Origin: a virus | DNA: 64,000 nt | Direction: 5' to 3' (one strand) | Virus record (IMG/VR): IMGVR_UViG_3300042922_000923 | Coordinates: 32,001 to 96,000 of that record | Part shown: piece after piece, positions 1 through 64,000 of the stretch | Position numbering within the stretch: position 1 is the stretch's first letter | Layout: each line of letters starts with the position of its first letter | The notes under the pieces: model-generated | What the model was told of the DNA's origin: nothing | Seen by the model: only the letters and a program-made list of their open reading frames with translations | Databases searched by the model: none | Position numbers and translations under genes: made by a program

Positions 1-225
1 ACCAAATTGTTTTAAACAAGCTACTGGAGCACTTCCAGCTCCACCAACATTAAAGTGTAATTGAACTTCCTTCCAAAATTCTTCATTGTCTCCTTTTGGT
101 GGAAGAACTCTTATGTTCTGAGCACCTTTTTTAATCTCATAAAATTCGTAATCGCCATTACTAGCCATTCTTTCAGAAATTTCATCTCTTTTAGACTGCA
201 TTTTGTCCATATTCAATTTTCCCAT
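1..225 (-). CDS. Single-stranded DNA-binding protein (gp32-like/Herelleviridae SSB), 5' part only
   Basis: Manual translation MGKLNMDKMQSKRDEISERMASNGDYEFYEIKKGAQNIRVLPPKGDNEEFWKEVQLHFNVGG...; IRVLPP motif; RBS AGAGGGA; downstream of DNA polymerase; runs off window. Confidence 0.75.
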   Translation of the reverse strand, partial: MGKLNMDKMQSKRDEISERMASNGDYEFYEIKKGAQNIRVLPPKGDNEEFWKEVQLHFNVGGAGSAPVACLKQFG

Positions 226-259
226 GACTAAATCCCTCTTTTCTATTATTTTTAACGCG

Positions 260-510
260 TGAGTACTCATTCTAAGTACTTAGATGACTAGTGAATTTGT
301 AGAGTATAGCGTGAATATTTTATAAACATTATGCGTGAGGGAGAATGAGAAGTTTAATTCACTAGTCACCTAAATACTTAGTGCCAAAGCAGCAAAATTA
401 ATAAATAAATTAATTAAAGGAGAATAACATATTATTGGCAAATACATTTAAACGCGATATTTGAAGAAAAAATTTGTAAAAGCTGCTTTGGCAAGAGTGC
501 AAAGCACTCA
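260..510 (-). ncRNA. Structured leader RNA/sRNA upstream of SSB (two abutting long stems with large loops)
   Basis: Inverted repeats 272-297/356-381 (26 bp; both mismatches are G-U on minus strand) and 382-393/482-493 (perfect 12 bp); hairpin 495-509. Confidence 0.6.
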
Positions 511-551
511 ATTAACTAACCAATATTTAGTTTTTTAATTCAATACTTTAA

Positions 552-610
552 CCCCTATATAAATATAAACAACTTAAAATTAAAATTATTTTTTAGTAGT
601 CCACATAGAA
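552..610 (-). promoter_or_regulatory. Phage-specific promoter-like motif copy (TCTAWRTGG-N10-12-ATAATT-N~15-TTTATA)
   Basis: TTCTATGTGG ACTACTAAAAA ATAATT ... TTTATATTTATATAGG. Confidence 0.65.
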
Positions 611-639
611 ACCTTTTTTTCTTTTTTTAAATTTTAGTT

Positions 640-697
640 CCTATATAAATATAAAAGTGAGCTTAATCTAAATTATTAGATCAAACCCACTTAGAAG
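640..697 (-). promoter_or_regulatory. Phage-specific promoter-like motif copy with embedded hairpin/terminator
   Basis: TTCTAAGTGGGTTTGATCTAATAATTTAGATTAAGCTCACTTTTATATTTATATAGG. Confidence 0.65.
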
Positions 698-714
698 AAT
701 TATTTTGTACGTTA

Positions 715-969
715 TTAGTTATGCTGCCTAGAGTATTCTTCTATAATACTTGTCACTTTAGCTTTAGCATCAAGCTCAGTTATGTTATAGTCATATTTTC
801 TATCTTCTAGTACACATAAGGCTTCTATCCAGCTGAGTCCACCACGTTCAGCTAGTCGCTCTATGGTCTGTGCATGGTTTAGTATCGCCTGTTTTTCATG
901 CAATTTTATTAAAGTTAATGGTATGTGTCCCTTTGTCCTTGAATCTAGTATTGGAAATCTATTTTCCAT
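715..969 (-). CDS. Hypothetical phage protein
   Basis: 84 aa ORF, GGGGG RBS, QA..NH.QT.ERLAERGGL motif. Confidence 0.7.
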   Translation of the reverse strand: MENRFPILDSRTKGHIPLTLIKLHEKQAILNHAQTIERLAERGGLSWIEALCVLEDRKYDYNITELDAKAKVTSIIEEYSRQHN

Positions 970-998
970 GTTACTTCCCCCCTTTTTAATATTGTGTA

Positions 999-1169
999 CT
1001 ATTCACTTTTTTCAGTTTCAAAAGAAATTATAGTTTTAAATTTTACTGCAAATTGTCTTTCACATTCTTCACAATCTGTTATAAATTCACCTTCCATGTC
1101 ATTTGGTTCAATATAATCTAACCCATCATGCTCATGTCCACACCAAGGGCATTTAATAGGAAAATCCAT
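999..1169 (-). CDS. Small zinc-ribbon protein (56 aa)
   Basis: Manual translation MDFPIKCPWCGHEHDG...CEECERQF; RBS GAGGTG. Confidence 0.65.
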   Translation of the reverse strand: MDFPIKCPWCGHEHDGLDYIEPNDMEGEFITDCEECERQFAVKFKTIISFETEKSE

Positions 1170-1213
1170 TTCATATCACCTCACTTTTGTTCAAATTTTC
1201 TACATATGACGTA

Positions 1214-1354
1214 TTACTCTTCATCTTTACATCTGTCACAGATATGGTCCCCTTGAATGCCACAGTACTCACAATAAGTCTTCCCACAACATTCACAAGT
1301 ATCTAATTCCTCCATTTCATAGTCACAATATCCACAAAACATATTTTCTTCCAT
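1214..1354 (-). CDS. Small Cys-rich protein (46 aa)
   Basis: Manual translation MEENMFCGYCDYEMEELDTCECCGKTYCEYCGIQGDHICDRCKDEE; RBS GAGGTGAGG. Confidence 0.6.
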   Translation of the reverse strand: MEENMFCGYCDYEMEELDTCECCGKTYCEYCGIQGDHICDRCKDEE

Positions 1355-1406
1355 CTAAACCTCACCTCGAATTATAATTCACCTACTTTAATTTTATAGA
1401 AGATAG

Positions 1407-1562
1407 CTACTTTTCTATTATTAATTCCTTTATTCCATATCCTGTATGGTCTAAAATTACTATGCTTTTACCATCTTTGGTACATAATTCACACATAGGG
1501 AAGTCCTTAAGTATTTCTATTATGTCGCTTATAACCATTTCGCTACAATCTACAGTCTCCAT
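1407..1562 (-). CDS. Hypothetical protein (51 aa)
   Basis: Manual ORF METVDCSEMV..., RBS GGGTGA, fills gap in operon. Confidence 0.4.
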   Translation of the reverse strand: METVDCSEMVISDIIEILKDFPMCELCTKDGKSIVILDHTGYGIKELIIEK

Positions 1563-1845
1563 CCAATTTTTCACCCCTTCCAGAGTATTCTTTCATTTTA
1601 TTATTCCTTAGAAAATCTCTTGCTTTTGTTAAATCATAAATTTCATAGCCTTGTTTTTCAAAGTATTCTAGTCCTATAAGCGAATCAAATCCTTGATAGA
1701 TATAATTACATTTAAACGTGCTGCCCTCAAAGGAGTATTCTTTTTTAATTATTAAATAGTTATGGTTCTGTTCAATAGCTTCTTTAACAATTCTTTCTGT
1801 ATTCTTCATTGTATCTAATGCAATTTGATGCATAATGCTCTCCAT
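1543..1845 (-). CDS. Hypothetical protein
   Basis: 100 aa ORF, AAGGAGG RBS. Confidence 0.7.
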   Translation of the reverse strand: MESIMHQIALDTMKNTERIVKEAIEQNHNYLIIKKEYSFEGSTFKCNYIYQGFDSLIGLEYFEKQGYEIYDLTKARDFLRNNKMKEYSGRGEKLDGDCRL

Positions 1846-1875
1846 CTAATTTTCCTCCTTTTTTAGTATAATGAA

Positions 1876-2064
1876 CTAACCTTCTAAGTCATATTCTTTC
1901 TTTAGTTTCTCTATATCCAATTCAAAATCTGCATAATTATCGCACCAATCATTTTTACATTCAGGATAACCACATTCTCTATTACCATGTTTACATATCG
2001 AAGTACACGCTGTTTCATTTAATAATGCCTTAATTAATAATCGCTCTGTTGTCATATCATTCAT
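1876..2064 (-). CDS. Small Cys-containing hypothetical protein
   Basis: 62 aa ORF with RBS. Confidence 0.6.
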   Translation of the reverse strand: MNDMTTERLLIKALLNETACTSICKHGNRECGYPECKNDWCDNYADFELDIEKLKKEYDLEG

Positions 2065-2147
2065 AATTTTTCTTCACCCTTTTTTCCATTATACTTAAAA
2101 TAACAATGTTAACTTTTTAGGATTTTCATGTAATTTTGTCAACCATC

Positions 2148-2363
2148 CTACAGGTTCCTTCTATGATAATGTCTGTAAATATCAGCTCTGCACTCTGTAC
2201 AAGGGTGCAATTTAGGATCATGATTTTTAGAGCTGCTTAAATGAAGTACTCTTGTGTTATATTCCTTACACACATGATTTTTACTATTATCTTTTAATTT
2301 TAGTTGTTCCTGTTCTGTCATATTAAGATTAATGCAGTTATTACAATCTATACCTTCACCCAT
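2148..2363 (-). CDS. Small Cys-rich hypothetical protein
   Basis: 71 aa, CNNC...C...CTEC; GAGGTG RBS. Confidence 0.6.
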   Translation of the reverse strand: MGEGIDCNNCINLNMTEQEQLKLKDNSKNHVCKEYNTRVLHLSSSKNHDPKLHPCTECRADIYRHYHRRNL

Positions 2364-2386
2364 TGTTTCACCTCAATTCTAATATA

Positions 2387-2590
2387 TTAAAAACACATCA
2401 TAGTTATTGTAATTACTTTTTTACTATTCTTTTTTTTATAGCATTCATAATAATTAAGGTAATCGTGTTCCTGATTTATCTTTCTAAAACCTGCAACGCG
2501 CAATTCATGTACCTTTTTTCTGAAATTTTTCCAAGCGTCTTGATCCCATTCTTTAAAAATAAAATCACCATAAACCATATTTATATGCAT
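2387..2590 (-). CDS. Hypothetical protein
   Basis: 67 aa ORF, GAGGAGG RBS. Confidence 0.6.
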   Translation of the reverse strand: MHINMVYGDFIFKEWDQDAWKNFRKKVHELRVAGFRKINQEHDYLNYYECYKKKNSKKVITITMMCF

Positions 2591-2614
2591 AACATTGACC
2601 TCCTCAAATAAATA

Positions 2615-5359
2615 TTACCAACCTACCTCTTTTTTGTAGTTATCAATCATTTCTGGAGTATAATTTAATTTTTTCTTTAAATAAGAATATGCCTTTTCTT
2701 TCTTCTTTTCTTCTTGTTTCTTGCACCATGCTTTAAAATTAGCAACATTTGTTAAGCCTTGTAGATCCTCAAGCTCCACACCAGCAGCAGAACCATAATC
2801 TTTTCCAAGTTCTAACTCAGCAACTAAAGGTACTTCAACATCAAACCAACCATCAAAAGCAGCTTCCATTATTTCTTTACACTTTGTTGCAACTTCTAAT
2901 AATTCAGGAATATAAATATCAAATACAATAGAGTCATGTACAGTACAAACCATCATAGATTTTTTCTTAGTTTTCTTTAACCAATTAACTATATTAATAA
3001 TAGAAATTAAAGTACAATATGAACCAGTTCCTTGAATAGGAGAGTTCTTAGCTTGTCTTTCAGCATTAGCCTGAACGCCTCTATCTCTAGAATGAATGTT
3101 AGGTAATCTTCTCCTAAATCCAAACATATTTTCAACGTATCCCTTACGTTTACAGTCTGCAACTATATTCTCAAGCCACTTTGCAAGCTCAGGATGCGCC
3201 TTTTTAAAGTTTTCAAGTAGTTCATTTCCTGCTTTTAAAGCTTTCTTTAAAGGATAATTGTAGGGAGGTTTAGTGTATATTTCTCTTCCAAAAGTATTAC
3301 CACCCTTACCATATATACAACCAAATCCCACAGCCTTAGCAGCAGTTCTCATGTCTCCTGTAACTTCTTCTAATGGTACTTTCCATGTATCTGATGCAGT
3401 CTTAGTATGAGCATCCTCACCATTCTTATAAGCTTGTATATAGACCTTATCTCCTGATATAATTCCACCTATTCTTATCTCTAATTGAGAATAGTCCAGA
3501 TTCAGTATGCAGCCAAAGTCTCCAAATCTACTATTAAACATTCCTTTAGGTTCATATTTATACTGGAATAACGTAGGATTATCTACATGTCTAGGCAGTT
3601 GTTGAGCATTAGGATTTATACTTGCAAGTCTACATGTTTCAGTTCCTGTAAGTAGAAAACTAGGGTGTATACAGTCGTTCTTATCCTTCATATCTGGTAT
3701 CTTATCTATGAACATATCTTTAAGTATCTTTAGCTTTCTATACTCAACTAGCTTTTCTGGAATAGGGTGTTGTGTTGCTAATTCCTCTAGTGCCTCCTTA
3801 TTTGTTGATAATTCTCCTTCTTTAGTCTTTATCTCACATTCAAGGCCTAATACTTCATAGAATAGCTCTTTAAGCTGATTAGGAGAACTCCAGTTAAACT
3901 TATATTCTTTATACTTTTGAGTCTTCTTTATAAAGTCAACTTGCTCTTTATTCCTTTGTTTTGCTGGAACAGATTTAAGAAGGGCCTGTCTTTTTGCATA
4001 TAGTTCTCTTTTATCTCTTTCTATCCTAGCTATCTCAGGATAACTATTTAATTCATCAACAACTTTTCTTAATTCAATTTCGTATGCCTTTTGATATATA
4101 GCAACCTTTTCAAGATTCATGTGCATACCCCATTCTTCAACCTGAAGAAGTGCATAAGATGCAGGTATATATATTTCTTCCATGATTCTCTTCCATTTAG
4201 GATTAGCATCAATCTTAGGTTTAAATATGTGTAGTAATCTAAGTGCACAATCAGCATCGGCTGCACCATAAGGTGATAGTATACTCCAAGGAATAAGCTC
4301 ATAGTTACCTCTATCAGCCTCAGGAAGCGTTTCTTTGAATGCATCTAGATCATTATCATATCCTCCCATGTCTGTGAACTCCCAGGCCATATTTTTTAAA
4401 CCTTGAGTACCTTTTCTTTCAGAGATACATAAATAGTGAGCAAGCATTGGATCAAATAAGAAATTAACTACATGAATATCTAAAGTCACTTCCATGTACA
4501 TGATATCGAACATTCCATTTTGAGCTAACTTTTTGATAATAGGATTTTCTAAAAGCTTCTTTAATCGTGCTACTATTCTTAGTATATCTTTATGCTCTAT
4601 TGGAGATTCCCTATGGAATAATGGTATTATAGTTCCTGTCCTTTCTTTATTAGATAAAGATATACATATGACTTTAGCGTTATCTGCATAAGGATTATTA
4701 CCTGTAGATTCAATATCGAAAGATAACCATTCAAGCTCTGGATCTTCTGATGTGCATTCTGTTCCAAATCTATCAAGCTCTGAAAGTGCATCTTCTACAT
4801 TATCTATGACTTTGTATCCAACTTTTGATACCTTTGGCATTCCATTTTCATAGATATCTTTTAAATTATCTAAGTCACCTTGAATTAGAGGTCTGTTTGC
4901 AGGATTACGTGATATAGTAGATGGATGCAGTATTGGAAATACAATGATACCATCGCTCCTAGTAAATGCTTTTCCTCTAAACTTATTAATATTAACTTTT
5001 CCAAGTACATTTTTTAAAGCTGCATCCCCTAAAGGCACTATAATTTCAGGTTTAATAAGACTAATTTCAGTGTTTAAATGAGGCCTACATGCTGTCATAT
5101 TCTTTTGAGTTAATTTTTTATCTTTTATTTCAGGACATTTGATTGCGTATGTGCAATAAATATCATCTTCACTTATTCCTCTTTTTTCAAGTGCTTTTAT
5201 AAGGTTAATAGCTGCTTTTGTTCTAAAAACTACACCATTAACATTTTCGCTTCGCGCTGGTGTATCAGCAACTAGCATTACTTTTGCAGTATAACTTCCA
5301 CTGCCTAATTGACAAGGCATTGGAGCAAATGTTCCTAAGTTACATTTTTTACAGTCCAT
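2615..5359 (-). CDS. polA: Family A DNA polymerase with N-terminal uracil-DNA glycosylase-like domain and 3'-5' exonuclease
   Basis: UDG4-like CKKC..., HPS motif; exo I DIES, exo III YGAAD; pol motifs LDYSQLEIR, RTAAKAVGFGCIYG, NSPIQG, VHDS. Confidence 0.95.
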   Translation of the reverse strand: MDCKKCNLGTFAPMPCQLGSGSYTAKVMLVADTPARSENVNGVVFRTKAAINLIKALEKRGISEDDIYCTYAIKCPEIKDKKLTQKNMTACRPHLNTEISLIKPEIIVPLGDAALKNVLGKVNINKFRGKAFTRSDGIIVFPILHPSTISRNPANRPLIQGDLDNLKDIYENGMPKVSKVGYKVIDNVEDALSELDRFGTECTSEDPELEWLSFDIESTGNNPYADNAKVICISLSNKERTGTIIPLFHRESPIEHKDILRIVARLKKLLENPIIKKLAQNGMFDIMYMEVTLDIHVVNFLFDPMLAHYLCISERKGTQGLKNMAWEFTDMGGYDNDLDAFKETLPEADRGNYELIPWSILSPYGAADADCALRLLHIFKPKIDANPKWKRIMEEIYIPASYALLQVEEWGMHMNLEKVAIYQKAYEIELRKVVDELNSYPEIARIERDKRELYAKRQALLKSVPAKQRNKEQVDFIKKTQKYKEYKFNWSSPNQLKELFYEVLGLECEIKTKEGELSTNKEALEELATQHPIPEKLVEYRKLKILKDMFIDKIPDMKDKNDCIHPSFLLTGTETCRLASINPNAQQLPRHVDNPTLFQYKYEPKGMFNSRFGDFGCILNLDYSQLEIRIGGIISGDKVYIQAYKNGEDAHTKTASDTWKVPLEEVTGDMRTAAKAVGFGCIYGKGGNTFGREIYTKPPYNYPLKKALKAGNELLENFKKAHPELAKWLENIVADCKRKGYVENMFGFRRRLPNIHSRDRGVQANAERQAKNSPIQGTGSYCTLISIINIVNWLKKTKKKSMMVCTVHDSIVFDIYIPELLEVATKCKEIMEAAFDGWFDVEVPLVAELELGKDYGSAAGVELEDLQGLTNVANFKAWCKKQEEKKKEKAYSYLKKKLNYTPEMIDNYKKEVGW

Positions 5360-5370
5360 AATAAAATCCT

Positions 5371-5429
5371 CCTTATATATGTATAAAGAGGATTTAACAG
5401 AAATTATTTAAAATACTTCCACTTAGAAA
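5371..5429 (-). promoter_or_regulatory. Phage-specific promoter-like motif upstream of DNA polymerase
   Basis: TTCTAAGTGG AAGTATTTTAA ATAATT ... TTTATACATATATAAGGAGG. Confidence 0.65.
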
Positions 5430-5505
5430 AATAAAGACCAACTAAAAGTCAGCCTTTATTTTAACTATAATTTTATTCAGTTAATTATATTAAGAAGTTT
5501 TTTCA

Positions 5506-5865
5506 CTATTCTTTTACTGGAACAGGCCTCCAAGCCTCAGGATCTAATTTAGAAGCTGCATTTTTAAGTTCAGTTCCACCTTTAATGGAAACACCAACAG
5601 TTTCTGGAATTAAATTTTTTTGCTTTTTAGAAATGTCGTTAGCTTCTCTTGCTGCTCTATAAATTGGTGTTGCTATAAAATAGCCTGTTAATTGCACAGC
5701 TTCTCCCTTGCCAATATGACTAGCTACAAATTCTTTCTCTGCATTCATAATAGCTTTAACAGTATCCTTTGGAAACTTAGTTTTCTCCATAATTTCTTTT
5801 ACTATTACCTCAGTAGTAACCTTTGGTGCAACTACTTTTTTTGTTTTAGTTTTTTCTGTTTTCAT
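5506..5865 (-). CDS. HU/IHF-family DNA-binding protein (TF1-like)
   Basis: GEAVQLTGYF...RAAREA...IPE..V.IK.G.ELK pattern; upstream of polymerase as in SPO1-like phages. Confidence 0.85.
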   Translation of the reverse strand: MKTEKTKTKKVVAPKVTTEVIVKEIMEKTKFPKDTVKAIMNAEKEFVASHIGKGEAVQLTGYFIATPIYRAAREANDISKKQKNLIPETVGVSIKGGTELKNAASKLDPEAWRPVPVKE

Positions 5866-6012
5866 GGTAATTCCTCCAATATCTATATTAAAACTTAGCT
5901 TAAGACGATTATCTTAGCTCTTTTTTATTATATACACTATTTTTTCCAGTTACTCCTATTATTTATATATTTTTTATTATTTTACCAAAATTCCAATGTG
6001 TAGTCAATGTTG

Positions 6013-6210
6013 CTAGTCATTTTCATAGGAGTATTCAATCAAAGCTAGTAAGTCATCTTTAGGTAATCCTAAGTCTTTGAACGATTTTATTGTAGAAACT
6101 AACATGTTAGATAAAGTATCTATAGTTTCTCCTTTAATATCTGCTTTTATAGTCCCATTTTTAGTAACATTTACTAAAATATGGTTCTTTGAATTAAATG
6201 TAGCTATCAT
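6013..6210 (-). CDS. Hypothetical protein
   Basis: 65 aa ORF with RBS. Confidence 0.55.
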   Translation of the reverse strand: MIATFNSKNHILVNVTKNGTIKADIKGETIDTLSNMLVSTIKSFKDLGLPKDDLLALIEYSYEND

Positions 6211-6258
6211 AGAGCACTTTCAACTCCCTTTACTATTTTATAATTATTAATCTTTATA

Positions 6259-6723
6259 CTACCATTTTATTAAGCCTTTCTCACCTGCTGATTCAAGTCC
6301 AGTTTTTGCAGGTCCAAATAGCTCCAATTTCTTAATTTCATCAGGATACATCCATACCCACCCACTCATTTCAGAAGGTTGAGGCTTAACTTCACCTGAG
6401 AAACTATGTGTTATAAACATAAATGATATCCACATCTTTTCCTCATTACCTGATCCTCCATTATTATACGCGCCTACGTGTACATCATAACAGTCTAAAT
6501 TTTTAACATCTAAGTTACATTCTTCCTTTACTTCTCTTATTGCCCCTTCAAGCACTGTTTCTTGTGTGTCCGTTTTCCCTCCAGGAGTTCCCCATGTTCT
6601 AGTATCAGTTCTAACGCCTACAAGTATTTGTCCTTGTTTATTTACAATAATGACTCCAGCTCCCCAGTTTTCACCTGCTTTTTTTCTTAGTTGTGTTATG
6701 GTCCTTTTGTCTATTTCGTTCAA
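6259..6723 (-). CDS. Nudix hydrolase
   Basis: Nudix box GGKTDTQETVLEGAIREVKEE. Confidence 0.9.
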   Translation of the reverse strand: MNEIDKRTITQLRKKAGENWGAGVIIVNKQGQILVGVRTDTRTWGTPGGKTDTQETVLEGAIREVKEECNLDVKNLDCYDVHVGAYNNGGSGNEEKMWISFMFITHSFSGEVKPQPSEMSGWVWMYPDEIKKLELFGPAKTGLESAGEKGLIKW

Positions 6724-7126
6724 TATCTTCAGTCCCTTCCATTACTTCTTCAATGTAACCACATTTATCAGAGTATAGATATCTACTATTCTCTTTACCA
6801 GGTACTTCACCATACCAAGGAAACTCAGAACAAACTCTAGGCCTAGTCTCATGAACAGTACACAAATTTTTAGATTCATCAAATTTAGTACAAGTATAAT
6901 AAAATACTTTATCAGAATCATAAAAAGGCCAAGTTTTTAAATAAGGATTAATTTCTAAGGCTTTTTCCATAGTAATAGGTTTCCAAAATAAATAGGCAAA
7001 TTCCATATCTGTATAGTTATCTATGGATTTTGGAAAATCACCAGTCCATATTCTATTTGCAATATATTCAGGACTTAAGTTTATTCTTATTACTCTACAG
7101 CAATTTCCACACATCTTACAAGGCAT
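6671..7126 (-). CDS. YkgJ-family CxxCxxCC cysteine-cluster protein
   Basis: CKMCGNCC ... CTKFD..NLCTVHETRPRVCSEFP. Confidence 0.85.
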   Translation of the reverse strand: MPCKMCGNCCRVIRINLSPEYIANRIWTGDFPKSIDNYTDMEFAYLFWKPITMEKALEINPYLKTWPFYDSDKVFYYTCTKFDESKNLCTVHETRPRVCSEFPWYGEVPGKENSRYLYSDKCGYIEEVMEGTEDIERNRQKDHNTTKKKSR

Positions 7127-7725
7127 TATGAAACTAAACCTTCTTTCATCATATAATTTCTTAGCTTCTTAACTGCCCTTGCATCAAGTCTGGAAACATA
7201 AGATTGTGTTAATCCTATAGCATTAGCCACTTGAACTTGAGTATAGTTTTTAAAATATCTATATTCAATAATTTCTCTTTCTTTTTCAGAAAGGGTTTTT
7301 AAGGCACATATAAGTAGCTCTTTATTTTCAATAGATTCGTATGAATCTTCATTATATTCAAGCATTTCTGATAGAGATACCTTGTCATTAGTAGTATAAT
7401 CCACAACTATAGGTGCATCTAAATATGCTAGATTTATACGTTGAAATTTTGTACTATTAATTCGTCCAGCATAAACAAATTTATCAGCATGTACATAGTT
7501 ATAAATATAACCAACAATAAATTTTGAAGCATAAGTAGAAAACTGAATATTCTTCTTAGGATCAAAACGTTTAGATGCACTTATTAGACCTAAAGTTCCT
7601 ATTTGAATTAGTTCATCTTGAGAGTATATATCCTTGAATTTTGGATATAATGTTTTGTGAACTAAGCTATAAACCAATTTTAAATTTTCCTCTATTCCAC
7701 TACCTCTTTCCTTTGTTTCATTCAT
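7126..7725 (-). CDS. Sigma-70 family factor, SigF/SigG-like
   Basis: Region 2 ENLKLVYSLV..DELIQIGTLGLISASKRFDP..FSTYA; region 4 LSEKEREIIEYRYFKNYTQVQVANAIGLTQSYVSRL. Confidence 0.9.
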   Translation of the reverse strand: MNETKERGSGIEENLKLVYSLVHKTLYPKFKDIYSQDELIQIGTLGLISASKRFDPKKNIQFSTYASKFIVGYIYNYVHADKFVYAGRINSTKFQRINLAYLDAPIVVDYTTNDKVSLSEMLEYNEDSYESIENKELLICALKTLSEKEREIIEYRYFKNYTQVQVANAIGLTQSYVSRLDARAVKKLRNYMMKEGLVS

Positions 7726-8614
7726 GTAAACTAAACACTCCTTTACTTGTTTTGGTAGCCTCTTTTAATTTAATTCCTCTACAATGACTACAATTTCCAC
7801 ATATAGATATATTGTCATTTTTAACTATATAGCTTATATCCTCTAATATAGCATCTTTATACCACTTAGCGCATTCCCACATGTTTGTAGATGAATTAAG
7901 CACAAAGTAATCTGAATCTAATCTTTCCGGTATTTTTAACTGTGAATTATTAAATGTTACATAATCTTTAGCATTCAATATTCTCGCAAGTTTAATAAAA
8001 TTTATAATAACATGATTATATGCTTTCTTTTCTGCAACTAATGTTGTTAAAATATCTTTTAATTGTGTCACTTGAGGTATTATAGGATCTATGCAAAGTA
8101 TAACATATAATCCATGCATTTTAGCTTTATACAGTAATTTTCTTAAGGCTTGTATTCTTTTATACTCAGTACTATTTATATAGTCAGACTGTACATTAGA
8201 AATCTGACTTAAATTACATTGCATAATATTAAAAGGATTGGTACTTAAGTCTTTAAGTATATCTGCTGAAAGGTCCCTGTCTGTTTCAATATACATTGGA
8301 GCATTGTAGCTGGATAATTTATTTACTATCCAGCTTACAAATTTCAAGTTGTTTAGGGTATTAACATTAATATAGAAATAAGGTGTCTTTACAGATTCTT
8401 TTAGATACTTTTCAATTATTCTTTTTGATACATTAGTAAATTTATTTACATATATAAACTTATTTCCTGTACAATCAGTAATATTGAATAATCTATCTTT
8501 TCCTTCTAGATTTTCATTTACTGGACACGATGAACTCCTTATGTTATAAATCTTTGAAGGTTGATGTATAGACTTTCTTATATTTATTATTGAAACTCTT
8601 TTCATATCATTCAC
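7718..8614 (-). CDS. Degenerate radical-SAM/SPL-like fold protein lacking CxxxCxxC
   Basis: RIQALRKL...GLYVILCIDPIIPQVT resembles SPL/DUF1848-type barrels; no canonical triad; C-terminal CGNCSHC. Confidence 0.45.
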   Translation of the reverse strand: MNDMKRVSIINIRKSIHQPSKIYNIRSSSCPVNENLEGKDRLFNITDCTGNKFIYVNKFTNVSKRIIEKYLKESVKTPYFYINVNTLNNLKFVSWIVNKLSSYNAPMYIETDRDLSADILKDLSTNPFNIMQCNLSQISNVQSDYINSTEYKRIQALRKLLYKAKMHGLYVILCIDPIIPQVTQLKDILTTLVAEKKAYNHVIINFIKLARILNAKDYVTFNNSQLKIPERLDSDYFVLNSSTNMWECAKWYKDAILEDISYIVKNDNISICGNCSHCRGIKLKEATKTSKGVFSLHE

Positions 8615-8972
8615 CTTTGCTTACATATGTCTTCTTCAATGCCATTGTAAGTCTCATTCTTCTAATTCCTTGATTATTAAATCTTTGCCAAGAAGGATCT
8701 GCCTGTCTCTCATTAGCTAATTTTTCTAAGTCCTCCATAGACATATTCTTAAAATCTGGATATTGAACTGAATTTATTTTATCACTCTTAGTTTTATTAG
8801 AAAGTTCCTTAGAAACTTTATCTGCTAATGGTAATTCTGGTTTTAAAACTTTTCCTGAAGTAAGCGCTTTGCATTCTTTATTACAGAAACATAGCTTGCA
8901 TTCTTTAATATCTGCATCAAAAGCTTTCCCATAACATTGTGACTCTTTTTTTAATTGTTCTATTGTATTCAT
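8607..8972 (-). CDS. Conserved phage hypothetical protein (Cys cluster)
   Basis: CYGKAFDADIKECKLCFCNKEC; start refined to MNTIEQ by GGAGTG RBS. Confidence 0.7.
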   Translation of the reverse strand: MNTIEQLKKESQCYGKAFDADIKECKLCFCNKECKALTSGKVLKPELPLADKVSKELSNKTKSDKINSVQYPDFKNMSMEDLEKLANERQADPSWQRFNNQGIRRMRLTMALKKTYVSKGE

Positions 8973-9000
8973 TTTAATATCACTCCAAATTACTTCTTTA

Positions 9001-9053
9001 ACTATTATAAAGATAATAAATTTCAAATTATTTTTTGATTAGTCCATATAGAC
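9001..9053 (-). promoter_or_regulatory. Phage-specific promoter-like motif copy
   Basis: TCTATATGG ACTAATCAAAAA ATAATT ... TTTATAAT. Confidence 0.55.
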
Positions 9054-9085
9054 ACGAATTAACTCAATATGATATTATGTTATTT

Positions 9086-9148
9086 ACGCATACACGCGTT
9101 TATCAAATCTTCTAAAGTATTAGCTATAACTTCACAAGATTTGATAAA
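9086..9148. repeat. Inverted-repeat element
   Basis: TTTATCAAATCTT 9099-9111 / AAGATTTGATAAA 9136-9148, preceded by ACGCATACACGCGT. Confidence 0.6.
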
Positions 9149-9155
9149 TCATTAG

Positions 9156-9791
9156 TTATTTGAATACATTGTAAGCTTGTTCTCTAATTTCCTTTAAACC
9201 TTTGTTTAAATCATTTATGGATATTCCTAGTGATCTTGCAATATGGTGCATTCTTAAATTCATGGATCTAGTTACTCTGACTTCGCTATGACCTTGATCG
9301 TGTAGCATTTTCTTTCTAGCTTTGTCCATATTAAGCTCCCAAATAGTTCTATCTGATGGTGATAATAGCTCTTCTAAAATTGCTGAAGCAACTATGTTTC
9401 CAGATAGAAGTTCTTGTAGCTGAAGCAAACCTTCTTGAACATAAATGTTATTTAAGTTATCATCTAGTTTTCCCTTAGAATCTTCATACTCAGAATCAGA
9501 AATCTCTCCATCATCTAGTTGTACTAAATTATTGTAAGACACTTGATTGGAATCTAAATTTCCTTTTTTAATTTTATTGCATAGTAACCTTTTTAAACTT
9601 ACAGAGAATATAGTCTTAAATTCTTCAATAGGCTTATCTCTATACCTATTCCAGCACTTATAAAGAACTATTAAACTATCTTGATAAAAGTCGTTTCTGT
9701 CATATGCCTGAGAGTTAGGTATATATTTTCTAGTTACAAAATGTATTAAATTTGAAAATTTACTTGTTGTTTCCTCAAATGTTAAATCCAT
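9156..9791 (-). CDS. Sigma-factor-like DNA-binding protein
   Basis: Region-2-like YDRNDFYQDSLIVLYKC; C-terminal HTH MHHIARSLGIS. Confidence 0.7.
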   Translation of the reverse strand: MDLTFEETTSKFSNLIHFVTRKYIPNSQAYDRNDFYQDSLIVLYKCWNRYRDKPIEEFKTIFSVSLKRLLCNKIKKGNLDSNQVSYNNLVQLDDGEISDSEYEDSKGKLDDNLNNIYVQEGLLQLQELLSGNIVASAILEELLSPSDRTIWELNMDKARKKMLHDQGHSEVRVTRSMNLRMHHIARSLGISINDLNKGLKEIREQAYNVFK

Positions 9792-9873
9792 TATTTGTTT
9801 TCTCCCCTTTTTAAAATATTACTTAATCTACATAAATATATTATAGTTAAAACTTCCAGTAAAGGGAAATATT

Positions 9874-9911
9874 AAATAGACCTGTAGCACGTAATACAGG
9901 TCTATTTTTTT
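9874..9911. terminator. Intrinsic terminator
   Basis: AAATAGACCTGTA / TACAGGTCTATTT stem with T run. Confidence 0.7.
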
Positions 9912-9979
9912 AATAAAATCTTAAGTTATCTTCATTTTTCTACTATTATTAATTATTGTAAACCTACTAGCACTTTGGA

Positions 9980-10468
9980 TTAACCACAATTAATCCTATT
10001 AAAAAAGGCATCCATATCATAGTAGTATCTTGATATTTTTTTATATCCTTTTATCTCAATTCCATTTTCTTTACACCAATCTATTGGAAATGATTTTCTT
10101 GAAGAAGTTAGCATGTACTTTTTTACTTCTTTAGCAGATAAGGCACAAGTAAAATTTTCATCTCTAAAATTAAATATGAAAAATGCTCTTACTTTTTCAT
10201 GATCTATTCTAGACATATCCTTAATCTGACTTTTCCTTATACCTTCAAATGGTATCCTTTTTCCAGAATAACTTTTTAACTCTAAAAAGAATAAATTTTT
10301 AAGAGTCATGACCAGACAATCACACATGTTCGATGCCTGAAATCTAACATTTTCATTTTTATCCCCTGCAAAATTTCCAGTACCATCCCTTAGTCTATAA
10401 TAAAAATAATTAGTATTCTTTAATATGGACTCCTTAACATCACCCTCAAATTTTTTCCCTACATTCAT
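9980..10468 (-). CDS. recU: Holliday junction resolvase, RecU family
   Basis: GKKFE...CDC...FLELKS..RIPF..IRKSQ PD-(D/E)XK pattern. Confidence 0.8.
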   Translation of the reverse strand: MNVGKKFEGDVKESILKNTNYFYYRLRDGTGNFAGDKNENVRFQASNMCDCLVMTLKNLFFLELKSYSGKRIPFEGIRKSQIKDMSRIDHEKVRAFFIFNFRDENFTCALSAKEVKKYMLTSSRKSFPIDWCKENGIEIKGYKKISRYYYDMDAFFNRINCG

Positions 10469-10487
10469 GTCTAAATCCCCCTTGTAG

Positions 10488-10694
10488 CTATTTAATTATC
10501 TTAAAATTTTCAAAGGTCCTTAACCATTCTACTCTGGTATCTTCATCAATATATTCTTCCTTATTTGTTTTAAAATCCACAACGTTATTATCATTATGCA
10601 GCTTCCAGTCTACTCTATATATTCTACCATTATGCCTTATATAGACTCCATGATGTAAGAATGATAGAGTTCTCATACACTTCATATACATCAA
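10488..10694 (-). CDS. Hypothetical protein
   Basis: 68 aa ORF with AGGAG RBS. Confidence 0.55.
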   Translation of the reverse strand: MMYMKCMRTLSFLHHGVYIRHNGRIYRVDWKLHNDNNVVDFKTNKEEYIDEDTRVEWLRTFENFKIIK

Positions 10695-10711
10695 CTCCTA
10701 GCATAAAGTTG

Positions 10712-11458
10712 TTAATTATCATGTTCTATAATCTTGACATCATCCTGAGGTATAACATCGTAATCTGGAACAATAAAATTAAATTTAATATTTTCACTAG
10801 AAATAGTTTTAAGTAATGCCTCAATATTATTTTCTAAGTTTTTTATAGCTTTGCTTCTTCTCTTAGGATCACTTTGAATTGTATTTCGTGCAGAGTCCTT
10901 TACTCTCCCATTAATATCATTTAATTCCTGAGGTTCAAATTTATCTGCAAATAAACCTGTGCTACTAGAAAGAGTAGTTTTACTTTCATCCAATTCACAT
11001 TGTAGTAAAGACAAATTATTTGGATTAATTATTATAGTTACAATATTATTTTTAACTTCAATATCATCAGAAATATTAGATAATTCATAAGCAAATGTAT
11101 ATTTAAATGTTGCATCAACAAATAACTCTCTTCCATTTAATTTCTTCTTAAGCCACGCAAACTTAGTATCTTCATCTGTAATACTATCATTTGCAAACTT
11201 TTGTTGAACTTCATCTTCTCCACCTAGACAATTCATAGAATTAACAGCACTTAATTTTTTTATTACTTCTTCTTTACTAATTAGCTTTAGATCCTGAGAT
11301 GTATTTTTTTCAGAATTTACTGAAGGTACTCTTTGATTAGTTTTAGAAACATACCTCTTGTAAGTTACAACTGATAGCTCAAGTAGTATACAAACTAAAA
11401 CTGTTGTTATTATATAAAATACTTTTTTACTCTTCATCGTCATTATCCTCCTGGTCAC
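10712..11458 (-). CDS. Membrane-anchored protein, DUF4230-like
   Basis: N-terminal TM helix; FAYELS.IS.DIEV pattern and helical C-terminus. Confidence 0.55.
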   Translation of the reverse strand: MTRRIMTMKSKKVFYIITTVLVCILLELSVVTYKRYVSKTNQRVPSVNSEKNTSQDLKLISKEEVIKKLSAVNSMNCLGGEDEVQQKFANDSITDEDTKFAWLKKKLNGRELFVDATFKYTFAYELSNISDDIEVKNNIVTIIINPNNLSLLQCELDESKTTLSSSTGLFADKFEPQELNDINGRVKDSARNTIQSDPKRRSKAIKNLENNIEALLKTISSENIKFNFIVPDYDVIPQDDVKIIEHDN

Positions 11459-11714
11459 ATTCTTTTAGAGCTTTTAAAAATTCTTCTTTTTCATTATCAT
11501 TTAGAGAATCTATATAATCCTTTTGATACTTCAGAGTAAAAAGTGTATCAAAGAGTAATCCTAAGATTATTACTGGATAAAATAAAAAACCTAAAAATTT
11601 AAATAAATAATTCTTCAAGGATCTAGAAGAGAACTCTACATGTTTTTTTCCTAAAGTGTAAATTAGCATTCCAACAGCTGTATATATCATTAAAAAAAGC
11701 TCTAGAGAAGTCAT
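11427..11714 (-). CDS. Small membrane protein
   Basis: Two hydrophobic helices. Confidence 0.6.
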   Translation of the reverse strand: MTSLELFLMIYTAVGMLIYTLGKKHVEFSSRSLKNYLFKFLGFLFYPVIILGLLFDTLFTLKYQKDYIDSLNDNEKEEFLKALKECDQEDNDDEE

Positions 11715-11884
11715 ACTTTCTTCTCCTTGACATTGATTCTTTTTACATCTTTATAATAAAATGCTGACCTTTTTCCTTCCCAACTTACATTTACTGTGTC
11801 TCCATATATAGAAGCAACAATTCCTTTATAAGCCACTTTCTTATATGTTATTTCAACTTCTTCCTCTTTTTTAAAATCATTCAT
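11711..11884 (-). CDS. Small SH3-like hypothetical protein (57 aa)
   Basis: Manual ORF MNDFKKEEEVEITYKKVAYKGIVASIYGDTVNVSWEG...; overlaps neighbours' stop/start codons. Confidence 0.55.
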   Translation of the reverse strand: MNDFKKEEEVEITYKKVAYKGIVASIYGDTVNVSWEGKRSAFYYKDVKRINVKEKKV

Positions 11885-13245
11885 TATAAATTATCACTCC
11901 CATCCATAACAATATCTTCTTCATCACCTAAATTTTCATCATCATCAGTAACAAATTTATCCACTGTAAGAACTTTTCTATCTCTATAGTCCTTTCCTTG
12001 AAGAGTCATGTGGTCCTTATTATCTCTGTTCTTAGCTATAAAGTATCTCATAATCTGTGCCTTTTGTTCTTTTACAGATTGACATAAAGCTATCATAGCA
12101 TCAGCTGAATTTGCTATTGCAAAGCATTCTGCAAGGTCTGCCATAGTTACAACTTTCTTACTTAATGCAGTTCTATTACACTGTGCTCCAGTCCATACAG
12201 CACAATCAAATTCATCAGCAATAGTTCTAATTTCAAGGTAAATAGCTTCAAATTCATCTCTTTTATCCTTGTATCCAACAGTGGACCTAAGTAGAGCACC
12301 ATAGTCAATTACTACAAGGTCAGGAGTAACGCCCTTAACATTTTGAAGTTGTTTTATATAGGCCTTAAGAGTATTAACAGTTGCACCTTTTACAGGGTAC
12401 TTCTTTATGAATAACTTTCCCTTTGAATATTTTTTACGGTTTAAGATAGCATTAATTACTCTAGATACGTTATCTTTAACATACTCAAATGGTTTCTTAA
12501 CAAACCTTAAGTCATAGTTTCTCGTAACTTGCTTTTCATTATTTTCAAAGAAAAAGTGAACAACGTTATATCCAGATTCAACAGCTGCTGCACCTAAATT
12601 TTGTAATTTTGTGGTTTTTCCACGACCTGGAGGTGCAATTATAATTCCCATTTCAGATCTACCTAGACCTCCATTGAAAATATTATCTAGCAATGGTTGC
12701 CCTGTAGTTATTCTCTCAATTACATCTGAAGATTCTCCATAGTTTGTTATTCTCTCATTTACATCTTCAAAGTACTCTACGCCTAAGTCATTTACTTGAC
12801 CTACTAGCATTGCCTCTTTTATCAAAGTTTCAATCTTTTCATATTTACCATTATTTTTAATAATTTCTGCACTTTCTAGAATTGCTTCAGTCAAAGCCTG
12901 ACTTCTTCCAAATTCAACTATTTTGTCCTTTGTGTACTCAGAAGAAGTTAGGTCATATGAAAATACGTGAGATATAGCCTCAATATAGTCTTCTTCTAGC
13001 TTCTCCTTTATCTTTGAGCCTTTAGTTAACGTACTTATTTCATTAATTAAGGCATCCATTGTAATGGATTTATTGTACTTTTTGTAATAATCCATTGTAA
13101 TTCTACAAATGTCATTGTGCACTTCTTTTTCAAAGTACCTAGGTTTAATGCACTCCTTGTATATCTCATAGGAGTTTTTATCTTTTATTAGTAAGGCAAG
13201 TATGTTTTCCTGCATAGTCTCTGTAAAATTATAACTGTCACTCAT
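11884..13245 (-). CDS. Replicative DNA helicase, DnaB/gp41-like
   Basis: Walker A APPGRGKT, VVIDY, WTGAQCNR, AKNR; start refined to MSDSY by AAGGGGG RBS. Confidence 0.92.
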   Translation of the reverse strand: MSDSYNFTETMQENILALLIKDKNSYEIYKECIKPRYFEKEVHNDICRITMDYYKKYNKSITMDALINEISTLTKGSKIKEKLEEDYIEAISHVFSYDLTSSEYTKDKIVEFGRSQALTEAILESAEIIKNNGKYEKIETLIKEAMLVGQVNDLGVEYFEDVNERITNYGESSDVIERITTGQPLLDNIFNGGLGRSEMGIIIAPPGRGKTTKLQNLGAAAVESGYNVVHFFFENNEKQVTRNYDLRFVKKPFEYVKDNVSRVINAILNRKKYSKGKLFIKKYPVKGATVNTLKAYIKQLQNVKGVTPDLVVIDYGALLRSTVGYKDKRDEFEAIYLEIRTIADEFDCAVWTGAQCNRTALSKKVVTMADLAECFAIANSADAMIALCQSVKEQKAQIMRYFIAKNRDNKDHMTLQGKDYRDRKVLTVDKFVTDDDENLGDEEDIVMDGSDNL

Positions 13246-13299
13246 ATAGGTCCCCCTTAAGTTTATTAGTAATATCAAAATTTCTAATAAAATAGTCTT

Positions 13300-13356
13300 A
13301 CTAAATATAAAAAAGATAGATTTGGAATAATTATTTCCAAACCTATCCACTTAGAG
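13300..13356 (-). promoter_or_regulatory. Phage-specific promoter-like motif with embedded hairpin
   Basis: CTCTAAGTGGATAGGTTTGGAAATAATTATTCCAAATCTATCTTTTTTATATTT. Confidence 0.65.
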
Positions 13357-14181
13357 TTATGCATATGAGAGTAAAAGTTCCTGTTTAGATGGAGTTTCTG
13401 GTATCTCAAATTTATTTTCAATATTTCTAAGCATACTTTCTATAGCTTGCTTAGTCTTTTTATTTGAAAGTATTTTATTAACCTTTTCTAGCTGCTTTTT
13501 AGAATCAGAATCTGCAACTTCTTTACAGTATTCTTCAAGGGTTTCTATTAACCAATCACAGGTACTAATATAATACACGCTTAAGGATAACCAATTGTTA
13601 TATAATACAAAAATTTTCTTTTCGAGAGCTGTGCTATCCAGTGTAGAATATTTAATACCATTCTTTATAATTTTACAGTCATTTATTAATGCTTCTGATA
13701 TCTCTTCCCTCACTGTTTTTATTTTATTAGCAGTAAAAGCTGTACCATCTGCTTCATGCTCCTGAATTTTTCCTTTAATGTATCTATAGTAATGTGCTAT
13801 AGCTCTTTGAGAACATAGCTGTTGAGGATATATTCTACCATCTGAATTTTCCCAGTATTCGGCACGATCAAACTGAGAGTCTATATAGATAAAGGTATCC
13901 CAGTTACGCTTTATGCACAAGTTGCATACATTAGCAAAAAATTTCCAATTTTTATGATGTGTAGGATCTTTCCTACTAATTGCATTAAATCCATCTAGAT
14001 TTAAAAGTGTTCTAACTTTATATCCATAATAAGCTGCTACAGCTATAATATCTTCTTCCGTAGCATTTCCTAGTATCTTTAATGATTCTAATTTTTCCTT
14101 GCATTTTTCAAGCATACGTGCCTTAGGATCATAAATGGAAATTCTAAGTATACTTTTTGATTTAATAGCTTTTCTCTTCAT
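13357..14181 (-). CDS. Hypothetical protein between the two helicases (possible replication accessory/regulator)
   Basis: 274 aa ORF; position as in SPO1-like replication modules. Confidence 0.6.
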   Translation of the reverse strand: MKRKAIKSKSILRISIYDPKARMLEKCKEKLESLKILGNATEEDIIAVAAYYGYKVRTLLNLDGFNAISRKDPTHHKNWKFFANVCNLCIKRNWDTFIYIDSQFDRAEYWENSDGRIYPQQLCSQRAIAHYYRYIKGKIQEHEADGTAFTANKIKTVREEISEALINDCKIIKNGIKYSTLDSTALEKKIFVLYNNWLSLSVYYISTCDWLIETLEEYCKEVADSDSKKQLEKVNKILSNKKTKQAIESMLRNIENKFEIPETPSKQELLLSYA

Positions 14182-14185
14182 AGAA

Positions 14186-14395
14186 TCACACTTTCATATT
14201 ATTTACATCTTCTAGTAAGGAATATATAATATACGAGACACATACAGCTAAAGCTATAAGATATACAATCCGGAAGCTAAAAGGATCAGGGTATATCATA
14301 CCTATAATTATATTTGCTGTTCCAAATATAATGTAACACACATATATTTTACTTACCTTCCAACATTTTTTTATAAATTTATTAATCCTCAGCAT
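14186..14395 (-). CDS. Small membrane protein
   Basis: Two TM helices. Confidence 0.5.
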   Translation of the reverse strand: MLRINKFIKKCWKVSKIYVCYIIFGTANIIIGMIYPDPFSFRIVYLIALAVCVSYIIYSLLEDVNNMKV

Positions 14396-15872
14396 TTGAT
14401 ATTTCCTCCCAAGTTTCCTTTTTCATAGGATCTATCATTTTTATTTCAAATTTTTCCTCTTTTAAAACTGTATATCTATCTAAATTATGCTTCTTTAAGT
14501 TAGCTCCAGTAAAATCTAAGAAATCATAGAATCTAAGGCAACTTCCATCCTTTTTCTTTCTTAGTCCTCTTCCTAAGCCTTGAAGTAGTTTCCTGGGAGA
14601 CTTTTGACCTCTGGCATAGATAATTGCATTTATATTGTCAGTATCAATACCTTCATCTAGAACAGATGTTGCTATTAATACATTTATATTACCTGCTTTT
14701 AAATCTTCTAAAATTTGTTTTCTTACTTTAGTAGTTCTGCCTCCATGTGTAAATTCTATGGTACCTAGTGCACAACTATTTTCTAAGAGGTCCTTTAGGA
14801 GTTCTCCATGTTCTGTATGTTCTACAAGTATTAAAATATTACTATTGAGCAGCTTACGTTCTTTTTCAGCAATAATACGAATGAATTTATTTCTTAATGG
14901 ATTATTTGTTATGCACATGCTATATTCTTCAGCATAGTCAAGTATGTCATTAGGTTCTGGAGATTTTACTTCTATAAAATAGCACTTAGGTCTAGCTGAA
15001 GCATTTATGCTTATGAGGTATTCATTAGAAATATTTACGGTTGGTGTTCCAGTATATCCCATGACCATATGCTTTTCTATCTCTTTATCAGGAAGGGTAC
15101 CTGTTAAACCAATTCGTATTGGTGTAAGGTCTAATTGATTTAAAACTTTTTTATACGCTACTGAGGATGCATGTTGAACTTCATCAATAAAGATTGCTCT
15201 AATAGACCTAGCAAAATCTTTAAACTTTTTTTCTTTTATATGCTTTGATAGAGTAGGAATTAAACATACTGTTATTGTTCCTTCGCTCCATTTTCCAGCA
15301 CCTATTGTTCCAACGAATATACCTGGAAACGCTGTATTAAAATTTTGTATAGTTTGAAACAATAGTTCTTTAGTTGGAACAATAAATAGGATTCTTTCGT
15401 CTGTTTGTATCTTTTTTAGAATTTCATTCATAATAGCTTGTGCTGTAACAGTTTTACCTGCATTTGTAGCCATCTTTAAGATACCTCTATAAAAGTTCAT
15501 AGACCCTATTTTGTTATTTATAATAGAATTTACTGCATCCACCTGATAGTCTCTTAGACTTTTTTCACCAATAGAATAGCTGCTGTCTATTGCTTCTAAT
15601 TCTATTGCTGCTGGCCTCTTATCAATAATGCTGTAAGGTTCTTCATACTGTTCAAGAACCTCTATAAGTATAGGTAGTAAGCCAGTCATAAGCTCATTTC
15701 TTTCAAAAAAGTTTTTCTCTCCATTCCAATGACCAGCTCTGAAGGTAGGTGAAAAATAAGCTCCAGGAACTTTAAAAGTAAATCGTTGAGTAACTATTCT
15801 CCATAAAGCTGTTCCTATATCCTTAACTTCACATTTATCATTTCTTACTAAAATTTCTAGCAATTTACTCAC
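14382..15872 (-). CDS. SF2 helicase (UvsW-like)
   Basis: LRDYQ, ATNAGKT, DEVQH, TGT, QGLGRGLR. Confidence 0.92.
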   Translation of the reverse strand: MSKLLEILVRNDKCEVKDIGTALWRIVTQRFTFKVPGAYFSPTFRAGHWNGEKNFFERNELMTGLLPILIEVLEQYEEPYSIIDKRPAAIELEAIDSSYSIGEKSLRDYQVDAVNSIINNKIGSMNFYRGILKMATNAGKTVTAQAIMNEILKKIQTDERILFIVPTKELLFQTIQNFNTAFPGIFVGTIGAGKWSEGTITVCLIPTLSKHIKEKKFKDFARSIRAIFIDEVQHASSVAYKKVLNQLDLTPIRIGLTGTLPDKEIEKHMVMGYTGTPTVNISNEYLISINASARPKCYFIEVKSPEPNDILDYAEEYSMCITNNPLRNKFIRIIAEKERKLLNSNILILVEHTEHGELLKDLLENSCALGTIEFTHGGRTTKVRKQILEDLKAGNINVLIATSVLDEGIDTDNINAIIYARGQKSPRKLLQGLGRGLRKKKDGSCLRFYDFLDFTGANLKKHNLDRYTVLKEEKFEIKMIDPMKKETWEEISNAED

Positions 15873-15930
15873 TCCTTTATCTATATAAAAGAAAAGAGAA
15901 CAGAAATTATTTTCTGCTCTCCAGTTAGAA
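15873..15930 (-). promoter_or_regulatory. Phage-specific promoter-like motif with embedded hairpin
   Basis: TTCTAACTGGAGAGCAGAAAATAATTTCTGTTCTCTTTTCTTTTATATAG. Confidence 0.65.
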
Positions 15931-15969
15931 GACTATTAATTATCATAGTATGTTTCAAAATTATTTGGT

Positions 15970-17163
15970 TTATTTATCAACAGTGTTACTAAAGGATATA
16001 TCAAGTTCTTTTAAAATTGTTAAATCATTGTATTTACCTTTAAAACAAATTCTAGGATTTATAGCTATAGCTCGTTTTCCTTTAAATCTAATTATTTTTA
16101 GTACAGGTTCTCCATAAACTGTCATAGCCAGAAACTTTCTTTTGAATCTTGTTATATTAGATTCATGTATTAACATAGATATTTCCATTAGTGTATAAGG
16201 TTCTATTCTTGATATATCTGGTTCAGAAGGGTTTTTACAACAGATATTTGTCTTAAAATGTAAATAAGGAATCATTCTATATAATAGTGATAGCTGTGCA
16301 TGTTCCCTTGGTGTAGAGTTATCATATAGCTCTTTTAATGCAGCACTAAAAATTCTAATTCCATTGTTATCATATTTAGTACAACTACCTTTTGAGGAAT
16401 ACTTTCTATTGATTCTAAATGTTTCATTAGCAGTAAAAGTAATTAATTTATAGTTTATAAGATTCTTTCTAAGTTTATAAGCATCTGTATTACTTAATTT
16501 AATAATATTTTTAAACTCTTTAGTTGTCACAAGTTTTTCTCTTTTAGTTGCTATATAATTTTTATAAGTCATATGGCAACATAAATAAAGAAACCTAGCT
16601 AGTAATGCAGAAGGAGCATCAGATAACAATTTTTCTTCGTAATTAAAGAAAAAGTAAGTGCCATAAACACAAGCTATTGAATCACTATATCTTTTAATGC
16701 TTTTGTAAGGTGCAGTAGTATTATTTAATAAATCTTGAACCAGAGTATCTTTCAAGTCTAGATCATTATTTTTTCTAAATAGAGAAATAATCCTTTTAAA
16801 CACCTTTCTATCTTCATCTAAGTCTTTTCCAATGGTCATATTTCCTAATAAATATTCTGTTAGTGTATCCTCAATGTTATACCCAGCCTCTAACGTGTTA
16901 TACTTTCTTATAAAAATGTCCTCACAAACAACTAGAACGTATTTATCTATAGGACTCTTAATGTCATCTCCTAAGACTTTTATAGCTTCAAATTTAAAAT
17001 TTTCTCCTCCATATTGCTTCCATTCACTCTGTAACATTTTATTTTTGTGCGTATAGTTATTTAACTGTCTTTTATGATCTGACCATCTTTTTTCTATGTC
17101 TAAAGTTTCACCAATATACATTTTATTATTAATTGTATTAGTTATTTTATAAATTCCCCTCAT
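15970..17163 (-). CDS. GIY-YIG endonuclease fused to RepL-like winged-helix domain
   Basis: GIYKITN..NKMYIG..RW..H; C-terminal half paralogous to 17185..18096, ending INPRICFKG. Confidence 0.75.
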   Translation of the reverse strand: MRGIYKITNTINNKMYIGETLDIEKRWSDHKRQLNNYTHKNKMLQSEWKQYGGENFKFEAIKVLGDDIKSPIDKYVLVVCEDIFIRKYNTLEAGYNIEDTLTEYLLGNMTIGKDLDEDRKVFKRIISLFRKNNDLDLKDTLVQDLLNNTTAPYKSIKRYSDSIACVYGTYFFFNYEEKLLSDAPSALLARFLYLCCHMTYKNYIATKREKLVTTKEFKNIIKLSNTDAYKLRKNLINYKLITFTANETFRINRKYSSKGSCTKYDNNGIRIFSAALKELYDNSTPREHAQLSLLYRMIPYLHFKTNICCKNPSEPDISRIEPYTLMEISMLIHESNITRFKRKFLAMTVYGEPVLKIIRFKGKRAIAINPRICFKGKYNDLTILKELDISFSNTVDK

Positions 17164-17184
17164 ATATTATCATCTCCACGTAGG

Positions 17185-18096
17185 CTATAGTAATTCTTCA
17201 TTATAACTACAAATTTGATTTTTAGCTGCATCAAATAGCAAACCTAATCCTTCCATTCTCTCAATATCTCCAAAGCTCCCTTTAAAATAGACTCTAGGAT
17301 TCACAACTACAATTTGATTTCCTTGAATTTCAGATATACATATAACAGGTTCACCTGCAACTGTCATGTCTAGCAACCTTCTTCTAAATCTAGTTATATT
17401 ACTTTGATGAAGTATTTTTGCAAGTTCCTTCAGTGTGTATGTTTCTAATTTGAGAGGATCACGCTCTGTAGGATTAGCACAACAGATATTCATACTAAAA
17501 TTTATATAGGGTAACAGTAAGTACAATAGAGCTAGTTGAACATGTTCTCTAGGTAAAGAGTTCATGTACAAGTCCTTTAAAGCATCTTCAAACACTCTTA
17601 CTTTTTCTTTACTTTTTGAAATTCCTTTTTTGCAATAGGATCTATTTACTCTAAGTTTTTCATCATCACCTAGTATTAGTAACCCATATTTAAACAAAGT
17701 AACTTTAGTTTTATAAAATTCTGAGTATTTCAAATTCAAAATTTCTCTTAAGTTATCTAGATTCATAGGTGTCTTATCACTATTTATTAATCTATTTTCA
17801 TAATCCATAAAGCAGCAAGTATACAGGAATCTAACTAGCATTTGAGGTGAAATTATGGATAAGGGTTTTGAATAAAAATTAAAATAAAAATTACCATAAG
17901 TATTAATCATATCTGAATTATTTTTCATTTTGCATTTTTCTTTCAATTTAAGTTCTGCGAGTTTATCTGATTTTCTATCATTATAGTTTATAACATTTGC
18001 TATAGTATTTAAAACTGCTGGAGAATTAACGTCCAATTCATTTCCGAATAGCTCTTTGTAAGTCTCAAACTCTTTAGAATATTTAGTATTTTTCAT
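17185..18096 (-). CDS. RepL-like replication/DNA-binding protein
   Basis: RFLY..C.MDYEN, VNPRVYFKG; start refined to MKNTK by AAGGAGG RBS. Confidence 0.55.
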   Translation of the reverse strand: MKNTKYSKEFETYKELFGNELDVNSPAVLNTIANVINYNDRKSDKLAELKLKEKCKMKNNSDMINTYGNFYFNFYSKPLSIISPQMLVRFLYTCCFMDYENRLINSDKTPMNLDNLREILNLKYSEFYKTKVTLFKYGLLILGDDEKLRVNRSYCKKGISKSKEKVRVFEDALKDLYMNSLPREHVQLALLYLLLPYINFSMNICCANPTERDPLKLETYTLKELAKILHQSNITRFRRRLLDMTVAGEPVICISEIQGNQIVVVNPRVYFKGSFGDIERMEGLGLLFDAAKNQICSYNEELL

Positions 18097-18131
18097 AGTA
18101 GCCTCCTTATTAATTATCATGTAGTAATATT

Positions 18132-18364
18132 TTACAATCTGTAACTTTTATAAAAAGTAAAATTACTATATAGTATTGTTATACCAGTAACATAGGATAG
18201 TTAAACATGTATATTTTATTTTTTATAAAAAAAATTTACTAGGTAGTAATAAAACTGTTATTCGTTACAATCTGTAACAAATAAAATTATTTGTAAATAA
18301 GTGTTTTATTGAAAGTATTCCTAGCTTTAGGTATAGAAATATAAAATAATACCATTACAATCTA
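18132..18364. repeat. Repeated palindrome GTTACA-ATC-TGTAAC (operator/iteron candidates)
   Basis: TTACAATCTGTAAC 18132-18145, GTTACAATCTGTAAC 18264-18278, partial TTACAATCT 18355-18363. Confidence 0.7.
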
Positions 18365-18450
18365 TGAAGACTTTTAAATAAGTTTTCAAGAGCTACTTGA
18401 TAAAATCATAAAAATTCGTTCTTTTATCTTGTACTACTTTTTAGTTAAAA

Positions 18451-18623
18451 TGGTTGCGATTGAGCAACCAGATTTAATCTGAAAACCAACATAAGGTACC
18501 TAATGTAGAAAAGGAATCATTGCAATTTATTCTGCATAAACACATCAGGGTAATTGCCCTTCCAGGTTGGCTAGTGTTTGCTTCGCTGCACATATCCAAC
18601 ATTCCAGTTCAATTACCCTGATG
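18451..18623. other. Structured non-coding segment (origin hairpins or ncRNA)
   Basis: TGGTTGC/GCAACCA hairpin 18451-18470; CATCAGGGTAATTG 18543-18556 / CAATTACCCTGATG 18610-18623 with inner GTTGG/CCAAC. Confidence 0.55.
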
Positions 18624-18665
18624 AAAAAAATTTATTCTCTTTCTTTTTTAAGTAGAAGGGATTAA

Positions 18666-18893
18666 TTAGTCTCTATCTTTTTCAATTTTTCGCACCAAAA
18701 TTCCCTCTTCAGTAAACTGAACACTAATATATGGATCATCCTCAGTAATTCCTTGTGCCTTAAGCCAGCTATATGGAATACTTATCTTTGTGCTTATAGA
18801 TCCTGAACCTCCTTTTGGAAAAATAACTTTTCTAGTAACTGGTTCCTCAGTATCTATTTTCCCACTTCCTTTAGGTCTACCCACATTTAACAC
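18666..18893 (-). CDS. AbrB/MazE/SpoVT-family DNA-binding protein with AT-hook-like N-terminus
   Basis: GRPKGS; GGSGS.STKISIP.SWLK..GIT.DD. Confidence 0.75.
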   Translation of the reverse strand: MLNVGRPKGSGKIDTEEPVTRKVIFPKGGSGSISTKISIPYSWLKAQGITEDDPYISVQFTEEGILVRKIEKDRD

Positions 18894-19164
18894 CTACTTT
18901 CCAATATTCATTGTCTGTGCCCTTTCCTATACAACCAATTTCAGTATATTCTTTACCATCAATTAACACTGTGTTGTATGCTGATGCTATAGTACTACGC
19001 ACATAAGTTTTACTTTTGTGTGCATAGATAGCAGCTTTCTTCTTTCTACCTTGTCCATCATAAATTACTGTAGCATTTCTTACTTTTTGCACTATTCCCA
19101 CTTCCCTTTTTTGTAGTCTATTACTATAAGTTTCCCTGCGTTTTCTATTGCAGCCTTTCCCCAC
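18877..19164 (-). CDS. Hypothetical protein
   Basis: ORF in early-gene array; true start probably downstream (~19091). Confidence 0.5.
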   Translation of the reverse strand: MGKGCNRKRRETYSNRLQKREVGIVQKVRNATVIYDGQGRKKKAAIYAHKSKTYVRSTIASAYNTVLIDGKEYTEIGCIGKGTDNEYWKVGVKCG

Positions 19165-19421
19165 TTAGTATCTTCTTGAATAGATACTCTTACATGCTCA
19201 CAATTATTTTCATGTAAATATTCTATATATTTACTTAATGCGCTAGGCTTATGTGAATCATACTGTTCTATTAGATCATGAACTAACTCTAGTTTTCCTT
19301 GTTGTCTATAAAAATCATTTCCTTCGCATCCACTAAAATCCTCTAGATGTTCCTCAAGTTTCTTTAATTCATTAACATGGATTACACCATCATAATTTAC
19401 ATGTGTACCAAAATCTTTCAT
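19092..19421 (-). CDS. Hypothetical protein
   Basis: 109 aa, AAGGAGG RBS. Confidence 0.7.
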   Translation of the reverse strand: MKDFGTHVNYDGVIHVNELKKLEEHLEDFSGCEGNDFYRQQGKLELVHDLIEQYDSHKPSALSKYIEYLHENNCEHVRVSIQEDTKWGKAAIENAGKLIVIDYKKGKWE

Positions 19422-19687
19422 TACTTATCCTCCTTTGACAGTTCATATATAGAATATCCCCAAGCAAGTTCATCATTTAATACGCTTAAAACTATATAAT
19501 ATGTTACTCTATTTTTCCATATATTTTTGTAAACTCCATATTTTTCAGCGTTATTAATTAGTACAGCTGTGTCTCCTAGATTAAAGTTACCTGAAATTCC
19601 TATTTCCTCTTTCAATAGTTCTAGTGCTTCCTCTGACTCCATTACCTTATTAATTTTAGTTTCTGTTAATACTTTTATTTTTTCCAT
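19421..19687 (-). CDS. Hypothetical protein
   Basis: Start refined to MEKIK by GGGAGG RBS. Confidence 0.65.
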   Translation of the reverse strand: MEKIKVLTETKINKVMESEEALELLKEEIGISGNFNLGDTAVLINNAEKYGVYKNIWKNRVTYYIVLSVLNDELAWGYSIYELSKEDK

Positions 19688-19748
19688 ATAAAATACCTCC
19701 CTATGTATACTAAATTTTATGCAGTGCTTATGGTGCACTGCAACCTAA

Positions 19749-20411
19749 TTAATGTGCATATACCAAAGTTCTTAGGTGTAACTTCTGTACATTGTATCCA
19801 CCTGCAAGTATAGTAGAAATATTTACAGATCCTTTATCTCCTTTAAATGATCCATCAAAACCTCTGTTTCCATTTGTTCTTAAGTGTGCTACAGATTCTA
19901 CATTTCCAATATTATCTTTTAATATAAACATAAGCTCTTTATACATGCAATCGTACATTTCATTGATTTGCTTTAAAGTTAATTTTATTGTTACAGACTT
20001 TCCTTTTGGACCAGCTACTAGTATTTCTCCACCTAACTTTATGAATTCTTGTTTGTTTTTATCTATTGCATCTAGTAAAACTTTAAGGTTTGGTTCATTA
20101 TCTTTACAATACTTTTTAAACATTGCTTCATCTAGTCCTTCTTTTTCCTTCTGTTCTAATATAGGTTTTAGAAGCGCTAAGTCTGCTAGATCATCTCTTA
20201 TGTCCTTTGTTCTGTCTTTAATTTTATTTCCTAATGCATATAATCTTTCACCATAATATTTATCATTTTCACTAAGTGATTTTAAATCTTCTATAGCTTT
20301 AGCTAAGTCTTCCTTGATATTTTCTAGCACCCTTTCTCTTTCTGATATATATCCTCTTAATTCTCCTAATGTTTTGCTTCCCCAGTATTTTTTAAATTCA
20401 GTCTTTGTCAT
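19749..20411 (-). CDS. Coiled-coil hypothetical protein
   Basis: 220 aa; C-terminal TILAGGYNVQKLHLRTLV motif. Confidence 0.75.
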   Translation of the reverse strand: MTKTEFKKYWGSKTLGELRGYISERERVLENIKEDLAKAIEDLKSLSENDKYYGERLYALGNKIKDRTKDIRDDLADLALLKPILEQKEKEGLDEAMFKKYCKDNEPNLKVLLDAIDKNKQEFIKLGGEILVAGPKGKSVTIKLTLKQINEMYDCMYKELMFILKDNIGNVESVAHLRTNGNRGFDGSFKGDKGSVNISTILAGGYNVQKLHLRTLVYAH

Positions 20412-20474
20412 AGTTATTTCTCACCTCTCTACTTTAATTTGTAGTTTTAAGGTGAAACTACAAAACCTATTTAG

Positions 20475-20771
20475 TTAACCTATTAGAGAATCCAGTGTAT
20501 TTCTCTGATTTGCATACTTTTTAATTACTTCCACATATTTCCATTCAGCTTTATAGTTATAACAGCCTCTATCAGAAGTTACACTATCTAGAGCACCTTG
20601 TAGCTCTTCAAGTTGAGTTAGTACTTTGTCCTCTACCTCTTTATATTCTTCATACTTACCTTCCATAAACAAGTCATATAACTCAACTTCCTTTTTATAC
20701 ATGAGCTTTTCCCTCATTCTCTCTGCTTGTGCTATAACGTCATGCTTAATGTAGTATAGTTTAGCTTTCAT
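20475..20771 (-). CDS. Hypothetical early protein
   Basis: AAGGAG RBS; first gene after strong sigma-A promoter. Confidence 0.65.
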   Translation of the reverse strand: MKAKLYYIKHDVIAQAERMREKLMYKKEVELYDLFMEGKYEEYKEVEDKVLTQLEELQGALDSVTSDRGCYNYKAEWKYVEVIKKYANQRNTLDSLIG

Positions 20772-20813
20772 ATTCTCTATCTCCTTTCCCATTCCGTTCC
20801 CTTTGATGATTTT

Positions 20814-20842
20814 ATTATATACCGTATCGGCATATTTGTAAA
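20814..20842 (-). promoter_or_regulatory. Sigma-A type early promoter
   Basis: TTTACA-17 bp-TATAAT with imperfect palindrome TGCCGATACGGTA in spacer. Confidence 0.75.
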
Positions 20843-20885
20843 TACCTTTTTAGAAGATATTTCAATTAATTTTAAAGTACTAAAT

Positions 20886-20957
20886 AGAGCGTACACGCTC
20901 TTGAAACTATAAAGGATAAATTACACCTTAAACTAATTTCAAGAGCGTGTACGCTCT
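20886..20957. repeat. Perfect 21-bp inverted repeat, each arm carrying a 16-bp palindrome
   Basis: AGAGCGTACACGCTCTTGAAA 20886-20906 / TTTCAAGAGCGTGTACGCTCT 20937-20957. Confidence 0.85.
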
Positions 20958-21003
20958 GTCTGGTTATCTGTATTCAATATACAGCCTATAATTATTAACT
21001 ATT

Positions 21004-21279
21004 TTATTTAATAACTAGTTCCCTTCCACACTTAGGACACACTTTTACAGGATATATAAGTCTAACTCCCTTTCCTTTATCATCTATAGTATTACTTAGC
21101 TCAATAAACACTGTTCTTTGTTTCATTGTACCTTCTTTATCAAACCATAGCGTAGCTTCAATAGCCTGTTCGCCCTCCCATATATTGACCTTATCCGTTT
21201 TTCCTAATGACACTCCATTAGACTTATACTTCTTCATTCTTTCCTTTGCAGTATCTAAATCACAACATAAATTACACAT
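21004..21279 (-). CDS. Zinc-ribbon hypothetical protein
   Basis: CNLC ... CPKCGREL. Confidence 0.65.
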   Translation of the reverse strand: MCNLCCDLDTAKERMKKYKSNGVSLGKTDKVNIWEGEQAIEATLWFDKEGTMKQRTVFIELSNTIDDKGKGVRLIYPVKVCPKCGRELVIK

Positions 21280-21296
21280 ATTATTTTCCTTTCTAT

Positions 21297-21623
21297 TTAT
21301 TCTAAATATTCTTTTAGTAGATCCTTTATCTTATCTAAATTTTCTTTACTTACATTTTCCCATTTATCAAATTTTCTAAGCTTTGTACATAAACTGTTAT
21401 ACTGTTGTTCACGATTATACTGGTCTATATCAAGTATTAAGAATGAAGAAAAGCCAACTCCCTCATGTTCACGTAAATTTTCTATTTCAAATCTAGCTCT
21501 ACTACCATCTACTGTTACATATTTTCTTCCAACTAAAGTAACTATAGTTTCGGTAATTCCACCTCTATATCTCCATAACCAAATTTTTTGGCCCTTTTTA
21601 ATAGTATTTTTCAATATGTTCAA
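21297..21623 (-). CDS. Hypothetical protein (SH3-like beta domain)
   Basis: VTLVGRKYVTV motif. Confidence 0.65.
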   Translation of the reverse strand: MNILKNTIKKGQKIWLWRYRGGITETIVTLVGRKYVTVDGSRARFEIENLREHEGVGFSSFLILDIDQYNREQQYNSLCTKLRKFDKWENVSKENLDKIKDLLKEYLE

Positions 21624-21627
21624 CTCC

Positions 21628-21924
21628 TTATAAATAAACTAATACAAAACTTATTGCCGCTAAAATTAGAGCAAATACTAAATTATACCTAGCATCTCTG
21701 TCTTTAATTAGCATAGTTACATTATCAACTATACTTATTAGTGGTAATACTAGTATAGAAAGTACAAATACTAAGCCTTTATACTTGAAAATTCCACCTT
21801 CTCTTTTTAAGTACCTTTTATACTGGTCCTCAAAAGAATCAATTTCATGTCTAATATACAAATTTGATACCAGTAAATACATCATCATCAATATTGTTAT
21901 AATCAAATACTTAATGTTAATCAC
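21628..21924 (-). CDS. Membrane protein
   Basis: Three hydrophobic helices. Confidence 0.6.
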   Translation of the reverse strand: MINIKYLIITILMMMYLLVSNLYIRHEIDSFEDQYKRYLKREGGIFKYKGLVFVLSILVLPLISIVDNVTMLIKDRDARYNLVFALILAAISFVLVYL

Positions 21925-21939
21925 CTTCTTACTTTACTA

Positions 21940-22233
21940 CTAACCTTTATTTAATTTCTGATTATTTAGCTTATTTTCAAACATTTCTATGAAATGTCTT
22001 TGGCTATCTCCACCAGCAACTAAAAATAAACCATTGTTCTCATACATCATATAAAGCTTTTGACCAGTTATTTTATTTGTTAATGCGTATTCTTTTCCAT
22101 CTTTGCTAACACTATAGAGTTCTTCTGTATACCTTCCATTATTAGCAAAACATTTCTTGCCTTGATAGGTTTTTACATCTATTAATTTAATTTCATATCC
22201 CTGTCCTTCAAGAAACTTCTTAATTTTATTCAT
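21940..22233 (-). CDS. Hypothetical protein
   Basis: 97 aa with RBS. Confidence 0.65.
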   Translation of the reverse strand: MNKIKKFLEGQGYEIKLIDVKTYQGKKCFANNGRYTEELYSVSKDGKEYALTNKITGQKLYMMYENNGLFLVAGGDSQRHFIEMFENKLNNQKLNKG

Positions 22234-22248
22234 GTATTCACCTTCTCA

Positions 22249-22560
22249 CTAATTACTCGAGTGTAAATGCTTCTTTTTATACTTCAAAAATGCATTAAAT
22301 ACTTCAGGGCCAAGTTCTTCAAACATTAACTTTAAGCTGCAATGATAGTAGCTAGTAAATAATCCACTATACTTTGTATAGAGAATATCCATGCCTCTTA
22401 TATTTTTAAATATATCTTCTTCACATTTTCTAGGAAAAGAGTTTAAAAATACTGTTATTGCAAAAACTCTATTTTCCTTTACTTTCCAAAACCCATTAGG
22501 TACAGCTCTTCTTTTTCTTAGTGTTAGTTCATTAATAATTTTTAGTGCTTCTTCTTCCAT
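22249..22560 (-). CDS. Hypothetical protein, DUF4046-like repeat unit
   Basis: VPNGFWKVKENRVFAI. Confidence 0.5.
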   Translation of the reverse strand: MEEEALKIINELTLRKRRAVPNGFWKVKENRVFAITVFLNSFPRKCEEDIFKNIRGMDILYTKYSGLFTSYYHCSLKLMFEELGPEVFNAFLKYKKKHLHSSN

Positions 22561-22561
22561 T

Positions 22562-22762
22562 CTAATTCTCCTTTGACATGTTCATTAAAACAAGTATTAA
22601 TTGTCTTTCATCAGCTATTACTTCTTCTTTTACACCTTTTTCTGATTTATCTGCTTTTTCCTGTAGAAATTTTGTAGGTTTACTTTCCTTTCCAAAAAAT
22701 AGAGAGCTTAGTGCTATCCAATTTTCTAGTGTGCTATCTTGTCCTGTAGATAATTTTACCAC
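22562..22762 (-). CDS. Hypothetical protein
   Basis: 66 aa, AAGGGGG RBS. Confidence 0.6.
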   Translation of the reverse strand: MVKLSTGQDSTLENWIALSSLFFGKESKPTKFLQEKADKSEKGVKEEVIADERQLILVLMNMSKEN

Positions 22763-22775
22763 TTTATATTCCCCC

Positions 22776-23699
22776 TTATATTAAACTCCAGATAACTCCA
22801 GTATTTTTAAGTTGTTCTAAGTAATCGTAGAATCCAATATCAAGCTTATTTCTTGAAATTGTAATTATAGCTACTTCAATTAAACTTATAGCTTGAGCTT
22901 CTGTTAGGTCTATTCCAGTTACAACAGACATTCTATCTATTTCTTCTTTAGTTGGAGTATACAATATATCACAGATATCTTCATTTAACATTTCAGAACA
23001 TTTTACATTTAATGTTAATGCAACAACTTTCTTTAGATCCTTGTGTTCCTCAATCTCAATATTTGTTAAATCTGTATATTCAGTGATTTCTTTAATAGAC
23101 TTTTGAAGTAAACTTCTCTTAAATTCATAGTAGTCAGGGTATGATGTAGGAGAAAATCCTAGTCTTTCCTTAAGTTCCTCTAATTTAAATTTTCTTCCTC
23201 CTTGTGCTACGCTATCTTTTAGTAGCTCATATAGCCTGAAAGAAGGTGTTTTCTTAAATTTTAGTACAGCATTATATCTGTATTTTCCATAAAGTTCCTT
23301 TAGTGCTAGTAAGTCTACTATAATATCTGGATTAAACATTATATCTATACATCTTTCCTTAGTGTTGTATTTAAATGCACCTATTCTAGTCTCTTTATAT
23401 AATCCATTATCTTGAAGTTTCAGTATCTCCTTAGAATCTAATGTACCTGCTGCATCCTTTAAAAGAATATAGAGGTTATTGCTGTTAACATTATATTGAT
23501 TTTTAAAATCAAGTACAGAGACTTTTACTACATCAAAATTGTGTTCTTTGTATGCATTCCTAATTTCAGACGTTTTTATATTTAATTTCATGTAGATAGG
23601 TCTGAGTCTACTACATGCTAAATAAATAATTCTTTGCTCAGTAAGTGATAAGCTATAATTGCTGTCTATAAGAGTATTTATTCTATTCATATATCTCAC
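22776..23699 (-). CDS. Plasmid replication initiator, Rep_3/RepB family
   Basis: NTLIDSNYSLSLTEQRII, SFRLYELLK, LEELKERLG...YYEFKR..L..SIKEI..YTDL. Confidence 0.8.
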   Translation of the reverse strand: MRYMNRINTLIDSNYSLSLTEQRIIYLACSRLRPIYMKLNIKTSEIRNAYKEHNFDVVKVSVLDFKNQYNVNSNNLYILLKDAAGTLDSKEILKLQDNGLYKETRIGAFKYNTKERCIDIMFNPDIIVDLLALKELYGKYRYNAVLKFKKTPSFRLYELLKDSVAQGGRKFKLEELKERLGFSPTSYPDYYEFKRSLLQKSIKEITEYTDLTNIEIEEHKDLKKVVALTLNVKCSEMLNEDICDILYTPTKEEIDRMSVVTGIDLTEAQAISLIEVAIITISRNKLDIGFYDYLEQLKNTGVIWSLI

Positions 23700-23731
23700 T
23701 CCAATTTCTTAATAGGTTATTTCATAATTAA

Positions 23732-23760
23732 ATATTAATACTTTATATTAACATTGTCAA
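23732..23760 (-). promoter_or_regulatory. Sigma-A type promoter for Rep_3 gene
   Basis: TTGACA-17 bp-TAATAT. Confidence 0.6.
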
Positions 23761-23794
23761 TACCAAAATTGCACGTAACTAATTCAAATTATAT

Positions 23795-23851
23795 TTCTAT
23801 GTGGAATAATAAATAATAATTCTAATTTTTTTAACTTATGCAATTATAGGG
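23795..23851 (+). promoter_or_regulatory. Phage-specific promoter-like motif at start of plus-strand block
   Basis: TTCTATGTGG-11-ATAATT...TTATAGG. Confidence 0.55.
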
Positions 23852-23864
23852 AGGTGATTTTATT

Positions 23865-24290
23865 ATGAGAAAAATTACCAACGTAATAATCGCTGGTACA
23901 AGAACATTTACAGACTACAAATTAGTATGCACTGTTATGAATGTTATTAGACAGAAGTATGGAGATATACAAATAATTGTAGGTGGTTGCAAGGGTGCAG
24001 ATAAATGTGGAGAACTTTATGCTATAGAAAATAAGATTCCTTACAAAGTTTATAATGCAGAATGGAAGAAATACGGAAAAAGAGCTGGACCACTTAGGAA
24101 TGAAAAAATGAGTAAAGTAGGAAATGTTTTAGTCTTATTCTGGGATTACGAATCAAGTGGATCAGAAGACATGTTGCATTTAGCTGTTAGAGAAGAATTG
24201 GATCTATATGTAATGCTTTATAGAACTAATGAATTTTATGCAGGAAAGAATGTTATAGACAAAGTTTATAATAATATACTTCCATTTTAG
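23865..24290 (+). CDS. SLOG/YspA-like (DUF2493) protein
   Basis: VIIAGTR.F.DY, GGCKGAD, W.KYGKRAGPLRN..M, FWD..S.GS. Confidence 0.85.
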   Translation: MRKITNVIIAGTRTFTDYKLVCTVMNVIRQKYGDIQIIVGGCKGADKCGELYAIENKIPYKVYNAEWKKYGKRAGPLRNEKMSKVGNVLVLFWDYESSGSEDMLHLAVREELDLYVMLYRTNEFYAGKNVIDKVYNNILPF

Positions 24291-24306
24291 AAAGGTATGA
24301 TCGTAC

Positions 24307-25029
24307 GTGTATAATAAAAATATTTTTAGTGACAACGAATGCTCTGTATCTGTGAATGGAGAGTATATAGGTAAGGCTACATTAAAAAGTTCTAAGATAA
24401 ATAATGAGTCAGCTTCAGATGATGATAAAGAAAATAAAATACAAAAAAGATGTGTTGGCTGTGCTTATCCAGCAAGTATTAAATTAACAGATATGCTAAT
24501 AGATCAGTTATCTGTGCCTAGTTATACTGAGAAACTAGCAGAAGTTAAGAATACCCTTAGGGTACTTACTGGTAAAGACTTTGAGATCTATTACACTAAC
24601 TTAGGTAAAATATTGCAGGAAATCACTAATTATGCTCATGAGCATAATCAAATTCCTAAAAATGAAATACTAGTAGCAGGTTTATGTGATAGTCCTGATG
24701 ATTCTAATAATATAATATTTTTTGGAAGAATGAACATGGATATCTTTAATGGTGTTGATATTTCAGGTAGTGATCCTCAATTTAGAGTTATTTCTAGAAT
24801 GCATAGTGCTTTAGGAGCTACTGAGTATTCTCCATTTAAAGGATCTTTTTCTATAGAATTTAAAAATACTGTAGACACCATAGAAGATTTGATAAAGGAG
24901 ACAATAATAGGTTCAGACTGTATTTCGTCATTTAAGGGAAACAAGCTAGACAACTCTGAGAAACGTGGTAAAAAAGGAAAAAAGATTAGGAACTGGGAAA
25001 AGAAGTGCTTTTGGCAGAAAGGGAGATAA
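24307..25029 (+). CDS. Hypothetical protein
   Basis: 240 aa ORF. Confidence 0.65.
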   Translation: MYNKNIFSDNECSVSVNGEYIGKATLKSSKINNESASDDDKENKIQKRCVGCAYPASIKLTDMLIDQLSVPSYTEKLAEVKNTLRVLTGKDFEIYYTNLGKILQEITNYAHEHNQIPKNEILVAGLCDSPDDSNNIIFFGRMNMDIFNGVDISGSDPQFRVISRMHSALGATEYSPFKGSFSIEFKNTVDTIEDLIKETIIGSDCISSFKGNKLDNSEKRGKKGKKIRNWEKKCFWQKGR

Positions 25030-25031
25030 CA

Positions 25032-26162
25032 ATGGAAATAGGATTTTTAGGAGATATACATTTTGCAGAATATAAAGACTTTAGTACAGATGTACTTGTG
25101 GAATGGGATTCTGTTAACTTAAAATATATAAAATCAGATATTGGTAAAAAAATGAACTCAAGGCTTCTCGATATTGCTAACGCAATGATAGAAGCTAGAG
25201 ATTACTTTATTGCTAATGAAATTAAATTAGTTATTATAACTGGTGATATTTCTCATAATAGAGGTGCGGTACCTACTATTGTTCAGAATGTAGAGTACAA
25301 CATACTTGAGAGCTATAAGCATTCTGGAATTGAAGTTATAATTAATCCTGGTAATCATGACCAGGTATCAAATGAGGATTTTCCAGAAAATAGCTTAACT
25401 CCATTTAGAAATATTGCAACAATTATTGAGAAGCCTACAATACTGCTTAGAAATAACATTAATATTCTATTTGTTCCATTTTCAGCTAATAAAAGTATAG
25501 TAATGGATGCTATCAACGATTTTAATCCAAAATCTACTTTTGATTCAAATATTATAGTAGCTCATTTAGGTGTTTCTGGAGGTTTTACCGGAAAAAATTC
25601 ATATGTACTAACAGATCAATATGAACCTGAGGAACTAAGATACTTAGATGAAGACATTGATTTGATAGCTTTAGGCCATTATCATAAGCCTCAGTTAGTT
25701 GAGGGAACTTTGAATAAAGTAATATATACTGGTTCCCCTGTTCCAGTTAGCTTCAATGAAGAGGGAGAAGAACATGGATTATGGATATTTGATACAAGTA
25801 CTAAAGCAATGTATATGCATCCTCTTAAGTCTCCAAAGTTTATTACTCTAAATAAGGAAAACTATTCTGACTTTTCTACTGAGGATTTGAAAGGAAACTT
25901 TGTTAGGATTGTAGGTAACTTAGAAGAAGTTGCAGACATTAATGCAGCAGTTACTATAGATCCTGAAGATAAGAATATAGAAAATAATATGATTAGGATA
26001 GAGACTCAAAAGGAATATGAAGCTGAACATAGAAGTGATATAAATCCTGAAATGAGTTATGCAGAATCTGTATTTAAATATGCTGAGGAAAATGATTTTA
26101 CTGAGGAACAAGTAGCAACTGGAATTGAAATATTAAATTCTGTCTTAGAAAACTATAATTAA
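25032..26162 (+). CDS. sbcD: SbcD/Mre11-like metallophosphoesterase nuclease
   Basis: GDIH, TGD, GNHD, AHLG, LGHYH, YTGSP. Confidence 0.92.
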   Translation: MEIGFLGDIHFAEYKDFSTDVLVEWDSVNLKYIKSDIGKKMNSRLLDIANAMIEARDYFIANEIKLVIITGDISHNRGAVPTIVQNVEYNILESYKHSGIEVIINPGNHDQVSNEDFPENSLTPFRNIATIIEKPTILLRNNINILFVPFSANKSIVMDAINDFNPKSTFDSNIIVAHLGVSGGFTGKNSYVLTDQYEPEELRYLDEDIDLIALGHYHKPQLVEGTLNKVIYTGSPVPVSFNEEGEEHGLWIFDTSTKAMYMHPLKSPKFITLNKENYSDFSTEDLKGNFVRIVGNLEEVADINAAVTIDPEDKNIENNMIRIETQKEYEAEHRSDINPEMSYAESVFKYAEENDFTEEQVATGIEILNSVLENYN

Positions 26163-26169
26163 AATAAGT

Positions 26170-26218
26170 AAAACTGTGGATAAGTCCAATGTTAGGACCA
26201 GTTATCCACAGTTTTTTT
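26170..26218. promoter_or_regulatory. Inverted pair of perfect DnaA boxes forming a terminator-like hairpin
   Basis: TGTGGATAA 26175-26183 and TTATCCACA 26202-26210 followed by T run. Confidence 0.75.
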
Positions 26219-26249
26219 AATAAAATTTAGAAAAACATTAAAATTATTC

Positions 26250-26278
26250 TTGAAAATTATTTAGTTTGAATGTAATAT
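26250..26278 (+). promoter_or_regulatory. Sigma-A promoter for rep leader
   Basis: TTGAAA-17 bp-TAATAT. Confidence 0.6.
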
Positions 26279-26346
26279 ATAATTAAAAGTTGTACAAGAA
26301 TACTTAATAAAATAATATGTTTATTTTAAAATATAAAAAAGTCTAT

Positions 26347-26435
26347 AAAAAAAAAGTAATAAGAATTTGTTAGTTTTGGCCGACTGCTCATTCTTATTAC
26401 TTCCAAGGAGATTTGCCAATCTCTTTATTAACTAT
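26347..26435 (-). ncRNA. Antisense countertranscript RNA (copy-control type, ~90 nt)
   Basis: Minus-strand TTTACA(26465-70)-17-TATAAT(26442-47); hairpins 26408-26423 and 26354-26402 followed by U9. Confidence 0.7.
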
Positions 26436-26483
26436 ACCCTTATTATAGAGTATAAAAGTATGTTTGTAAAGAGTTTTAATAAT

Positions 26484-26530
26484 AAATCCTCCTTATTCCT
26501 AAATTTTTTTATGGATTTAAAGGAGGATTT
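26484..26530 (+). promoter_or_regulatory. RBS-sequestering hairpin of rep gene
   Basis: AAATCCTCCTT 26484-26494 complementary to AAGGAGGATTT 26520-26530; ATG at 26534. Confidence 0.75.
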
Positions 26531-26533
26531 TTC

Positions 26534-27382
26534 ATGCCAATTTATAAGCCACAATTTGAAGACAAGTTAAACGAGTATCAATTTAATAAATTAAATTTAA
26601 TTGATAACCTAGATCTTAGAGGTAGCTTAATATCTATTCTGTCATATATGATGATAATTAATGATCGTAAAAATGACCAGTATAATGAACATCAACTAGA
26701 CTTCCTTAAAAAAAATTCTAATGAATTAAAAATATCCTTTAGCGAATTTAGAAAGCTATACGTTAAAAATCATAAAAAACTAAGCCTGACTACAGTAAAG
26801 GAAAGAATCTATAAACTATCTGAACTAGGTTTACTAAAGATATCTAAAGTTAATAACATTAATAGCTACACATTTATTACTGAAAAGTCTGAAATTCCGA
26901 CTACTAAAAATTGCACTGCATCCACTGAAAATACTAGATTAGAGCTAAATGAAGATTTCTGTTCATTTGTGGATAATATTAATAAAGACTTAGACTCTAA
27001 TAATCCTGAAGGATTTGATTACGAAAATTATATTGATTCTGAGCAAAAGGTTAGTGACTGGGATCTAGTATGCAAAAAGACACAGGATATCTTTAAGATG
27101 CTTAAGGTTAAAAATGCGTGGATAAAAGAAACAGTCATAGCAAAATTATCTAAATACTACTCAAACGTGACATTTAAGCACTTAGATAAATATATATGTA
27201 CCATGATAACCAATGCCAGACAGCAATATTATAATAACTATAACAAACTTGTTAAGAATGCAGTTGCAGCTCCCCCACTTAATTTTGTTAATTTTGAGCC
27301 TAGAAATTATGATTACGATGCACTTGAAGAGCGCTTATTAGGCTGGAGTTCGGATAAAGACCTTGTGTTGCCTATAAAATAA
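26534..27382 (+). CDS. Putative plasmid-type replication initiator (wHTH)
   Basis: HTH LSLTTVKERIYKLSELGLL; C-terminal NFVNFEPRNYDYDALEERLLGW tail as in clostridial Rep proteins; internal DnaA box 26968-26976; control elements upstream. Confidence 0.7.
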   Translation: MPIYKPQFEDKLNEYQFNKLNLIDNLDLRGSLISILSYMMIINDRKNDQYNEHQLDFLKKNSNELKISFSEFRKLYVKNHKKLSLTTVKERIYKLSELGLLKISKVNNINSYTFITEKSEIPTTKNCTASTENTRLELNEDFCSFVDNINKDLDSNNPEGFDYENYIDSEQKVSDWDLVCKKTQDIFKMLKVKNAWIKETVIAKLSKYYSNVTFKHLDKYICTMITNARQQYYNNYNKLVKNAVAAPPLNFVNFEPRNYDYDALEERLLGWSSDKDLVLPIK

Positions 27383-27462
27383 AATACTTAATAAAAGTTA
27401 TGTAAACTAAACTATTGTTATGGACAGATTGTGGATGCTTCTAATTTGTTCTATAAATTAGT

Positions 27463-27520
27463 CTCTATGTGGAGATTCTTGAATTAATTATCGTGCAACA
27501 CTCTTTTTTAATATTAAAGG
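27463..27520 (+). promoter_or_regulatory. Phage-specific promoter-like motif upstream of sbcC
   Basis: CTCTATGTGG-11-TTAATT...TTTTTTAATATTAAAGG. Confidence 0.55.
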
Positions 27521-27530
27521 AGGCTTACGT

Positions 27531-29501
27531 ATGAAATTTAAGAACTTAGTTGCTGAAAACTTTTTGTCAATTTTAAATTTAGATATAAACCTTGATAACC
27601 AGGGACTTACCCTTATTCAAGGCGATAATCAAGATGATAATAACTTTGAATCCAACGGTGCAGGTAAAACTACTTTTATGGATTCAATTTCGTGGGTGCT
27701 TTATGGAAAAACCTTAAAAGGTTTAAAGGCTGATGAAGTACTGCACAATAAAGTTAAAAAAAATTGTATGGTATCATTGGAGATAGAAGACGATAATGGA
27801 GATAATTACAAGGTTGTTAGAGGCAGAAAACATAAAGAATATAAAAATAGTGTGCTTATTTTTAAAAATGAAACTAATATTACTGGAAAAAGTGATAAGG
27901 ATACTAATGACTTTATAGAAAGTTTGCTTCAAATGTCCTATGATGTTTTTGTTGCCACAATACTGTACAGCAGCAATTCATTCAAGTTTACATCTGCTAC
28001 AGATTCAGAAATGAAAAAATCATTAGATAACATGCTCAATATGGAATTTTGGAATCTATGCTTAGATGAAACTAAAAGGCGCATAGATGAAGTGAAGAAA
28101 GAAATAAAGGATATTGAAGTTTCCATAGACAAAGGTATTTTGAATCAGAATAACTTGATGGAGCAAAAGAAGTTATTAACTGGTAAGTCTATAGAGGCTA
28201 AGACTGCTGGTATCAAAAAGAAGCAGGAGCTTACAGACAGATTAGAAACTGCAAAAAAGGAGCTTAAAGGCCTAAAAGATAGCTCTGAAGACGAAACTGT
28301 TATTAGAAAAATGATTGATGTAGCTACTAAAAAAATATCTGAAATTACTAAAAAGCTTGATGAATTTGATGATGTATTTGATGATATAAATAAAAATAAG
28401 GCTATGATTTCAGAAATAGAAGGACTAATAAAAATAAATACTAATGCTATAAATGACTTAACAACTAAGGCTGATGCTATATTAAAAAAATTAGATGATA
28501 AAAAAGCTTTGATAGGCACAGAGTGCCCTGTTTGTGGTTCAGAAATTACTGAGAAGTCACTAGAGGGTGCAACGAAAGAAATGCTTATGGAGCTTCAAAG
28601 TATAATACAGGAGCGAAAAACAAAAAAGGCCTCAAAAGAAAAGCATGAAAAGCAAGCAGAATTTTTCAAAGAAAAGGTCAAAGAACTTCAAACTAAATAT
28701 GAGCAAAGAAAGCCTTTAACTGATGAAAAATCTAGCTATGAACAAGTATTAGCAAATAATAAGGCCAAATTAACTCAAAATTCTAAATTAAAAGAACTCT
28801 ATGAAAAATCCAAGAAGCAGTATACTTCTTTAATAGCTACTCTAGAAAAGGATATTGAAAATATTGAGAGTCCTAAAGAAGATACTTATGCTCCTGAGAT
28901 TGATAATATATCTGTTAAGATTGAGAATTGTCTTAAGGAGCTTCAGGAATCAAGAATACTTCTGGAGGAAAAAAATAAAAAGCTCTCAAATTTAGAAGTT
29001 TGGTTAGATCCTTATTCAAATAAAGGAATAAAAAGTAGGCTTTTAGATAGTGTAACACCTTTCTTAAATAAGCAATCTAATTACTATTTAGGAAAGTTGA
29101 CTTCAGGATCTATAGAAGTTGAGTTTAAAACACAGGATACAAATAAATCAGGAAATACCCATGATAAGCTTACTTTAAATATTACTAATAAAAATGGTGG
29201 AGATAAATATATATCTAATTCAGATGGAGAAAGAAGAAGAATTGATATATCTGTTAACTTAGCTCTCCAGGACCTTATTAGTAATAGAAGTACAAAGAGA
29301 ATAAACGTTGCATTCTATGACGAATGCTTTGATTCCTTAGATGGTGTAGGTTCTGAAAGAGTTATAGAAATTCTTAATGAAAATAAAAATAATAAGTCTT
29401 CTATTTTTGTAACTACGCATAAGGATGACTTAAAAGCATTTTTTGATAAATCTATTACTATGGTAAAAAAGAATGGATTTACAACCTTAAAAGAAAATTA
29501 A
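27531..29501 (+). CDS. sbcC: SbcC/Rad50-like ABC ATPase
   Basis: Walker A SNGAGKT, coiled coil with CPVC zinc hook, signature variant SDGE, Walker B FYDECFDSLD, TTH. Confidence 0.93.
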   Translation: MKFKNLVAENFLSILNLDINLDNQGLTLIQGDNQDDNNFESNGAGKTTFMDSISWVLYGKTLKGLKADEVLHNKVKKNCMVSLEIEDDNGDNYKVVRGRKHKEYKNSVLIFKNETNITGKSDKDTNDFIESLLQMSYDVFVATILYSSNSFKFTSATDSEMKKSLDNMLNMEFWNLCLDETKRRIDEVKKEIKDIEVSIDKGILNQNNLMEQKKLLTGKSIEAKTAGIKKKQELTDRLETAKKELKGLKDSSEDETVIRKMIDVATKKISEITKKLDEFDDVFDDINKNKAMISEIEGLIKINTNAINDLTTKADAILKKLDDKKALIGTECPVCGSEITEKSLEGATKEMLMELQSIIQERKTKKASKEKHEKQAEFFKEKVKELQTKYEQRKPLTDEKSSYEQVLANNKAKLTQNSKLKELYEKSKKQYTSLIATLEKDIENIESPKEDTYAPEIDNISVKIENCLKELQESRILLEEKNKKLSNLEVWLDPYSNKGIKSRLLDSVTPFLNKQSNYYLGKLTSGSIEVEFKTQDTNKSGNTHDKLTLNITNKNGGDKYISNSDGERRRIDISVNLALQDLISNRSTKRINVAFYDECFDSLDGVGSERVIEILNENKNNKSSIFVTTHKDDLKAFFDKSITMVKKNGFTTLKEN

Positions 29502-29630
29502 TGAGAGCGAGGAAGAATAAATGGAAAATAAAAAAGAACAACCTAAAGAAGTAAAGGAACCTTGTACACCAGCTAGAGATACTAGGGATGCAGACTTAAA
29601 GAAAATTGAGAAGTTGGAGCGAATAGATAT

Positions 29631-29933
29631 ATGAATGAAACAGAAACTGAGAAGAATTGTTATAACTGTGATTATGCTAGAAAATCAGGTGCTAAAGACA
29701 TGGTAGCTTGTGGTTTCTTCTTTCTAGAACATAGAATGGATTATGAAAAGACTATGAAGGAGCTAAGTTTAGAAAATATATATACTGGCTGGGGTTATAT
29801 GCATAAAGCAGTTGATGATATCAGAACTGGAGACGAAGTACCTTTAGGAGCAGGTATTATGACCAATAACGTGGTAGTATTTGATAAAAATTTTTGTTGT
29901 AATCATCATAAGTATAGGAAGGATAAAGTATGA
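29631..29933 (+). CDS. Cys-rich hypothetical protein
   Basis: CYNC...ACG...CCNHH. Confidence 0.65.
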   Translation: MNETETEKNCYNCDYARKSGAKDMVACGFFFLEHRMDYEKTMKELSLENIYTGWGYMHKAVDDIRTGDEVPLGAGIMTNNVVVFDKNFCCNHHKYRKDKV

Positions 29934-30505
29934 GTAAAAGTATAAGAGAATTATCAGAATTAGCTGCTTCATGGTGGGGAGAAACAGTGTGTAAGCCTGC
30001 ATTTAATAATGGTGATAATAGCTTAGATGGTGCAGTTACTCAGCTTTTAGCACATTTAGGTACCAAACAAATAGACTCTGATACTAAAGAAAAGTTTATA
30101 GCTGAATTAACAAATGAAATAGAACTAAAGTTAGCTAGTGCTAAAGGGAATATAATAGTGAGTGTAGATTATGGTCCAGATAAAATTCTTTCTGATGCTG
30201 CTACCAGTGTACACATGACTAAACTTAACTTTCCTTTGAAAACTACTATGTGGATAAACATGAATAGTATAATAGTAAGTTCTGGTTATAGGGCACCAAT
30301 AAAAGAACTATATGCTAATAAAGCATACTGGAGAGATAAAATAAGCTCTGCTGAAGAATCTATTGAGTCATATGAAAATGGAACCTATACATGTGATTGG
30401 ATTGAGGATGAAGAAGAGAGAAAGAAACAAGTAGCAGAAGATATTAAATTCTACAGAGAAAATCTTGAACTCTGTAAAAAATCAATGGAAAAGGCAGAGG
30501 ATTAA
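29930..30505 (+). CDS. Hypothetical phage protein
   Basis: AASWW, VDYGPD..L..AA, FPLKT.MWI motifs. Confidence 0.7.
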   Translation: MSKSIRELSELAASWWGETVCKPAFNNGDNSLDGAVTQLLAHLGTKQIDSDTKEKFIAELTNEIELKLASAKGNIIVSVDYGPDKILSDAATSVHMTKLNFPLKTTMWINMNSIIVSSGYRAPIKELYANKAYWRDKISSAEESIESYENGTYTCDWIEDEEERKKQVAEDIKFYRENLELCKKSMEKAED

Positions 30506-30506
30506 T

Positions 30507-30722
30507 ATGAAAACTGTAGTTACATTACCTGAAATAAATAAAAGAATAAGTAAATGCAATCAGAGAATAAATGCATTACAAGCAGCTATTTCAAGATTAA
30601 GTCCAGATAGAGACTATGTTCAGGAAAGAAAAGTCCTGGAAATTATGAAACAAGAGTATACTAAAGAACTGGATAATTATAATGCTTGTATTAAAAGTAT
30701 TGAAATAGAAATAGACGTATAA
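30507..30722 (+). CDS. Small coiled-coil protein
   Basis: GAGGA RBS before ATG 30507. Confidence 0.6.
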   Translation: MKTVVTLPEINKRISKCNQRINALQAAISRLSPDRDYVQERKVLEIMKQEYTKELDNYNACIKSIEIEIDV

Positions 30723-30738
30723 AAAATGGAGGTAAGAC

Positions 30739-31653
30739 ATGAACAGATACAAACAATTTACACATACTGACTTTGATGGAGTTAGTTGCGCTATACTATC
30801 TCAGATTGCTTTTGATTCTGTAGAAGTAGAATACTGTGATTATGATAACGTAAATGAAAAAATACAGAAGTTTATAGAAAGTAAAGATTATTTAAATTAC
30901 AGTAGGATCTATATTACAGATATTTCAATAAATAAAGAACTTGCTGAAGTTATTAACAATTTAAAAGATGAAATAAATATTAAGCTTATAGATCATCATG
31001 AAACAGCGTTATACCTAAATAAGTATGACTGGTGTACAGTAACTACTTCTAATGACAGAGGACCTACATGTGGTACAACTTTATTTTATGATTACTTAAT
31101 TAATTTAAAAAATACTATGCTAGACAATGACTGGATAAGGGACTTTGTAGAAACTGTAAGACAATACGACACCTGGGAATGGAAAAATGTTTATCATAAC
31201 GACAAGCCTAAGTTGTGGAATAATTTATTGTATCTCTATGGAAGAGATTTATTTATAGATCATATCTGTGGAATGCTTATATATTGTAAAACATTTGCTT
31301 TTACAGATACTGATAACTTATTGCTTAAGCTTGAAGAAAAGAAAAAGGAAGAATATTTTAAGAAAAAGTCTGAAGAAATGGATGCAAACTATTATTTGCT
31401 AGGCTATCATGTAGGTGTAGTATTTGCAGAACAATACATTTCTGAATTAGGAAACTTCTTAGCTGAAGGAAATAAGCAACTTGATTTTATAGTCATTATT
31501 AGTGGAAAAACAATAAGTTATAGAACTATTAAAAAAGATATTAATTTAGGTAAAATAGCAGAAAAATTTGGTGGTGGTGGACACCCTGCATCAGCAGGTA
31601 GCCAGATTTCTTTAGATAAACAAGTTAAATACTGCTCTATCCTTTTTGAATAA
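30739..31653 (+). CDS. DHH/DHHA1 phosphoesterase
   Basis: HTDFDG, ITD, IDHH, GGGGHPASAG. Confidence 0.92.
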   Translation: MNRYKQFTHTDFDGVSCAILSQIAFDSVEVEYCDYDNVNEKIQKFIESKDYLNYSRIYITDISINKELAEVINNLKDEINIKLIDHHETALYLNKYDWCTVTTSNDRGPTCGTTLFYDYLINLKNTMLDNDWIRDFVETVRQYDTWEWKNVYHNDKPKLWNNLLYLYGRDLFIDHICGMLIYCKTFAFTDTDNLLLKLEEKKKEEYFKKKSEEMDANYYLLGYHVGVVFAEQYISELGNFLAEGNKQLDFIVIISGKTISYRTIKKDINLGKIAEKFGGGGHPASAGSQISLDKQVKYCSILFE

Positions 31654-31671
31654 TATTAATAAAATAAGATT

Positions 31672-31730
31672 CTCTAAGTGGACTAGTCTAAAATAATTTA
31701 GGCTAGTTTTTCTTTTATATTTATATAGGG
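31672..31730 (+). promoter_or_regulatory. Phage-specific promoter-like motif with embedded hairpin, upstream of primase
   Basis: CTCTAAGTGGACTAGTCTAAAATAATTTAGGCTAGTTTTTCTTTTATATTTATATAGGG. Confidence 0.65.
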
Positions 31731-31741
31731 ACTAAAAAGGA

Positions 31742-32731
31742 GTGAGAATTAATATGTTAATAGATATTCTTGCACAAGGTTTAGGAGAACCTGTATATAC
31801 AAATAGAGAATCTGAATACAGATTTGATTGTCCTCATTGTGGCGAAACTAAGCATAGGCTTTATGTATCTACTTCTAAGGGACTTTATAACTGTTATAAC
31901 TGTGGTGAGTTTAGTGGTCCTATAGTTGGACTTATAGCATATATACAAGGAATTAGTTATAAAGAAGCCTTTGAGTTATATAAGGAATATGCTAATGTTT
32001 ATACATTATCCGGTGACATTAGAGAAGCTATTTTAGAAAAATTAAAAGTATTTGATATAGATAAATACATGCTTAAATCACCTATTCCACTACCTGAAAC
32101 TTTTACGCTACTAGATAAAAGTGATTCTAGAGAGGCTAAGAGAATACGCAAAGTGCTTCATTCAAGGCTTGTTACAGATTCACAAATAACCAGACATAAA
32201 TTTGGATATTGTTTCGATGGGGAATATTCAGAAAGAGCTGTACTTCCTATCTATGAACAAAAAGAGCTTCAATTTTGGGTTGCTAGAGCAACTACGAAAA
32301 CTGCTTATAAGAAAGAAATGAGTCCAACCAATGAAGAATATCAAATCTCTAAGTCAGAAGTAATATTTAATTTAGATTATGCAGCAAAAAACTTTGGAGC
32401 TATAGTAATTTGTGAAGGAATATATGATGCAGTTTCCTATGGAGACATAGGTGTTGCTACTTTAGGAAAAATTTTATCAGAAGCTCAAGTTGAAAAAATA
32501 CTTAAGTATAAAAACAAATTAGTAAACGGTGTTTACATGTCTTATGATGAAGATGCAATAAAATACAATCTGAGAGCAGCTGAGGAACTAAGCAAATATT
32601 TAGATGTGCACATGATAAACGTTAAAGATGATCCTAATGAAATGGGTAGACTAGGATGCTTAGAGGCTTTTAAAAAGGCAGAAGCATTTGACTTTAGCTA
32701 TAAATTAAAGATGAAACTAAAAGGGTACTAG
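31742..32731 (+). CDS. DNA primase (zinc finger + TOPRIM)
   Basis: CPHC..CYNC, CEGIYDA, YDEDA, DPNE. Confidence 0.92.
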   Translation: MRINMLIDILAQGLGEPVYTNRESEYRFDCPHCGETKHRLYVSTSKGLYNCYNCGEFSGPIVGLIAYIQGISYKEAFELYKEYANVYTLSGDIREAILEKLKVFDIDKYMLKSPIPLPETFTLLDKSDSREAKRIRKVLHSRLVTDSQITRHKFGYCFDGEYSERAVLPIYEQKELQFWVARATTKTAYKKEMSPTNEEYQISKSEVIFNLDYAAKNFGAIVICEGIYDAVSYGDIGVATLGKILSEAQVEKILKYKNKLVNGVYMSYDEDAIKYNLRAAEELSKYLDVHMINVKDDPNEMGRLGCLEAFKKAEAFDFSYKLKMKLKGY

Positions 32732-32746
32732 AAAGGAATTTGCAAA

Positions 32747-32998
32747 ATGGAATACACAGAGAGAGATATGAGTGAATTTGTAATAGATACAATTAATATT
32801 AATAAGCAACCATTAAAATTTTTAGAATTAAATACTACTACTACATTACAGCTATTAACAAAAGGATATAACGTTGTTGTAAAGGAAGATAAACATTCTT
32901 TATGTTCACTATTTTATTCAGTAGTATTTCCACCCAAAAGCAATTTTATAAAGAATGTTACAAGAAAATTTAAGAAAGGTAAGTTGCGTAATGTTTAG
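32747..32998 (+). CDS. Hypothetical protein
   Basis: 83 aa with RBS. Confidence 0.55.
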   Translation: MEYTERDMSEFVIDTININKQPLKFLELNTTTTLQLLTKGYNVVVKEDKHSLCSLFYSVVFPPKSNFIKNVTRKFKKGKLRNV

Positions 32999-33464
32999 TT
33001 TTAAAATGAATATGGATCTAGTAAATCTATATGCAGAAGGAATAAAAATAGACTCTGGTGACACATTGAAAATTGAGTATATGTCAGCTGATGGAAAGTC
33101 TATTGAAAAGGAAGAACTAGCAATAATAGAGACTATAGAACATTATAATGGAGATTTATTTCTTCTAACCTTTAAAGATAAGCAGGGAAGCTTTTCTTTT
33201 AGTTTAAATCAGTTAGTACATTTTAAGTATTATGAAAATATTAATAGATTTGATGTAAATAAAACTTATATTTTTGATAAAGAAATAGCTCTAAAACATG
33301 ATAAACATCTGAAAAAGAATTATGAATCAGGAAATTCTAAATACTGGGTTGACTACTGTGATGGAAAGCAAGTTACGGATACAAATGAACATGGTGGATT
33401 TATTAATGGTGAAGTTAATATGTATACCATAGATCCTACATGGTGTAGAAGTATTGATAAGTAA
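32991..33464 (+). CDS. Hypothetical protein
   Basis: ORF; start refined to MFSFK. Confidence 0.6.
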   Translation: MFSFKMNMDLVNLYAEGIKIDSGDTLKIEYMSADGKSIEKEELAIIETIEHYNGDLFLLTFKDKQGSFSFSLNQLVHFKYYENINRFDVNKTYIFDKEIALKHDKHLKKNYESGNSKYWVDYCDGKQVTDTNEHGGFINGEVNMYTIDPTWCRSIDK

Positions 33465-33485
33465 TACGTAGAAAGGATGAAATAA

Positions 33486-33728
33486 GTGGAATTAAAAGAA
33501 TTTGTTGAAAAGTATATCTGTAAAAATACTATTATCAGACTTTGGAAACCAATAAAAGGTGGACATGAGATGTTGCACCAAAAGAATGATAAAGAAGTGT
33601 GTATGGAGTGGGAATTACTCAAAAATGAAGTTTGGCAATCTAAGTACAATGAAAATAAAGTTGTAGGAATTACTGATATAATTACTGATACTTACAGAGA
33701 AGCAGTAAATATTGTTATAGATATTTAA
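33486..33728 (+). CDS. Hypothetical protein
   Basis: 80 aa, GTG start with AAGGA RBS. Confidence 0.6.
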   Translation: MELKEFVEKYICKNTIIRLWKPIKGGHEMLHQKNDKEVCMEWELLKNEVWQSKYNENKVVGITDIITDTYREAVNIVIDI

Positions 33729-33879
33729 TTTACAACACTAAATTTAGTATAGCGAAGATAAGGAGTAATTCATGGATAAATTTGATTTATGGTATAACAG
33801 AATTATTTTTATGATTTTTGGATTTGCGTTAGGTTTAGCTGTTGCATTTTCAGGAGTTACTAAAGGATGGTGATAATAA

Positions 33880-34047
33880 ATGAATTTTAATTCACGTTTT
33901 AAGCTTGAATTTGATATAAAAACCAATAGTGATAATATGGCAGATATACTTAAAGTTATTGTAGATACTATAGGGAAAGAAACAAATGAAATGAAAAAAT
34001 ATATAGAGCTTGAAATAACCCCAACCATAACAAAAATTGATGTGTAA
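33880..34047 (+). CDS. Small hypothetical protein (55 aa)
   Basis: Manual ORF MNFNSRFKLEFDIK..., GGTGA RBS; preceded by a 33-aa TM peptide ORF starting 33772. Confidence 0.5.
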   Translation: MNFNSRFKLEFDIKTNSDNMADILKVIVDTIGKETNEMKKYIELEITPTITKIDV

Positions 34048-34088
34048 TTCACAATACTAAAATAAACAAAAATTAAGGAGGAAAATTT

Positions 34089-34799
34089 ATGGAAATAGAA
34101 AGAAAGTGGCTATTTAACATCAAAGAAGTACCTATAGGACTATCTAGTACATTAACTCATTATAAGCAAGGGTACATTTCAGTTGAACCAGAAGTAAGAA
34201 TAAGAAGTAAGTCTGTAGAAAGTGCAATTCATGATAAATGTACTAGCGAGTCTTATGCTCTATGCATAAAAGGAAATGGGTCATTAACAAGGCAGGAAAT
34301 ACCAAAGAGCATTACAAAAGATGAATTTGAAGCATTAAAGGAAATTGGAAATATAAATGATGATATGTTTATTAGAAAACACTATTATACTATACCTATT
34401 GGAAATTATGAATTAACCGTTGGAGTTGTTGATAAAGGAAGTTCCTCTGAGTTTTGTTATGGAGAAATAGAATTTGAGTCAGAAACTGAAGCTTTACAAT
34501 TCCAACCTCCTTTTTGGTTTGGAAAAGAAATAACTAATGATCCTGATTATAAAATGAAAAATTATTGGAAACGAACTAGATTAAATATAAATACAATAAA
34601 TAAATTTGAAATAAAATGCAAATGCTGCAATAAAAAACCAGATGAAATAAGTGAATATACAGATATGGTTAAAGCTGGAGACTACAAAACAGCTGAAGAA
34701 GCTGTAAAATGTGAAGAAGGTACCTACAATCCTAAGACAGGAGCGTTTTATTGTACGTCATGCTATATAAAAGTTGGAATGCCTCTAGGTAAGGCTTAA
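34089..34799 (+). CDS. CYTH-domain triphosphatase with C-terminal Cys-rich extension
   Basis: MEIERKWL, QGY, VRIR, EIEF, P.WFGKEIT.D..Y; then CKCC...CTSC. Confidence 0.85.
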   Translation: MEIERKWLFNIKEVPIGLSSTLTHYKQGYISVEPEVRIRSKSVESAIHDKCTSESYALCIKGNGSLTRQEIPKSITKDEFEALKEIGNINDDMFIRKHYYTIPIGNYELTVGVVDKGSSSEFCYGEIEFESETEALQFQPPFWFGKEITNDPDYKMKNYWKRTRLNINTINKFEIKCKCCNKKPDEISEYTDMVKAGDYKTAEEAVKCEEGTYNPKTGAFYCTSCYIKVGMPLGKA

Positions 34800-34808
34800 G
34801 GAGATACT

Positions 34809-35072
34809 ATGAAGGAATGTAGTGATAAAGAAAGTTGGATAGAAAAATTTAGAAAGACTATGGCTTCTGAACCTTTAATGTTACCAATACCTTCTACTAT
34901 TGATATTGAACCAGATAAAGAACTTGAAGAAATAAGAAGTATACTTGCAGATTTAATAGGAAGATCCAAAGATTACGATGATTCTATGAAGTTACTTAAA
35001 GTTTATGACTACGTAAATAAAGTAGCTTCTAAGGGATTCATTAACCTTAAGATATCTCATAAAGAAGAATAA
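34809..35072 (+). CDS. Hypothetical protein
   Basis: 87 aa with AAGGAG RBS. Confidence 0.6.
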   Translation: MKECSDKESWIEKFRKTMASEPLMLPIPSTIDIEPDKELEEIRSILADLIGRSKDYDDSMKLLKVYDYVNKVASKGFINLKISHKEE

Positions 35073-35100
35073 TAAATGTTTGAAAGGAGAAATTCATTGT

Positions 35101-35403
35101 ATGAAGGCAAATAAAAAAACCTTAAAAGCAGTTAAGAACTTTCTGCAAAATAGGGAAGGCTGGGATCTAGATGAAGTAAAGGATGATATAGTAGCAGAAT
35201 TACAATTATTAAAATCTAAAGAAATGAAAGATGCATCATTAGCTACAGATGAATGCAGTATTAACTGGGGAGAAGAGGAAGTATGTGTATTATGCAACTT
35301 TATAGATGCTTACACAGACAAATTATTAGAAAAGATGTGTAACGTGTTAGATTCATTTGTTGGTGAAGATATATCTTGTTATTTAGAAGAGGATGAAGAG
35401 TGA
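35101..35403 (+). CDS. Acidic hypothetical protein
   Basis: AAGGAG RBS before ATG 35101. Confidence 0.6.
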   Translation: MKANKKTLKAVKNFLQNREGWDLDEVKDDIVAELQLLKSKEMKDASLATDECSINWGEEEVCVLCNFIDAYTDKLLEKMCNVLDSFVGEDISCYLEEDEE

Positions 35404-35611
35404 TAGCATGAAAGATAAGAAAAAGCTAGTAGATTTTGTTGTAGATGCTCTTATCATATTGGGACTAACTTCTCTAGTTGTAATGGGATGGTATTTTTTA
35501 GAAATGCTTATGCTAGGTGATATAAATCCTAACTCAGTAGATAGTATTATTGCATTAATATTAATAATTTCATTGTATGCAAATCTAGAACATTGGATTA
35601 AGAAATATTAA
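35393..35611 (+). CDS. Small two-TM membrane protein
   Basis: Two hydrophobic helices. Confidence 0.6.
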   Translation: MKSDSMKDKKKLVDFVVDALIILGLTSLVVMGWYFLEMLMLGDINPNSVDSIIALILIISLYANLEHWIKKY

Positions 35612-35651
35612 TGTAGTTATAAATATATAAATTTAGAAAGAAGGAATAATA

Positions 35652-36152
35652 ATGAAAGAAGAAAAAGTAGAATATTTAGGAGAAGGATCAGCTCTTTGTA
35701 CTGGAGTAATGTTATTTGATATGACTGTAAAAGTAAAAAAATTGGTGGATAACGCAGTAATTCCTAATTATGCGCATGATGGAGATGCTGGATTAGACTT
35801 ATATGCCGTAGGAAGTTATACTCTAGCTCCAGGAGAAAGAGTTTTAGTAAAGACTGGTATAGCAATAGAGTTACCTGTACATGCTGAAGCTCAAATAAGG
35901 CCAAGAAGTGGCCTAGCACTTAAGCATGGGATAACTGTACTAAATGCTCCTGGAACTGTAGATGCAGGTTATAGAGGTGAAGTTGGAGTAATATTAATTA
36001 ATCATGGAAATGAAACATTTAATATTGCTGAAGGAGATAAAATTGCTCAAATGGTTGTAAAGCCAGTGTATAAAATAAATATGGAAGTTGTAGATGAATT
36101 AATTTCTGCTGAGAGAGCTGAAAAAGGATTTGGATCATCAGGAAATAAATAG
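35652..36152 (+). CDS. dut: Trimeric dUTPase
   Basis: [32 protein letters not shown]. Confidence 0.96.
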
Positions 36153-36168
36153 AAAAGAGGAATGCAGC

Positions 36169-36534
36169 ATGGATGCAACAAAAAATATGATTAATAATCA
36201 AAAGAAACACCAAATACCTGAGAAAAGTAAAGAACAGATGGAACAAGAAGCTTTTATGAATAGTCCTATTACACGACAAGAAACAATGGAATACGTACAA
36301 CAGACTGTAGCAAGTGTAACAATATCTTTTAACACTATATTTAGCATATTTCAAAAGACTTTAATAACTAAGGGCCTTGTGACTTTAGAAGACCTTGAAA
36401 AAGTAAGTGAAGAAGTATTAAAAAAACAAGGAATTATACAGGATGAAGCAAAGGATGACACTGAACCTGAAAAATCAGATATAACTGAAGACTCACCTAA
36501 GCCTAGTAAGGATAATCATAAAAAGCATAAATAA
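36169..36534 (+). CDS. Hypothetical protein
   Basis: ORF following dUTPase, GAGGA RBS. Confidence 0.65.
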   Translation: MDATKNMINNQKKHQIPEKSKEQMEQEAFMNSPITRQETMEYVQQTVASVTISFNTIFSIFQKTLITKGLVTLEDLEKVSEEVLKKQGIIQDEAKDDTEPEKSDITEDSPKPSKDNHKKHK

Positions 36535-36540
36535 AGTATA

Positions 36541-36566
36541 AAAGAGCGATATTACTCGCTCTTTTT
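36541..36566. terminator. Bidirectional terminator between convergent blocks
   Basis: AAAGAGCGA/TCGCTCTTTTT. Confidence 0.8.
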
Positions 36567-36568
36567 GT

Positions 36569-37600
36569 TTATAACTTTGTTGCATGTCCTTTGGTATCAA
36601 AATGATAACCATAAATATCTGTGCCTACTATTAATTCACCTGTAGAATAAGTTAGATAATCATACCCCTCTACACTAAACCATCCAGTAACCATTGAACC
36701 ATCTGGATTAAAATAGTACCAATTATTGTTTATAAATTGCCAGCCGGTCTTCATAGATCCATCATTAGAATCTCCAAGATAATACCATTTACTATCTTTA
36801 AGTAACCATCCTGACTTCATTGAACCATCACCAGAGTCACCTAGATAATACCAGCTATTACCATATTTTTTCCAATCATAAAGCATCCATCCATCTTTAT
36901 CAAAGAAGTACCATTTTTCATTTATAAACTCCCATCCATTGGAAGTATAACTTCCATCATCGTGTTTATACCACCATCTGTTATCTTTGATAATCCATTG
37001 TCCTGGTTTAATAGTATACTTAAGTGCAACACCCTCAGTAAATACATTAACATCACATTTGTCAGATACACCATTTACTATACCAGTTTCAGTATATTGA
37101 TGACCTACTCTATTTGTGAAAAAATTTGATGGTAGATTCCAAGGATCATTGTTATAGTTAGCCTCCCATAAAGGAATATCCTTAATCATATCATAAGCAT
37201 CATATATTAAATCAATGAAACTTGTATAAGAGTAAATTCCTAGAGTTAAAGGACTTAACTTTCTAAATTCTATTATAAATCTTTCTAGGTAATTAGGAAG
37301 TCCATCAAAAGATGTTTCAACATCTACCATAGGGATTAGATCCCACTCGTAATCTTTTATCATTGAATAAAAATTTCTAGCTTGATCCTCAGGTAAAGAA
37401 GTTCCAACAAGAAAATGATATGCTCCTACCTTTAGATTATTATCCTTGCATTTAGAATAGAAAGGCTGCATAGAAGCATCTTGAAATGAAGTTCCTTCTG
37501 TGGCTTTTAAATAAACATATTGAACTCCATCAGCTGCCACTGAAGAGAAGTCTATATAACTATTATTATTTGAAATATCAATACCTTTTATGTTTCCCAT
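36569..37600 (-). CDS. Endolysin: GH25 muramidase with choline-binding-type cell-wall repeats
   Basis: GIDIS, KATEG, GAYHF, VDVE, HQY, DVN; WYY..DGSMKTGW repeats; start refined by AAGGAGG RBS. Confidence 0.92.
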   Translation of the reverse strand: MGNIKGIDISNNNSYIDFSSVAADGVQYVYLKATEGTSFQDASMQPFYSKCKDNNLKVGAYHFLVGTSLPEDQARNFYSMIKDYEWDLIPMVDVETSFDGLPNYLERFIIEFRKLSPLTLGIYSYTSFIDLIYDAYDMIKDIPLWEANYNNDPWNLPSNFFTNRVGHQYTETGIVNGVSDKCDVNVFTEGVALKYTIKPGQWIIKDNRWWYKHDDGSYTSNGWEFINEKWYFFDKDGWMLYDWKKYGNSWYYLGDSGDGSMKSGWLLKDSKWYYLGDSNDGSMKTGWQFINNNWYYFNPDGSMVTGWFSVEGYDYLTYSTGELIVGTDIYGYHFDTKGHATKL

Positions 37601-37616
37601 AGAAAATTCCTCCTTA

Positions 37617-38810
37617 TTAGTTAATACATGCACCATTTGAATCAAAGGTATATTGAACTCCATCAATTAAAATTGTACAGTCAGTATAACAATAACCTTT
37701 ATCAATATCTAAATAATATTTTTTAGCAGGACTTTCATAGAACCAACCAGTTAGCATAGCTCCATCAGAACCTACTCTATACCATTTTTCTTTCCAGAGT
37801 ATCCATTTATCTGTTGCCATTGCACAAGTTTGTGCTTCAAAGTAATACCATTTATCTTTCCAAATTACCCAGTCTCCATCTACAGCATAGATATCATTAA
37901 AATAGTACCAAAGATATTTTATTTGTTTCCAGCAATCCTTAGCTAATGTTACACCATCCTCAGAGTATATCCATTTTCCTGTAGAATCAGTATCCCATCC
38001 TACTCTATAGTTTACTATTACAGGTTTATTTATAGGCTTATCTGTAATCATATAATAGTCATTAATTATACTAGAATTTTCATCTAGCCAAAGATTATGA
38101 TCCCATGCACCACTCCATGAATTAAAAAGTTCATATTTTCCTGATTGAGTTCCTAATTGATATCCAATAATAAGCATTTCATGATTTCCTAGTTTTGTTC
38201 CTTCAGGATCTGTAGGAATTTCGTAGTTATTATTTATTGCTTGATAGAAATTAGAATAAACTTTAACACTTATAAGAACAGGAATACCTTGTGCTAATAA
38301 TCCGTAAACTTCACTAGCATCTACTTTTACATATCCATTAATTTTATTAGTAGCTGCATTTTCAAATATTTCATCTTTATTTGGATTATTCATTAATTCA
38401 TCACGAATGGCAGGGTACTCTTCTGCAATGTTGAAAAGGTCTAGCAAAGGTATACCTTCTTTTCTTGCATGGTCTAGAACTTGCCTTTCATAGCATCCTA
38501 TACCTTGAAAGTCAGAATCATCTCTGTCAGCATATAAAAACCACCATGACAAAGCTTTTTTAGAACCTTTTAGATACATTATACTAGAAGCAGTGGCACA
38601 ACACGTACAGGCCCCTATAGAGCCTTGGTCAACCTTAATAGGTAAGTTTATAGGCAAATGAATATTATTACGCTCTGTGGAGTCAATAGAGGCTATTCCT
38701 GACACCATATCAAGAGTATAGTCACGTAAGTCAATAGGCTGGTCTTCAGGAATTAAAGGATGCTTTTTTAACATATCTTGGATATACTTATCATTAATTA
38801 CAGTATTCAT
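37617..38810 (-). CDS. Papain-like (C1) cysteine peptidase with cell-wall-binding repeats
   Basis: DQGSIGACT (Q/C), GNHEMLIIGY (H), FNSW (N); C-terminal WYYF repeats. Confidence 0.85.
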   Translation of the reverse strand: MNTVINDKYIQDMLKKHPLIPEDQPIDLRDYTLDMVSGIASIDSTERNNIHLPINLPIKVDQGSIGACTCCATASSIMYLKGSKKALSWWFLYADRDDSDFQGIGCYERQVLDHARKEGIPLLDLFNIAEEYPAIRDELMNNPNKDEIFENAATNKINGYVKVDASEVYGLLAQGIPVLISVKVYSNFYQAINNNYEIPTDPEGTKLGNHEMLIIGYQLGTQSGKYELFNSWSGAWDHNLWLDENSSIINDYYMITDKPINKPVIVNYRVGWDTDSTGKWIYSEDGVTLAKDCWKQIKYLWYYFNDIYAVDGDWVIWKDKWYYFEAQTCAMATDKWILWKEKWYRVGSDGAMLTGWFYESPAKKYYLDIDKGYCYTDCTILIDGVQYTFDSNGACIN

Positions 38811-38837
38811 ATAATCATACCTTTCTTTTTATGTTTA

Positions 38838-38863
38838 AAAAAGTAACCCATGAGGTTACTTTT
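38838..38863 (-). terminator. Intrinsic terminator
   Basis: AAAAGTAACC/GGTTACTTTT stem. Confidence 0.6.
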
Positions 38864-38867
38864 ATTG

Positions 38868-39446
38868 CTATTGAGCAGCTGTTGAATTTTCAGTTGTATT
38901 AGCAAGTATAGACTGAGTATCTGTAGCTTCTACTTTAGGTGTAGTAAAAGCTGCTTGTACATTATCTGGAATTGAACTAAGCTTACCCTCAAGATCTTCA
39001 GCTTTTGATGTTAAAGTAGCTATTGTAGCTTGCATTGTAGCTGCTTCAGCTTGAAGCTGTTTAATTATGCTTGATTGGTCAATTACAGAAGATTTTCCCT
39101 GATTTACTTCACCAGCTATAGCTTGCCTTAACGATGTTAATTCATCTTGAGTCAATCCAGGTATCTTTTTAAGCATCAACTTATCAAATTCATCAGCTTT
39201 AGATCCTAGTGCTGTAGCAATGCTGTCAGTTATTCTAAACTTTTCATCTATTTCATAGAATGATTCCCATGCAGTCTTAACAACTTCTTCTTTACCAGCA
39301 TCTTTAATCTGAGCTTCAGCTAGTTCCCTCTTTTTAACTAAATAAGCAGTAACATTTTTTCCAACCTCTTTAATTATAAGAACCAGTGCACCAACGATTG
39401 CAGTATCTAAATATGGAACAAGTTGACCGAAAAAAAACTCTTTCAT
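38868..39446 (-). CDS. Putative holin (N-terminal TM, coiled-coil tail)
   Basis: One TM helix; LL-H-holin-like K..EF...L..K.PGLT.DEL...AI.GEVN; directly upstream of lysins. Confidence 0.55.
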   Translation of the reverse strand: MKEFFFGQLVPYLDTAIVGALVLIIKEVGKNVTAYLVKKRELAEAQIKDAGKEEVVKTAWESFYEIDEKFRITDSIATALGSKADEFDKLMLKKIPGLTQDELTSLRQAIAGEVNQGKSSVIDQSSIIKQLQAEAATMQATIATLTSKAEDLEGKLSSIPDNVQAAFTTPKVEATDTQSILANTTENSTAAQ

Positions 39447-39528
39447 TTTAAATTCCCTCCTGTATTTTACTTAAAGGCTTCTTGCCTTTCTAGTAATAAT
39501 ATTAGTTCAGTAACAAGAGAGTTTTATG

Positions 39529-40212
39529 TTAAAGTGAATAATTTTTGAACTTAAGACCATTTAAATCTCCATTCAGAGAGTTTAGAGTATGTTGAGCATC
39601 ATTAAGCAAGTCAGAATACACAGAACAATAAGTATCGAAAATAGATACAGCCTTAGAATAAGCATCCTTATAAAAAAGAGAAGCACAGCATACTGTATAG
39701 ATTGTTTCCATGACGTACTGGATTCTAGGATAATGCCAACATTCAAATTTTTTACTCACTATTTTTAGGCACTCACGCTCTTCAGCTGTATAGCTATCAT
39801 CTTTTAAGAAGAATATCTCCATTTCAGATAAACTTTGTTCTATATTATTTTTGAACATAGTGTATATCTCAGTGGAGGATATATCCTGATTGGTGTCAAG
39901 TCTTTCATCTATTTCTTCAGCTAGAGCTAATAATGTGTCATATCCTATTTTTATTTTTGCTAATAAAAGACAACGGAATACTGCTTCTTTTCCTTTATTT
40001 GGAATAGAAAAAGTAGTTTCTACTTGATTTGTATACATGGTTAGTCTGTTAAAAAGAATATGTGTAGCTAACTTTGGCTTTTCTGCTGCCGCCTTTTTTT
40101 GCTTTAAACAGTATTCAAGCTTCACTTTTCTAAAATCAAAGTACGCTTTAAGTCCTATTCCAAGCAAGCTTCCTGCTAAACTTACTAGCGCAACTATTAT
40201 TTCTATCTGCAT
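39529..40212 (-). CDS. Membrane-anchored protein in lysis module
   Basis: N-terminal TM IIVALVSLAGSLLGI; AAGGAG RBS. Confidence 0.6.
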   Translation of the reverse strand: MQIEIIVALVSLAGSLLGIGLKAYFDFRKVKLEYCLKQKKAAAEKPKLATHILFNRLTMYTNQVETTFSIPNKGKEAVFRCLLLAKIKIGYDTLLALAEEIDERLDTNQDISSTEIYTMFKNNIEQSLSEMEIFFLKDDSYTAEERECLKIVSKKFECWHYPRIQYVMETIYTVCCASLFYKDAYSKAVSIFDTYCSVYSDLLNDAQHTLNSLNGDLNGLKFKNYSL

Positions 40213-40271
40213 AATTATCAGCTCCTTTACTAGTAATATCAAAACACTACATAGTATTATTTCTGAGGTAT

Positions 40272-40296
40272 AAAAAAAGAGCGATTTACGCTCTTT
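40272..40296 (-). terminator. Intrinsic terminator
   Basis: AAAGAGCG/CGCTCTTT with A run on plus strand. Confidence 0.65.
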
Positions 40297-40326
40297 AAGG
40301 AATATACTATATATGTTGTTTACTAC

Positions 40327-40431
40327 TCAATTTTTTCCTATTGTAGTTTTGCTTATAATTTTTAAATATGCAGTTCCAAAGTTTATTTCTTTCCCACAAA
40401 AATTTTTACTTGTGTTTATTTGTAAAGCCAT
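40327..40431 (-). pseudogene. Short, apparently truncated ORF after tailspike
   Basis: MALQINTSKNFCGKEINFGTAYLKIISKTTIGKN*, good RBS AGAAGG. Confidence 0.4.
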
Positions 40432-40452
40432 AACATTAACCTTCTTTCTAAT

Positions 40453-41958
40453 TTATTGGGTATCATACTCAACATTTATCATGTAATAATAAAACTTTCC
40501 TGTATCGGCTGTGCTTGATTTTATTTTTAAAGTTGTACCATCTATATAACCATATCCTATGCCATCAATCTCATAGCCAGATATTCCCATGCCAACCGCG
40601 AAATACTTTGCAACAGCGTGGCCTAGATAGTAAGGGAATGTACCTACCGTTGTATCACTAGATGTTAAGGCGGAGGTGGTTTTGCAATAAAGTTCTAATA
40701 TAACTCTTTTATTTTTCTTTGTTATAACATTTCTAGTTCCTATTTGTGTGAAGCCACTTGCTAATGTAACTGATGATTTTATAATATTTATGTCATCCGA
40801 ATATCCAAAATAGGTGTTGTTATCTATATAACCCATGAATTTTGTTTTATCAATATTACTAAATTGTCCACTACCCGTAATTCCAGTAGTATCATAGTTA
40901 ACTGTTGTTAAATATGAATTAGTGAGAGAAAAATATTTAGCTGAATTTTCACTGTCTGTGTCAAAATAAAAAAGATATGGATTAGTCGAAACGTTGGGTG
41001 CTTTATATACTAATATATTATAAGAAGGGTATAATTCAGTAATAACTGGTCTATGGAGAGTTCCTATAACATAAAAAGCATATTGATATGAATCAGGACT
41101 ACTTTTTGAAATAATTGGGCTTCCATTTAATTTGCACCATATAGAGCCTTCTAATAAAGTTGTGTCCCATATCCATAAATGTATCTCAGTAAAAATACTA
41201 GTTCCCTCAGTATACCAGCCAATGTAATTATCAACGCCGAATATTTTAGTAAAATGGCAGTCGTTTGTCGTAACTTTAAACCCCATACCGGCAGTTGTTT
41301 TTCCTTTTATTGTCATCTCGCTGAATCTTAATTCATATCCAGATACAACATTAAATCCAATCCCTGTGTTATTTAAATATTCTATACATTCAACAATTCC
41401 CCGTCTACCGTACGTAACATGAAGCCCTTCACCAGCTAAACTATTCATATCTAGTATTATATTTTTTATGTGTAAAAAATCCGAATCAGTGTTTATATCA
41501 ATCATTTTAGAAACTGCCGAAACTGCTTTTATTGTTGCATAATTTAAATTCATTTTTATAGCATCTGTGATCGATAGTGTTGAACTTATTAAGTAAATTT
41601 GAGATTCGCTAGATTCTAATCTTAAATTATTTGCAATTGCATAATCTATAGCGCTTTGTAAATTAACTGTGTCGTCTGTTATTCCATCACCAATACAACC
41701 AAACATTTCAGGGCATACCCATTTTGTTTTCTTCGCTACATCTGACAATTGTGCAGTATTTTCATTTACTGCATTAACTAAATCTTTATTAGTAGTATTT
41801 AACTTACTAGTGTCACCAACTTCATTTGTATAAATATATTCTAAAGTTTTACCATTATTTAAGATAACTGCATCTCCAGAAGTATATACATCAACGTCCT
41901 CAACATCATCTGAATCTTCAAGTATTGCGTGGATACGTGCTTTTTTTAGGTTAGACAT
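40453..41958 (-). CDS. Tailspike/receptor-binding protein with pectate-lyase-like beta-helix
   Basis: PEMFGCIGDGITDDTVNLQSAID motif, repetitive beta strands, N-terminal trimer anchor. Confidence 0.8.
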   Translation of the reverse strand: MSNLKKARIHAILEDSDDVEDVDVYTSGDAVILNNGKTLEYIYTNEVGDTSKLNTTNKDLVNAVNENTAQLSDVAKKTKWVCPEMFGCIGDGITDDTVNLQSAIDYAIANNLRLESSESQIYLISSTLSITDAIKMNLNYATIKAVSAVSKMIDINTDSDFLHIKNIILDMNSLAGEGLHVTYGRRGIVECIEYLNNTGIGFNVVSGYELRFSEMTIKGKTTAGMGFKVTTNDCHFTKIFGVDNYIGWYTEGTSIFTEIHLWIWDTTLLEGSIWCKLNGSPIISKSSPDSYQYAFYVIGTLHRPVITELYPSYNILVYKAPNVSTNPYLFYFDTDSENSAKYFSLTNSYLTTVNYDTTGITGSGQFSNIDKTKFMGYIDNNTYFGYSDDINIIKSSVTLASGFTQIGTRNVITKKNKRVILELYCKTTSALTSSDTTVGTFPYYLGHAVAKYFAVGMGISGYEIDGIGYGYIDGTTLKIKSSTADTGKFYYYMINVEYDTQ

Positions 41959-41972
41959 TTTAATCGACCTCC

Positions 41973-42221
41973 TTAGTCAATGTATATTTCTAAATCTGGA
42001 TCAGTTTTAGTAACAGTCCCATCTTCTAGAGTAAGTCCAATAGCATAACTCATAATACTTGCGTCCTTTATTTTGAAATAAAGCATAGCATCCTTACGTT
42101 CTGGAACTATAGGAAGTGTTGTACCCTCATAAAGAATATCTCTATTATCTAATTCAGAAATTACGTCTACAACCTGAGTAAAAATCTCCTTCATATTGTC
42201 TTTATTTAAATCAATATTCAT
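41973..42221 (-). CDS. Small structural-region protein
   Basis: 82 aa with RBS. Confidence 0.65.
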   Translation of the reverse strand: MNIDLNKDNMKEIFTQVVDVISELDNRDILYEGTTLPIVPERKDAMLYFKIKDASIMSYAIGLTLEDGTVTKTDPDLEIYID

Positions 42222-42231
42222 AAACTTTCAC

Positions 42232-42402
42232 CTACTTTGTATCTAGAGTTTGATTAGTGGAACTATTTATTTGCTCCTGGAGCTTATCAAATTTTTCAGA
42301 TAAGCTTTGGTAATTTTCTTTTAAATCTATAATATCTTTTTCAGCTGGAGTTAAATCAAATATTAAAGCACCTGAATGCTTGTCTTTTCTTATATCTGGC
42401 AT
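42232..42402 (-). CDS. Small coiled-coil protein following the adsorption protein
   Basis: Manual ORF MPDIRKDKHSGALIFDLT...; GAGGTG RBS. Confidence 0.65.
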   Translation of the reverse strand: MPDIRKDKHSGALIFDLTPAEKDIIDLKENYQSLSEKFDKLQEQINSSTNQTLDTK

Positions 42403-42457
42403 AAATTATTCACCTCTTTATAAATTTTTGGGGAACTTATTTAAGCTCCCCTATTAT

Positions 42458-45400
42458 TTATTTTATTATATTCATGAAATTCTTAGCTTTTGGAATAACA
42501 GTTGGATCTGCTGTGGATAGATTAACTCTAGCTCTAAACTTAGTTGCAGTAGCACCACCAGCAAGAGTTGTCTGGAAGGTATACTTAGTATACTCTGTGT
42601 CTACTGTAGCAGTTGATACTTGAGTTGCAGTTACCCAAGAAGATTCAGTTGTTCCATTTCCATCTGTACAGAACTGAACTGTTGCTGTGCATCCTGAAGG
42701 TAACTTAAGGTCCACAACCTGTTTTACAGTTGTAAAAGGCTGAGACATTACTACATTTTTTGTAACATAAGAACCAGAAGTCTTAAATAACAATGTTTCT
42801 AGTCTTATTAAATCAGAACTTAGAACCGGGGAAACTAATTGTGTTCCAGTAAATTTAGCTCTTATTTGAACTTTAGATGTAACTGCACCTAAGTATGTGA
42901 GAACATAAGGAGTTAATGAGAACCAGTTATTAGTATTCTTTGTTATATCATTGTCAGTTCTATATTCCCATACACAATTACAGCCTATTGGTAAAATAGC
43001 ATCAGTATCAAGGTATAATACATTAGCATTTACATTAATAGGATTAAATACAGCTATACCTGATGGATTAAATTTCTGTGATAAAAGTTTCATCTTAAGG
43101 TCCATGTTTTGGTTTGGAGTCCATGTTAACGCGTTACTTGATGTAAATAGAACACCACCAGCATTAATTTGACTAGATACTTTAGCACCAGTTAGAATAT
43201 CTGTCTTACCTACTGTTGAAGTAAATAATTGATAATCTGTGCTATCTGATTCAATGATAATACAATATTGCTTGTCTCCATCACAATATATTGGATTATC
43301 AAAGATAACAGTAGTTTCAGAAGTACCTTTAGCACTAACATTAACCTGATTAGGAGTTAAAACCTTAGCTGCATACTGAGTAGTACTAGGGAAACCATTA
43401 TCCATTCCTCTTAGCTCTATAGTTACATTAGATGAATTTGATTTGGTTAAGAAGTATAATGTAACTCCTGAAATAAAACAAGAATCGTCTAAGCTAAAGC
43501 TTTGTGCTACTGGATCATAAGGTTTATAAATTGTATTTACATGATTTATAGTTTGATAAGTATCATATACTATTCCAGTGCTTGTAAATATTGATGAACC
43601 TGTTACAGTTGCATTAGATCCTGAAACATCAGACAACGTACCAGTAATAACTACTTTCTTTGTTCCTGTTAATACGTTAGGAGGAATTACAAAGGTTCCT
43701 TGTGTATATCCATTTACATCTGCTTTTAATGTCCCGGGTTTAGTACCTACGTATGCTGCTTGTGCAGAACATGTAACTTGTATTCCATCAAATGTTACAA
43801 CTAGATTATCTTGATAAGGCATGAAATTATAACCAGTAACAGTTATAGTATCTTGAGGAATGTATAAATATAATCTTGATTTAATACTTGTAGTAACTGT
43901 TATGTTATTAGTTTCTGATGCCTGAAGTGTTTCATAGTAGTATTGGTTTCTATAGTATTTTGAAGCAACAATATTATTTGTTATATTTTGATAAGTATCT
44001 GTAGTATATACATTTCCTACTTGAGATGTAGCTGAAGGTGAAAGTGAAACTACAGCTGACTTAGTATATATAGCATAAGGATTGACCGATAAGGTTTCAG
44101 TAGCATTACTTTGATTTAATAGTACATTTGTAGCACTTACAGATTTTGAAAATATATTTGAACCTATTTTATTTACAGATGAATTTACTGTATCTAAAGT
44201 CAAATAAGTAGATGCTCTTGTAAAATCAGGAAGCAACACTCTCTCAGTAACATCTAGTGAAGATTTAAATAAACTATGAGTTAAGTCACATTTATCAAAG
44301 TTTACAAAAGAGTCTGTAAGAATACCTTTTAAACTTGATGCTGATTCACCTTGCATAGCTGTAGAATCTAAGTTGCTTATAGCATCGTTATATTCCAAAT
44401 CTTCAATACGCTGCATCATCGCCCACAATTTTTCAATAGTGAATCTTTGAATTGCGTTATTGTTAATTTCAATGTTATCTGAATTTGCGGAAATAGTAAC
44501 TATTCCAAGTCTAAAATAATCAATATTATTAAAGTCAGGGCAAGCTACTCTATCATAAATATCTGATTCACCTTTAAGAACATATATGTTTCCTTCTTTA
44601 TCCATAACAACAACATCTTGTCTACTTAAATAGAAAGTATAAGTTATAGTGAAAGAAGTAGTATCTACAGGAAGATCACCAGTCATACCTGTAAAATCTA
44701 TATAGTCTCCAGTAGTATCACTTGTTAGCTTGTAATCAAAATCTTTAGCAAGAGTTTTGTTGTATCTCCAAATACAAGTATAAGTTGACCCTATTGCAGG
44801 TTCTGCACCAGATAAACTCCAATCTATAGAATTTCCTGTAAGTTGATAATCAGTACCTTTTACATAAGTAGTACTACCTGCTGTTATGCTAGTTATATCT
44901 ACAACTGGTGTTGCAGGTAAAAGGTCTGAGCCTCCAGCAGTATTACCTCTTGTTATTGTTTGAGTTCTTGAAACTTGAGCTATTATCTCTTCAACAGCAC
45001 AAGCTGGAGAATTATTTAATTTATATTTACTAGTACCAGTATGATATATTTTAGGTTCTCCAATAACTTCTCTAGTATCTTTTGCTTTGTCTGCATAGAT
45101 AATAGTTGCAGCTTGCTTTGTTATAGCATATCCTTTTACATAAGCTTTTCCTGCATTTACAGAAAGTTTTAATTGTGTACCATCTCCACTTTCTTCCTTC
45201 TTATCTATTATTTCTAATCCAAATACTTTGTAGTTTCCTACTTCATCATAAGTTCTACTTGCTAGAGCTTCATTTACTACTGCAAGGTCAGTAACAGTAT
45301 TACTATTAATTAATGATCCATCTTGAAGCTTATAAATAACTTGAGCAGTACTATTGTTAGCAACTATAGCAATAGTTTCTTGTAACCTATGTGCTCCAGG

Positions 45401-45802
45401 CAAACCATAATTTTCTTCATTTTCAGCAGGATCTAGTAAACTGTTATCTTCAGATTCTGTAATTATAGTTTGATTAATTAGAGCACCTATAGTTTCCTCT
45501 CCAATACCTGTAATTGTAACGTGAGACTCATGTACGTCTCTAACTAAACCAGACATATAAATTTTTCCAGGACTGATTGTAACGTTAGTTCCTGATATTA
45601 TAATTTCACAACCAGAAATTATGGTACCTTCAGTTACAAGGGTATCTGATATTCTTTTTAAGTATTCTCTTTGAATAGCTTGAGTTTCATTTACTTCTTG
45701 TGCCTGTTCTACGTATCCAGCTCTGTAGAGTACAGCTGTGTAATTTTTGCTTGCATCATATCTATTGTAATAAGGATCTCCATTGGTAATTACTGAACTC
45801 AT
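42458..45802 (-). CDS. Adsorption-associated tail/baseplate protein (DUF4815-like)
   Basis: PYYNRYD...Q..E.NE.Q, GAHRL, RTYDEVGNY, GKAYVKG, DPVAQSF. Confidence 0.85.
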   Translation of the reverse strand: MSSVITNGDPYYNRYDASKNYTAVLYRAGYVEQAQEVNETQAIQREYLKRISDTLVTEGTIISGCEIIISGTNVTISPGKIYMSGLVRDVHESHVTITGIGEETIGALINQTIITESEDNSLLDPAENEENYGLPGAHRLQETIAIVANNSTAQVIYKLQDGSLINSNTVTDLAVVNEALASRTYDEVGNYKVFGLEIIDKKEESGDGTQLKLSVNAGKAYVKGYAITKQAATIIYADKAKDTREVIGEPKIYHTGTSKYKLNNSPACAVEEIIAQVSRTQTITRGNTAGGSDLLPATPVVDITSITAGSTTYVKGTDYQLTGNSIDWSLSGAEPAIGSTYTCIWRYNKTLAKDFDYKLTSDTTGDYIDFTGMTGDLPVDTTSFTITYTFYLSRQDVVVMDKEGNIYVLKGESDIYDRVACPDFNNIDYFRLGIVTISANSDNIEINNNAIQRFTIEKLWAMMQRIEDLEYNDAISNLDSTAMQGESASSLKGILTDSFVNFDKCDLTHSLFKSSLDVTERVLLPDFTRASTYLTLDTVNSSVNKIGSNIFSKSVSATNVLLNQSNATETLSVNPYAIYTKSAVVSLSPSATSQVGNVYTTDTYQNITNNIVASKYYRNQYYYETLQASETNNITVTTSIKSRLYLYIPQDTITVTGYNFMPYQDNLVVTFDGIQVTCSAQAAYVGTKPGTLKADVNGYTQGTFVIPPNVLTGTKKVVITGTLSDVSGSNATVTGSSIFTSTGIVYDTYQTINHVNTIYKPYDPVAQSFSLDDSCFISGVTLYFLTKSNSSNVTIELRGMDNGFPSTTQYAAKVLTPNQVNVSAKGTSETTVIFDNPIYCDGDKQYCIIIESDSTDYQLFTSTVGKTDILTGAKVSSQINAGGVLFTSSNALTWTPNQNMDLKMKLLSQKFNPSGIAVFNPINVNANVLYLDTDAILPIGCNCVWEYRTDNDITKNTNNWFSLTPYVLTYLGAVTSKVQIRAKFTGTQLVSPVLSSDLIRLETLLFKTSGSYVTKNVVMSQPFTTVKQVVDLKLPSGCTATVQFCTDGNGTTESSWVTATQVSTATVDTEYTKYTFQTTLAGGATATKFRARVNLSTADPTVIPKAKNFMNIIK

Positions 45803-45814
45803 GCAATGCACCTC

Positions 45815-46321
45815 CTAAAATTCGATTATAAACGATAGTTTTTCTTTTTGGTCTTTTTGCCTTGTAGTTAGCTTTCTGTTATCTATTAAAAATAAAGTTC
45901 CTTGAGAACTGACCTCTTCAGGAAGCAACGCTGCTTTAGCATCATCAACACCAGCTGCACGTACTAAATCTAAAAGGAGGCCTACCTGTCCGTATTTATC
46001 TAATGGAAGTTCACCGTAATTGATATAACATTCAACATATACCCATTTAGCACCTTGAGTATATATTTGGTTAGCAGGTGTAATTGTCCACCTGGTATCT
46101 CGATATATAATACTTCCTTCTGGATCAGGAATTACTAAATATTTACTTTCACATTTTTTAAAACCTAAAGGTTCGATAACTTCTTTTTGATTAACATTTG
46201 GGGGATCTGGAATATCAGGATTAGACCAATCAGTTTGCTTTCCTAGTCCAAAATAAATATTTGTATTATTAAAAAAAGCTAAAGCTTTTGAACAGTGTCC
46301 ATATAGCGTAGTTACAGCCAT
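45815..46321 (-). CDS. Baseplate structural protein
   Basis: YFGLGK...W...PP, ends SFIIEF (T4 gp8-like wedge pattern). Confidence 0.75.
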   Translation of the reverse strand: MAVTTLYGHCSKALAFFNNTNIYFGLGKQTDWSNPDIPDPPNVNQKEVIEPLGFKKCESKYLVIPDPEGSIIYRDTRWTITPANQIYTQGAKWVYVECYINYGELPLDKYGQVGLLLDLVRAAGVDDAKAALLPEEVSSQGTLFLIDNRKLTTRQKDQKEKLSFIIEF

Positions 46322-46420
46322 AAGTATTCCTCCTTCTATTGTTCTTTTTAACTACTAATAATATAAAACCCTTGGCACTATAGAGTTTAAGAAATACCTA
46401 GATTAATAGAAAAATTTGGC

Positions 46421-46478
46421 TTCTATATGGAAAAAATTTAATATTTTTAAATTAATTCACTTTTTTATTTATATAAGG
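46421..46478 (+). promoter_or_regulatory. Phage-specific promoter-like motif driving inverted island
   Basis: TTCTATATGG...TTTTTTATTTATATAAGG. Confidence 0.5.
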
Positions 46479-46529
46479 ATGCATTCATTTTTTAGCATTC
46501 TAATTAAAATAAGAGAAAGAAGGACTTTT

Positions 46530-47546
46530 ATGAGGTATATAAAAGATATAAACATAAATGAAGTTATTGTTCATGTTTTAAACAAGCAATCGGAGGAACC
46601 ACTTTTAAATGACTTAGAATTGGAACTAGATGAATCAACATACAATTATATTGAAAATTTGATTGTTAAGAGCCTAAATAATCAAAAGCTCTACTATGCT
46701 ACATTTTTGAATAAAGAGGCAGAGACTGAAGTAGAAACATTAGCTGGTCTATATTTTACTGGAAAAGCTGGAGATATAATAGATATATCAAAATCTCTTG
46801 CTACAAGAATGTTCTCATTACTAAGAGGAAATTCTGGTATATCCTCTTGTGATTTGTTAGTTGCTTCTTTAACTACTGATTTAGGACCTCTTTTAGCAAT
46901 ATTAGTTATGGATTATGATAGAACCTTTAAGCATAACATAGAAAAGTTAGATGAAAATACTGTTATAACGCTTGTAAAGGATAAAGAAGGTCTTCCTAAG
47001 ACTGCTGGAAAAGTTCAAAAAGCTGCATTTATACTTCCTCATGGTATGGATACTTTTGATTTAATGGTACTAGATAAAGATCCTAAAAATAATTATTTTT
47101 CAAGTGAATTTTTAAAAGCTAAGTATGTTGCAAATGAAAGAGACTTGACTAAGAGGTTCATTTCATTAACAGAAGCTTGGATTGTAAAAAAACATGCATG
47201 TGATGCAGTAAAGGCAGAAGATGCTAGAAGTACTATAAGGAAGGCTTGTTTATTAGACGATGAAATAGTTCTAGAGGATCTAGCAGATGAACTTTATACT
47301 TCAGAAAGTGACCATGAAGAATTTTTAGATTATTATAAGCAAGCACAGCTGCCTGAAAAACTAGTTTTAGATAGGACCTGGCTTGATGAATCTACAAGTA
47401 AAATAAAATTAAACTTAGAGAATCTTATTAAAGTTGAAATGTATTCTAGCTTATATAACGATCCTAATAGATTTGAAATTCAAGCAAATTCAGATAAAAG
47501 TATAAATATTGTTATAAAGAATATTATGAATTATAGAGAAAACTAG
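46530..47546 (+). CDS. Nucleoid-associated protein, NdpA/YejK (NA37) family
   Basis: MRYIKDININEVIVHVLN..PLLND.EL, SCDLLV, LP....KVQKAAFI, YF...FL. Confidence 0.8.
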   Translation: MRYIKDININEVIVHVLNKQSEEPLLNDLELELDESTYNYIENLIVKSLNNQKLYYATFLNKEAETEVETLAGLYFTGKAGDIIDISKSLATRMFSLLRGNSGISSCDLLVASLTTDLGPLLAILVMDYDRTFKHNIEKLDENTVITLVKDKEGLPKTAGKVQKAAFILPHGMDTFDLMVLDKDPKNNYFSSEFLKAKYVANERDLTKRFISLTEAWIVKKHACDAVKAEDARSTIRKACLLDDEIVLEDLADELYTSESDHEEFLDYYKQAQLPEKLVLDRTWLDESTSKIKLNLENLIKVEMYSSLYNDPNRFEIQANSDKSINIVIKNIMNYREN

Positions 47547-48281
47547 GTGGTTACTGTGAAGGAGACAGACCTATTTATGTATTTGAGGGATTACTTTGAA
47601 ACTAATCCCCACAATGTTATATATACAGAGGTCGTAGGAGTAGGATATGGAAGACCAGATATTGTTGTTTTAAACAATGGTATTGTTACTGTAGTTGAAA
47701 TGAAAACTACTTTAAGCATGAAACTTATTGAACAGGCCTTTAACTGGAGATATGTTGCTAATTATGTTTATATAGCTATTCCTAAAGGAAGTAAGCCTTT
47801 AAATACATTTGTTACAAAGATATTAAGAGACTATGGAATAGGCATACTGCAAATAGATATACAAGGTTCCAGTACTTTAAAATGGTATCAAGAACACAAT
47901 GAAAAACTTAATTTTTGTGTTAGGGAAAGCCTAAGGCCTAAACTATTTAGGAATAAATCTAGAATTGATTGGAAGTCAAAACTTAAGGACATGTTTAAGT
48001 ATGAGAATAATGTTAGTGGTGGTAATGTAGGTGGAGGATATAATACTCCATACAAAGCTATGATAACGGAAGTAAAATGGTACCTGAAAACGCATCAAGA
48101 TAAACCTGTAGCTATAAAAGAACTAATTGAGTATCTAGACATTGTTAGAAGTCATTATAGTAATCCTAAAGCTGGCTTATATAATGCGCTAACAACTATA
48201 GAAAGTAAGGATATTGTATGTGAAACTATTGGTAATAAGATTTATTTCTCATTAACTAAAGAGGCTTCTGAGAAATATTAA
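47547..48281 (+). CDS. PD-(D/E)XK nuclease-like protein with C-terminal DNA-binding domain
   Basis: YTEV..GRPDIV..VVEMKT...EQA..W...ANYVYIAIP. Confidence 0.7.
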   Translation: MVTVKETDLFMYLRDYFETNPHNVIYTEVVGVGYGRPDIVVLNNGIVTVVEMKTTLSMKLIEQAFNWRYVANYVYIAIPKGSKPLNTFVTKILRDYGIGILQIDIQGSSTLKWYQEHNEKLNFCVRESLRPKLFRNKSRIDWKSKLKDMFKYENNVSGGNVGGGYNTPYKAMITEVKWYLKTHQDKPVAIKELIEYLDIVRSHYSNPKAGLYNALTTIESKDIVCETIGNKIYFSLTKEASEKY

Positions 48282-48290
48282 GACTTATTA

Positions 48291-48323
48291 AAATAAGGAG
48301 CAAATTAATGCTCCTTATTTTTT
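48291..48323. terminator. Bidirectional terminator
   Basis: AAATAAGGAGCA/TGCTCCTTATTT between convergent genes. Confidence 0.8.
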
Positions 48324-49654
48324 TATTCAGCTATAATTTCAACATTCGCGTTTGGTTGGAACTCAATAAGGTCAGCTTGATCTAGTGTATAGATAGAAGC
48401 ATAATCTACGTCTATTAATGTAAGTACTGGAGAATTTGGACTTATATTGTGTAAAAGTGGATAAGAACATTCATTTTCTATATAGTAGTCATCCCAAATT
48501 ACCTGTTTTCCAGATAAAAGTGACTTAGTATTATATTCTCTACTATACTCAGAGGTAATTACTTCATAATCACTAAAAATAGTACCCTCTTCATCTGCAA
48601 CAAATACATCTGCAATCATTTCTGGAGTATTGTGTCTCCAACCACCACCTGTAATTCCAGATAATGGACCACTTCCAGATAATTTAGAATACGTATCAGA
48701 AAGCATCTTAGGTCTATAACCTACATGAAATTCTTGACAAGGCATTTGTATGTCTATAGGTTCATCATCTTTTACAATAGGTACTGCATCATAGATCCAT
48801 TTATCAGTCTCTAAAATTTTGTTACCAAATGAATTTGTATAATTATTTTTCTTAATATTAGCTAATACATTGTAAATGTAGCTATCATAAGCAAGTCTAT
48901 CATAGGCCATGTTACCTTCTATTATTATAGTTATTTCACAGAACATATTGTGCTTACCTGAAAGATATCTCTCAGCCTTAGATACATTTCCAGAAAGAGT
49001 ATTTCCTTGTATTCTTTGAGCTGCATAGAGGTCATATTCTAAAGAATAATCAGAAAGTATATTATCTACAACTGAATCTGTATCATCGACTATTATTCCA
49101 GAGTTCTGAGTTTGAGTATAATATACTTTTATACCTGCTGCCTTTATTTGAGTAATTAAATTACGCAAATTTGTATCAGCATCATAAGGAAGATAAATGT
49201 CTATAACATTTCTTCTCCAGTATGTTCCATTTGGGAACCTACAGTCTCCAGAAAGAGTTCCTTTCCTACTTAGAACTTTTATTTTAGTGTAAGGTTCAAA
49301 AATAGTAATATCACTTTCATTTAGAGTAACATTATACTTTTGAGATAAATATGCTGCAACATTTCCTTTTAATGCAGATAAAGTTACCTTAGGATTTTGA
49401 ATGGAAGATATTATTCTAGCTCTATATAAGTCATCAGGTTCATCAACTGTTCTTATTACACCAAACCAGCTACCCCACTCATTTAACCAAGTGTCTGTAG
49501 CTGTGGTTATACATAATTCTAGTACTAAAAGGGCAGTGTCTTCTTCAGCTATGCTTAGTATGTTATATATAGATCCTAAGATAGCTTTATGAATTTCTTG
49601 TGATAAGTTTAAACTGTTTAGGAATCTTTGAGGAAAAAACTTAAAAAAATTCAT
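48323..49654 (-). CDS. Baseplate wedge protein (gpI-like N-terminus)
   Basis: TA..WLNEWG.WFGV.R..DE.DD.YRARI, KAAGI. Confidence 0.8.
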   Translation of the reverse strand: MNFFKFFPQRFLNSLNLSQEIHKAILGSIYNILSIAEEDTALLVLELCITTATDTWLNEWGSWFGVIRTVDEPDDLYRARIISSIQNPKVTLSALKGNVAAYLSQKYNVTLNESDITIFEPYTKIKVLSRKGTLSGDCRFPNGTYWRRNVIDIYLPYDADTNLRNLITQIKAAGIKVYYTQTQNSGIIVDDTDSVVDNILSDYSLEYDLYAAQRIQGNTLSGNVSKAERYLSGKHNMFCEITIIIEGNMAYDRLAYDSYIYNVLANIKKNNYTNSFGNKILETDKWIYDAVPIVKDDEPIDIQMPCQEFHVGYRPKMLSDTYSKLSGSGPLSGITGGGWRHNTPEMIADVFVADEEGTIFSDYEVITSEYSREYNTKSLLSGKQVIWDDYYIENECSYPLLHNISPNSPVLTLIDVDYASIYTLDQADLIEFQPNANVEIIAE

Positions 49655-49667
49655 TTTCGTGTTCCCC

Positions 49668-50735
49668 CTAATTTCCTACAGTTTCTGTAGTTACTTTAAT
49701 TGTTCCTGGTCTTAATAGTACCTGAGTAGATGCTGGTATTTTAGTAGCCGGTTCAATAACCTCAACATCTACTACTGCTAAATCATCTAGATTCATTAAG
49801 TACTTTATTAAACTAGTTATATAAAAAGCTTGATTTACTTGAAATTCATACATGTATGTTGATATAGCAGTTGATATTGTAGTCTTATAAAGTTCTGGAT
49901 CATAATCTTGATTAAGAATAACATTTACTTCTACATCTATAAGACTCTTGATTACAGGTAATATTTCAACTTCTACACCAGCTGACCTATATTCATCAAC
50001 AGCTGCTTTAACAGCCTGCTTTAGTGTATCTGAAAGATCTCCATTGGTATCATGACAGTATACTTTTACTAAACCAATATTACTATCATCAACGTAAACT
50101 CCTGTTATCCCTGATACTGTTGAAGCGGCGTATTCTATAGATCCTGCTGTGCCTCTAACTAGATTACTTATAAATTTTTTAAATCTAGCTTTACGTTCAG
50201 CCTTTGTTTCTGCTGCTCTACCATTAGTAAAAGGTAGTTCATTGTACACTTTTGATACTAAAGTATTAGCTGTTACCATTATGTTTATACTGTTCTCAGT
50301 AGTGTTTCCAGTAACACCAGCAACCGTACATATTACAGGTAGAATAATTTTACTCGAACCTATTGGTGCTATTACGTCTTTTGCTAATCTATAGTACTTT
50401 ACAGCACCAATACTTGAAGAGGTACAGAATGTTAATCCTGCTGGAAAATTTATTTCAGAAGTTAGTACATTTTTAAATTCAAGGGTTACATCTCCGCTTG
50501 CATATTCTTCAGGTATTATAGAAAATCCAAATGCATTAAATATGCTGTTTTCAATAGCATAAGAAATTGCATCATACATTTTAAAGTAAAGTTCCTCAAG
50601 TTGTAGGGAAACTGACTCTAATAAAGTTCTTACAACTGAACCAACTGAAAAATCAGTTATTTTTTTAGTTGTATGTGTAACATACGTAATTGCATTTTTT
50701 AATATTTCGCTTGCATTTTTTATTTTTAGTCCCAT
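49668..50735 (-). CDS. Baseplate J-like protein
   Basis: DFSVGSVVRTLLE, CTVAGVTGN, NG..AET...K.RF. Confidence 0.9.
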   Translation of the reverse strand: MGLKIKNASEILKNAITYVTHTTKKITDFSVGSVVRTLLESVSLQLEELYFKMYDAISYAIENSIFNAFGFSIIPEEYASGDVTLEFKNVLTSEINFPAGLTFCTSSSIGAVKYYRLAKDVIAPIGSSKIILPVICTVAGVTGNTTENSINIMVTANTLVSKVYNELPFTNGRAAETKAERKARFKKFISNLVRGTAGSIEYAASTVSGITGVYVDDSNIGLVKVYCHDTNGDLSDTLKQAVKAAVDEYRSAGVEVEILPVIKSLIDVEVNVILNQDYDPELYKTTISTAISTYMYEFQVNQAFYITSLIKYLMNLDDLAVVDVEVIEPATKIPASTQVLLRPGTIKVTTETVGN

Positions 50736-50751
50736 TATACTTTTCACCACC

Positions 50752-51417
50752 TTACACTGTTACGAAAGTTTCACTGAATGTAAACTTTTCATTAGGAGTG
50801 ACAAGAATAATATCACATGTTATGGTAACACCATTAGGCACTGATTTTACAATGCAATTTCTAACATTTGATACTCTTGTATCCTTCTTAAAAGTAGATA
50901 TTACTTCAAGTTTCATTTTTGTTAAATTTGATAGAGTTTTTGGCTTGCCTATCATTGTCATAAAATCAGATCCATAGTCTAAATGCATAGGAAGCTCACC
51001 ATAGTTCGTAGAAAGTCTCGTTAATAATGCTTGCCTAATATTCTCTATGCCTATAGCTTGCTTTATGTCTCCAGAAGAATCATCGGTTAGTTCTCCTTGT
51101 TTTTCAAAATTTTGAATACCATTAGTATCAGTTTCAAAGTCTAAAAACATATCAACACCATAAGTTCTCTTTTGAAGCTCTGCATCAGATACATAGTCTA
51201 TAGTAGAGACATTTTCTACAGGTATTAATAAATTGTCACCTATATATTTGATATTAGGAAGTCTCTGTGTAGAAGGTAAGGCTATTTCATCTATAATAAA
51301 AGGATATTGTAATCCATTTATATATACTATGTCTTCCCAAGAGGTGACGTTATACCTTGATGCGAGTCTTTGTAAGGTATCTCCAAGTACTATTTTATGA
51401 GAAATACAAGTACTCAT
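50752..51417 (-). CDS. LysM + gp25-like baseplate wedge protein
   Basis: GDTLQRLA..Y..W..I...N.L; NIRQALLTRLST..GELP.H.DYGS, D.RV. Confidence 0.85.
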   Translation of the reverse strand: MSTCISHKIVLGDTLQRLASRYNVTSWEDIVYINGLQYPFIIDEIALPSTQRLPNIKYIGDNLLIPVENVSTIDYVSDAELQKRTYGVDMFLDFETDTNGIQNFEKQGELTDDSSGDIKQAIGIENIRQALLTRLSTNYGELPMHLDYGSDFMTMIGKPKTLSNLTKMKLEVISTFKKDTRVSNVRNCIVKSVPNGVTITCDIILVTPNEKFTFSETFVTV

Positions 51418-52223
51418 TATGATTTTACCTCCCTGCTATAGTTATCAAATAACTCTATTGTTCCTCTTATGTTCTGAATTGCTATATGAAGCTTTCGTAC
51501 TTCTTTTATAAGAAGAATAGGTCTGATACTTAAATCATATAGCTCTAAAGCACAAGAAACATACTTAATGTTATTTAGTAACACATCTAGTTCTAGAAGT
51601 GAAATAGATATTTTTACTGGATTACTAATAAAATTTGCTAGTATAGAATATATTCTTACAGCAGATACTAATATGTGCTTAGTCATTAATAAATAATTGT
51701 TATTTAGATTATATAATTTTAGTACACTAACAAAATTACTATCTTGAATATTATCTCCTTGTGCTAGTAATAGAGCTAGTATAGTGCTATAGCTAATACC
51801 TGTATTCTTAGATGTTACCGAATTTCTAGGAAGATACACAGAAATATATTTATAGTAGCTTTCAGTTTCTATTAAGTCTTCAGAATAATTTTTTAATTTA
51901 TCAAATATTGATAAGTTGTCATTAGACCACTCATTTTTAAAGGCTATATCTTGAACTCCATCATTCATAAGAACAGAACAGTGTATATTAGTAAAGGTTC
52001 CAGAGCTAAGTACTGATATTCCAGATGTTATATATTTAGCCACAACTGGCGAAATTTTACCATTTGAACCTCCTAATATATCTGTAAAATTATTTAGTAG
52101 CGTTTTCATAGAATCTATAGTGCTGCTTGTTATTTCCTGATTATATTCATACTGCACACCAACCTCTAAAGGAGCGTATACTTCTATTATTTTAGAAATT
52201 GAATTATCTGGCACATTAATCAT
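51417..52223 (-). CDS. Hypothetical baseplate-region protein
   Basis: 268 aa in structural operon. Confidence 0.65.
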   Translation of the reverse strand: MINVPDNSISKIIEVYAPLEVGVQYEYNQEITSSTIDSMKTLLNNFTDILGGSNGKISPVVAKYITSGISVLSSGTFTNIHCSVLMNDGVQDIAFKNEWSNDNLSIFDKLKNYSEDLIETESYYKYISVYLPRNSVTSKNTGISYSTILALLLAQGDNIQDSNFVSVLKLYNLNNNYLLMTKHILVSAVRIYSILANFISNPVKISISLLELDVLLNNIKYVSCALELYDLSIRPILLIKEVRKLHIAIQNIRGTIELFDNYSREVKS

Positions 52224-52258
52224 CTCCTTTATTAATAAAATAAGGTGCAGTACATATA

Positions 52259-52873
52259 TTATTTGTTTTCAGATGAATTTGTTGGCTGATGTTCTGCTAA
52301 ATAATTTTCATAAGCTTCATTGGTATCTGTAGTCTCAATAGAAGTTGATGAAATTAAGTTTGGACTTATTGGAACAATGTCTTTAAATACTGTATCTGCT
52401 GTAGTTGGATTTAAAGGATCATAATCACCAATCATAGCAAGTCCAATTAGACTAATATCATAAACATAAAGTAAGCTTCTAGACTTATCTCTATCTAGTA
52501 AGAATTTATCAGGGTATACATACCAGTAGTCTTCATCAGTGTAATTATAGAATTTTAGAAGATTACTTATTTTTTCACCTGGCTTAACATCTTTATATAT
52601 TTTTCTTATGAAGTCTCTAAGCTCAACAAATTTTTTAAAACCATTTGTAGCATCACCTGTCCCATTTTTAAAACCTGTAGTCCCTTTTATTTCAATAGAT
52701 ACTAAGGCTGCACCCCAAGCATCAATGTATGCACCACCTTTTGTTTGGACAACTGTAGCACGACTAGGTTCTGATTGAGTGTACTGCTCAGGGTTCAATG
52801 CAAATTTATATGAGGAATCCCCATATTCAAATTCTATTCTCTTTAATGAAGTTACTCCATTACTTTGTGGCAT
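52259..52873 (-). CDS. Conserved tail/baseplate protein
   Basis: FALNPEQY...P.R..V.QTKGG...WG...I.GTTG. Confidence 0.75.
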   Translation of the reverse strand: MPQSNGVTSLKRIEFEYGDSSYKFALNPEQYTQSEPSRATVVQTKGGAYIDAWGAALVSIEIKGTTGFKNGTGDATNGFKKFVELRDFIRKIYKDVKPGEKISNLLKFYNYTDEDYWYVYPDKFLLDRDKSRSLLYVYDISLIGLAMIGDYDPLNPTTADTVFKDIVPISPNLISSTSIETTDTNEAYENYLAEHQPTNSSENK

Positions 52874-52884
52874 AAAAATCACCT

Positions 52885-53892
52885 CTATTCAGACTTTGTT
52901 ACAACTTCCTTACCATTTACTAATACATTTCCAGTAAAGTTAATGGTATCACCATCTATAGTAAATGTAGCTCCTTTTGAATTAGATATAGTAACCTTTC
53001 CTAATTCATCAACACAGAACTCAGTAAAAGTATTAGCTTCATCTCTTTTGTTAGAATCAAGCTGTCTCTTAATTTTAATTGCTCCATTAGCTGACATTTG
53101 AACATAACTTAAGGTATTATCATTATTATCTCTTGATAACCTTAAGGTACCCTTATCATTTGTCATATCCACAAATACCTTAGTTTTAGTACTTGTAGAA
53201 TCATCAATATTATCTCTAAATACTGCTAAAAAACTTTTAGGATTAGTATAAAAATTATATCCATTTCCATATTCATCTTGAAAATTAGAAGGTAATTGAA
53301 GAGTTTTATTTGATACTTTTGATTTTTGAGATAAATCTTCAAAGTCAGTTGTATCGTCATTAATATCCTCAGACCAAGATATAAATGACTTTGAATGCAT
53401 TGCAAATTCTAAATTTCCTAGTCCATCAATTTTAAAGTAATCCTGAAGAGGAAATACTCTTAGGTATTTTCTATAGTCTTTTAAGTCTCTAAAGCTATTA
53501 ACAGGATCTAAAGGATAAGTAGCTGGAAATATATTATTTAAGTTATCTACATTATGCATAGTTCCAATAATAACTGGTTCATCTTTAAGTCCATCTAAGA
53601 AAGTTAGAGCAACTGTTTGTCCTTTCATAAGAGGTTCTTGAACTCCATAAGAAATTTGGTTGGCAGAGTCATATCCTGAGTTAGATGATAGCACTCTACA
53701 TGCAAATCTTCCTTCATTATTAGCAGATCCTATGATTCTATTATTATTTCTGATTAATTTTACATCTACAGTATTGTGTTTTTCATGAACCTTTATTACT
53801 TCAGCAAGTACAATGTATCCAAACATATTTTGGTCTTGCCTAAAGGTTCCTTTTAGTCTTCCTAAGCTACTTTGAAATATTGGACCTTCCAT
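52885..53892 (-). CDS. Baseplate central spike-like protein (OB-fold + beta repeats)
   Basis: FQSSLG, LAEVIKV, P..G..V..FLDG...PVIIG; C-terminal G.V..NG. Confidence 0.7.
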   Translation of the reverse strand: MEGPIFQSSLGRLKGTFRQDQNMFGYIVLAEVIKVHEKHNTVDVKLIRNNNRIIGSANNEGRFACRVLSSNSGYDSANQISYGVQEPLMKGQTVALTFLDGLKDEPVIIGTMHNVDNLNNIFPATYPLDPVNSFRDLKDYRKYLRVFPLQDYFKIDGLGNLEFAMHSKSFISWSEDINDDTTDFEDLSQKSKVSNKTLQLPSNFQDEYGNGYNFYTNPKSFLAVFRDNIDDSTSTKTKVFVDMTNDKGTLRLSRDNNDNTLSYVQMSANGAIKIKRQLDSNKRDEANTFTEFCVDELGKVTISNSKGATFTIDGDTINFTGNVLVNGKEVVTKSE

Positions 53893-53903
53893 TTAATCAT
53901 CTC

Positions 53904-55700
53904 CTATAAAACTCTTCTTACTGCACATAGTGATGGTACTGGAGCTATTTTAACTTTATCATTTTTATGTGGAGCTTCTATCATTTTTCCATCACCTATA
54001 TACATCATTACATGACCTGGACCACCTGAACCCGGTTCAGAAAATAATAAGTCTCCAGCTTGCCATTTAGACTGATCGTTTATGTCAATATCCTTTCCAC
54101 AGTTAGATTGTTCTTGTGACGTTCTAGGTAAATTGATACCAAAGTGTTTATAAACATATTGTACAAATCCAGAACAATCAAAGCTACTAGGTCCTGTAGC
54201 ACCATATTCATAAGGTACTCCTAAGAAAGTTTTAGAGTAAGCTACCACTTCAGCTCCTGTTCCAGTTGCAGTACCAAGATCTCCAGATGAATCTGATGAT
54301 GATGACACAGTTTTTGTTTTTATTCCAAAAATAGAAGGATCAAAAGTTTCATACTGGTCATAGGGTTCATTGAATCTATCATCAGGTGGTAAGCCTCTTG
54401 TAAGTGCTAATTGAACTTGATATGTTCCAAATATGTTAAAAATGCATGTTACACCTTCTACATAAAGTTCTAAACCTTCAGACTTTAATTTAACCCTTGA
54501 ACCTAATTTAAATCTATTACTACCACGAACAAGTAATGGACCATTATACATAGAATTATTTTTTATGTTCCAGTTAAATAGATCCTGAGTGCACTGCATA
54601 CTTCTTGTATTAGCAGCATCCTTATCATCAGCTCCTGCAAACATTGAATACATTGTTGTAACGTCTAAACGTCTGACACCATACTTTTTAAAATAAGGAG
54701 GATACCATAAAGGTACATATCCAAATGAACTTGAAGCATTCATTGAAGATAGCATTGTAGAACAATTTACTGAATACAAAGTATAAGTTTCTAAGTCTGA
54801 CCTTCCTAAACCATCTGTAATAATTTCTTCATCAAGAATATCAGTAGTACTTAGTTGCTCCCAAAGGTCCTTTGAAAATGGTGTTGGCCTAAGACAGAGT
54901 GTTGGAATATCGTCTATTACTTCCCAAAATAATTCATTAAATGGAGCATTTTGTATTTCCTTCATTAACTGCCATAAAGAGCCTTGATAGTTTAAAAGAC
55001 TACTCACATCTAATAGCGTGTAGTCTGGCCTAGCACTTAATTTTAATTGAATCTTTTTTAATAAAGAAGAATTATCTGAAAAATTATAGTCAATATAAGC
55101 TCCTGCATAAGCATTAATTAACTTATCTATAGCTTCATTAGCAGCACAACCTTCTAATGAAACTTCTTGGCCTAAATATCCTAAAAAGTTTTCAGAGACT
55201 TCAACTTCATTAACAATACCTATGTTAAAAGATAAAAAAGCTTTATTTAATCCTCTTCCTGAAATAGTGAGTACTCTAGTTGGTTTATCTTGATTGTATA
55301 CAAAGTTTCTTCTACAATCATCGACTAGGCCAACAAAGGTAACTTGTAATTTTTCAGGAGGTCTACACATCTTTATAACAACTAAATCATTTGATGCTAT
55401 AGAATAAAACCATTCATCTCTATACACTAAATTTAAAGAAAAAACAGGAGCATCATTATGCAGTAGTCTAGATGTAGTTATAGACACTATATCATAGCCA
55501 AATTCTGTAACATTAGGCTTTATTTCTCCTTTTACTACTATATTTGAAGTTTCAGTATATATAGTAACTTCAGCAGCAGGATAATAAATGCTAGTTCTAT
55601 TTCCAGATGAAGTATTTCCCGATTGTGATGTTCCTGTAGAAGAAGAGGACAATCCTGTAGTTAATGAAGAACCTGCGAGATTAGTAGTATCATCTGCCAC
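53904..55700 (-). CDS. Baseplate hub / tail lysin with C-terminal NlpC/P60 endopeptidase
   Basis: PFNELFW, RPTPF; LGVPYEYGATGPSSFDCSG..HVMMY. Confidence 0.88.
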   Translation of the reverse strand: MADDTTNLAGSSLTTGLSSSSTGTSQSGNTSSGNRTSIYYPAAEVTIYTETSNIVVKGEIKPNVTEFGYDIVSITTSRLLHNDAPVFSLNLVYRDEWFYSIASNDLVVIKMCRPPEKLQVTFVGLVDDCRRNFVYNQDKPTRVLTISGRGLNKAFLSFNIGIVNEVEVSENFLGYLGQEVSLEGCAANEAIDKLINAYAGAYIDYNFSDNSSLLKKIQLKLSARPDYTLLDVSSLLNYQGSLWQLMKEIQNAPFNELFWEVIDDIPTLCLRPTPFSKDLWEQLSTTDILDEEIITDGLGRSDLETYTLYSVNCSTMLSSMNASSSFGYVPLWYPPYFKKYGVRRLDVTTMYSMFAGADDKDAANTRSMQCTQDLFNWNIKNNSMYNGPLLVRGSNRFKLGSRVKLKSEGLELYVEGVTCIFNIFGTYQVQLALTRGLPPDDRFNEPYDQYETFDPSIFGIKTKTVSSSSDSSGDLGTATGTGAEVVAYSKTFLGVPYEYGATGPSSFDCSGFVQYVYKHFGINLPRTSQEQSNCGKDIDINDQSKWQAGDLLFSEPGSGGPGHVMMYIGDGKMIEAPHKNDKVKIAPVPSLCAVRRVL

Positions 55701-55701
55701 T

Positions 55702-58700
55702 TTAATTCACCTCTCTTGTCATACCATTTGATAGTAGATTTAATAATTGTGGTTGATTATTATTTATAACTTGAATAGCAGCATTTGCTACATTTCCTTG
55801 TTGCTCTTTGCTAAATCCGGTACCATTAACTGTTATAGTTAAATTAAGGCTTCCAGAAATATTAGAACTTCTAGAAGTTACATTGGAACCTCCTGAAATA
55901 TCTCCTAATAACGATGCAGTAGATACGTTAGCAGGATTATCAGGATTTTCGTTAGCTGGAACAACTTTTTCACCCTTATGCGCATAAATTAATCCATCAT
56001 TGCTTAAACTTTTAGCACCTATAGCATATTTTGAAGCACTATTTTGCAATTCTTCATAGTACTTTGGAACTTTTTGAATATAGTCCATTGTTTCTTTATA
56101 CCCTAAGTACTTTCCAGTATTAACAGCACCTTGTCCAGCATTGTATGCAGCTAGTGCTAATTTTATATCACCATTATTTGCTTTTAAGTCTCTTGCAAGT
56201 TCAGAAGCACCTGCATTAATATTTGCTTGTGGATCATTTTTTACTTGATTCCAGTTCATTCCACTAGTTTCTGCTGAGTCACTTGTTATTTGCATTAAAC
56301 CATATGCCCCAGCAGAACTAACTGAATCTTTATTTCCACCAGACTCTTGCATCATTACAGCTTTTATTAAATTAGGATCAACACCATATTCCTTAGCAGA
56401 TTTTTGTACCATTTTATCCCACTGATTTACATTGCTCCATCCAGAGCCACCACTACCTAATTTACTGTTACCATTCATCCCACCATTGATACTCTTTGTA
56501 CTTGTGCCAGAATCTGAGTCGCTTCCACCACCAAATAAATTTGAGAACCAGTCTCCTATTTCATCTAGTAGACTCTTTTCTTTTTTAGGTTGAAATTGTT
56601 GTGTTATATTATTAGCACTACTAGAATTATTCCAGAAGCTAGAAGTTCCATCAGCATTTGCTGATTTTTGGGAATCTTTATTTAAGTCTTCTCTTCTCTT
56701 TACAACATCTGACTCAGTTTGAAGAATATCCTTCCATTGTTTCTGCTGATCTATTCGTTCTGAAACAACACTTCCTGTAGAAGATGAAGAGGAACCAGAA
56801 CCTTCTAGTTTAGATACATCATTGTATAAGTTTCCAGATACAGATGAACCTATGTGACTTCCTCCAAAAGCTCCAGCTATTCCTCCAATAATTCCACCAA
56901 TACCAGCTCCAATAGGTCCACCAAACGCACCAATAGCTGCACCAGCTTCAGCGCCTCCCCATGCTCCAAGGCCTCCACCAATACCAGCTCCAGCACCTTT
57001 AGCCACAGCTTCTCCATCAGAACCTCCATTTGCTTTAGTGCTAGAATATTCATCATATGCGCTAAATAAACCTGAAACTATTGGAGCGCCTTTTCCTATT
57101 ATTTTACCTGCTTTAGATAAAACGTCTCCAAATCCTCCTGCTGCTTCAGCTCCTACGCTTGCATCTCCCATAAATCCTAAACCTTTAGTAGTGAATGACT
57201 CAGCTTCAGCTGCTTCTGATGCTGCACCACCAGCACCTCCAAAAGGGTTCTTAAATTTACCTTTAAAAAGTCCACTAAGAAGTTTTGAACCAATAGAATA
57301 CATTCCTATTCCAGCTGCACCTGACAATGCATTCATAGCTATTTGTCCACCTACACTAGAATTGTTATAAGTGTTTTGCCAAGGTGTAACAATAGAGTCT
57401 TCTATATCTCCAACAGCCTTTGAAGAATTTTCTTTATTAGCTCTATAAGCATCTCTTCTTCTAACACCAGAGTTATTATAAGTATCATATTTGCTATCTA
57501 AGTCTCCATTAGATGAAGTTATTTTTTCAATTTCTGATTGAGCTTTTTTTCCTGATTTTAGGTCATCATAGTTAGAATCACTTAGAAGCTGGTCTGCAAC
57601 TGATGAAGATATTCCTAGCTTATCCATCAAAATCATTTCTTGATAAGACTTATTTCCTCCAGCCAATTTTTCAGAATTTTGAAGTATTCTTGCTAAATTC
57701 TGAGGATCAGAAATACCTTTTTCCATTTGTCTTCTCAAAGAAAGCATACCCTCAGGACCAGTAAATTCTGAATTTCTTCCTAAAAGAATTTGCATACCAT
57801 TATCAGCGTTTTGAATATTGCTGTTCATGCTAGAAAGTACATTAGCGCCTTGTGAACCTCTTAATTGAGGTGACATTTCACCAAACATATTTTGCATAGC
57901 CATTATTCCGGTTAAATCTGAGTTATTTACAGTAGTCTTAGCACTAGCAACACTTTGAGCAAGCTGATTTGTAGATTCAATAAGTTCAGATTCTCTACCA
58001 GACATATTCTGTTGCTTAATACTTTCAGCAATCATGCCAGCAAACTTTTGCTGTTCACCTTCATTTGTAGCTCCAATTTTATTCATGTTCCCAGCTACAC
58101 TAGCAAGCTGATTAGCATCTACAGCATATGCTCTTCCAAATTTTTGAAATGCATCAACGTCTGCTAAACTATTTTTAGTATTAGTAACTCCACCTATTGT
58201 TTCATATGTAGAAGCTACTTGAGCACTTTCACTCATAGTATGACTTGTATTTCTAGCTAGTTGTTCAATATCTTTTCTAGCTTGCTTGTAGTCAGAACCA
58301 TAGTCACCTGTTTTTTGAACAGTGTTATACGCTAATCTTTCATCACGATCCATTAAGTCATAACCAGAATTTAGTGCACCAAAAATATGTCTTGTTGCAC
58401 TAATACCCATGTAGCCACCAAATAGATCTCCTATGCTTAAGCCACCAGAACCACCAGAGCCTCCACCAGGACTATTAGGATTTGTGTTATCTTGAGAAGG
58501 TGGTGGAGTATAAGGAACCGGAAGATTCCTATTGCCTCCACCAAAATCAGTAGTATTTGTACCTCCAGTGTTGCCTCCACCACCAAAGCCTCCAGATCCT
58601 CCAGAGCCACTAGTATTATGCATGTTATTAAATAAATCTTGTTGCTTTCTATACATATCATCAGCAACTCGCATAGTTTCCTGAAGTTGTTGTCTTTGAG

Positions 58701-59028
58701 TCTCTAAAGCATTTATTTGACCTTGTATACTTTGAGAAGTTTTATTGTCAGAAGCTCTTTGAGATTGCTCAAGTTGCCTGTCATATTCTTCAATAGTACC
58801 TTTTAAGTTATCAATGCTGCTTTGCATTGAGTTAACTAAAGAATTATATGCATCTTGAAATTTTCTTGTAGCATCATCTATTTCTCTTGAACTTCCTGAT
58901 ATCGAGTCTCCAGAGGAAAATCCACTAGCTTTTTGAAGCTTATCAAATTCTTCTTCTAATCTTTTTAATTCTGATTCAGCTTCCCTAACATCAGCTGATA
59001 CATTCAACCTAATATCGTTACTAGCCAC
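55702..59028 (-). CDS. Tape measure protein with lytic transglycosylase (SLT) domain
   Basis: Long helical/Gly-rich body; QESGG, GAYGLMQI, AAYNAG, ET..Y. Confidence 0.9.
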   Translation of the reverse strand: MASNDIRLNVSADVREAESELKRLEEEFDKLQKASGFSSGDSISGSSREIDDATRKFQDAYNSLVNSMQSSIDNLKGTIEEYDRQLEQSQRASDNKTSQSIQGQINALETQRQQLQETMRVADDMYRKQQDLFNNMHNTSGSGGSGGFGGGGNTGGTNTTDFGGGNRNLPVPYTPPPSQDNTNPNSPGGGSGGSGGLSIGDLFGGYMGISATRHIFGALNSGYDLMDRDERLAYNTVQKTGDYGSDYKQARKDIEQLARNTSHTMSESAQVASTYETIGGVTNTKNSLADVDAFQKFGRAYAVDANQLASVAGNMNKIGATNEGEQQKFAGMIAESIKQQNMSGRESELIESTNQLAQSVASAKTTVNNSDLTGIMAMQNMFGEMSPQLRGSQGANVLSSMNSNIQNADNGMQILLGRNSEFTGPEGMLSLRRQMEKGISDPQNLARILQNSEKLAGGNKSYQEMILMDKLGISSSVADQLLSDSNYDDLKSGKKAQSEIEKITSSNGDLDSKYDTYNNSGVRRRDAYRANKENSSKAVGDIEDSIVTPWQNTYNNSSVGGQIAMNALSGAAGIGMYSIGSKLLSGLFKGKFKNPFGGAGGAASEAAEAESFTTKGLGFMGDASVGAEAAGGFGDVLSKAGKIIGKGAPIVSGLFSAYDEYSSTKANGGSDGEAVAKGAGAGIGGGLGAWGGAEAGAAIGAFGGPIGAGIGGIIGGIAGAFGGSHIGSSVSGNLYNDVSKLEGSGSSSSSTGSVVSERIDQQKQWKDILQTESDVVKRREDLNKDSQKSANADGTSSFWNNSSSANNITQQFQPKKEKSLLDEIGDWFSNLFGGGSDSDSGTSTKSINGGMNGNSKLGSGGSGWSNVNQWDKMVQKSAKEYGVDPNLIKAVMMQESGGNKDSVSSAGAYGLMQITSDSAETSGMNWNQVKNDPQANINAGASELARDLKANNGDIKLALAAYNAGQGAVNTGKYLGYKETMDYIQKVPKYYEELQNSASKYAIGAKSLSNDGLIYAHKGEKVVPANENPDNPANVSTASLLGDISGGSNVTSRSSNISGSLNLTITVNGTGFSKEQQGNVANAAIQVINNNQPQLLNLLSNGMTREVN

Positions 59029-59031
59029 TTT

Positions 59032-59397
59032 TTACACCTCCATAAAGTCATCATCAAAGAAATTATCATCATCAAGCTCTTGGGTAGTTTTATCAGATGA
59101 TACTACTTGAGCACTAGGTTTAAACTTAAATCCTAGTTCATCCATTTTTTCAGAGTTATCTTGTTTATCTACTTTATCAAATTCTTCATCAAATTCAGGA
59201 TCGTAGAAATAATTTTCTAGTTTGCTTAACTTTTCTGGATCATCAGCTATATCAGCATATAGCATAAAATCAATTTGTTCTCTAGTTAAGCTTTGTATCC
59301 TTTCATCATTTATCGGTATTTGAAACATCTTCATGATTCTCCACAGATCTTTCATCTGAGGAAGTTTTACTATCTCCAGCATTGGTACTTGTTGCAT
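59032..59397 (-). CDS. Tail assembly chaperone, frameshift-extended part
   Basis: +1 frame relative to upstream chaperone; no clear RBS. Confidence 0.75.
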   Translation of the reverse strand: MQQVPMLEIVKLPQMKDLWRIMKMFQIPINDERIQSLTREQIDFMLYADIADDPEKLSKLENYFYDPEFDEEFDKVDKQDNSEKMDELGFKFKPSAQVVSSDKTTQELDDDNFFDDDFMEV

Positions 59398-59758
59398 TTG
59401 TTCTACGAAAGGTATTGTTCCAAGCTTTATAATTATTGTAGATAGCTAAAAGCACTTCATAGGAATCTAGAGTAGCTATATTAAACCATTCAGGAGCCTC
59501 CTTTACTACAACTGATAATGTTGCTGTAATGTATGATATATTATCTGTTATTGTATCTAATGAAGCTATAGCAGCACCATTTAAATATTTAGCTCTACGT
59601 ACACCAATTTCCATTTCATCAAGTAATGAAGGGTGTTTAACCTTGAAGTGACCTTTAAATTCAAACATATCTATGTCAAATTCAAATTCCTTTTTATTAG
59701 AATTTTTTACTGCTGTTGCAGCAGCTACGGTTTTTAAAATTTCATCTCTTTCATTCAT
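59306..59758 (-). CDS. Tail assembly chaperone
   Basis: Between tube and tape measure; PS....IG...YL.G, ATL.VV....PEW. Confidence 0.8.
   Translation of the reverse strand: MNERDEILKTVAAATAVKNSNKKEFEFDIDMFEFKGHFKVKHPSLLDEMEIGVRRAKYLNGAAIASLDTITDNISYITATLSVVVKEAPEWFNIATLDSYEVLLAIYNNYKAWNNTFRRTNATSTNAGDSKTSSDERSVENHEDVSNTDK
59405..59413 (-). other. Putative +1 programmed frameshift site ACC UUU CGU
   Basis: UUU->UUC slip joins chaperone to open +1 frame (TTC GTA GAA CAA ATG...). Confidence 0.6.
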
Positions 59759-59779
59759 TATTAATTCCTCCTAATAAAA

Positions 59780-59803
59780 TAAGCATTCTTTTCAGAATGC
59801 TTA
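59780..59803 (-). terminator. Hairpin after tail tube gene
   Basis: TAAGCATTCT/AGAATGCTTA. Confidence 0.55.
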
Positions 59804-59858
59804 CTGTTTTCTTTATAAATAATATCTAATTGACTAACACATTGATTTCTTCATGACT

Positions 59859-60356
59859 TTATGCATATAAAGTTACTGAGTCTGTATCATAGGTTCCATC
59901 ACCACGAACACCATTAACAATACTTGAATCAGTGTCTGTATTATCAGAACAAGTTAAGTATTGGAATGTAGCATTTTCACCACAGATAGCATTAACTTTA
60001 AATACTTCAGAGTAGTCAGAAATTGTACAGCCTCTATATACTCTTACTATATTTCCAGTTGTTTTATCAAAAACCTCAATGTCAATTACATCTTTTCTTA
60101 GAACCTCTTCTCCAAGTGGTGCAACTCCAATATCATTTAAAGATTGTTTTTTAACTAAAAATCTATCTAAAGTTGCAGTACCTTCATATCTTAAATTGAT
60201 GTGTTCTTGGGGCATTATAGATCCAATTTCATATACACCTTGTGTTCCAAAGCTTCTACGACCATTTAAACCTTGTGCTCTACCTACTATAACTCCACCA
60301 ATTTTAATATAAATTGTTTGTCCAGAATGAACCTTTTGATTTAAGACAGTAGCCAT
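59859..60356 (-). CDS. Tail tube protein
   Basis: VGRAQ...RSFGTQGVYEIGSIMPQEH..L.YEG (SPO1/Twort-type). Confidence 0.92.
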   Translation of the reverse strand: MATVLNQKVHSGQTIYIKIGGVIVGRAQGLNGRRSFGTQGVYEIGSIMPQEHINLRYEGTATLDRFLVKKQSLNDIGVAPLGEEVLRKDVIDIEVFDKTTGNIVRVYRGCTISDYSEVFKVNAICGENATFQYLTCSDNTDTDSSIVNGVRGDGTYDTDSVTLYA

Positions 60357-60393
60357 TGACTTTCACATCCTTTCTAGCATCAAAAAATTAGAA

Positions 60394-62439
60394 TTACGCT
60401 GTAATTTGATCTGCTGTATAGAAATGTCCAGATATTAACGCAAAGTTAACTGGTTCAACTGGAGCAGCACCATAATCAACATAAATTACTCTGTTCTCAT
60501 ATTTAACACTGACATTCTTATAAGCAACGATTACGTTGTCTCTAATCTTTTGTTGTAAAAAGCTTATAGTTAGGTTTTTGATGGATTCTACGTTAGTAAC
60601 AACACCTTTTTTACCTATTATTTCATCTTCTATTTTTGTTCTTAATTCTTTATTTAAACTGTCAGCTAAGTCTCTTACAGAGCGTTCAGTATATAACGAA
60701 ATAGTGTCATTGGTATAAGTTGTGATATCTTGAGCTAGTCTATATCCTTTATTAATTACGTATTCAAATGTGGCAACACCTGAAGTAAGTAAAGAATTTA
60801 CTTCTGTCGGATTTAAGTTCTTTTCAAGGCTTACAACGTTAAAGTAATCAAATGTTGCAGCTTCTCCAATAGGAAGGTAAGCTTGTCTTCCAGCCAACAT
60901 TGCAGCTGATATAAATGGTGGATATAACTCTTGTTCTCCGTATTCATTAGTATCATAGAATCCTGGGTAAGCAAGTTGAACTCTATCAGAAGAGTAATTT
61001 AATGCTCTAGCTTGAGTTTGCTCAACACTTTCTCCAGCATTTCCACCTACCTTTAAGGATCTTTCTCTTCCCATACTTGAACTTACATAATTAACATGCT
61101 CTTTAGCTTCAGCTATTATTGCTTCATCCCCAGTTAAAGGAACAATATAGTTAACATCATAAGTGCTTAATAAGTCAAAATAAGAAAGCCAGCTTGAAGG
61201 AGTTATACCATCACTACCCCCACTTAGATTTATATAATCAAAGTTTTTAGGTGGTCCTGATACATAAGTAGTACGATTAAATCTAACTAGTTTAGATAAA
61301 CTGTTTAACTGGATTTCTAAGTCCTTCCAGATAGAACATAATAAAAATTCATCTTTTGTAATATCCTTAGAATCTACAACATCTAAGTCAGTTGCTTTTA
61401 TTCCTGAACTAACAACTGCATAGGATCTACAAGAATAATTTTCATACTGTGAAATATAATCAACTAAGTCTCTTATACCTGAAAATCTAGAATCAGTTAA
61501 GTCAATTTGTAAATCTTCAATAGAATGACTTTCATCAACTCCTATTTTTGTAGTTAGCGAAATAGCTTTACCAGCATCATCGTGTTCTACATTTACAATT
61601 GCATAAGGTTGAGTTCCTGTGTATCTTAGATAGAAACAAGCTCCCATATTATCAAGAACTTCTATTGTAGAGTCTTCATAATAATTAGTTGTAAACATCT
61701 TAGTACCAGGTTTTGTACCATCTTCCATTTTGCACTGTATCTTTTTAGTCCAAGCACCATAGTCTTCAGAAACAATAGTTCCTACAACTGTATTATCCTT
61801 TTTACTCTTAGCTGTTATTTTCCAAACACTGTTTTGGTTATAAGATCCAGCTCCAAAAGTTACTTTAATACCATTTTCAATATCAACTGCTGAACTATCA
61901 GAAGGAACAGTTATCTTTTCTGCTTTCCAGTTTTCTCCACTATATCTCCATCCAAAAGTAACATTACTCAAACTAGCTGAATCAGCTGAGTCAATTATAA
62001 TTTCTATAGTTACATCAGATGTTCCAGTATAGGTACCACTTGAAGTAACAGTGCCAGTACTAGTATTAGTCTCGGCCTTTACAGCAGGTCCAATACTTGC
62101 TACTACAGGTATTTCATCACCTATTGGTAATGATGATTGGATAGCTTGATTTGCTCTAATACATGCTATTGTATAAGCACCTTCAGAACTAGAAGTAGGT
62201 CCCCAAGCCTTTTGAGCAGCTTTTAATAAGTATCCACCCTTTAGAGTCTTCTTTGCAGCAGTTGGATCAGTAAACCACATAACTTCACCAGGTATTCCAC
62301 CCTTTGAAGTTCCAATTAATGCAACAATTTTTTGACTTCCTGTAGACATTGAACTCATGGAACTTGCATCTATTCCTCCATATGCACCTGGATGAATAAC
62401 CCATCTTCCGTTAAAATATATTCCATTAGTAGTAGCCAT
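60394..62439 (-). CDS. Contractile tail sheath protein
   Basis: IGTSKGG.PG, L.GG.DG..P.SW, YIVPLT, QDITTY. Confidence 0.93.
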   Translation of the reverse strand: MATTNGIYFNGRWVIHPGAYGGIDASSMSSMSTGSQKIVALIGTSKGGIPGEVMWFTDPTAAKKTLKGGYLLKAAQKAWGPTSSSEGAYTIACIRANQAIQSSLPIGDEIPVVASIGPAVKAETNTSTGTVTSSGTYTGTSDVTIEIIIDSADSASLSNVTFGWRYSGENWKAEKITVPSDSSAVDIENGIKVTFGAGSYNQNSVWKITAKSKKDNTVVGTIVSEDYGAWTKKIQCKMEDGTKPGTKMFTTNYYEDSTIEVLDNMGACFYLRYTGTQPYAIVNVEHDDAGKAISLTTKIGVDESHSIEDLQIDLTDSRFSGIRDLVDYISQYENYSCRSYAVVSSGIKATDLDVVDSKDITKDEFLLCSIWKDLEIQLNSLSKLVRFNRTTYVSGPPKNFDYINLSGGSDGITPSSWLSYFDLLSTYDVNYIVPLTGDEAIIAEAKEHVNYVSSSMGRERSLKVGGNAGESVEQTQARALNYSSDRVQLAYPGFYDTNEYGEQELYPPFISAAMLAGRQAYLPIGEAATFDYFNVVSLEKNLNPTEVNSLLTSGVATFEYVINKGYRLAQDITTYTNDTISLYTERSVRDLADSLNKELRTKIEDEIIGKKGVVTNVESIKNLTISFLQQKIRDNVIVAYKNVSVKYENRVIYVDYGAAPVEPVNFALISGHFYTADQITA

Positions 62440-62442
62440 GTA

Positions 62443-62649
62443 TTATCCCTCCTTTAAATCTCTATTTTTATATTCAAAAAGCTTTTGGTTCCAATTATCT
62501 CTGGATAGATATTTATGCTTTCGTGTGTATGCTCTAAAGCCAGCAATTTCTTCGACTCTTAGATTCTTGCTTTTAACGAACTCGTCTAGACTTATCAATC
62601 TTTTACTTTTTTCTATGACTATATCTTGATCTTGCTTTTTAGTTCCCAT
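62443..62649 (-). CDS. Small conserved virion-module protein
   Basis: ISLDEFV...AGF..Y. Confidence 0.65.
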   Translation of the reverse strand: MGTKKQDQDIVIEKSKRLISLDEFVKSKNLRVEEIAGFRAYTRKHKYLSRDNWNQKLFEYKNRDLKEG

Positions 62650-62676
62650 AGATAATCAATCTCCTTCCATATAACC

Positions 62677-63528
62677 CTAATCTCCTTTGCTTACTATGCT
62701 TTTGTCATTCTCATACAGATGCTGAGTAACAACAATCTTATCAATTTCATAGAAAATATTCTTAATTTCCTCGTTATCATAGTAATTTTCTATTGATCCA
62801 GTTAATAAGAGAGATCTTCTAAAAATAAACGTTGGCATGTAATCTGGAATAGGTTCTAAGTCTGAACCTCTTATGATAGGATTAAGTAATCCGTTTTCTA
62901 TTAATAACTGTCGCTTGTACAACATAATAAACTTTAAGAGATGGTACATATACACTACTAAATTACTATTGTCGGCCCAGCATTCAATTCTATAGCTAAA
63001 CTCCATGAGAGTACCTGATTTGCATATATTATCTTGTGTGTATCCTATAGTGGCTTCAACTGTATCATCAACATCTGAGTACTCGTTGAGTATGATTCTA
63101 CCTTTTACATTTGGATCATAAGCACATTCCTGTATTTCTTTTCCATTAGTAAGATTAGTTATAACGTCAACGCTCACAATGTCCTCTAAATTGGTATCTA
63201 TATATAAATTTCCTGAGTCATCTTTTTTAACTTGATACTCATTGGTTATAGATACAACGTCTGAGCTATTTTCTAAAAATTCTCCTAGTGACTCAGGATT
63301 TTCATTTTCTTCACCTAGCATAATGCAGTAACAAGGGAATTTTTGAGATGTTCTAGGAAAATTTTTTATAACATCAATATCATTATTTTCAATAAATTCC
63401 CTCAAGTCTTTGCTATAAGTAGTGTTAGAATAACTAAAGATTTTTTCTATTATCTGTGGATTTGCTTTAAGTAAAGCAAGGGTAGTTACTATCGTATTTT
63501 CTAGTAATTCCTCTACTATAGGAATCAT
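62677..63528 (-). CDS. Neck/tail-completion protein
   Basis: Position before sheath; I.LGEENE...LG, F.RSL. Confidence 0.7.
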   Translation of the reverse strand: MIPIVEELLENTIVTTLALLKANPQIIEKIFSYSNTTYSKDLREFIENNDIDVIKNFPRTSQKFPCYCIMLGEENENPESLGEFLENSSDVVSITNEYQVKKDDSGNLYIDTNLEDIVSVDVITNLTNGKEIQECAYDPNVKGRIILNEYSDVDDTVEATIGYTQDNICKSGTLMEFSYRIECWADNSNLVVYMYHLLKFIMLYKRQLLIENGLLNPIIRGSDLEPIPDYMPTFIFRRSLLLTGSIENYYDNEEIKNIFYEIDKIVVTQHLYENDKSIVSKGD

Positions 63529-63538
63529 AATTATCACC

Positions 63539-64000
63539 TCAAAAACCAAATACTTGGTTTATATATTTTTTAACAGTAGATTCTAGTATTGAACTTGCTG
63601 AGGGTTCCATCTGGTCTAATAAATGAACTCCTGTGAATCCAGGATGAATCCATGATGTTGGATCAGATTTATCTGAAACTCTTCTCCACGTCATGTAAGA
63701 ATTTTTTCCTGAAGAGGTACTAACTTTAGTTAGATAATCAAAGGTTGAAGCAGAGTATTGATATCCTGTCCATGATTCAGTTGAACCTTGATTAGTTCTA
63801 AGGACTCCCCATGCAGGCAACTTTTTAGCTTGAGTATATACAGAATTGCTAAGAGATGAACTGAAATTTGTTGAGTTTGGAGTACCTTGTCGCATAGGAA
63901 TATCAATATACCAGCCTCCAGATTTTGAAAACTTAACTTTAGCACTTTGAGAAAATAGAATTTTCAAATCATAAGGTGGACTTCCTTTTTCAAGCTTAGT
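63539..64000 (-). CDS. Neck/head-tail protein, 3' part (runs off window)
   Basis: PYDLK...GGWY..IP.R, WRRVSDKSDP.SWIHPG. Confidence 0.75.
   Translation of the reverse strand, partial: TKLEKGSPPYDLKILFSQSAKVKFSKSGGWYIDIPMRQGTPNSTNFSSSLSNSVYTQAKKLPAWGVLRTNQGSTESWTGYQYSASTFDYLTKVSTSSGKNSYMTWRRVSDKSDPTSWIHPGFTGVHLLDQMEPSASSILESTVKKYINQVFGF

Follow-up and report, generated by a model that had tools for sequence, protein, structure and literature searches.

In bacteriophage T4, the gene 32 protein senses through its own messenger RNA how much single-stranded DNA there is, and it is the standard example of such a gauge; more generally, phage replication requires the level of a single-stranded DNA-binding protein (SSB) to keep pace with the single-stranded DNA present. 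Other phage messages carry hairpins at which they are processed by RNase III, such as the R-sites of T7 and the N leader of lambda. As described for the T4 operator, a folded element is followed by more than 40 nt of less structured sequence with UUAAA and UAAA words, including the ribosome binding site (PMC535899). Bacillus subtilis RNase III cleaves stable stem-loops, and its known targets include sites in early mRNA of the SPO1-type phage SP82 (PMC4838370). Processing hairpins of phage messages are long, near-perfect helices in untranslated stretches of operons, lying just before a cistron.

Here we describe the region preceding an SSB gene in a soil phage (IMG/VR record IMGVR_UViG_3300042922_000923) and compare it with these systems. 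The window, a stretch of 64,000 nt comprising positions 32,001 to 96,000 of that record, holds on its minus strand the 5′ part of the SSB gene at 1..225 (start codon 225..223, from the open reading frame list and translation), and the full gene of this 131-kb genome spans genome positions 31377-32225 and encodes 282 aa (protein P0002). The protein matches Pfam PF08804 gp32 (E 2.6e-14, 54 bits, cut-off 26.8) and PHROG 1192, single strand DNA binding protein (E 1.4e-43), so that the gene concerned belongs to the gp32 family, like that governed by the T4 operator. Between it and two tandem phage promoter-like motifs lies a leader of about 330 nt in the SSB sense, which from 5′ to 3′ on the minus strand presents hairpin P0, helix PA, helix PB and then an open A/U tract with the ribosome site, the folded part of three hairpins taking up about 240 nt. 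Fold, strand, conservation and place between the promoter-like motifs and the SSB gene can all be read from the sequence, and we read the stretch as the structured, non-coding, strand-specific 5′ leader of the SSB message. As the relatives of the phage are Herelleviridae, its host is probably a Firmicute.

The comparison with T4 gp32 drawn in an earlier note on this DNA, which had been made from the letters alone, proved apt in layout, since in both cases a folded element precedes an open A/U tract that includes the ribosome site. As in the T4 and RB69 operators, the element occupies the 5′ leader of a gp32-family gene and ends in open A/U-rich RNA of at least 40 nt with UUAAA words and the ribosome site (PMC535899). 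In the window this tract comprises 46 nt between PB and the start codon (minus strand, 271..226), with UUAAAAAUAAUAG and the Shine-Dalgarno (SD) sequence GAGGGA (238..233); it is predicted to be mostly unpaired, with probabilities of mostly 0.6-0.9 over its A/U part. The folded elements differ: where T4 and RB69 have a pseudoknot of about 28 nt (PMC535899), the window has hairpins of 6, 12 and 26 bp, and it is the 26-bp hairpin that adjoins the open tract in place of a pseudoknot, with the two others before it. The leader has no sequence similarity to the T4 operator, its host is probably a Firmicute, and repression by SSB is in its case a prediction.

All parts of the leader lie on the minus strand. 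P0 (495..509) is a 6-bp hairpin, GAGUGC-UUU-GCACUC, recognized from the predicted fold and the sequence. PA (382..493) consists of a perfect 12-bp stem (382-393/482-493) around a U-rich, G-poor loop of 88 nt (394-481), and adjoins PB without a spacer at the 381/382 junction. PB (272..381) has a 26-bp stem (272-297/356-381) whose arms are 92% complementary, enclosing a G-poor, C-rich loop of 58 nt (298-355). The abutment of the stems, the loop lengths and the nature of the mismatches were all correctly described in the earlier note: at 279/374 and 284/369 the plus strand has C-A and A-C, whereas the minus strand has G-U and U-G. The proposed closure of the whole by a further helix stands as far as complementarity goes, the GUACUCA segment at 260..266 (TGAGTAC on the plus strand) being able to pair with UGAGUGC at 510..504 (GCACTCA, 504-510) with one G-U in the minus sense; however, 504-509 also pairs locally with 495-500 in the 6 bp of P0, with which the closing helix competes as an alternative. 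In the related locus L089 the equivalent segment, GUACUUA, can pair too, with two G-U.

Both loops carry pyrimidine runs resembling an anti-SD sequence. The word in loop B, UCUCCCUCA (336..344), is identical in loop B of L089 (alignments A2 and A5), and minus-strand pyrimidine 7-mers with at least five C number just 5 in the first 58 kb of the genome. Loop A bears a second run, UUCUCCUUUAA (414..424), and loop A of L089 has CCCCCUUUAA and CACCUCUU at positions that differ from it. The repeated plus-strand words noticed before, GGAGAAT at 340 and 419 and GCGTGA at 257, 309 and 333, are present. The two loops together contain 8 G in 146 nt against a background of 18.2% (P = 6.5e-6), and the G fraction is at most 0.13 in 8 of 9 such loops from 7 phages; owing to this poverty in G, the loops look built for staying single-stranded. 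A coding reading of the leader, by a 33-codon frame from TTG at 511 with a 32-codon counterpart in L089, was rejected: the frame is without a ribosome site, and it shares residues with L089 just over the conserved helix arms.

The fold exceeds what chance provides. PB scores 26 with G-U allowed, compared with top scores of 16 to 20 in 20 shuffled 131-kb genomes; it is the best hairpin of this genome on either strand (the next scores 25) and also its longest inverted repeat, and a second copy of its arms is absent elsewhere in the genome. Compared with 100 shuffles of each strand, the 306-nt region reaches a folding z-score of -4.25 for the minus strand and -3.48 for the plus strand, and in all nine SSB leaders tested the sense strand gives the stabler fold. 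With the fold itself and its retention in L089, this sense preference upholds the earlier idea of a large, strand-specific, non-coding RNA structure in the SSB leader, and we consider it very probable that the region acts as a functional sense-strand leader RNA.

The exact three-helix fold is defined by two sequences, the window and L089, which is the sole close relative with readable DNA and whose SSB is 63% identical to that of the window. The order of elements in L089 is the same: two promoter-like motifs, P0, PA, PB and an A/U-rich linker of about 50 nt with two UUAAA. Over 42 aligned pairs there are 5 compensatory changes, 4 that preserve pairing by wobble and 1 that breaks it; 98.8% of these pairs are paired, a figure that drops to 33-42% if the partner columns are shifted by 1-3. 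In PB, whose L089 equivalent measures 24-27 bp, none of the 24 aligned pairs is broken, 5 having compensatory replacements and 2 wobble changes; PA keeps 11 of 12 (one G-C to G-U, one broken), and P0 is kept as an 8-bp hairpin with G-U pairs. The covariation check proposed in the earlier note thus yielded five compensatory changes; they come from one relative, and 18 of 500 shuffles of the two-row alignment, a weak form of shuffling, reach the observed pairing values.

Further members of this exact type were sought in several ways. More than 30 closer SSB homologues (P0004-P0035) range from 36 to 95% identity, the covariation being that with L089 alone. An IMG/VR search with the single SSB protein gave 1 distant locus, and scans with the SSB alignment A1 gave 80 loci in IMG/VR, 80 in metagenomes and 6 in GTDB, among which only L089 exceeds 40% identity. 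A blastn search of window positions 1-3000 against GenBank phages found no match. A covariance model of PB (R1, from the window and L089) applied to 27 sources totalling 183 kb recovered just its two inputs and their reverse strands, the next-best match being the other long hairpin of the window (E 0.11). The Rfam search suggested earlier was carried out and no Rfam 15 family matched: window positions 1-1200 gave, at E up to 10, sub-threshold chance matches only (best 23.8 bits, gathering threshold 118), seven related loci gave no match at gathering level, and in L089 a group I intron was the sole match. No full-text report of an SSB leader structure in SPO1-like phages was found; the SPO1 genome paper, which may describe the SPO1 region, falls outside the coverage of that literature search. 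The element is a candidate new RNA family for Rfam.

Contigs matching the stretch were found in 3 of 4 soil-metagenome DNA runs (X4 had none), and 2 of those runs may be the source of this DNA. In one of them, from a relative about 92% alike (X3), window position 295 is joined to 406 and 100 other letters stand in place of 296-405, a span covering loop B, one PB arm and one PA arm, so that this relative may lack the helices or have swapped them. Such a replacement of 110 nt from the centre is what might be expected of inverted repeats without function, arisen by chance or as selfish DNA, for example the remnant of a small mobile element, and the two DNA patterns searched in IMG/VR likewise gave no further homologue (PA stem, 9 loci, all unrelated coding DNA by eye; PB arm, 0 loci). 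We nevertheless regard an absence of function as highly improbable: the hairpin score surpasses all 20 shuffled genomes, the changes in L089 are compensatory, the arms have no second genomic copy, and the same architecture recurs in the same place in four or more lineages.

These lineages emerged from 12 Herelleviridae records examined among 69 phage records with a tblastn match. Unannotated long hairpins precede the gp32-like SSB gene in the Bacillus phages SP-10, Goe26, SBSphiC and Nachito and in the Lysinibacillus phages LysYB1 and LysYB2. They share with the window the position upstream of SSB and the strand, and likewise have a long stem (27-38 bp), a G-poor C/U-rich loop (33-48 nt) and then a short A/U tract with the ribosome site. 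In contrast to the three helices of the window, each has a single hairpin; their sequences do not align with the window, and they escape the PB covariance model. As that model finds no further member, the likeness to SP-10, Nachito, LysYB and locus L092 is one of architecture, without demonstrable homology. The loop of L092 was tried as a possible homologue and set aside, the 8-mer it has in common with loop B, CUCACGCA, being too short to count.

In a census of five genomes, four had their highest-scoring hairpin, on either strand, just upstream of SSB on the SSB strand: this phage, SP-10 (score 35), Nachito (22) and LysYB1 (24), the next best being 19 in each of the last three; SPO1 is the exception, its top hairpin being another than that of the SSB leader. 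Among SP-10, Goe26 and SBSphiC, 7 of 7 variable main-stem pairs keep pairing, and the changes (A-U/G-U, C-G/U-G) work on the sense strand only. Not all of the 12 Herelleviridae records have the element: in SPO1 and SP8 the structure is irregular only, and in CP-51, Shanette, vB_EalM-132 and S4-1 the SSB gene follows almost without a spacer and no hairpin precedes it. Around more distant gp32-like genes, a stem score of at least 16 occurs in 7 of 146 distinct upstream regions versus 1 of 146 coding controls (165 loci, less 19 with under 260 nt upstream or an identical upstream sequence).

What such a leader does can be proposed by analogy with T4. The likeliest reading, which we hold at about even, is that it acts in cis to govern SSB synthesis, by a logic like that of gene 32, by RNase III processing, or by both. 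Autogenous control by SSB may be its main job, a proposal we hold tentatively and at slightly under even. Transcripts from the two tandem phage-specific promoters would fold into P0, PA and PB, followed by the open A/U tract. Once all the single-stranded DNA is coated, surplus SSB would load onto the unpaired parts of its own leader, namely the pyrimidine-rich, G-poor loops and the A/U tract, while the stable helices serve as nucleation site or boundary; it would then spread cooperatively across the ribosome site and shut off its own translation. Host RNase III could also cut the 26-bp helix, which is long enough for that, and so help to fix where the message begins and how long it lasts. Binding and repression by SSB, like the cleavage, are in this scheme inferred from the arrangement. 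A point against the scheme is the conserved loop word UCUCCCUCA, for which a sequence-independent SSB would have no use.

A more speculative version, to our mind rather unlikely, makes the long helix itself, set before the gene for the helix-destabilising protein of the phage, the gauge of free SSB: the protein would nucleate on the G-poor pyrimidine loops and then open the 26-bp helix, which is rich in A-U and G-U pairs. Once refolded or coated, the leader would either stop translation or be laid open to RNase III or shielded from it, and the released C-rich loop might additionally mimic the ribosomal anti-SD. If true, this would be a protein-meltable RNA-helix sensor common to several SPO1-like phage lineages and distinct from the pseudoknot operator of T4. 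More broadly, a group of Firmicute-type (SPO1-like) phages carries a much larger and very different structure, with big G-poor loops, where T4 has its operator. Since SP-10, Goe26 and SBSphiC infect B. subtilis, with its good genetics and viable RNase III mutants, self-regulation of SSBs outside the T4 group is directly testable.

The earlier note had proposed another mechanism, an on/off switch that turns translation off when the loop runs UCCCUC and UCUCC, together with the UGACUA arm of the stem, bind the SD and start codon of SSB. The words for these nested 6-bp pairings do exist (GAGGGA at 337 and its complement at 233; TAGTCA at 363, complemented at 225 and 285), and they amount to what base composition alone would give. 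CU-rich runs recur in all nine hairpin loops listed, the loops of Nachito, Goe26 and SP-10 can form 7-bp duplexes with their own SD (-12.5 to -14.5 kcal/mol), and the SD of SPO1 is predicted to pair with an upstream CU run. Against such a switch, the duplex of loop B with the SD, at -11.2 kcal/mol, is equalled by 28% of shuffles and 9% of random sense genome segments, that of loop A by 90% and 70%, and across nine loops from 7 phages the shuffle fractions run from 0.10 to 0.96, none falling below 0.05. Moreover, although UCUCCCUCA is retained in L089, the ribosome site there (GAAGAGUGA) does not complement it, and L089 has no UGACUA/UAGUCA pairing at the start codon. The SD is also predicted to be accessible: over -18 to +3 the mean unpaired probability comes to 0.50 for the window and 0.61 for L089, and six of seven leaders have an SD region that is predicted open (means 0.47-0.71). 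With pairing at chance level, not kept in the relative and aimed at an open site, the switch has become improbable.

Processing by RNase III, which is compatible with autogenous control, deserves more weight, although as the main role of the leader we think it unlikely. A cut within the helix of 24-38 bp would split the SSB message from the upstream RNA and set its 5′ end and half-life, and the loop-bearing top of the hairpin could be released. Near-perfect helices stand directly before SSB, of 26 bp in this phage, 24-27 bp in L089 and 27-38 bp in LysYB1, Nachito and SP-10, and with 26 bp and two G-U the sense-strand helix of the window attains the two or so turns expected of a substrate. The hairpins of the SP-10 group, Nachito and LysYB lie between cistrons, in gaps of just 150-180 nt that separate the upstream gene from SSB, and the best of the weak Rfam matches are miRNA precursors, that is, plain long hairpins. 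Yet processing needs neither G-poor loops, a conserved loop word, PA nor P0, and no RNase III or dsRBD of the phage's own was found (0 matches in phage proteins). Length alone is no proof either, the B. subtilis enzyme being described as of narrow specificity (PMC4838370). Unlike the processing hairpins of SP82, T7 and lambda, the helices here carry very large G-poor loops with conserved pyrimidine words and are tied to SSB, as putative rather than known sites of cleavage.

C-rich-loop sRNAs of the RsaE/RoxS type occur in Firmicutes, and the leader or a processed hairpin from it might similarly act in trans, pairing with the G-rich ribosome sites of other mRNAs of host or phage. In favour of such a role stand the conservation of UCUCCCUCA within otherwise diverged loops and the CU-rich runs in 9 of 9 loops, and AUCACCUC, found in LysYB1, LysYB2 and L092, resembles the 3′ tail of 16S rRNA. 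There is, however, no terminator or other 3′ end signal before the SSB gene, so that a separate RNA would need processing, and the fixed place before SSB in unrelated contexts favours action in cis; we judge a trans-acting RNA to have a slight chance.

Upstream of the leader, the earlier note had pointed to two tandem phage promoter motifs. Two copies of a bipartite word, TTCTA(A/T)GTGG-N33-TTTATATTTATATAGG, are indeed there, out of 6 genome-wide in 131 kb at up to 2 mismatches, and are promoter-like by sequence. In the genome-wide search, the proximal motif (minus strand, 554..610) has TTCTATGTGG at 610..601, a 31-nt spacer and TTTATATTTATATAGG at 569..554, and the distal one (minus strand, 640..696) has TTCTAAGTGG at 696..687, again a 31-nt spacer, and TTTATATTTATATAGG at 655..640. 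Three other copies sit 24-52 nt before their start codons, compared with about 330 nt at SSB, which makes the length of the SSB leader exceptional. No sigma-70-type promoter was found inside the leader, and no terminator-like site occurs on the minus strand from 223 to 550, nothing thereby separating the structure from the SSB gene. The one terminator-like site found (0.2 expected) is a minus-strand hairpin at 655..692, belonging to the upstream 84-aa ORF (715-969) and lying inside the spacer of the distal motif. At most loci of the SP-10, Nachito and LysYB type, the gap from the upstream gene to the hairpin is too small for a promoter.

Tandem phage promoters followed by AT-rich DNA also mark the primary origin of T7, and the arrangement here, promoter-like motifs and then DNA of 26-29% GC beside replication genes, with the longest inverted repeat of the genome, might be taken for a transcription-primed replication origin or a hairpin in the displaced or lagging single DNA strand. 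But the wobble pairs and one-sided changes all favour the transcribed sense strand, and so fit RNA or at best one DNA strand, and the element stays with the SSB gene in phages whose neighbouring genes differ; a DNA-level element is in our estimation quite improbable. Cumulative GC skew has no inflection near genome 32 kb and follows gene orientation, and is hence uninformative. As to those neighbours, this phage has a small ORF upstream of the leader, L089 has a DNA polymerase there, Nachito a uvsY-like gene, and the SP-10 group an unnamed ORF similar in size to the one in Nachito.

The viral record (131,110 bp, GC 31%), of which the window comprises bases 32001-96000, has near-identical DNA counterparts in soil metagenomes only. 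The SSB gene runs off the window start on the minus strand, with a likely start codon at 225..223 and the Shine-Dalgarno (SD) sequence GAGGGA at 238..233, and its full product, P0002 (282 aa), is by sequence a gp32-family single-strand DNA-binding protein (Pfam PF08804, E 2.6e-14; PHROG 1192, E 1.4e-43). Among isolates, tblastn places Bacillus and Lysinibacillus phages of the Herelleviridae (Spounavirinae) nearest (31-39% identity); they share a gene order that runs from polymerase through small ORFs, SSB and recombinase to exonuclease. Here the DNA polymerase gene (2615-5359, minus; 914 aa, UDG, 3'-5' exonuclease and DNA_pol_A) is uninterrupted, and three CxxC-rich mini-ORFs of 46-62 aa (999-1169, 1214-1354 and 1876-2064, minus) lie between it and the SSB gene. 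The next gene upstream in the SSB sense is an 84-aa ORF with no family match (969..715, minus), separated from the SSB start by 489 non-coding bases.

Within this spacer an inverted-repeat search recovered, on the minus strand, the two abutting stems of an earlier note: PB, with arms 272-297 and 356-381 (26 nt, 92%) closing the 58-nt loop B, and the adjoining PA, with arms 382-393 and 482-493 (12 nt, 100%) closing the 88-nt loop A. A small third hairpin, P0 (509..495, minus; GAGUGC-UUU-GCACUC), lies 5' of both. The two mismatches of the 26-bp stem are G-U pairs on the minus strand and on that strand only, the short words quoted in the note are all in place, and its proposed closing helix (260-266/504-510) can form in the window and also in L089, a metagenome contig of a close relative, competing in each with P0. 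The observation of the leader structure is confirmed. With G-U pairs allowed the 26-bp hairpin scores 26, the highest value on both strands of the real sequence, and the maxima of 20 shuffled genomes lie between 16 and 20; no family in Rfam 15 matches the leader element. A 33-codon frame from TTG (410-511, minus) passes through P0 and a PA arm into loop A and has a same-frame 32-codon counterpart in L089 (1932-2030), but it is probably due to chance, since it lacks a ribosome site and shares residues with its counterpart over conserved helix arms only.

The two tandem phage promoter motifs previously noted upstream both represent one bipartite word, TTCTA(A/T)GTGG-N31-33-TTTATATTTATATAGG, with a spacer of 31 nt at the SSB leader and 31-33 nt elsewhere, which has six matches in 131 kb at up to two mismatches. 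The proximal SSB copy lies at 554-610 and the distal one at 640-696 (both minus); copies at genome positions 63714, 78462 and 113921 stand 24-52 nt ahead of start codons, and the sixth match is at genome position 126950. From position and orientation we infer that the word is a promoter, and it is probably the signature of one phage promoter class. The SSB leader is exceptional among them, its proximal copy being ~330 nt ahead of the start codon compared with 24-52 nt at the other three. Neither a sigma-70-type promoter nor a terminator was found inside the leader; the upstream ORF has a terminator-like hairpin within the spacer of the distal copy, and two copies of the word have such a hairpin between their boxes.

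The SSB message has a long leader with a strand-specific, conserved RNA fold. The comparison with close relatives consists of L089 alone, a 3.3-kb contig whose SSB is 63% identical and follows directly after the DNA polymerase gene, with a 472-nt spacer. This spacer keeps the order of the window, with a pair of promoter-like motifs followed by an 8-bp P0, a 13-bp PA (loop ~76 nt), an abutting 27-bp PB (loop ~75 nt) and an A/U tract (~50 nt). The pairing is conserved in L089: the 42 pairs of a MAFFT alignment are paired at 98.8%, a figure that drops to 33-42% for slid partners, and shuffling of the two-row alignment, a weak control, reached the observed values in 18 of 500 cases. In PB five pairs have changed on both sides, two pass through G-U and none is broken; PA has lost one pair at its end and, like P0, has one pair changed from G-C to G-U. 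One U-G wobble of PB is present in both sequences, and the non-Watson-Crick pairs are all wobbles on the SSB-sense strand. A DNA-level origin, a rival to a folded RNA, is disfavoured by this restriction of the wobble pattern to one strand; GC skew, which tracks gene orientation in this genome, says little either way. Cutting against conservation, a 1454-nt contig from soil-metagenome run X3, with ~92% likeness to the window, has positions 295 and 406 linked by 100 different letters where the window has 110 (296-405, spanning loop B and a single arm of PB and of PA), with the retained partner arms unchanged; this relative may have swapped the helices as a module or lost them. The loose end of a contig from soil run X1 belongs to a more distant relative, in which the PA arm word is kept and loop A begins with a CUCCUUU-type run. 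In L089 the family-A DNA polymerase gene (1-1020) is split by an RNA resembling group I introns (RF00028, 585-950; E 2e-10, 47.4 bits with the cut-off at 50), and the insert has an HNH endonuclease ORF (51-659; PF01844, 23 bits).

SSB upstream regions were folded or aligned for 12 of the 69 phage records matched by tblastn. Six of the 12, in three lineages (LysYB1 and LysYB2; Nachito; SP-10, Goe26 and SBSphiC), have a single near-perfect hairpin of 27-38 bp directly before the SSB ribosome site. In SPO1 and SP8 the region folds into an extended, irregular structure, at the base of which the SD is paired to a CU run lying upstream, and CP-51, Shanette, vB_EalM-132 and S4-1 lack a hairpin, with next to no spacer ahead of SSB. 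The sense fold is better than the antisense fold in all nine leaders compared, by up to 29 kcal/mol, and in the main stem of the SP-10 group all seven variable pairs change through A-U/G-U or C-G/U-G. In a census of five whole genomes (both strands, G-U allowed) the SSB-leader hairpin ranks first in four, namely SP-10 (35 vs 19 for the next best), Nachito (22 vs 19), LysYB1 (24 vs 19) and the present phage; in SPO1 the top hairpin is a poly-U repeat. Upstream of distant, mostly aquatic gp32-like genes, stems scoring at least 16 occur in 7/146 distinct regions vs 1/146 coding controls, the seven including a locus (L092, SSB 38% identical) with a ~24-bp stem and CU-rich loop. None of these other phage leaders was found by a covariance model of PB trained on the window and L089, so that the wider likeness is architectural. 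The regularity is striking and, in culturable Bacillus phages, testable.

The loops are poor in G (8 in the 146 nt of loops A and B against an 18.2% background, P = 6.5e-6), and loop B is rich in C (16 of 58 nt); across nine loops of seven phages the fractions are 0.03-0.17 for G and 0.11-0.33 for C. The word UCUCCCUCA is present in loop B of both the window and L089, whose loops have otherwise diverged, and each of the other loops has related CU runs. An on/off switch, in which anti-SD words in the loops and a stem arm would pair with the SD and start codon of SSB, had been proposed, and this part of the earlier interpretation is unsupported, the leader RNA itself being upheld. Loop-to-RBS duplex energies fell below the 5% level of shuffled loops in none of nine loops (range 0.10-0.96), nor did they surpass random sense segments of this genome, the corresponding fraction being 0.09 for loop B and 0.70 for loop A. 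The L089 ribosome site, GAAGAGUGA, has no match to the conserved loop word, start-codon pairing is absent there, and the SD region is predicted to be open in six of seven leaders.

The fold would control SSB synthesis. As described in PMC535899, the T4/RB69 gene 32 operator combines a folded element with an unstructured stretch of >40 nt that has UUAAA/UAAA words and covers the RBS; the window leader matches this layout logic, but it is without the pseudoknot described there and its parts are much larger. Cleavage of the long helix by RNase III is also plausible given the helix length (PMC4838370), and no RNase III or dsRBD of the phage's own was found. Literature searches, whose reach did not extend to the SPO1 genome paper, returned no description of this leader element.

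The second-longest hairpin of the genome (window 20882-20961; 28-bp arms, three mismatches, 24-nt loop) folds about equally on either strand (-50.1 vs -48.5 kcal/mol). At 18 kb ahead of the window (genome 13704-13761, plus), a CCTCC-containing stretch is directly followed by a 26-bp hairpin whose loop is 6 nt long.

Follow-up and report, generated by a model that had tools for sequence, protein, structure and literature searches.

The closest described counterpart of the locus studied here is Odn (Gp88) of the Vibrio phage ICP1, which was reported as an origin-directed nuclease (Barth, Nguyen & Seed 2021; PMC8263062). According to excerpts of that paper, the DNA-binding domain of Odn is 42% identical to the origin-binding domain of PLE RepA and is joined to a nuclease of the GIY-YIG superfamily; Odn cuts the PLE origin, the semi-palindromic iterons being required, and the Glu of the GIY-YIG nuclease is named as catalytic (PMC8263062). 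The same excerpts state a repressor role for I-TevI, referring to Liu et al. 2006. A sequence-only reading of this DNA knew of no described system with such an architecture; Odn, being a GIY-YIG-superfamily nuclease joined to a copy of an initiator domain in the excerpts of PMC8263062, overturns that statement. RepL (PF05732) and the N-terminal domain of lambda O (PF04492) are winged-helix initiators. Rep_3-type initiators, as dimers, recognise inverted repeats in the promoter of their own gene. Homing by I-TevI-type GIY-YIG enzymes proceeds through the double-strand breaks that they make; the C-terminal part of I-TevI contains a zinc finger, a minor-groove helix, and a helix-turn-helix.

In our study, we analysed a window of 64 kb (the whole stretch of DNA under study) from the 131,110-bp genome of a large soil phage. 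Two neighbouring open reading frames, ORF A and ORF B, were found on the minus strand (Table 1). They had been said to share a domain of ~230 aa, and BLASTP gave 97 identities in 236 aa (41%, E 2e-62) between residues 65–296 of ORF A and 156–391 of ORF B; all five motif pairs quoted for that domain were present in the alignment. The family alignment extended the likeness to about residue 17 of ORF A and about residue 115 of ORF B, so that ORF B contains a nearly whole copy of ORF A, its paralogous part being the last 280 aa. In the tree, this part of ORF B and the ORF A clade were sisters (SH-aLRT 99); the branch of the ORF B part was long, at 1.55, ~15 times longer than that of the ORF A clade. 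The identity was 36/108 in the first winged helix (WH1), with 3/13 in its recognition helix, and 52/97 in the second winged helix (WH2), with 9/13 in the recognition helix. The diverged helix of WH1, together with the conserved helix of WH2, would fit a shifted but related specificity. ORF B held an open frame of 397 codons with 22 nearly invariant positions of the family retained, and started 21 nt past the stop of ORF A with GGAG in front. Translation of ORF A most likely starts at the ATG at 18096, nine codons into the frame as listed, because GGAGG was present 5 nt upstream and the two closest relatives had the same start; the ORF A relatives P0002 and P0003 were 75 and 73% identical to it, respectively.

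Table 1. Features of the ORF A–ORF B locus and its surroundings, in positions of the window.
Feature	Position	Strand	Description
ORF A	17185..18096	minus	303 aa; stand-alone tandem winged-helix protein, phrog_9501
ORF B	15970..17163	minus	397 aa; chimera of a GIY-YIG nuclease, then a near-full-length ORF A paralogue
Paralogous part of ORF B	15982..16821	minus	residues ~115-394; linker helix and two winged-helix domains
GIY-YIG catalytic domain, I-TevI type	16864..17163	minus	ORF B residues 1-100
SF2 (ResIII / UvsW-like) DNA helicase	14382..15872	minus	first gene of the downstream replication module
Rep_3-family iteron-type initiator	22776..23699	minus	4.6 kb upstream; bona fide plasmid-type initiator of the phage
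Non-coding spacer upstream of ORF A	18097..18665	no strand	569 bp; three sites, AT-rich stretches, 3' structures of the upstream operon
Proximal palindrome TTACAATCTGTAAC	18132..18145	no strand	36-49 nt before the start codon of ORF A
Distal perfect palindrome GTTACAATCTGTAAC	18264..18278	no strand	single occurrence of the perfect 15-mer
Third, degenerate site TTACAATCTATGA	18355..18367	no strand	2 mismatches
Long hairpin	18543..18623	minus	14-bp perfect stem (18543-18556 / 18610-18623); GC-richer; just past an AbrB-like gene
Intrinsic-terminator-like hairpin with T run	18451..18470	minus	ends the upstream operon
Terminator-like hairpin after ORF B	15895..15922	minus	lower frame of the A-B unit

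The N-terminal GIY-YIG domain that had been noticed in the second frame was found to lie above the Pfam cut-off. Residues 3–66 of ORF B matched the GIY-YIG family (PF01541) with 38.6 bits against a cut-off of 22.6, the group I intron endonuclease model TIGR01453 matched ORF B with E 1.5e-14, and residues 2–100 aligned with the catalytic domain of I-TevI (E 3e-11), the references being the mutant structures 1mk0 (E75A) and 1ln0 (R27A) of the PDB. The Y5, Y16, R26, H30, E81, and N90 residues of ORF B fell on the motif positions of I-TevI, and we take them to play the catalytic roles of the GIY Tyr, YIG Tyr, Arg, His, Glu, and Asn, respectively. With all of the I-TevI catalytic positions retained, the nuclease appears to be intact. 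It was the sole GIY-YIG domain across the 131-kb genome. In the AF2 model of ORF B the nuclease part was poor (pLDDT 27–60) and the C-terminal part reached pLDDT 85–95. ORF B resembles I-TevI in the N-terminal catalytic domain and in the modular build of nuclease, linker, and DNA-binding part, and a double role as nuclease and operator-binding repressor is possible for it. It differs from I-TevI in its 280-aa tandem winged-helix part, which exists also as a separate gene, and no intron is involved; this DNA-binding-type domain, set apart by the linker, is of a type unusual for GIY-YIG homing endonucleases.

Compared with Odn, as the excerpts describe it (PMC8263062), ORF B likewise joins a homing-type GIY-YIG nuclease to a diverged winged-helix copy, with ~42% identity in Odn and 41% in ORF B. 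The copied module is of the replication-initiator type in Odn, whereas in ORF B it is only RepL/O-like and sub-threshold. Odn targets three semi-palindromic repeats, and the spacer of ORF A carries three sites. The DNA-binding domain of Odn belongs to the RepA_N family and is N-terminal, followed by a T5orf172 nuclease at the C-terminus, whereas in ORF B the order is reversed, the DNA-binding family is phrog_9501, and the nuclease is a canonical I-TevI-type GIY-YIG. The donor-like gene was found next door in the same genome here, whereas that of Odn belongs to a hostile satellite.

The common part of ORF A and ORF B is, according to the models, a tandem winged helix. The AF2 model of ORF A (pLDDT 83) contained a long N-terminal helix and winged helices at residues ~70–175 and ~180–270. 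Both proteins matched the PHROG profile phrog_9501 (E 3.1e-32 for ORF A and 5.9e-29 for ORF B), an uncharacterised family with 1465 representatives at 50% identity in Bacillota phages and plasmids, including large plasmid-prophages of Clostridioides difficile. The fold matches of ORF A were winged-helix proteins and Rep-type initiators. Foldseek aligned ~95 columns (prob 0.99, E 0.03–0.04) to 5kbj, 4pql, and 4pta, which are DNA-binding domains of staphylococcal plasmid initiators. The wide search with VIA-align gave generic winged-helix matches (Z 6–7.5) over residues 71–175, the second winged helix being barely covered, and the fold neighbours included many MarR-, IclR-, and DtxR-type repressors. 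A PDB sequence search with the family profile returned nothing meaningful. The predicted complex of ORF A and ORF B scored 0.04 against a mark of 0.32, which is rated as "no answer" and speaks neither way.

The sequence-only reading had called both proteins RepL-like. This label holds only in part: the fold is a tandem winged helix and relatives gave weak matches, but neither ORF A nor ORF B reached the threshold of RepL or Phage_rep_O. No Pfam match at all was found for ORF A. RepL (cut-off 20.3 bits) gave no match to either protein at E up to 1, and Phage_rep_O gave 14.8 bits (E 0.041; cut-off 28.7) over the first winged helix of ORF B. Among 57 relatives, weak matches to RepL were present in 7 (best E 1.8e-5) and to Phage_rep_O in 16 (best E 7.1e-5); P0066 scored 16.8 bits with RepL, against the cut-off of 20.3. 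RepL was present on 10–36% of the members of the nearest Atlas clusters, and some models among the BFVD neighbours were labelled "replication initiator." The likeness of the family to RepL and lambda O, as judged from these profiles, appears recurrent and sub-threshold, and phrog_9501 differs from both in its roughly doubled length, its two winged helices, and its long N-terminal helix. In the 6.7-kb plasmid pTP3 the family member was the sole Rep-like protein found, adjoined by a resolvase and with a 15-nt inverted repeat upstream of its gene; the family was also often found to co-occur with a true Rep_3 initiator. ORF A is probably an initiator of the RepL/lambda-O kind or a regulator of replication or maintenance. 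Since the RepL/O likeness is sub-threshold and ORF A has no Pfam match, the label of origin-binding is unproven for the family. The Rep_3 initiators (RepE/pi/RepA) share the tandem WH1-WH2 arrangement, and Foldseek aligned 216 columns to 8ac8; however, this structural match was weak (TM 0.29–0.37, E 0.18), hhalign of the family profile with the phage's own Rep_3 gave a probability of 0.8%, and no Pfam match to Rep3_N or Rep3_C was found in ORF A, ORF B, or the relatives.

The replication module behind the two genes contained the SF2 helicase (ResIII E 2.4e-23, Helicase_C E 5.4e-15), already placed just downstream of the pair by the sequence-only reading, together with a DnaB-like helicase, a Holliday-junction resolvase, and PolA. 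The product of the Rep_3 gene matched Rep3_N (E 1.1e-20) and Rep3_C (E 4.8e-13), both above cut-off, as well as phrog_4402, a replication initiation protein, and the iteron search found only weak two-copy repeats near the gene. An actin-like ALP/ParM was present in the phage genome, and ParA (AAA_31) and tyrosine integrase had no match in it. StbA_N had none either, a blank that carries no weight because its control matched nothing. In other phages, the family was found at module borders, where regulators sit, adjoining recombinases, methylases, terminase, or ParB, and not helicases.

With the start of ORF A at 18096, the spacer extends over 18097–18665, in keeping with the ~540 bp of non-coding DNA noticed earlier; the repeated palindrome and the large hairpins reported with it were also present. 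The perfect palindrome GTTACAATCTGTAAC was accompanied by a 14/15 copy at 18131–18145; the chance expectation for the window was 0.24 matches of this type, a count of two being reached in 2 of 100 shuffles. Its 13-mer core had just two exact occurrences across the 131,110-bp genome, the third copy being the degenerate site. The 9-mer TTACAATCT occurred four times in the 64 kb, three of these inside 232 bp of the spacer, and two of the three spacer sites were 14-nt palindromes. The proximal palindrome overlapped a minus-strand -10-like hexamer, TAAAAT, and is a candidate operator or binding site. The AT content was 82% in 18146–18264 as against 69% across the window. The arms of the long hairpin had no other occurrence in the genome, and the RNA fold of 18430–18665 gave a z of -3.8. 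ORF A and ORF B form a transcription unit of their own, framed by the two terminator-like hairpins. The spacer showed neither an iteron array nor a DnaA box, promoter calling gave no sigma-70-type promoter for the minus strand at the locus, and no tRNA was found. No Rfam family reached the gathering score in the window, with only a chance-level snoRNA (E 0.65) in 18050–18950, and a distant search of the spacer against phage records returned nothing beyond 41 nt of AT-rich sequence. Of the 18 other family genes examined, 3 had a perfect palindrome upstream, near -50, so the upstream palindrome is not a family hallmark as far as seen, and the repeated 9-mers upstream of other family genes showed no common architecture.

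The GIY-YIG fusion was a singleton among the family members examined. No other fused form was found in an index of 5.8 billion proteins, at 218–695 aa or above 531 aa, and ORF B alone contained GIY-YIG among the best 150 of the 1465 family representatives. Neither the tandem pair nor the fusion was found in any of 27 related loci. The genome-contig scan gave two loci (Clostridiaceae bacterium and Clostridium sardiniense), with the fusion in neither. Megablast of 11800–19500 against phage records found no similar DNA, related phages sought through the helicase gave only 24% identical matches, and contigs from two soil-metagenome DNA runs, at 80% likeness, were short diverged fragments of which none spans the region; no RNA run was listed. 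At the related locus L006, in another phage, a frameshifted GIY-YIG gene (5010–5806) ended 5 nt before a family gene (5812–6750) on the same strand. The relative P0070 contained an N-terminal T5-nicking-endonuclease-like domain and the family domain at 104–352. Its N-terminal domain had no Pfam match at E 0.05, matched PDB 9qgv with E 0.0035, and had 16 Atlas matches in PF26848 at 0.94. P0070 may be a second fusion of a nuclease with the family, modestly supported by the E of 0.0035, with an HNH-like domain of the T5-type nicking endonucleases (PF26848; 9qgv) in the same N-terminal position; that domain is absent from this window.

We consider ORF B best explained as a chimeric sequence-directed GIY-YIG endonuclease, in which a homing-type nuclease without a DNA-binding part of its own is fused to a family gene, and we judge this explanation evenly poised between holding and failing. 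An I-TevI-type homing-endonuclease gene would once have lain immediately before a phrog_9501 gene copy, would have lost its own linker and DNA-binding part, and would have been fused in frame to the near-entire family protein; the L006 gene pair offers a route to such a fusion and P0070 a recurrence. ORF A would most likely sit as a dimer on the TTACAATCTGTAA palindromes of its own promoter and thereby regulate the A-B operon. ORF B would dock on a related site through its diverged winged-helix pair and cut nearby, as I-TevI or ICP1 Odn does. Its most likely target would be an altered A-type site carried by rival genomes; no candidate rival element was found. Related phages would then undergo homing or marker exclusion, or a competitor would lose its origin or control region to Odn-like destruction. 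The sequence-only reading had offered two accounts, and the one in which a homing endonuclease was retargeted by an origin-binding-type domain is the better fit, because the nuclease is I-TevI-like and intact, the fusion is unique among the family members examined, and the frameshifted GIY-YIG gene abuts the family gene of L006. Several points count against the chimeric endonuclease. Had ORF B kept the specificity of ORF A, it would endanger the perfect palindromes in its own genome; the RepL/O likeness of the family is sub-threshold; the palindrome near -50 was upstream of only 3/18 other family genes; the nuclease part of ORF B was modelled poorly; and a singleton fusion could be a recent functionless accident.

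If the last point is taken as the explanation, a homing gene between two family genes is decaying, the in-frame junction arose by a chance deletion and is still to be purged, and ORF B is useless. The rarity of the fusion agrees with this, the long branch of ORF B could mean relaxed selection, and the GIY-YIG gene of L006 is already frameshifted. We nevertheless consider it unlikely, as the 397-codon frame is open with all six nuclease motif positions kept, the winged-helix part is modelled at pLDDT 85–95 with the 22 nearly invariant positions retained, and ORF B has its own ribosome-binding site inside a terminator-framed operon.

The other account of the sequence-only reading was origin recognition combined with nicking, that is, a two-component start of replication in which ORF A marks an origin at the three sites of the spacer and ORF B, docked on these sites, nicks or cuts there. 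The cut would prime lytic or recombination-dependent replication by the downstream helicases and polymerase, with Rep_3 serving plasmid maintenance, as in a P1-like pair of replicons. The pair heads the replication module, the family leans to initiators in its weak RepL/Phage_rep_O matches, its 10–36% of RepL in the Atlas clusters, and its BFVD models, and three sites flank the 82% AT DNA of the spacer. The sole Rep-like protein found in pTP3, the plasmid-prophage traits of the phage (Rep_3 and ALP/ParM, with no tyrosine integrase match), and the nickase-type domain of P0070 also point to this account. It is weakened, however, by the bona fide Rep_3 initiator 4.6 kb upstream and by the singleton fusion, since a core device would be expected in relatives; elsewhere the family is not beside helicases, and an iteron array or DnaA box was not found in the spacer. 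To our knowledge, no replication initiator is built on a GIY-YIG domain. We rate a replication start of this kind as quite improbable.

About as improbable is the proposal that the two proteins act mainly in transcription control, such as an early-to-middle switch, with the palindromes as operators and the nuclease secondary; ORF B would then mostly repress its own operon, like I-TevI at its operator. The proximal palindrome lies 36–49 nt before the start codon over the -10-like hexamer, the MarR-, IclR-, and DtxR-type repressors are frequent fold neighbours, the module borders are a typical place of regulators, and the repressor role of I-TevI is stated in the excerpts of PMC8263062. The intact catalytic residues are left unexplained by this proposal, upstream palindromes were found at 3/18 loci only, and the minus strand lacks a called sigma-70-type promoter; we hold it to be distinctly improbable. 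Least of all do we favour the very doubtful notion that the RepL/O-like family has repeatedly served as a platform for natural programmable nucleases, with GIY-YIG in ORF B and a T5-nickase-type HNH in P0070, and that in this phage-plasmid ORF A marks and ORF B breaks the three-site, AT-rich spacer, launching lytic, recombination-dependent replication from a second origin beside the Rep_3 plasmid replicon.

If ORF B is active as a chimeric endonuclease, it and the earlier ICP1 Odn would be two independent natural cases in which a homing-type nuclease was re-aimed by an initiator-like module. The exchange of domains between selfish nucleases and DNA-binding proteins of replication or regulation would then be a general route to sequence-directed nucleases in phages, and the T5-nickase-like fusion of P0070 points the same way. 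A nuclease beside the parental DNA-binding gene would be a rare natural example of borrowed targeting. Because the unfused parent gene and the candidate sites adjoin ORF B, the transfer of specificity is testable with one protein pair and one 570-bp fragment. The pair also gives the first functional handle on the widespread and uncharacterised phrog_9501 family.

Among the related loci, L012 was found to have the gene order without the GIY-YIG gene that is present in L006. The two loci form an analogue of homing-type presence and absence, and were the only such pair seen.

Two adjacent ORFs, ORF A (a stand-alone tandem winged-helix protein) and ORF B (a nuclease domain followed by a paralogue of A), were found to share a domain, as the sequence-only reading had claimed, with 97 of 236 residues identical (E 2e-62). 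The shared domain belongs to phrog_9501, a family of unknown function. The family alignment extends the likeness to around residue 17 in A and 115 in B, and B therefore carries a copy of nearly all of A after some 100-110 nuclease residues. The earlier observation was upheld in every point, namely the paralogy, the GIY-YIG domain, the repeats of the spacer, the hairpins and the helicase downstream. Translation of A most likely begins at the ATG at 18096, which is preceded by GGAGG at a distance of 5 nt and is also where the closest relatives begin. The gap between A and B is 21 nt. Since the pair is bracketed by terminator-like hairpins (18470-18451 and 15922-15895), A and B were considered to be transcribed as a unit of their own. 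A maximum-likelihood tree of 75 members, built quickly, with the careful search unfinished and the long branches uncertain, placed the B part as sister to the clade that unites A with two relatives 73-75% identical to it (SH-aLRT 99); the branch of the B part was 1.55 long and that of A 0.10. The identity between A and B was 36/108 in the first winged helix and 3/13 in its putative recognition helix, and 52/97 and 9/13, respectively, in the second, the recognition helices being assigned from the AlphaFold model of A. This uneven identity would fit a related but shifted DNA specificity.

Residues 2-100 of B aligned with the catalytic domain of I-TevI (E 3e-11), which bears out the N-terminal GIY-YIG domain proposed earlier. 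B keeps both tyrosines, the arginine, the histidine, the glutamate and the asparagine of that domain in the alignment; the PDB entries aligned are E75A and R27A mutants, and those two columns are therefore marked. This GIY-YIG domain is the only one in the phage genome. No other protein with both parts was found in a word-indexed search with B of 5.8 billion proteins (218-695 aa), and a search for longer proteins with A returned none, which is weak evidence. Among the best 150 of the 1465 family representatives, all except B are 179-355 aa long. Neither a tandem pair nor a fusion was seen in 27 related loci, which were drawn from collections of viruses and metagenomes and partly duplicate one another. 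Two family copies were found dispersed on one contig in two cases (L005 with L011 and L023 with L037; 124 kb and 63 kb, respectively), and the L023 and L037 copies appear split into two ORFs each.

On a 136-kb phage contig (L006), a frameshifted GIY-YIG gene (5010-5806) lies on the same strand as a family gene and ends 5 nt before it, and a XerD-like recombinase gene comes next. A second locus, L012, matches L006 in gene order but has no nuclease gene, its family gene being immediately preceded by a gene of 152 aa; as the DNA of the two loci is only patchily alike, the comparison is one of gene order and gives no clean insertion boundary. The representative P0070 (355 aa) carries the family domain at 104-352, preceded by about 100 residues like the nicking endonuclease of phage T5 (PDB 9qgv, E 0.0035; 16 Atlas hits in PF26848 at 0.94), a part without a Pfam match at E 0.05. 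L006 and P0070 together suggest that homing-type nuclease genes settle 5' of family genes, and the fusion of a nuclease to the family has probably arisen two or more times, from nucleases of different folds. That B is a functionless recent accident is unlikely.

The spacer upstream of A was said to hold repeats, and it does contain the palindrome TTACAATCTGTAAC twice, with a degenerate third site. One TTACAATCTGTAAC copy sits inside a perfect 15-mer, and the exact 13-mer core has no other copy in the 131 kb outside the spacer; 3 of the 4 TTACAATCT 9-mers of the window fall inside a 232-bp part of the spacer. The A+T content between the sites is 82%, compared with 69% overall. The proximal palindrome overlaps a TAAAAT hexamer and occupies positions 36-49 nt ahead of the A start codon. 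The sole core copy with one mismatch, TTACAAACTGTAA, was found at 13821-13833 of the phage genome, where a small ORF ends, at a distance of roughly 1.4 kb from ALP/ParM, and may be a chance occurrence. The large hairpins, also reported earlier, are a 14-bp perfect stem followed by a terminator hairpin; they come right behind the AbrB-like gene, at the end of the spacer away from A. They resemble the 3' terminus of the operon upstream, and no Rfam family matched them. The region 18451-18625, containing the 14-bp stem, is GC-richer (61% A+T, whereas the spacer has 74%). When 18430-18665 was folded as RNA, the z-score was -3.8, and the stem arms are unique in the genome; 18451-18625 may be only a 3' UTR with a terminator, or a small RNA.

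Our preferred reading, on which we are evenly divided, is that B is a chimeric directed nuclease. A dimer of A would occupy the palindromes at the promoter of A, and the winged helices of B would bring the nuclease to the same site, or to a variant of it, for cutting at a distance fixed by the linker helix. By analogy, B could cleave A-type sites of competing phages or plasmids, leading to homing, marker exclusion or a defence like that of Odn, the origin-directed nuclease of Vibrio phage ICP1. The phage's own sites may be spared by a shifted specificity, or perhaps by the missing spacing to a cleavage motif, as at the I-TevI operator (as cited in PMC8263062). According to that paper, the DNA-binding domain of Odn is 42% identical to the origin-binding domain of the satellite RepA, its nuclease is of the GIY-YIG superfamily, like those of the homing genes of ICP1 itself, and cutting requires three semi-palindromic iterons; the satellite escapes the nuclease by small changes in spacing (PMC8263062). 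Odn is the nearest experimentally studied analogue of B, and the architecture is thus not unprecedented, although the sequence-only reading knew of no described case. B differs from Odn in nuclease type, domain order and DNA-binding family, and unlike in Odn, the unfused paralogue and the candidate sites adjoin the chimera in one operon. Among the papers listed by searches of the open literature, none dealt with a GIY-YIG domain fused to a RepL/O-like tandem winged-helix protein; those listed on GIY-YIG homing endonucleases and replication initiators did not describe the phrog_9501 family, and the published matches listed for "origin-directed nuclease" were all on ICP1.

A profile of 22 members retrieved 1465 representatives (E up to 0.001) from 1.84 billion cluster representatives. 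A tblastn search located the family in Clostridioides, Clostridium, Paenibacillus and Bacillus, on phages and on plasmids resembling phages, and the annotation was in every case either hypothetical or "DNA binding". In its AlphaFold model (pLDDT 83), A begins with a long helix, continues through two winged-helix domains and closes with a helix at the C-terminus. The most specific Foldseek matches were the DNA-binding domains of initiators of staphylococcal multiresistance plasmids (5kbj, 4pql and 4pta; probability 0.99, about 95 columns, E 0.03-0.04), with a 216-column match to the WH1-WH2 Rep protein 8ac8 (TM 0.29-0.37) and many repressors also present; an aligner independent of Foldseek gave generic winged-helix matches (Z up to 7.5). 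The RepL-like label given earlier failed for A and B themselves, neither reaching a Pfam threshold (A had no match, B only Phage_rep_O at 14.8 bits), and survived as weak signals recurring among relatives: 16 of 57 diverse members matched Phage_rep_O weakly and 7 of 57 RepL. In the nearest Atlas clusters, RepL was present on 10-36% of members and one was named replication/maintenance protein RepL; the viral models included several "replication initiator" entries and one RepL. In other phages the family adjoins tyrosine recombinases, DNA methylases, the large terminase or a ParB-like protein, not helicases. Given this mixed profile, fold and context evidence, we describe the A-type protein as a RepL/O-like tandem winged-helix DNA-binding protein, not as a RepL member; the family is possibly an initiator or a regulator of replication or maintenance. 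Its co-occurrence with a true Rep_3 here and in a 13-kb C. perfringens plasmid counts against a simple initiator role. By sequence, the family has no relation to the phage's own Rep_3 (hhalign probability 0.8%).

Circumstantial functional evidence on the family came from the circular 6.7-kb plasmid pTP3 (NZ_CP102986.1), where a member at 3324-4307 (-) (hhalign 99.9%) is the sole protein with a replication-type signal. This gene is preceded, at a distance of 47-87 nt, by a perfect inverted repeat of 15 nt (4354-4394), and the plasmid also has a serine resolvase gene that spans the record start. pTP3 is a good minimal system for probing the function of the family.

The virus record (131,110 bp, rated 90% complete, about 31% G+C; the window is bases 32001-96000) places the A/B locus in a minus-strand gene block.

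Features around the A/B locus (window positions, except those prefixed G000:C1, the phage's own genome)
Feature	Position	Strand	Remarks
SbcD- and SbcC-like nuclease genes, then DHH phosphoesterase	25005-26162 and 27531-29501	+	just past Rep_3 junction, opposite strand
Rep_3 initiator	22776-23699	-	Rep3_N E 1.1e-20, Rep3_C E 4.8e-13; first in transcription order
About 12 small genes	between Rep_3 and AbrB/MazE-like gene	-	in transcription direction
AbrB/MazE-like gene, 75 aa	18666-18893	-	phrog_2329; directly before spacer
Spacer, 569 bp	18097-18665		non-coding
ORF A, 303 aa	17185-18096	-	
ORF B, 397 aa	15970-17163	-	
SF2 helicase, 274-aa phrog_14232 protein, DnaB-like helicase		-	after ORF B, in this order
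Holliday-junction resolvase, sigma factor, NUDIX hydrolase, HU-like protein, family-A DNA polymerase		-	then, in this order
Phage sigma factor and second weak Sigma70_r2 candidate	7126-7725 and 9156-9791	-	phrog_351 E 1.2e-37 for sigma factor; within replication module
Actin-like ALP/ParM segregation gene	G000:C1:12035-12445, outside window	-	ALP_N E 2.5e-22; one in genome

The position of A and B at the head of the replication module is in favor of a replication-start device, in which the AT-rich spacer with its three sites would hold an origin, marked by A and broken by B, so that the phage would have a second, lytic replicon in addition to Rep_3. The initiator flavour of the family, the pTP3 member and the nickase-type fusion of P0070 point the same way, but the fusion is a singleton and the neighbourhoods of the family vary elsewhere, and we hold this device to be unlikely, slightly less probable than an accident. 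A mainly regulatory role for A and B is the least likely.

The cumulative GC skew turns at a divergent junction, and the Rep_3 gene (WH1 and WH2, iteron-type) lies at this junction; its flanks showed no clear array of iterons. Since the replication module holds one or more phage sigma factors, the local promoters may deviate from the sigma-70 consensus used in our promoter scan. Neither a tyrosine integrase nor ParA was matched in the phage genome; together with the presence of ALP/ParM, this suggests a plasmid-prophage lifestyle. The phage looks like a large plasmid-type phage, comparable to those of Clostridioides difficile, for which plasmid-type phages of about 130 kb are described in PMC5786514. 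The sequencing runs containing the stretch carried only a soil metagenome label.

Follow-up and report, generated by a model that had tools for sequence, protein, structure and literature searches.

A probable plasmid-type replication module of the pCW3/phiSM101 family, with predicted antisense control, between sbcD and sbcC of an SPO1-like myophage

Why would a large myophage carry what looks like a plasmid replicon between its sbcD and sbcC genes? Myophages of the SPO1, Twort, and K types are regarded as obligately lytic, which is partly why they are preferred for therapy and biocontrol. The locus was analyzed within a window of 64,000 nt (positions 32,001 to 96,000 of IMG/VR record IMGVR_UViG_3300042922_000923); positions given below are those of the window unless the contig is named. 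An initial annotation, made from the sequence alone, had described the insert as a complete antisense-controlled replicon of the pT181/pIP501 type. We read 26163 to ~27460, with a probability of roughly 0.7, as a theta-plasmid-type replication module, self-contained and antisense-controlled, that belongs to the pCW3/phiSM101 family. Its predicted order is one or two DnaA boxes, an AT-rich stretch, a sense promoter, a leader, a hairpin that hides the Shine-Dalgarno (SD) sequence, and rep.

The cassette does lie between sbcD and sbcC, as had been claimed, and Pfam and phrog matches indicate that both flanking genes are intact.

25005-26162, plus strand: sbcD-like nuclease gene, left flank, intact (Pfam Metallophos, 2.7e-11; phrog_100 SbcD-like, 1.8e-59)
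26534-27382, plus strand: rep, encoding a 282-aa initiator of the pCW3/phiSM101 family (sequence searches and AlphaFold model)
27463-27520, plus strand: copy of a recurrent phage promoter-like motif (TCTAWGTGGA ... AAATAATT ... TATA), 5' of sbcC
27531-29501, plus strand: sbcC-like ATPase gene, right flank, intact (Pfam AAA_23, 4e-17; phrog_77 SbcC-like, 1.3e-121)

The promoter-like motif that the annotation had assigned to sbcC was found and aligned with seven other copies. The contig of 131,110 bp, a 131-kb myophage genome, is linear, has no terminal repeats, and is ~90% complete. In a sequencing-run search, two soil runs, possibly the source of this DNA, had contigs in which the stretch was unbroken and without joints; all runs that contained it were DNA contig runs from soil. 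The same contig has virion genes for tail sheath, baseplate, and tape-measure-like proteins. To those of SPO1-like phages, the tail sheath shows 37-40% identity; it matches 765 records, mostly myophages of Staphylococcus, Bacillus, Enterococcus, and Listeria, and the gene order sbcD, slot, sbcC, primase is that of Twort and SPO1. Compared by tail sheath and by sbcD-sbcC gene order, the phage resembles the SPO1-like or Herelleviridae-like tailed myophages. No relative was found in viral or genome contig collections (A1 search), and none of the viral contigs searched encoded a close sbcC relative.

The cassette sits within a block of replication and recombination genes (DnaB, helicases, sbcCD, and primase), and the phage has a complete replisome of its own. 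What fills the sbcD-sbcC gap varies among Herelleviridae (one ORF in Twort, five in SPO1); judged by these contents, the gap is a variable slot in the family regardless of this cassette. Among 86 ORFs, none has a lower GC skew on the coding strand than rep, whose GC3 rank is 84th. By these measures, rep is compositionally foreign, and the module at 26163 to ~27460 was probably acquired horizontally. A 14-nt exact direct repeat (26299 and 27383) brackets the leader and rep; we rejected it as an insertion scar because, by a rough estimate, AT-rich DNA should yield a repeat of that kind by chance. The label 'RepL-like' for 15970-18120 finds no support in Pfam, which gives only GIY-YIG there.

The ORF of the insert had been described as a 282-aa winged helix-turn-helix protein, and its AlphaFold model agrees: a winged-helix N-terminal domain (residues 10-118) is followed by a disordered linker (123-156) and a helical C-terminal domain (~160-270). 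With Rep as query, tblastn matched 128 plasmid records (127 from Clostridium, with plasmid replication protein as a frequent annotation) at 29-36% identity across ~76% of Rep, as well as three phage records, among them the episomal phiSM101. E values ranged from 9e-21 to 1e-17 against plasmids and phiSM101, whose matching gene is annotated as a plasmid replication protein and adjoins a partition gene. Identity was ~28-36% to the pCW3-type, phiSM101, and p4_BKT015925 proteins and 46-56% to metagenomic relatives. A profile search recovered 103 representatives at E ≤ 1e-3, and in a full-length alignment Rep retains the invariant residues of the pCW3/phiSM101 family. A match to a non-Rep family would have counted against the annotation; these plasmid Rep relatives support an initiator identity, and by such comparison the ORF is a plasmid-type initiator of the pCW3/phiSM101 Rep family. 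All relatives whose context is known are plasmids or temperate phage-plasmids. For pCW3 rep, the primary source is Bannam et al. 2006. The upstream neighbor of the relatives, where it lay on the fetched stretch, is nearly always a divergent ParM/StbA or ALP gene, the exceptions being locus L027 (a GIY-YIG nuclease gene) and locus L033 (a small ORF, then ParA); in the window, sbcD rather than a ParM/ParR operon lies upstream of rep. Thirteen viral loci considered as family members were dropped, having only the C-terminal tail in common and encoding HTH_36 or DnaD_N proteins.

Searches of Pfam (E ≤ 0.01), NCBIfam, and PDB sequences assigned Rep to no family. In Pfam, Rep_trans matched neither the window ORF nor any of 59 family members, RepA_N (PF06970) matched 0 of the 59 and not the window ORF at E ≤ 0.01, and the Rep_3 models (PF01051 and PF21205) did not match the rep ORF. 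A profile search of PDB sequences did not return 4pta at E ≤ 1. Structural comparison of the ORF, which the annotation had proposed, upheld the winged-helix N terminus and yielded no discriminating fold match. The N-terminal domain is a generic winged helix whose top Z of 9.0, to ORC2, is tied with Fur, MecI, and 4pta; 4pta_D aligned with the Rep model at Z 8.0 (rmsd 5.5, 98 residues), in a band around Z 8 that does not discriminate. For the C-terminal domain alone, the best Foldseek E of 2.2 amounts to no match, and the best VIA Z of 7.4, to ECF sigma region 2 helical bundles, is equally non-discriminating. The nearest named Atlas clusters were RepA_N (score 0.95), with 146-152 shared features, below the 170 typical of true members.

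Three features concern possible initiation by host DnaA.

26170-26215, no strand assigned: 14-nt perfect inverted repeat, then T7, with two perfect DnaA boxes inside (arms 26170-26183 and 26202-26215)
26211-26346, no strand assigned: very AT-rich stretch, candidate unwinding region, containing the sense promoter (GC 17% in 26200-26399)
26968-26976, minus strand: perfect DnaA box within rep, in linker codons

Both inverted upstream boxes named in the initial annotation are exact matches, TGTGGATAA on the minus strand at 26175-26183 and TTATCCACA on the plus strand at 26202-26210. Perfect boxes number four in the window and five in the 131-kb genome, against 1.66 expected. The inverted repeat folds at -22.7 kcal/mol (z -7.1); with this stable fold, and with T7 directly after the sbcD stop codon, it looks like an sbcD terminator too and probably combines that function with DnaA binding. 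A perfect box lies 277-359 nt upstream in 6 of the 16 family loci in which boxes were counted (chance 0.2-1.1% each). Among the loci with such a box are L017, L018, L020, L021, and L035; by this count, conservation of the upstream box extends over the nearest clade and to C. botulinum p4_BKT015925. The block ATAAGTAAA[A/C]CTGTGGATAA[G/C]TC is common to the window and the metagenome relative L017. The third box of the annotation, inside rep, exists and is perfect; it is not conserved (1 of 16 loci), so it is probably a chance occurrence and was rejected as a functional site. The AT-rich stretch would serve as the unwinding region. Iterons were not found near the Rep_3 gene, and rep genes contain only weak two-copy repeats, in their linker codons.

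The leader of rep was compared across 15 family loci. The layout used in this comparison (sense promoter, hairpins, convergent promoter, and anti-SD stem) is our own description of the family, not a published criterion.

26250-26278, plus strand: predicted sense (rep) promoter, TTGAAA-17-TAATAT, with TG ahead of the -10 hexamer (9/12)
26347-26435, minus strand: predicted countertranscript of 89 nt, two stem-loops followed by a U9 tail (ends predicted from promoter and terminator)
26354-26402, minus strand: countertranscript terminator hairpin ('hairpin 2') with 13-bp perfect arms and a 23-nt loop with TTTGGCCG on the plus strand
26405-26414, plus strand: predicted pre-emptor inside the countertranscript target that pairs, while the leader is nascent, with the anti-SD stem's 5' arm
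26442-26470, minus strand: antisense promoter, TTTACA-17-TATAAT (11/12)
26484-26532, plus strand: anti-SD or attenuator hairpin with an 11-bp perfect stem (26484-26494 and 26520-26530) and U5 at 26528-26532, just 5' of the ATG

The window has the pCW3/phiSM101-type leader layout, and comparison among the loci establishes that this layout is conserved. Both promoters of the initial annotation were recovered. The sense promoter motif, at 9/12, falls in a block that can be aligned with L017, L018, and L020, and plus-strand promoter-like sites occur at -199 to -318 in 15/15 loci. The opposing promoter, running from 26470 to 26442, scored 11/12, and the RNA of ~90 nt with two hairpins and a U9 end that had been proposed is predicted from it, at 89 nt. 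A minus-strand promoter of at least 10/12 lies between the leader hairpins and the ribosome-binding site in all 15 loci (chance per locus, 12-48 of 500 shuffles, or 2.4-9.6%); on the plus strand of the same interval, the best promoter score is at most 9 in 14 of the 15. Promoter-like matches within 25800-27700 are not enriched over shuffles (14 against 11.8 ± 3.8), and the promoter evidence is therefore comparative and not count-based.

The predicted countertranscript folds at -22.2 kcal/mol (z -3.3), and none of 200 shuffles was as stable. A hairpin of 12-16 bp ending in a U-rich minus-strand tail occurs in 15/15 loci, with 14 different stems; shuffling these AT-rich regions yields stems of at least 12 bp in 8.4% of cases. 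Within the pCW3/phiSM101 subset, compensatory pairs in this hairpin number 3/12. Interior G.U wobbles, counted strand-blind over the 15 loci, fall 8 times on the minus strand and 0 times on the plus strand in the countertranscript hairpin, and 27 times on the plus strand and 3 times on the minus strand in the anti-SD stem. These strand-specific wobbles make both look like RNA elements; the stems of the window are all Watson-Crick and carry no strand information. The countertranscript hairpin region folds slightly better on the plus strand in 5/15 loci, the window included.

Covariance model R1, for which 10 pCW3/phiSM101-clade hairpins were used, missed the hairpins of the window, L017, L018, L020, L021, and L035 at E ≤ 10, and its six matches at that threshold were all located elsewhere. 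The homology of the RNA element is therefore positional and architectural, not detectable in sequence. MAFFT with RNAalifold gave no consensus structure for all 15 hairpins, nor for the window with L017, L018, and L020, and a weak one for five anti-SD stems. Because alignment gave no consensus across clades, each locus was analyzed separately with scripts. Rfam returned only chance-level hairpin matches (E 2.7-6.9), far under gathering scores. A literature search found no antisense RNA controlling rep in the pCW3 family, although an earlier description could have been missed; the word 'antisense' occurs 0 times in PMC10210947.

The 11-bp stem that was said to bury the AAGGAGG ribosome-binding site pairs perfectly, and a clear anti-SD stem followed by U4-U7 occurs in 13/15 loci. 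In folds of the nascent leader, 10 of the 11 nt of 26484-26494 pair with the pre-emptor before the 3' arm exists. Complementarity as good arose in 7 of 300 shuffles for the window. It exceeded shuffles (at most 7/300 as good) in 7 of the 15 loci, the window included, and was not significant in six, which include both pCW3-type plasmids. The full-length leader has the anti-SD stem as its minimum-energy fold even when no countertranscript is present, so the switch would have to be kinetic.

From this layout, we infer the RNA and a switch that would work as follows. The first ~90 nt of the leader would be complementary to the convergent two-hairpin countertranscript of ~89 nt. When the countertranscript is absent, 26405-26414 would pair with 26484-26494 as soon as the latter is transcribed, the anti-SD stem would be blocked, and rep would be made. 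Binding of the countertranscript to the leader would sequester 26405-26414 and allow the attenuator or anti-SD stem to form, whereupon transcription would end at the U run, the ribosome-binding site would be masked, or both. The amount of countertranscript would track gene dosage and so set copy number.

Such control resembles that of pT181 and pSK41 in mechanism only. According to the review PMC5703833, pT181/pIP501 attenuation uses a leader-complementary countertranscript and a pre-emptor that competes for the 5' arm of a terminator-like stem containing the ribosome-binding site; each of them has a predicted counterpart in the window, drawn in silico. The pT181/pIP501 label of the initial annotation would extend to the mechanism but not to the protein: Rep belongs to neither family and matches no Pfam or NCBIfam model. 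RepC of pT181 is a Rep_trans rolling-circle nickase, and RepR of pIP501 is of the PriCT_1 type and accompanied by the repressor CopR; neither domain is present in the window Rep, the cassette has no cop gene, and between the sbcD terminator hairpin and rep there is no ORF. By analogy, the countertranscript geometry is closest to that of pSK41 RNAI, which the same review gives as ~83 nt with two stem-loops. Rep of pSK41 likewise has a winged-helix N-terminal domain, a linker (dispensable or disordered), and a C-terminal domain, and pSK41 also carries ParM. The pSK41 origin lies inside rep, whereas the window shows only weak repeats in the linker codons. According to PMC5703833, staphylococci are the only hosts in which RepA_N plasmids show RNA control of this kind.

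The pCW3 family has a homologous Rep (35-36% identity over residues 55-268) and, at positions equivalent to those of the window, a minus-strand promoter, a U-tailed hairpin, and an anti-SD stem. Five inverted repeats upstream of pCW3 rep are labelled oriV in the figure 1 legend of PMC9426499. Unlike the window, pCW3-type plasmids have a divergent parMRC directly upstream and regulators downstream, and the pCW3-type loci L026 and L029 have no DnaA box within 500 nt upstream. L026, L029, and L034 have the loop motif TTGGCG on the minus strand, the window on the plus strand. The host element of the pCW3 type is a conjugative plasmid of 47-75 kb, in contrast to the 131-kb myophage described here. 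Phage-plasmids with the same Rep family are phiSM101 (CPR_C0040, 33% identity), p4_BKT015925 (28%), and L017-L021 (46-47%), and their replication modules have the same leader layout as the window. The window, L017, L018, L020, and the phiSM101 clade all have a plus-strand loop motif, TTTGGYCG. Elements of the phiSM101 type are described in PMC3442830 and PMC8473940 as phage genomes with plasmid genes. The Clostridium phage-plasmids are temperate, siphovirus-type, and 34-55 kb long, with ParM and an HTH_3 repressor beside rep, whereas the window phage is SPO1-like, has its own replisome and no recognized repressor, and encodes ParM ~46 kb from rep.

Does the phage use this module as a plasmid would? 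The initial annotation had suggested looking for circularity and partition genes; the contig is linear and without terminal repeats, and a ParM-like gene is encoded. The latter, the only one in the genome, lies at contig 11558-12460 (PF17989, 1.5e-20; phrog_691 partition protein, 1.6e-51). Virion genes, a plasmid-type rep, and a ParM-like gene are thus on one contig, the gene content of a phage-plasmid. A second initiator, Rep_3 (PF01051/PF21205), is encoded at 22776-23699, at a strand switch. tblastn of the phage collection gave 10 records for ParM and four for Rep_3, none of them a Herelleviridae-type phage, and the phage relatives of the ParM-like gene are all small temperate Clostridium-type phages. 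Genome-wide, no integrase or resolvase was found, no anti-repressor was recognized, and neither a CI-type nor a LexA-type repressor was detected (HTH_3 matches were below cut-off and Peptidase_S24 was absent). With ParM-like and Rep_3 genes, and without an integrase, plasmid maintenance is plausible; the failure to find a repressor, the ~46 kb between ParM and rep, and the linear contig without terminal repeats speak against it. From this gene content, we infer that the phage may persist in a plasmid state, which we rate somewhat short of even odds. Most likely, the module would let the phage genome replicate extrachromosomally, under control and at low copy, as a plasmid prophage or in a carrier state, assisted by host DnaA and the phage ParM-like segregation gene. 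Taken as a whole, the proposal is similarly tentative: an SPO1-type phage would be a low-copy phage-plasmid whose pCW3-family replicon is under a previously undescribed countertranscript/anti-SD switch, with ParM segregation and no CI-type repressor, and the same switch would be the copy control of the pCW3 family.

Could the cassette instead serve lytic growth only, driving the first theta rounds while the countertranscript limits early initiation, with no plasmid persistence? Its location inside the replication and recombination block of a phage with a complete replisome would fit, as would the failure to recognize a repressor, integrase, or anti-repressor and the presence of a second initiator, Rep_3, at the strand switch. 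Yet dosage-sensing antisense control is a copy-number device with no obvious use in runaway lytic replication, all relatives of known context are plasmids or temperate phage-plasmids, and the phage carries a compositionally foreign rep and a ParM-type gene related to those of small temperate Clostridium-type phages. We consider a purely lytic use unlikely.

Chances are slimmer still that the cassette is a recently captured passenger with no role in phage replication, or a weapon whose countertranscript and Rep, if expressed, could disturb resident plasmids or phage-plasmids of the same family through incompatibility or exclusion. Foreign composition is consistent with a passenger, and so are a slot filled by varying small accessory genes in Twort and SPO1, promoters of its own, and insulation by a terminator-like hairpin upstream and the phage promoter motif downstream; the 14-nt direct repeat around leader and rep would also fit, though it is chance-expected in AT-rich DNA. 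The ORF, however, is full length with the family's invariant residues, and the regulatory parts are all intact. Cross-inhibition of the known relatives is unlikely because their countertranscript stems differ from that of the window, and no resident target is known.

Similarly improbable is a reading in which the inverted repeats 5' of rep act as origin elements in the DNA and no regulatory antisense RNA is made. The oriV label of pCW3 in PMC9426499 speaks for it, as do the papers searched, none of which mentions an antisense RNA for the pCW3 family. But cruciforms or protein-binding palindromes would not produce the strand-specific wobbles (8 against 0 and 27 against 3), the hairpins lie between a conserved minus-strand promoter and a U-rich tail in 15/15 loci, and the anti-SD hairpin always holds the SD sequence. 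The DNA-element and RNA readings are compatible, as the same DNA may also bind Rep.

If the phage-plasmid reading is true, an SPO1-type virion can take a plasmid-prophage or carrier lifestyle, equipped with a copy-controlled replicon, a second initiator, and ParM. The comparison also suggests how pCW3 copy number may be controlled, in that the oriV-labelled inverted repeats have the look of an antisense RNA together with an attenuator/anti-SD switch. The idea of a pCW3 countertranscript bears on plasmid incompatibility in C. perfringens, since countertranscripts are incompatibility determinants in other plasmid families. Plasmids of the pCW3 family carry most of the toxin and resistance genes of C. 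perfringens, with up to five related copies per cell.

Between sbcD and sbcC, the slot is occupied by rep, an ORF encoding a 282-aa initiator of the pCW3/phiSM101 family, behind a structured leader. The initial annotation had read this segment as an antisense-controlled plasmid-type replicon. Its observation was confirmed, with the DnaA boxes, sense and antisense promoters, anti-Shine-Dalgarno (anti-SD) stem, and ORF each found in place, and its interpretation was partly supported.

Cassette features (window coordinates)
26175-26183 and 26202-26210, inverted orientation: perfect upstream DnaA boxes
26250-26278, plus strand: predicted sense promoter
26354-26402, minus strand: hairpin 2, predicted terminator of the countertranscript
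26405-26414, plus strand: putative pre-emptor segment of the leader
~26435 to 26347, minus strand: predicted countertranscript
26470-26442, minus strand: antisense promoter
26484-26494 and 26520-26530, plus strand: arms of the anti-SD stem
26534-27382, plus strand: rep

The phage record comes from soil metagenomes (131,110 bp, ~90% complete, GC 31%), and the window spans its positions 32001–96000. Genes for a DNA polymerase, DnaB-like and SF2 helicases, a primase, a tail sheath, baseplate proteins, and tail lysins are present. The tail sheath is 37–40% identical to those of SPO1-type phages and matched 765 records, chiefly from Staphylococcus, Bacillus, Enterococcus, and Listeria myophages; Twort and SPO1 share its arrangement of sbcD, slot, sbcC, small gene, and primase. 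Herelleviridae-like myophage is a fair description, used here descriptively and not as a formal family placement. Twort has a single small ORF in the slot and SPO1 has five, making this a known variable slot whose occupant is what is unusual. A gene for a YspA/SLOG-family protein (23865–24290, plus strand; PF10686, 3.9e-16) is the first in the operon that reaches sbcD.

Compositionally, rep is foreign: its coding-strand GC skew is the lowest of 86 ORFs (0.016 versus 0.185 ± 0.085), and its GC3 ranks 84th of the 86. Around the upstream DnaA box, a block beginning right after the sbcD stop is identical at 21 of 23 bases to metagenome locus L017; it marks where the captured module starts on the left. 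Leader and rep are bracketed by an exact 14-nt direct repeat, AATACTTAATAAAA (26299–26312 and 27383–27396), and the 32 nt at 27384–27415 recur with two differences in further contigs from the same soil runs. As initially annotated, sbcC has its own phage promoter motif after the insert, a copy of a recurrent ~58-bp promoter-like element (consensus TCTAWGTGGA ... AAATAATT ... TATA-rich) that stands in front of replication genes.

Copies of the ~58-bp motif (window coordinates)
545-615, 5365-5435, 13295-13362, 15868-15935: minus strand
23787-23870, 27455-27535, 31664-31745, 46413-46490: plus strand

Probably a phage-specific promoter, the motif has a TGTGGA core similar to one half of a DnaA box.

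No Pfam or NCBIfam model matched the Rep protein, which PHROGs placed in phrog_18939 (3.8e-39), a group with no function assigned there. By tblastn, Rep matched 128 plasmid records, 127 of them from Clostridium; most are C. perfringens plasmids of the pCW3/pCPF5603 type, in which the matched genes are often annotated as plasmid replication protein. Three phage records also matched, among them phiSM101 CPR_C0040, which adjoins a partition gene. Excerpts of the literature describe phiSM101 as an episomal prophage (PMC3442830) and another match, C. botulinum p4_BKT015925, as a phage-plasmid hybrid (PMC8473940). The nearest relatives are metagenomic (46–56% identity); at locus L021, nearly the same as metagenome locus L020, rep is flanked on its upstream side by a divergent gene for an actin-like ParM and on its downstream side by an HTH_3 gene. 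A profile search returned 103 cluster representatives at E ≤ 1e-3.

AlphaFold (mean pLDDT 84.6) models Rep as a winged-helix N-terminal domain (residues 10–118), a disordered linker (123–156), and a helical C-terminal domain, for which fold searches gave no clear match. The N-terminal domain fell among winged helices: ORC2 (top, Z 9.0), Fur/PerR, MecI, 4pta (RepA N-terminal domain, Z 8.0), and primosomal DnaB (Z 7.0), every one within the search tool's non-discriminating band. In a language-model atlas, RepA_N clusters were nearest to Rep (score 0.95, but just 146–152 shared features); this proximity is a lead and not membership, because PF06970 (RepA_N) matched none of the 59 family members scanned. 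The C-terminal tail, NF[E/Q]xRxYD..LE..LLGW (residues 248–274, window 27275–27355), is common to replication proteins from small Clostridium phages that are otherwise unrelated, of the HTH_36/DnaD_N and Phage_rep_org_N types (loci L004–L016, L019:2929–3717, and L020:5299–6042), and may serve as a shared peptide by which they dock to a host replication factor. Short direct repeats occur in the linker-coding DNA of several family rep genes (L018:1040–1076; L029:1725–1748; window 26853–26864 and 26973–26984). Since the pSK41 origin is in linker codons, these repeats could likewise mark an internal origin.

Promoter-like sites in the cassette region were not enriched over shuffles (14 versus 11.8 ± 3.8), so the promoters gain weight only from comparison with relatives. 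We compared the DNA upstream of rep at 15 loci, which are not independent and amount to ~8–9 lineages by our count: the window; L017, L018, and L020 (metagenome); L026 and L029 (pCW3-type); L035 (C. botulinum); L001, L002, L027, L031, and L032 (phiSM101-like phages and plasmids); and L030, L033, and L034 (other C. perfringens plasmids). In all 15, the interval separating the hairpins from the anti-SD stem contains a minus-strand promoter with a score of 10/12 or more; per locus, 12–48 of 500 dinucleotide shuffles of that interval scored as high. The best plus-strand score there was ≤9 in 14 of 15. Every locus also has a plus-strand promoter-like site farther upstream (−199 to −318), which in the window falls within a block aligning with L017, L018, and L020.

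Equivalents of hairpin 2 were present throughout (15/15), with stems of 12–16 bp in 14 differing sequences, loops of 14–23 nt, and a U-rich tail on the minus strand. Since 8.4% of shuffles also gave a stem of ≥12 bp, a single hairpin is weak, and recurrence at one position is what counts. Among the 10 pCW3/phiSM101-clade hairpins, 3 of 12 pairs showed compensatory change. The anti-SD stem, its 3′ arm being the Shine-Dalgarno sequence followed by U4–U7 and the start codon, was clear in 13 of 15 loci; in L033 and L034 the script chose other hairpins. With stems defined strand-blind and interior non-Watson-Crick positions counted, hairpin 2 had 0 G·U positions on the plus strand versus 8 on the minus strand, and the anti-SD stem had 27 versus 3. 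Clade-wise inheritance accounts for some wobbles; for hairpin 2 we count ~5 separate lineages. DNA-level palindromes would not predict such strand-specific wobbles, which match the predictions for an antisense-RNA terminator and an mRNA structure, respectively. Antisense/target kissing typically involves U-turn loops of the UUGGCG type. The hairpin loop carries TTTGGYCG on the plus strand in the window, L017, L018, L020, and the phiSM101 clade; TTGGCG occurs in L033 in that same orientation and in L026, L029, and L034 on the minus strand.

With L021 added (16 loci), a perfect DnaA box lies 277–359 nt upstream in six (window, L017, L018, L020, L021, and L035; 4–22 of 2,000 shuffles by chance) and is absent upstream in the other 10, all from C. 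perfringens. The two upstream boxes of the window are present as initially annotated, but they also form the two arms of a perfect 14-nt inverted repeat that precedes T7 and comes immediately after the sbcD stop; folding at −22.7 kcal/mol (z −7.1), this element therefore reads as a terminator too.

The predicted countertranscript is fully complementary to the rep leader 99–187 nt before the ATG. When the nascent leader was folded without the 3′ arm of the anti-SD stem, 26484–26494 paired with 26405–26414, inside the countertranscript target; folding the complete leader, or masking the target, gave the anti-SD stem instead. We infer a countertranscript switch in which the pre-emptor would hold 26484–26494 in the nascent leader until countertranscript binding masks the target and lets the anti-SD stem form. 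That stem could terminate transcription, block translation, or both, outcomes that sequence alone cannot distinguish. Pre-emptor complementarity beat shuffles (≤7 of 300 as good) in 7 of 15 loci, was borderline in 2, and was absent in 6, including both pCW3-type plasmids. In excerpts of PMC5703833, pT181 follows the same logic, with its own pre-emptor and a stem-loop IV holding the ribosome-binding site, and pSK41 RNAI has the same geometry, with two stem-loops in ~83 nt, a position ~100 nt upstream, and a concealed ribosome-binding site.

Other genes bear on a plasmid state. The initial annotation had looked to circularity and partition genes: the record is linear by its ends and lacks a terminal repeat, and a ParM/ALP-like partition gene is encoded (300 aa, contig 11558–12460, within locus L022 at contig 11347–12584, outside the window; PF17989, 1.5e-20; phrog_691 partition protein, 1.6e-51). 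A 74-aa ORF without family match overlaps its end (candidate ParR), and short CATGTT-type repeats lie upstream (candidate parC). The ParM protein had 10 matches in the phage collection, consisting of short metagenome fragments and small temperate phages of the Clostridium type. A gene for a second plasmid-type initiator, Rep_3, lies at the strand-switch point (22776–23699, minus strand; PF01051, 1.1e-20; PF21205, 4.8e-13), with no iterons found nearby; its protein had just four matches in the phage collection, all 4–8 kb Acinetobacter records. At 15970–18120 (minus strand) are two adjacent paralogous ORFs, one with a Pfam GIY-YIG match and the other with none; ORF 15970–17163 belongs to phrog_9501, function unassigned there. 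A RepL-like identity for the pair was not borne out by these matches. The 131,110 bp contain no tyrosine or serine recombinase, S24 repressor, or HTH_3 match above cut-off, and the gene set lacks a recognizable lysogeny switch. The two sub-threshold HTH_3 matches were a sigma factor and a weak invertase-like match.

The pCW3/phiSM101 Rep family, phage-plasmids, and antisense copy control are already known. In the papers searched, we found no antisense RNA or anti-SD switch for this family and no report of such a replicon in an SPO1-type phage, the latter judged mainly by titles and abstracts. Because Rep_3 and ParM-like genes occur without a recombinase, the gene set fits a non-integrating plasmid-like state, and we tentatively put the probability that the phage persists in a plasmid state at somewhat over one in three (0.35–0.4).
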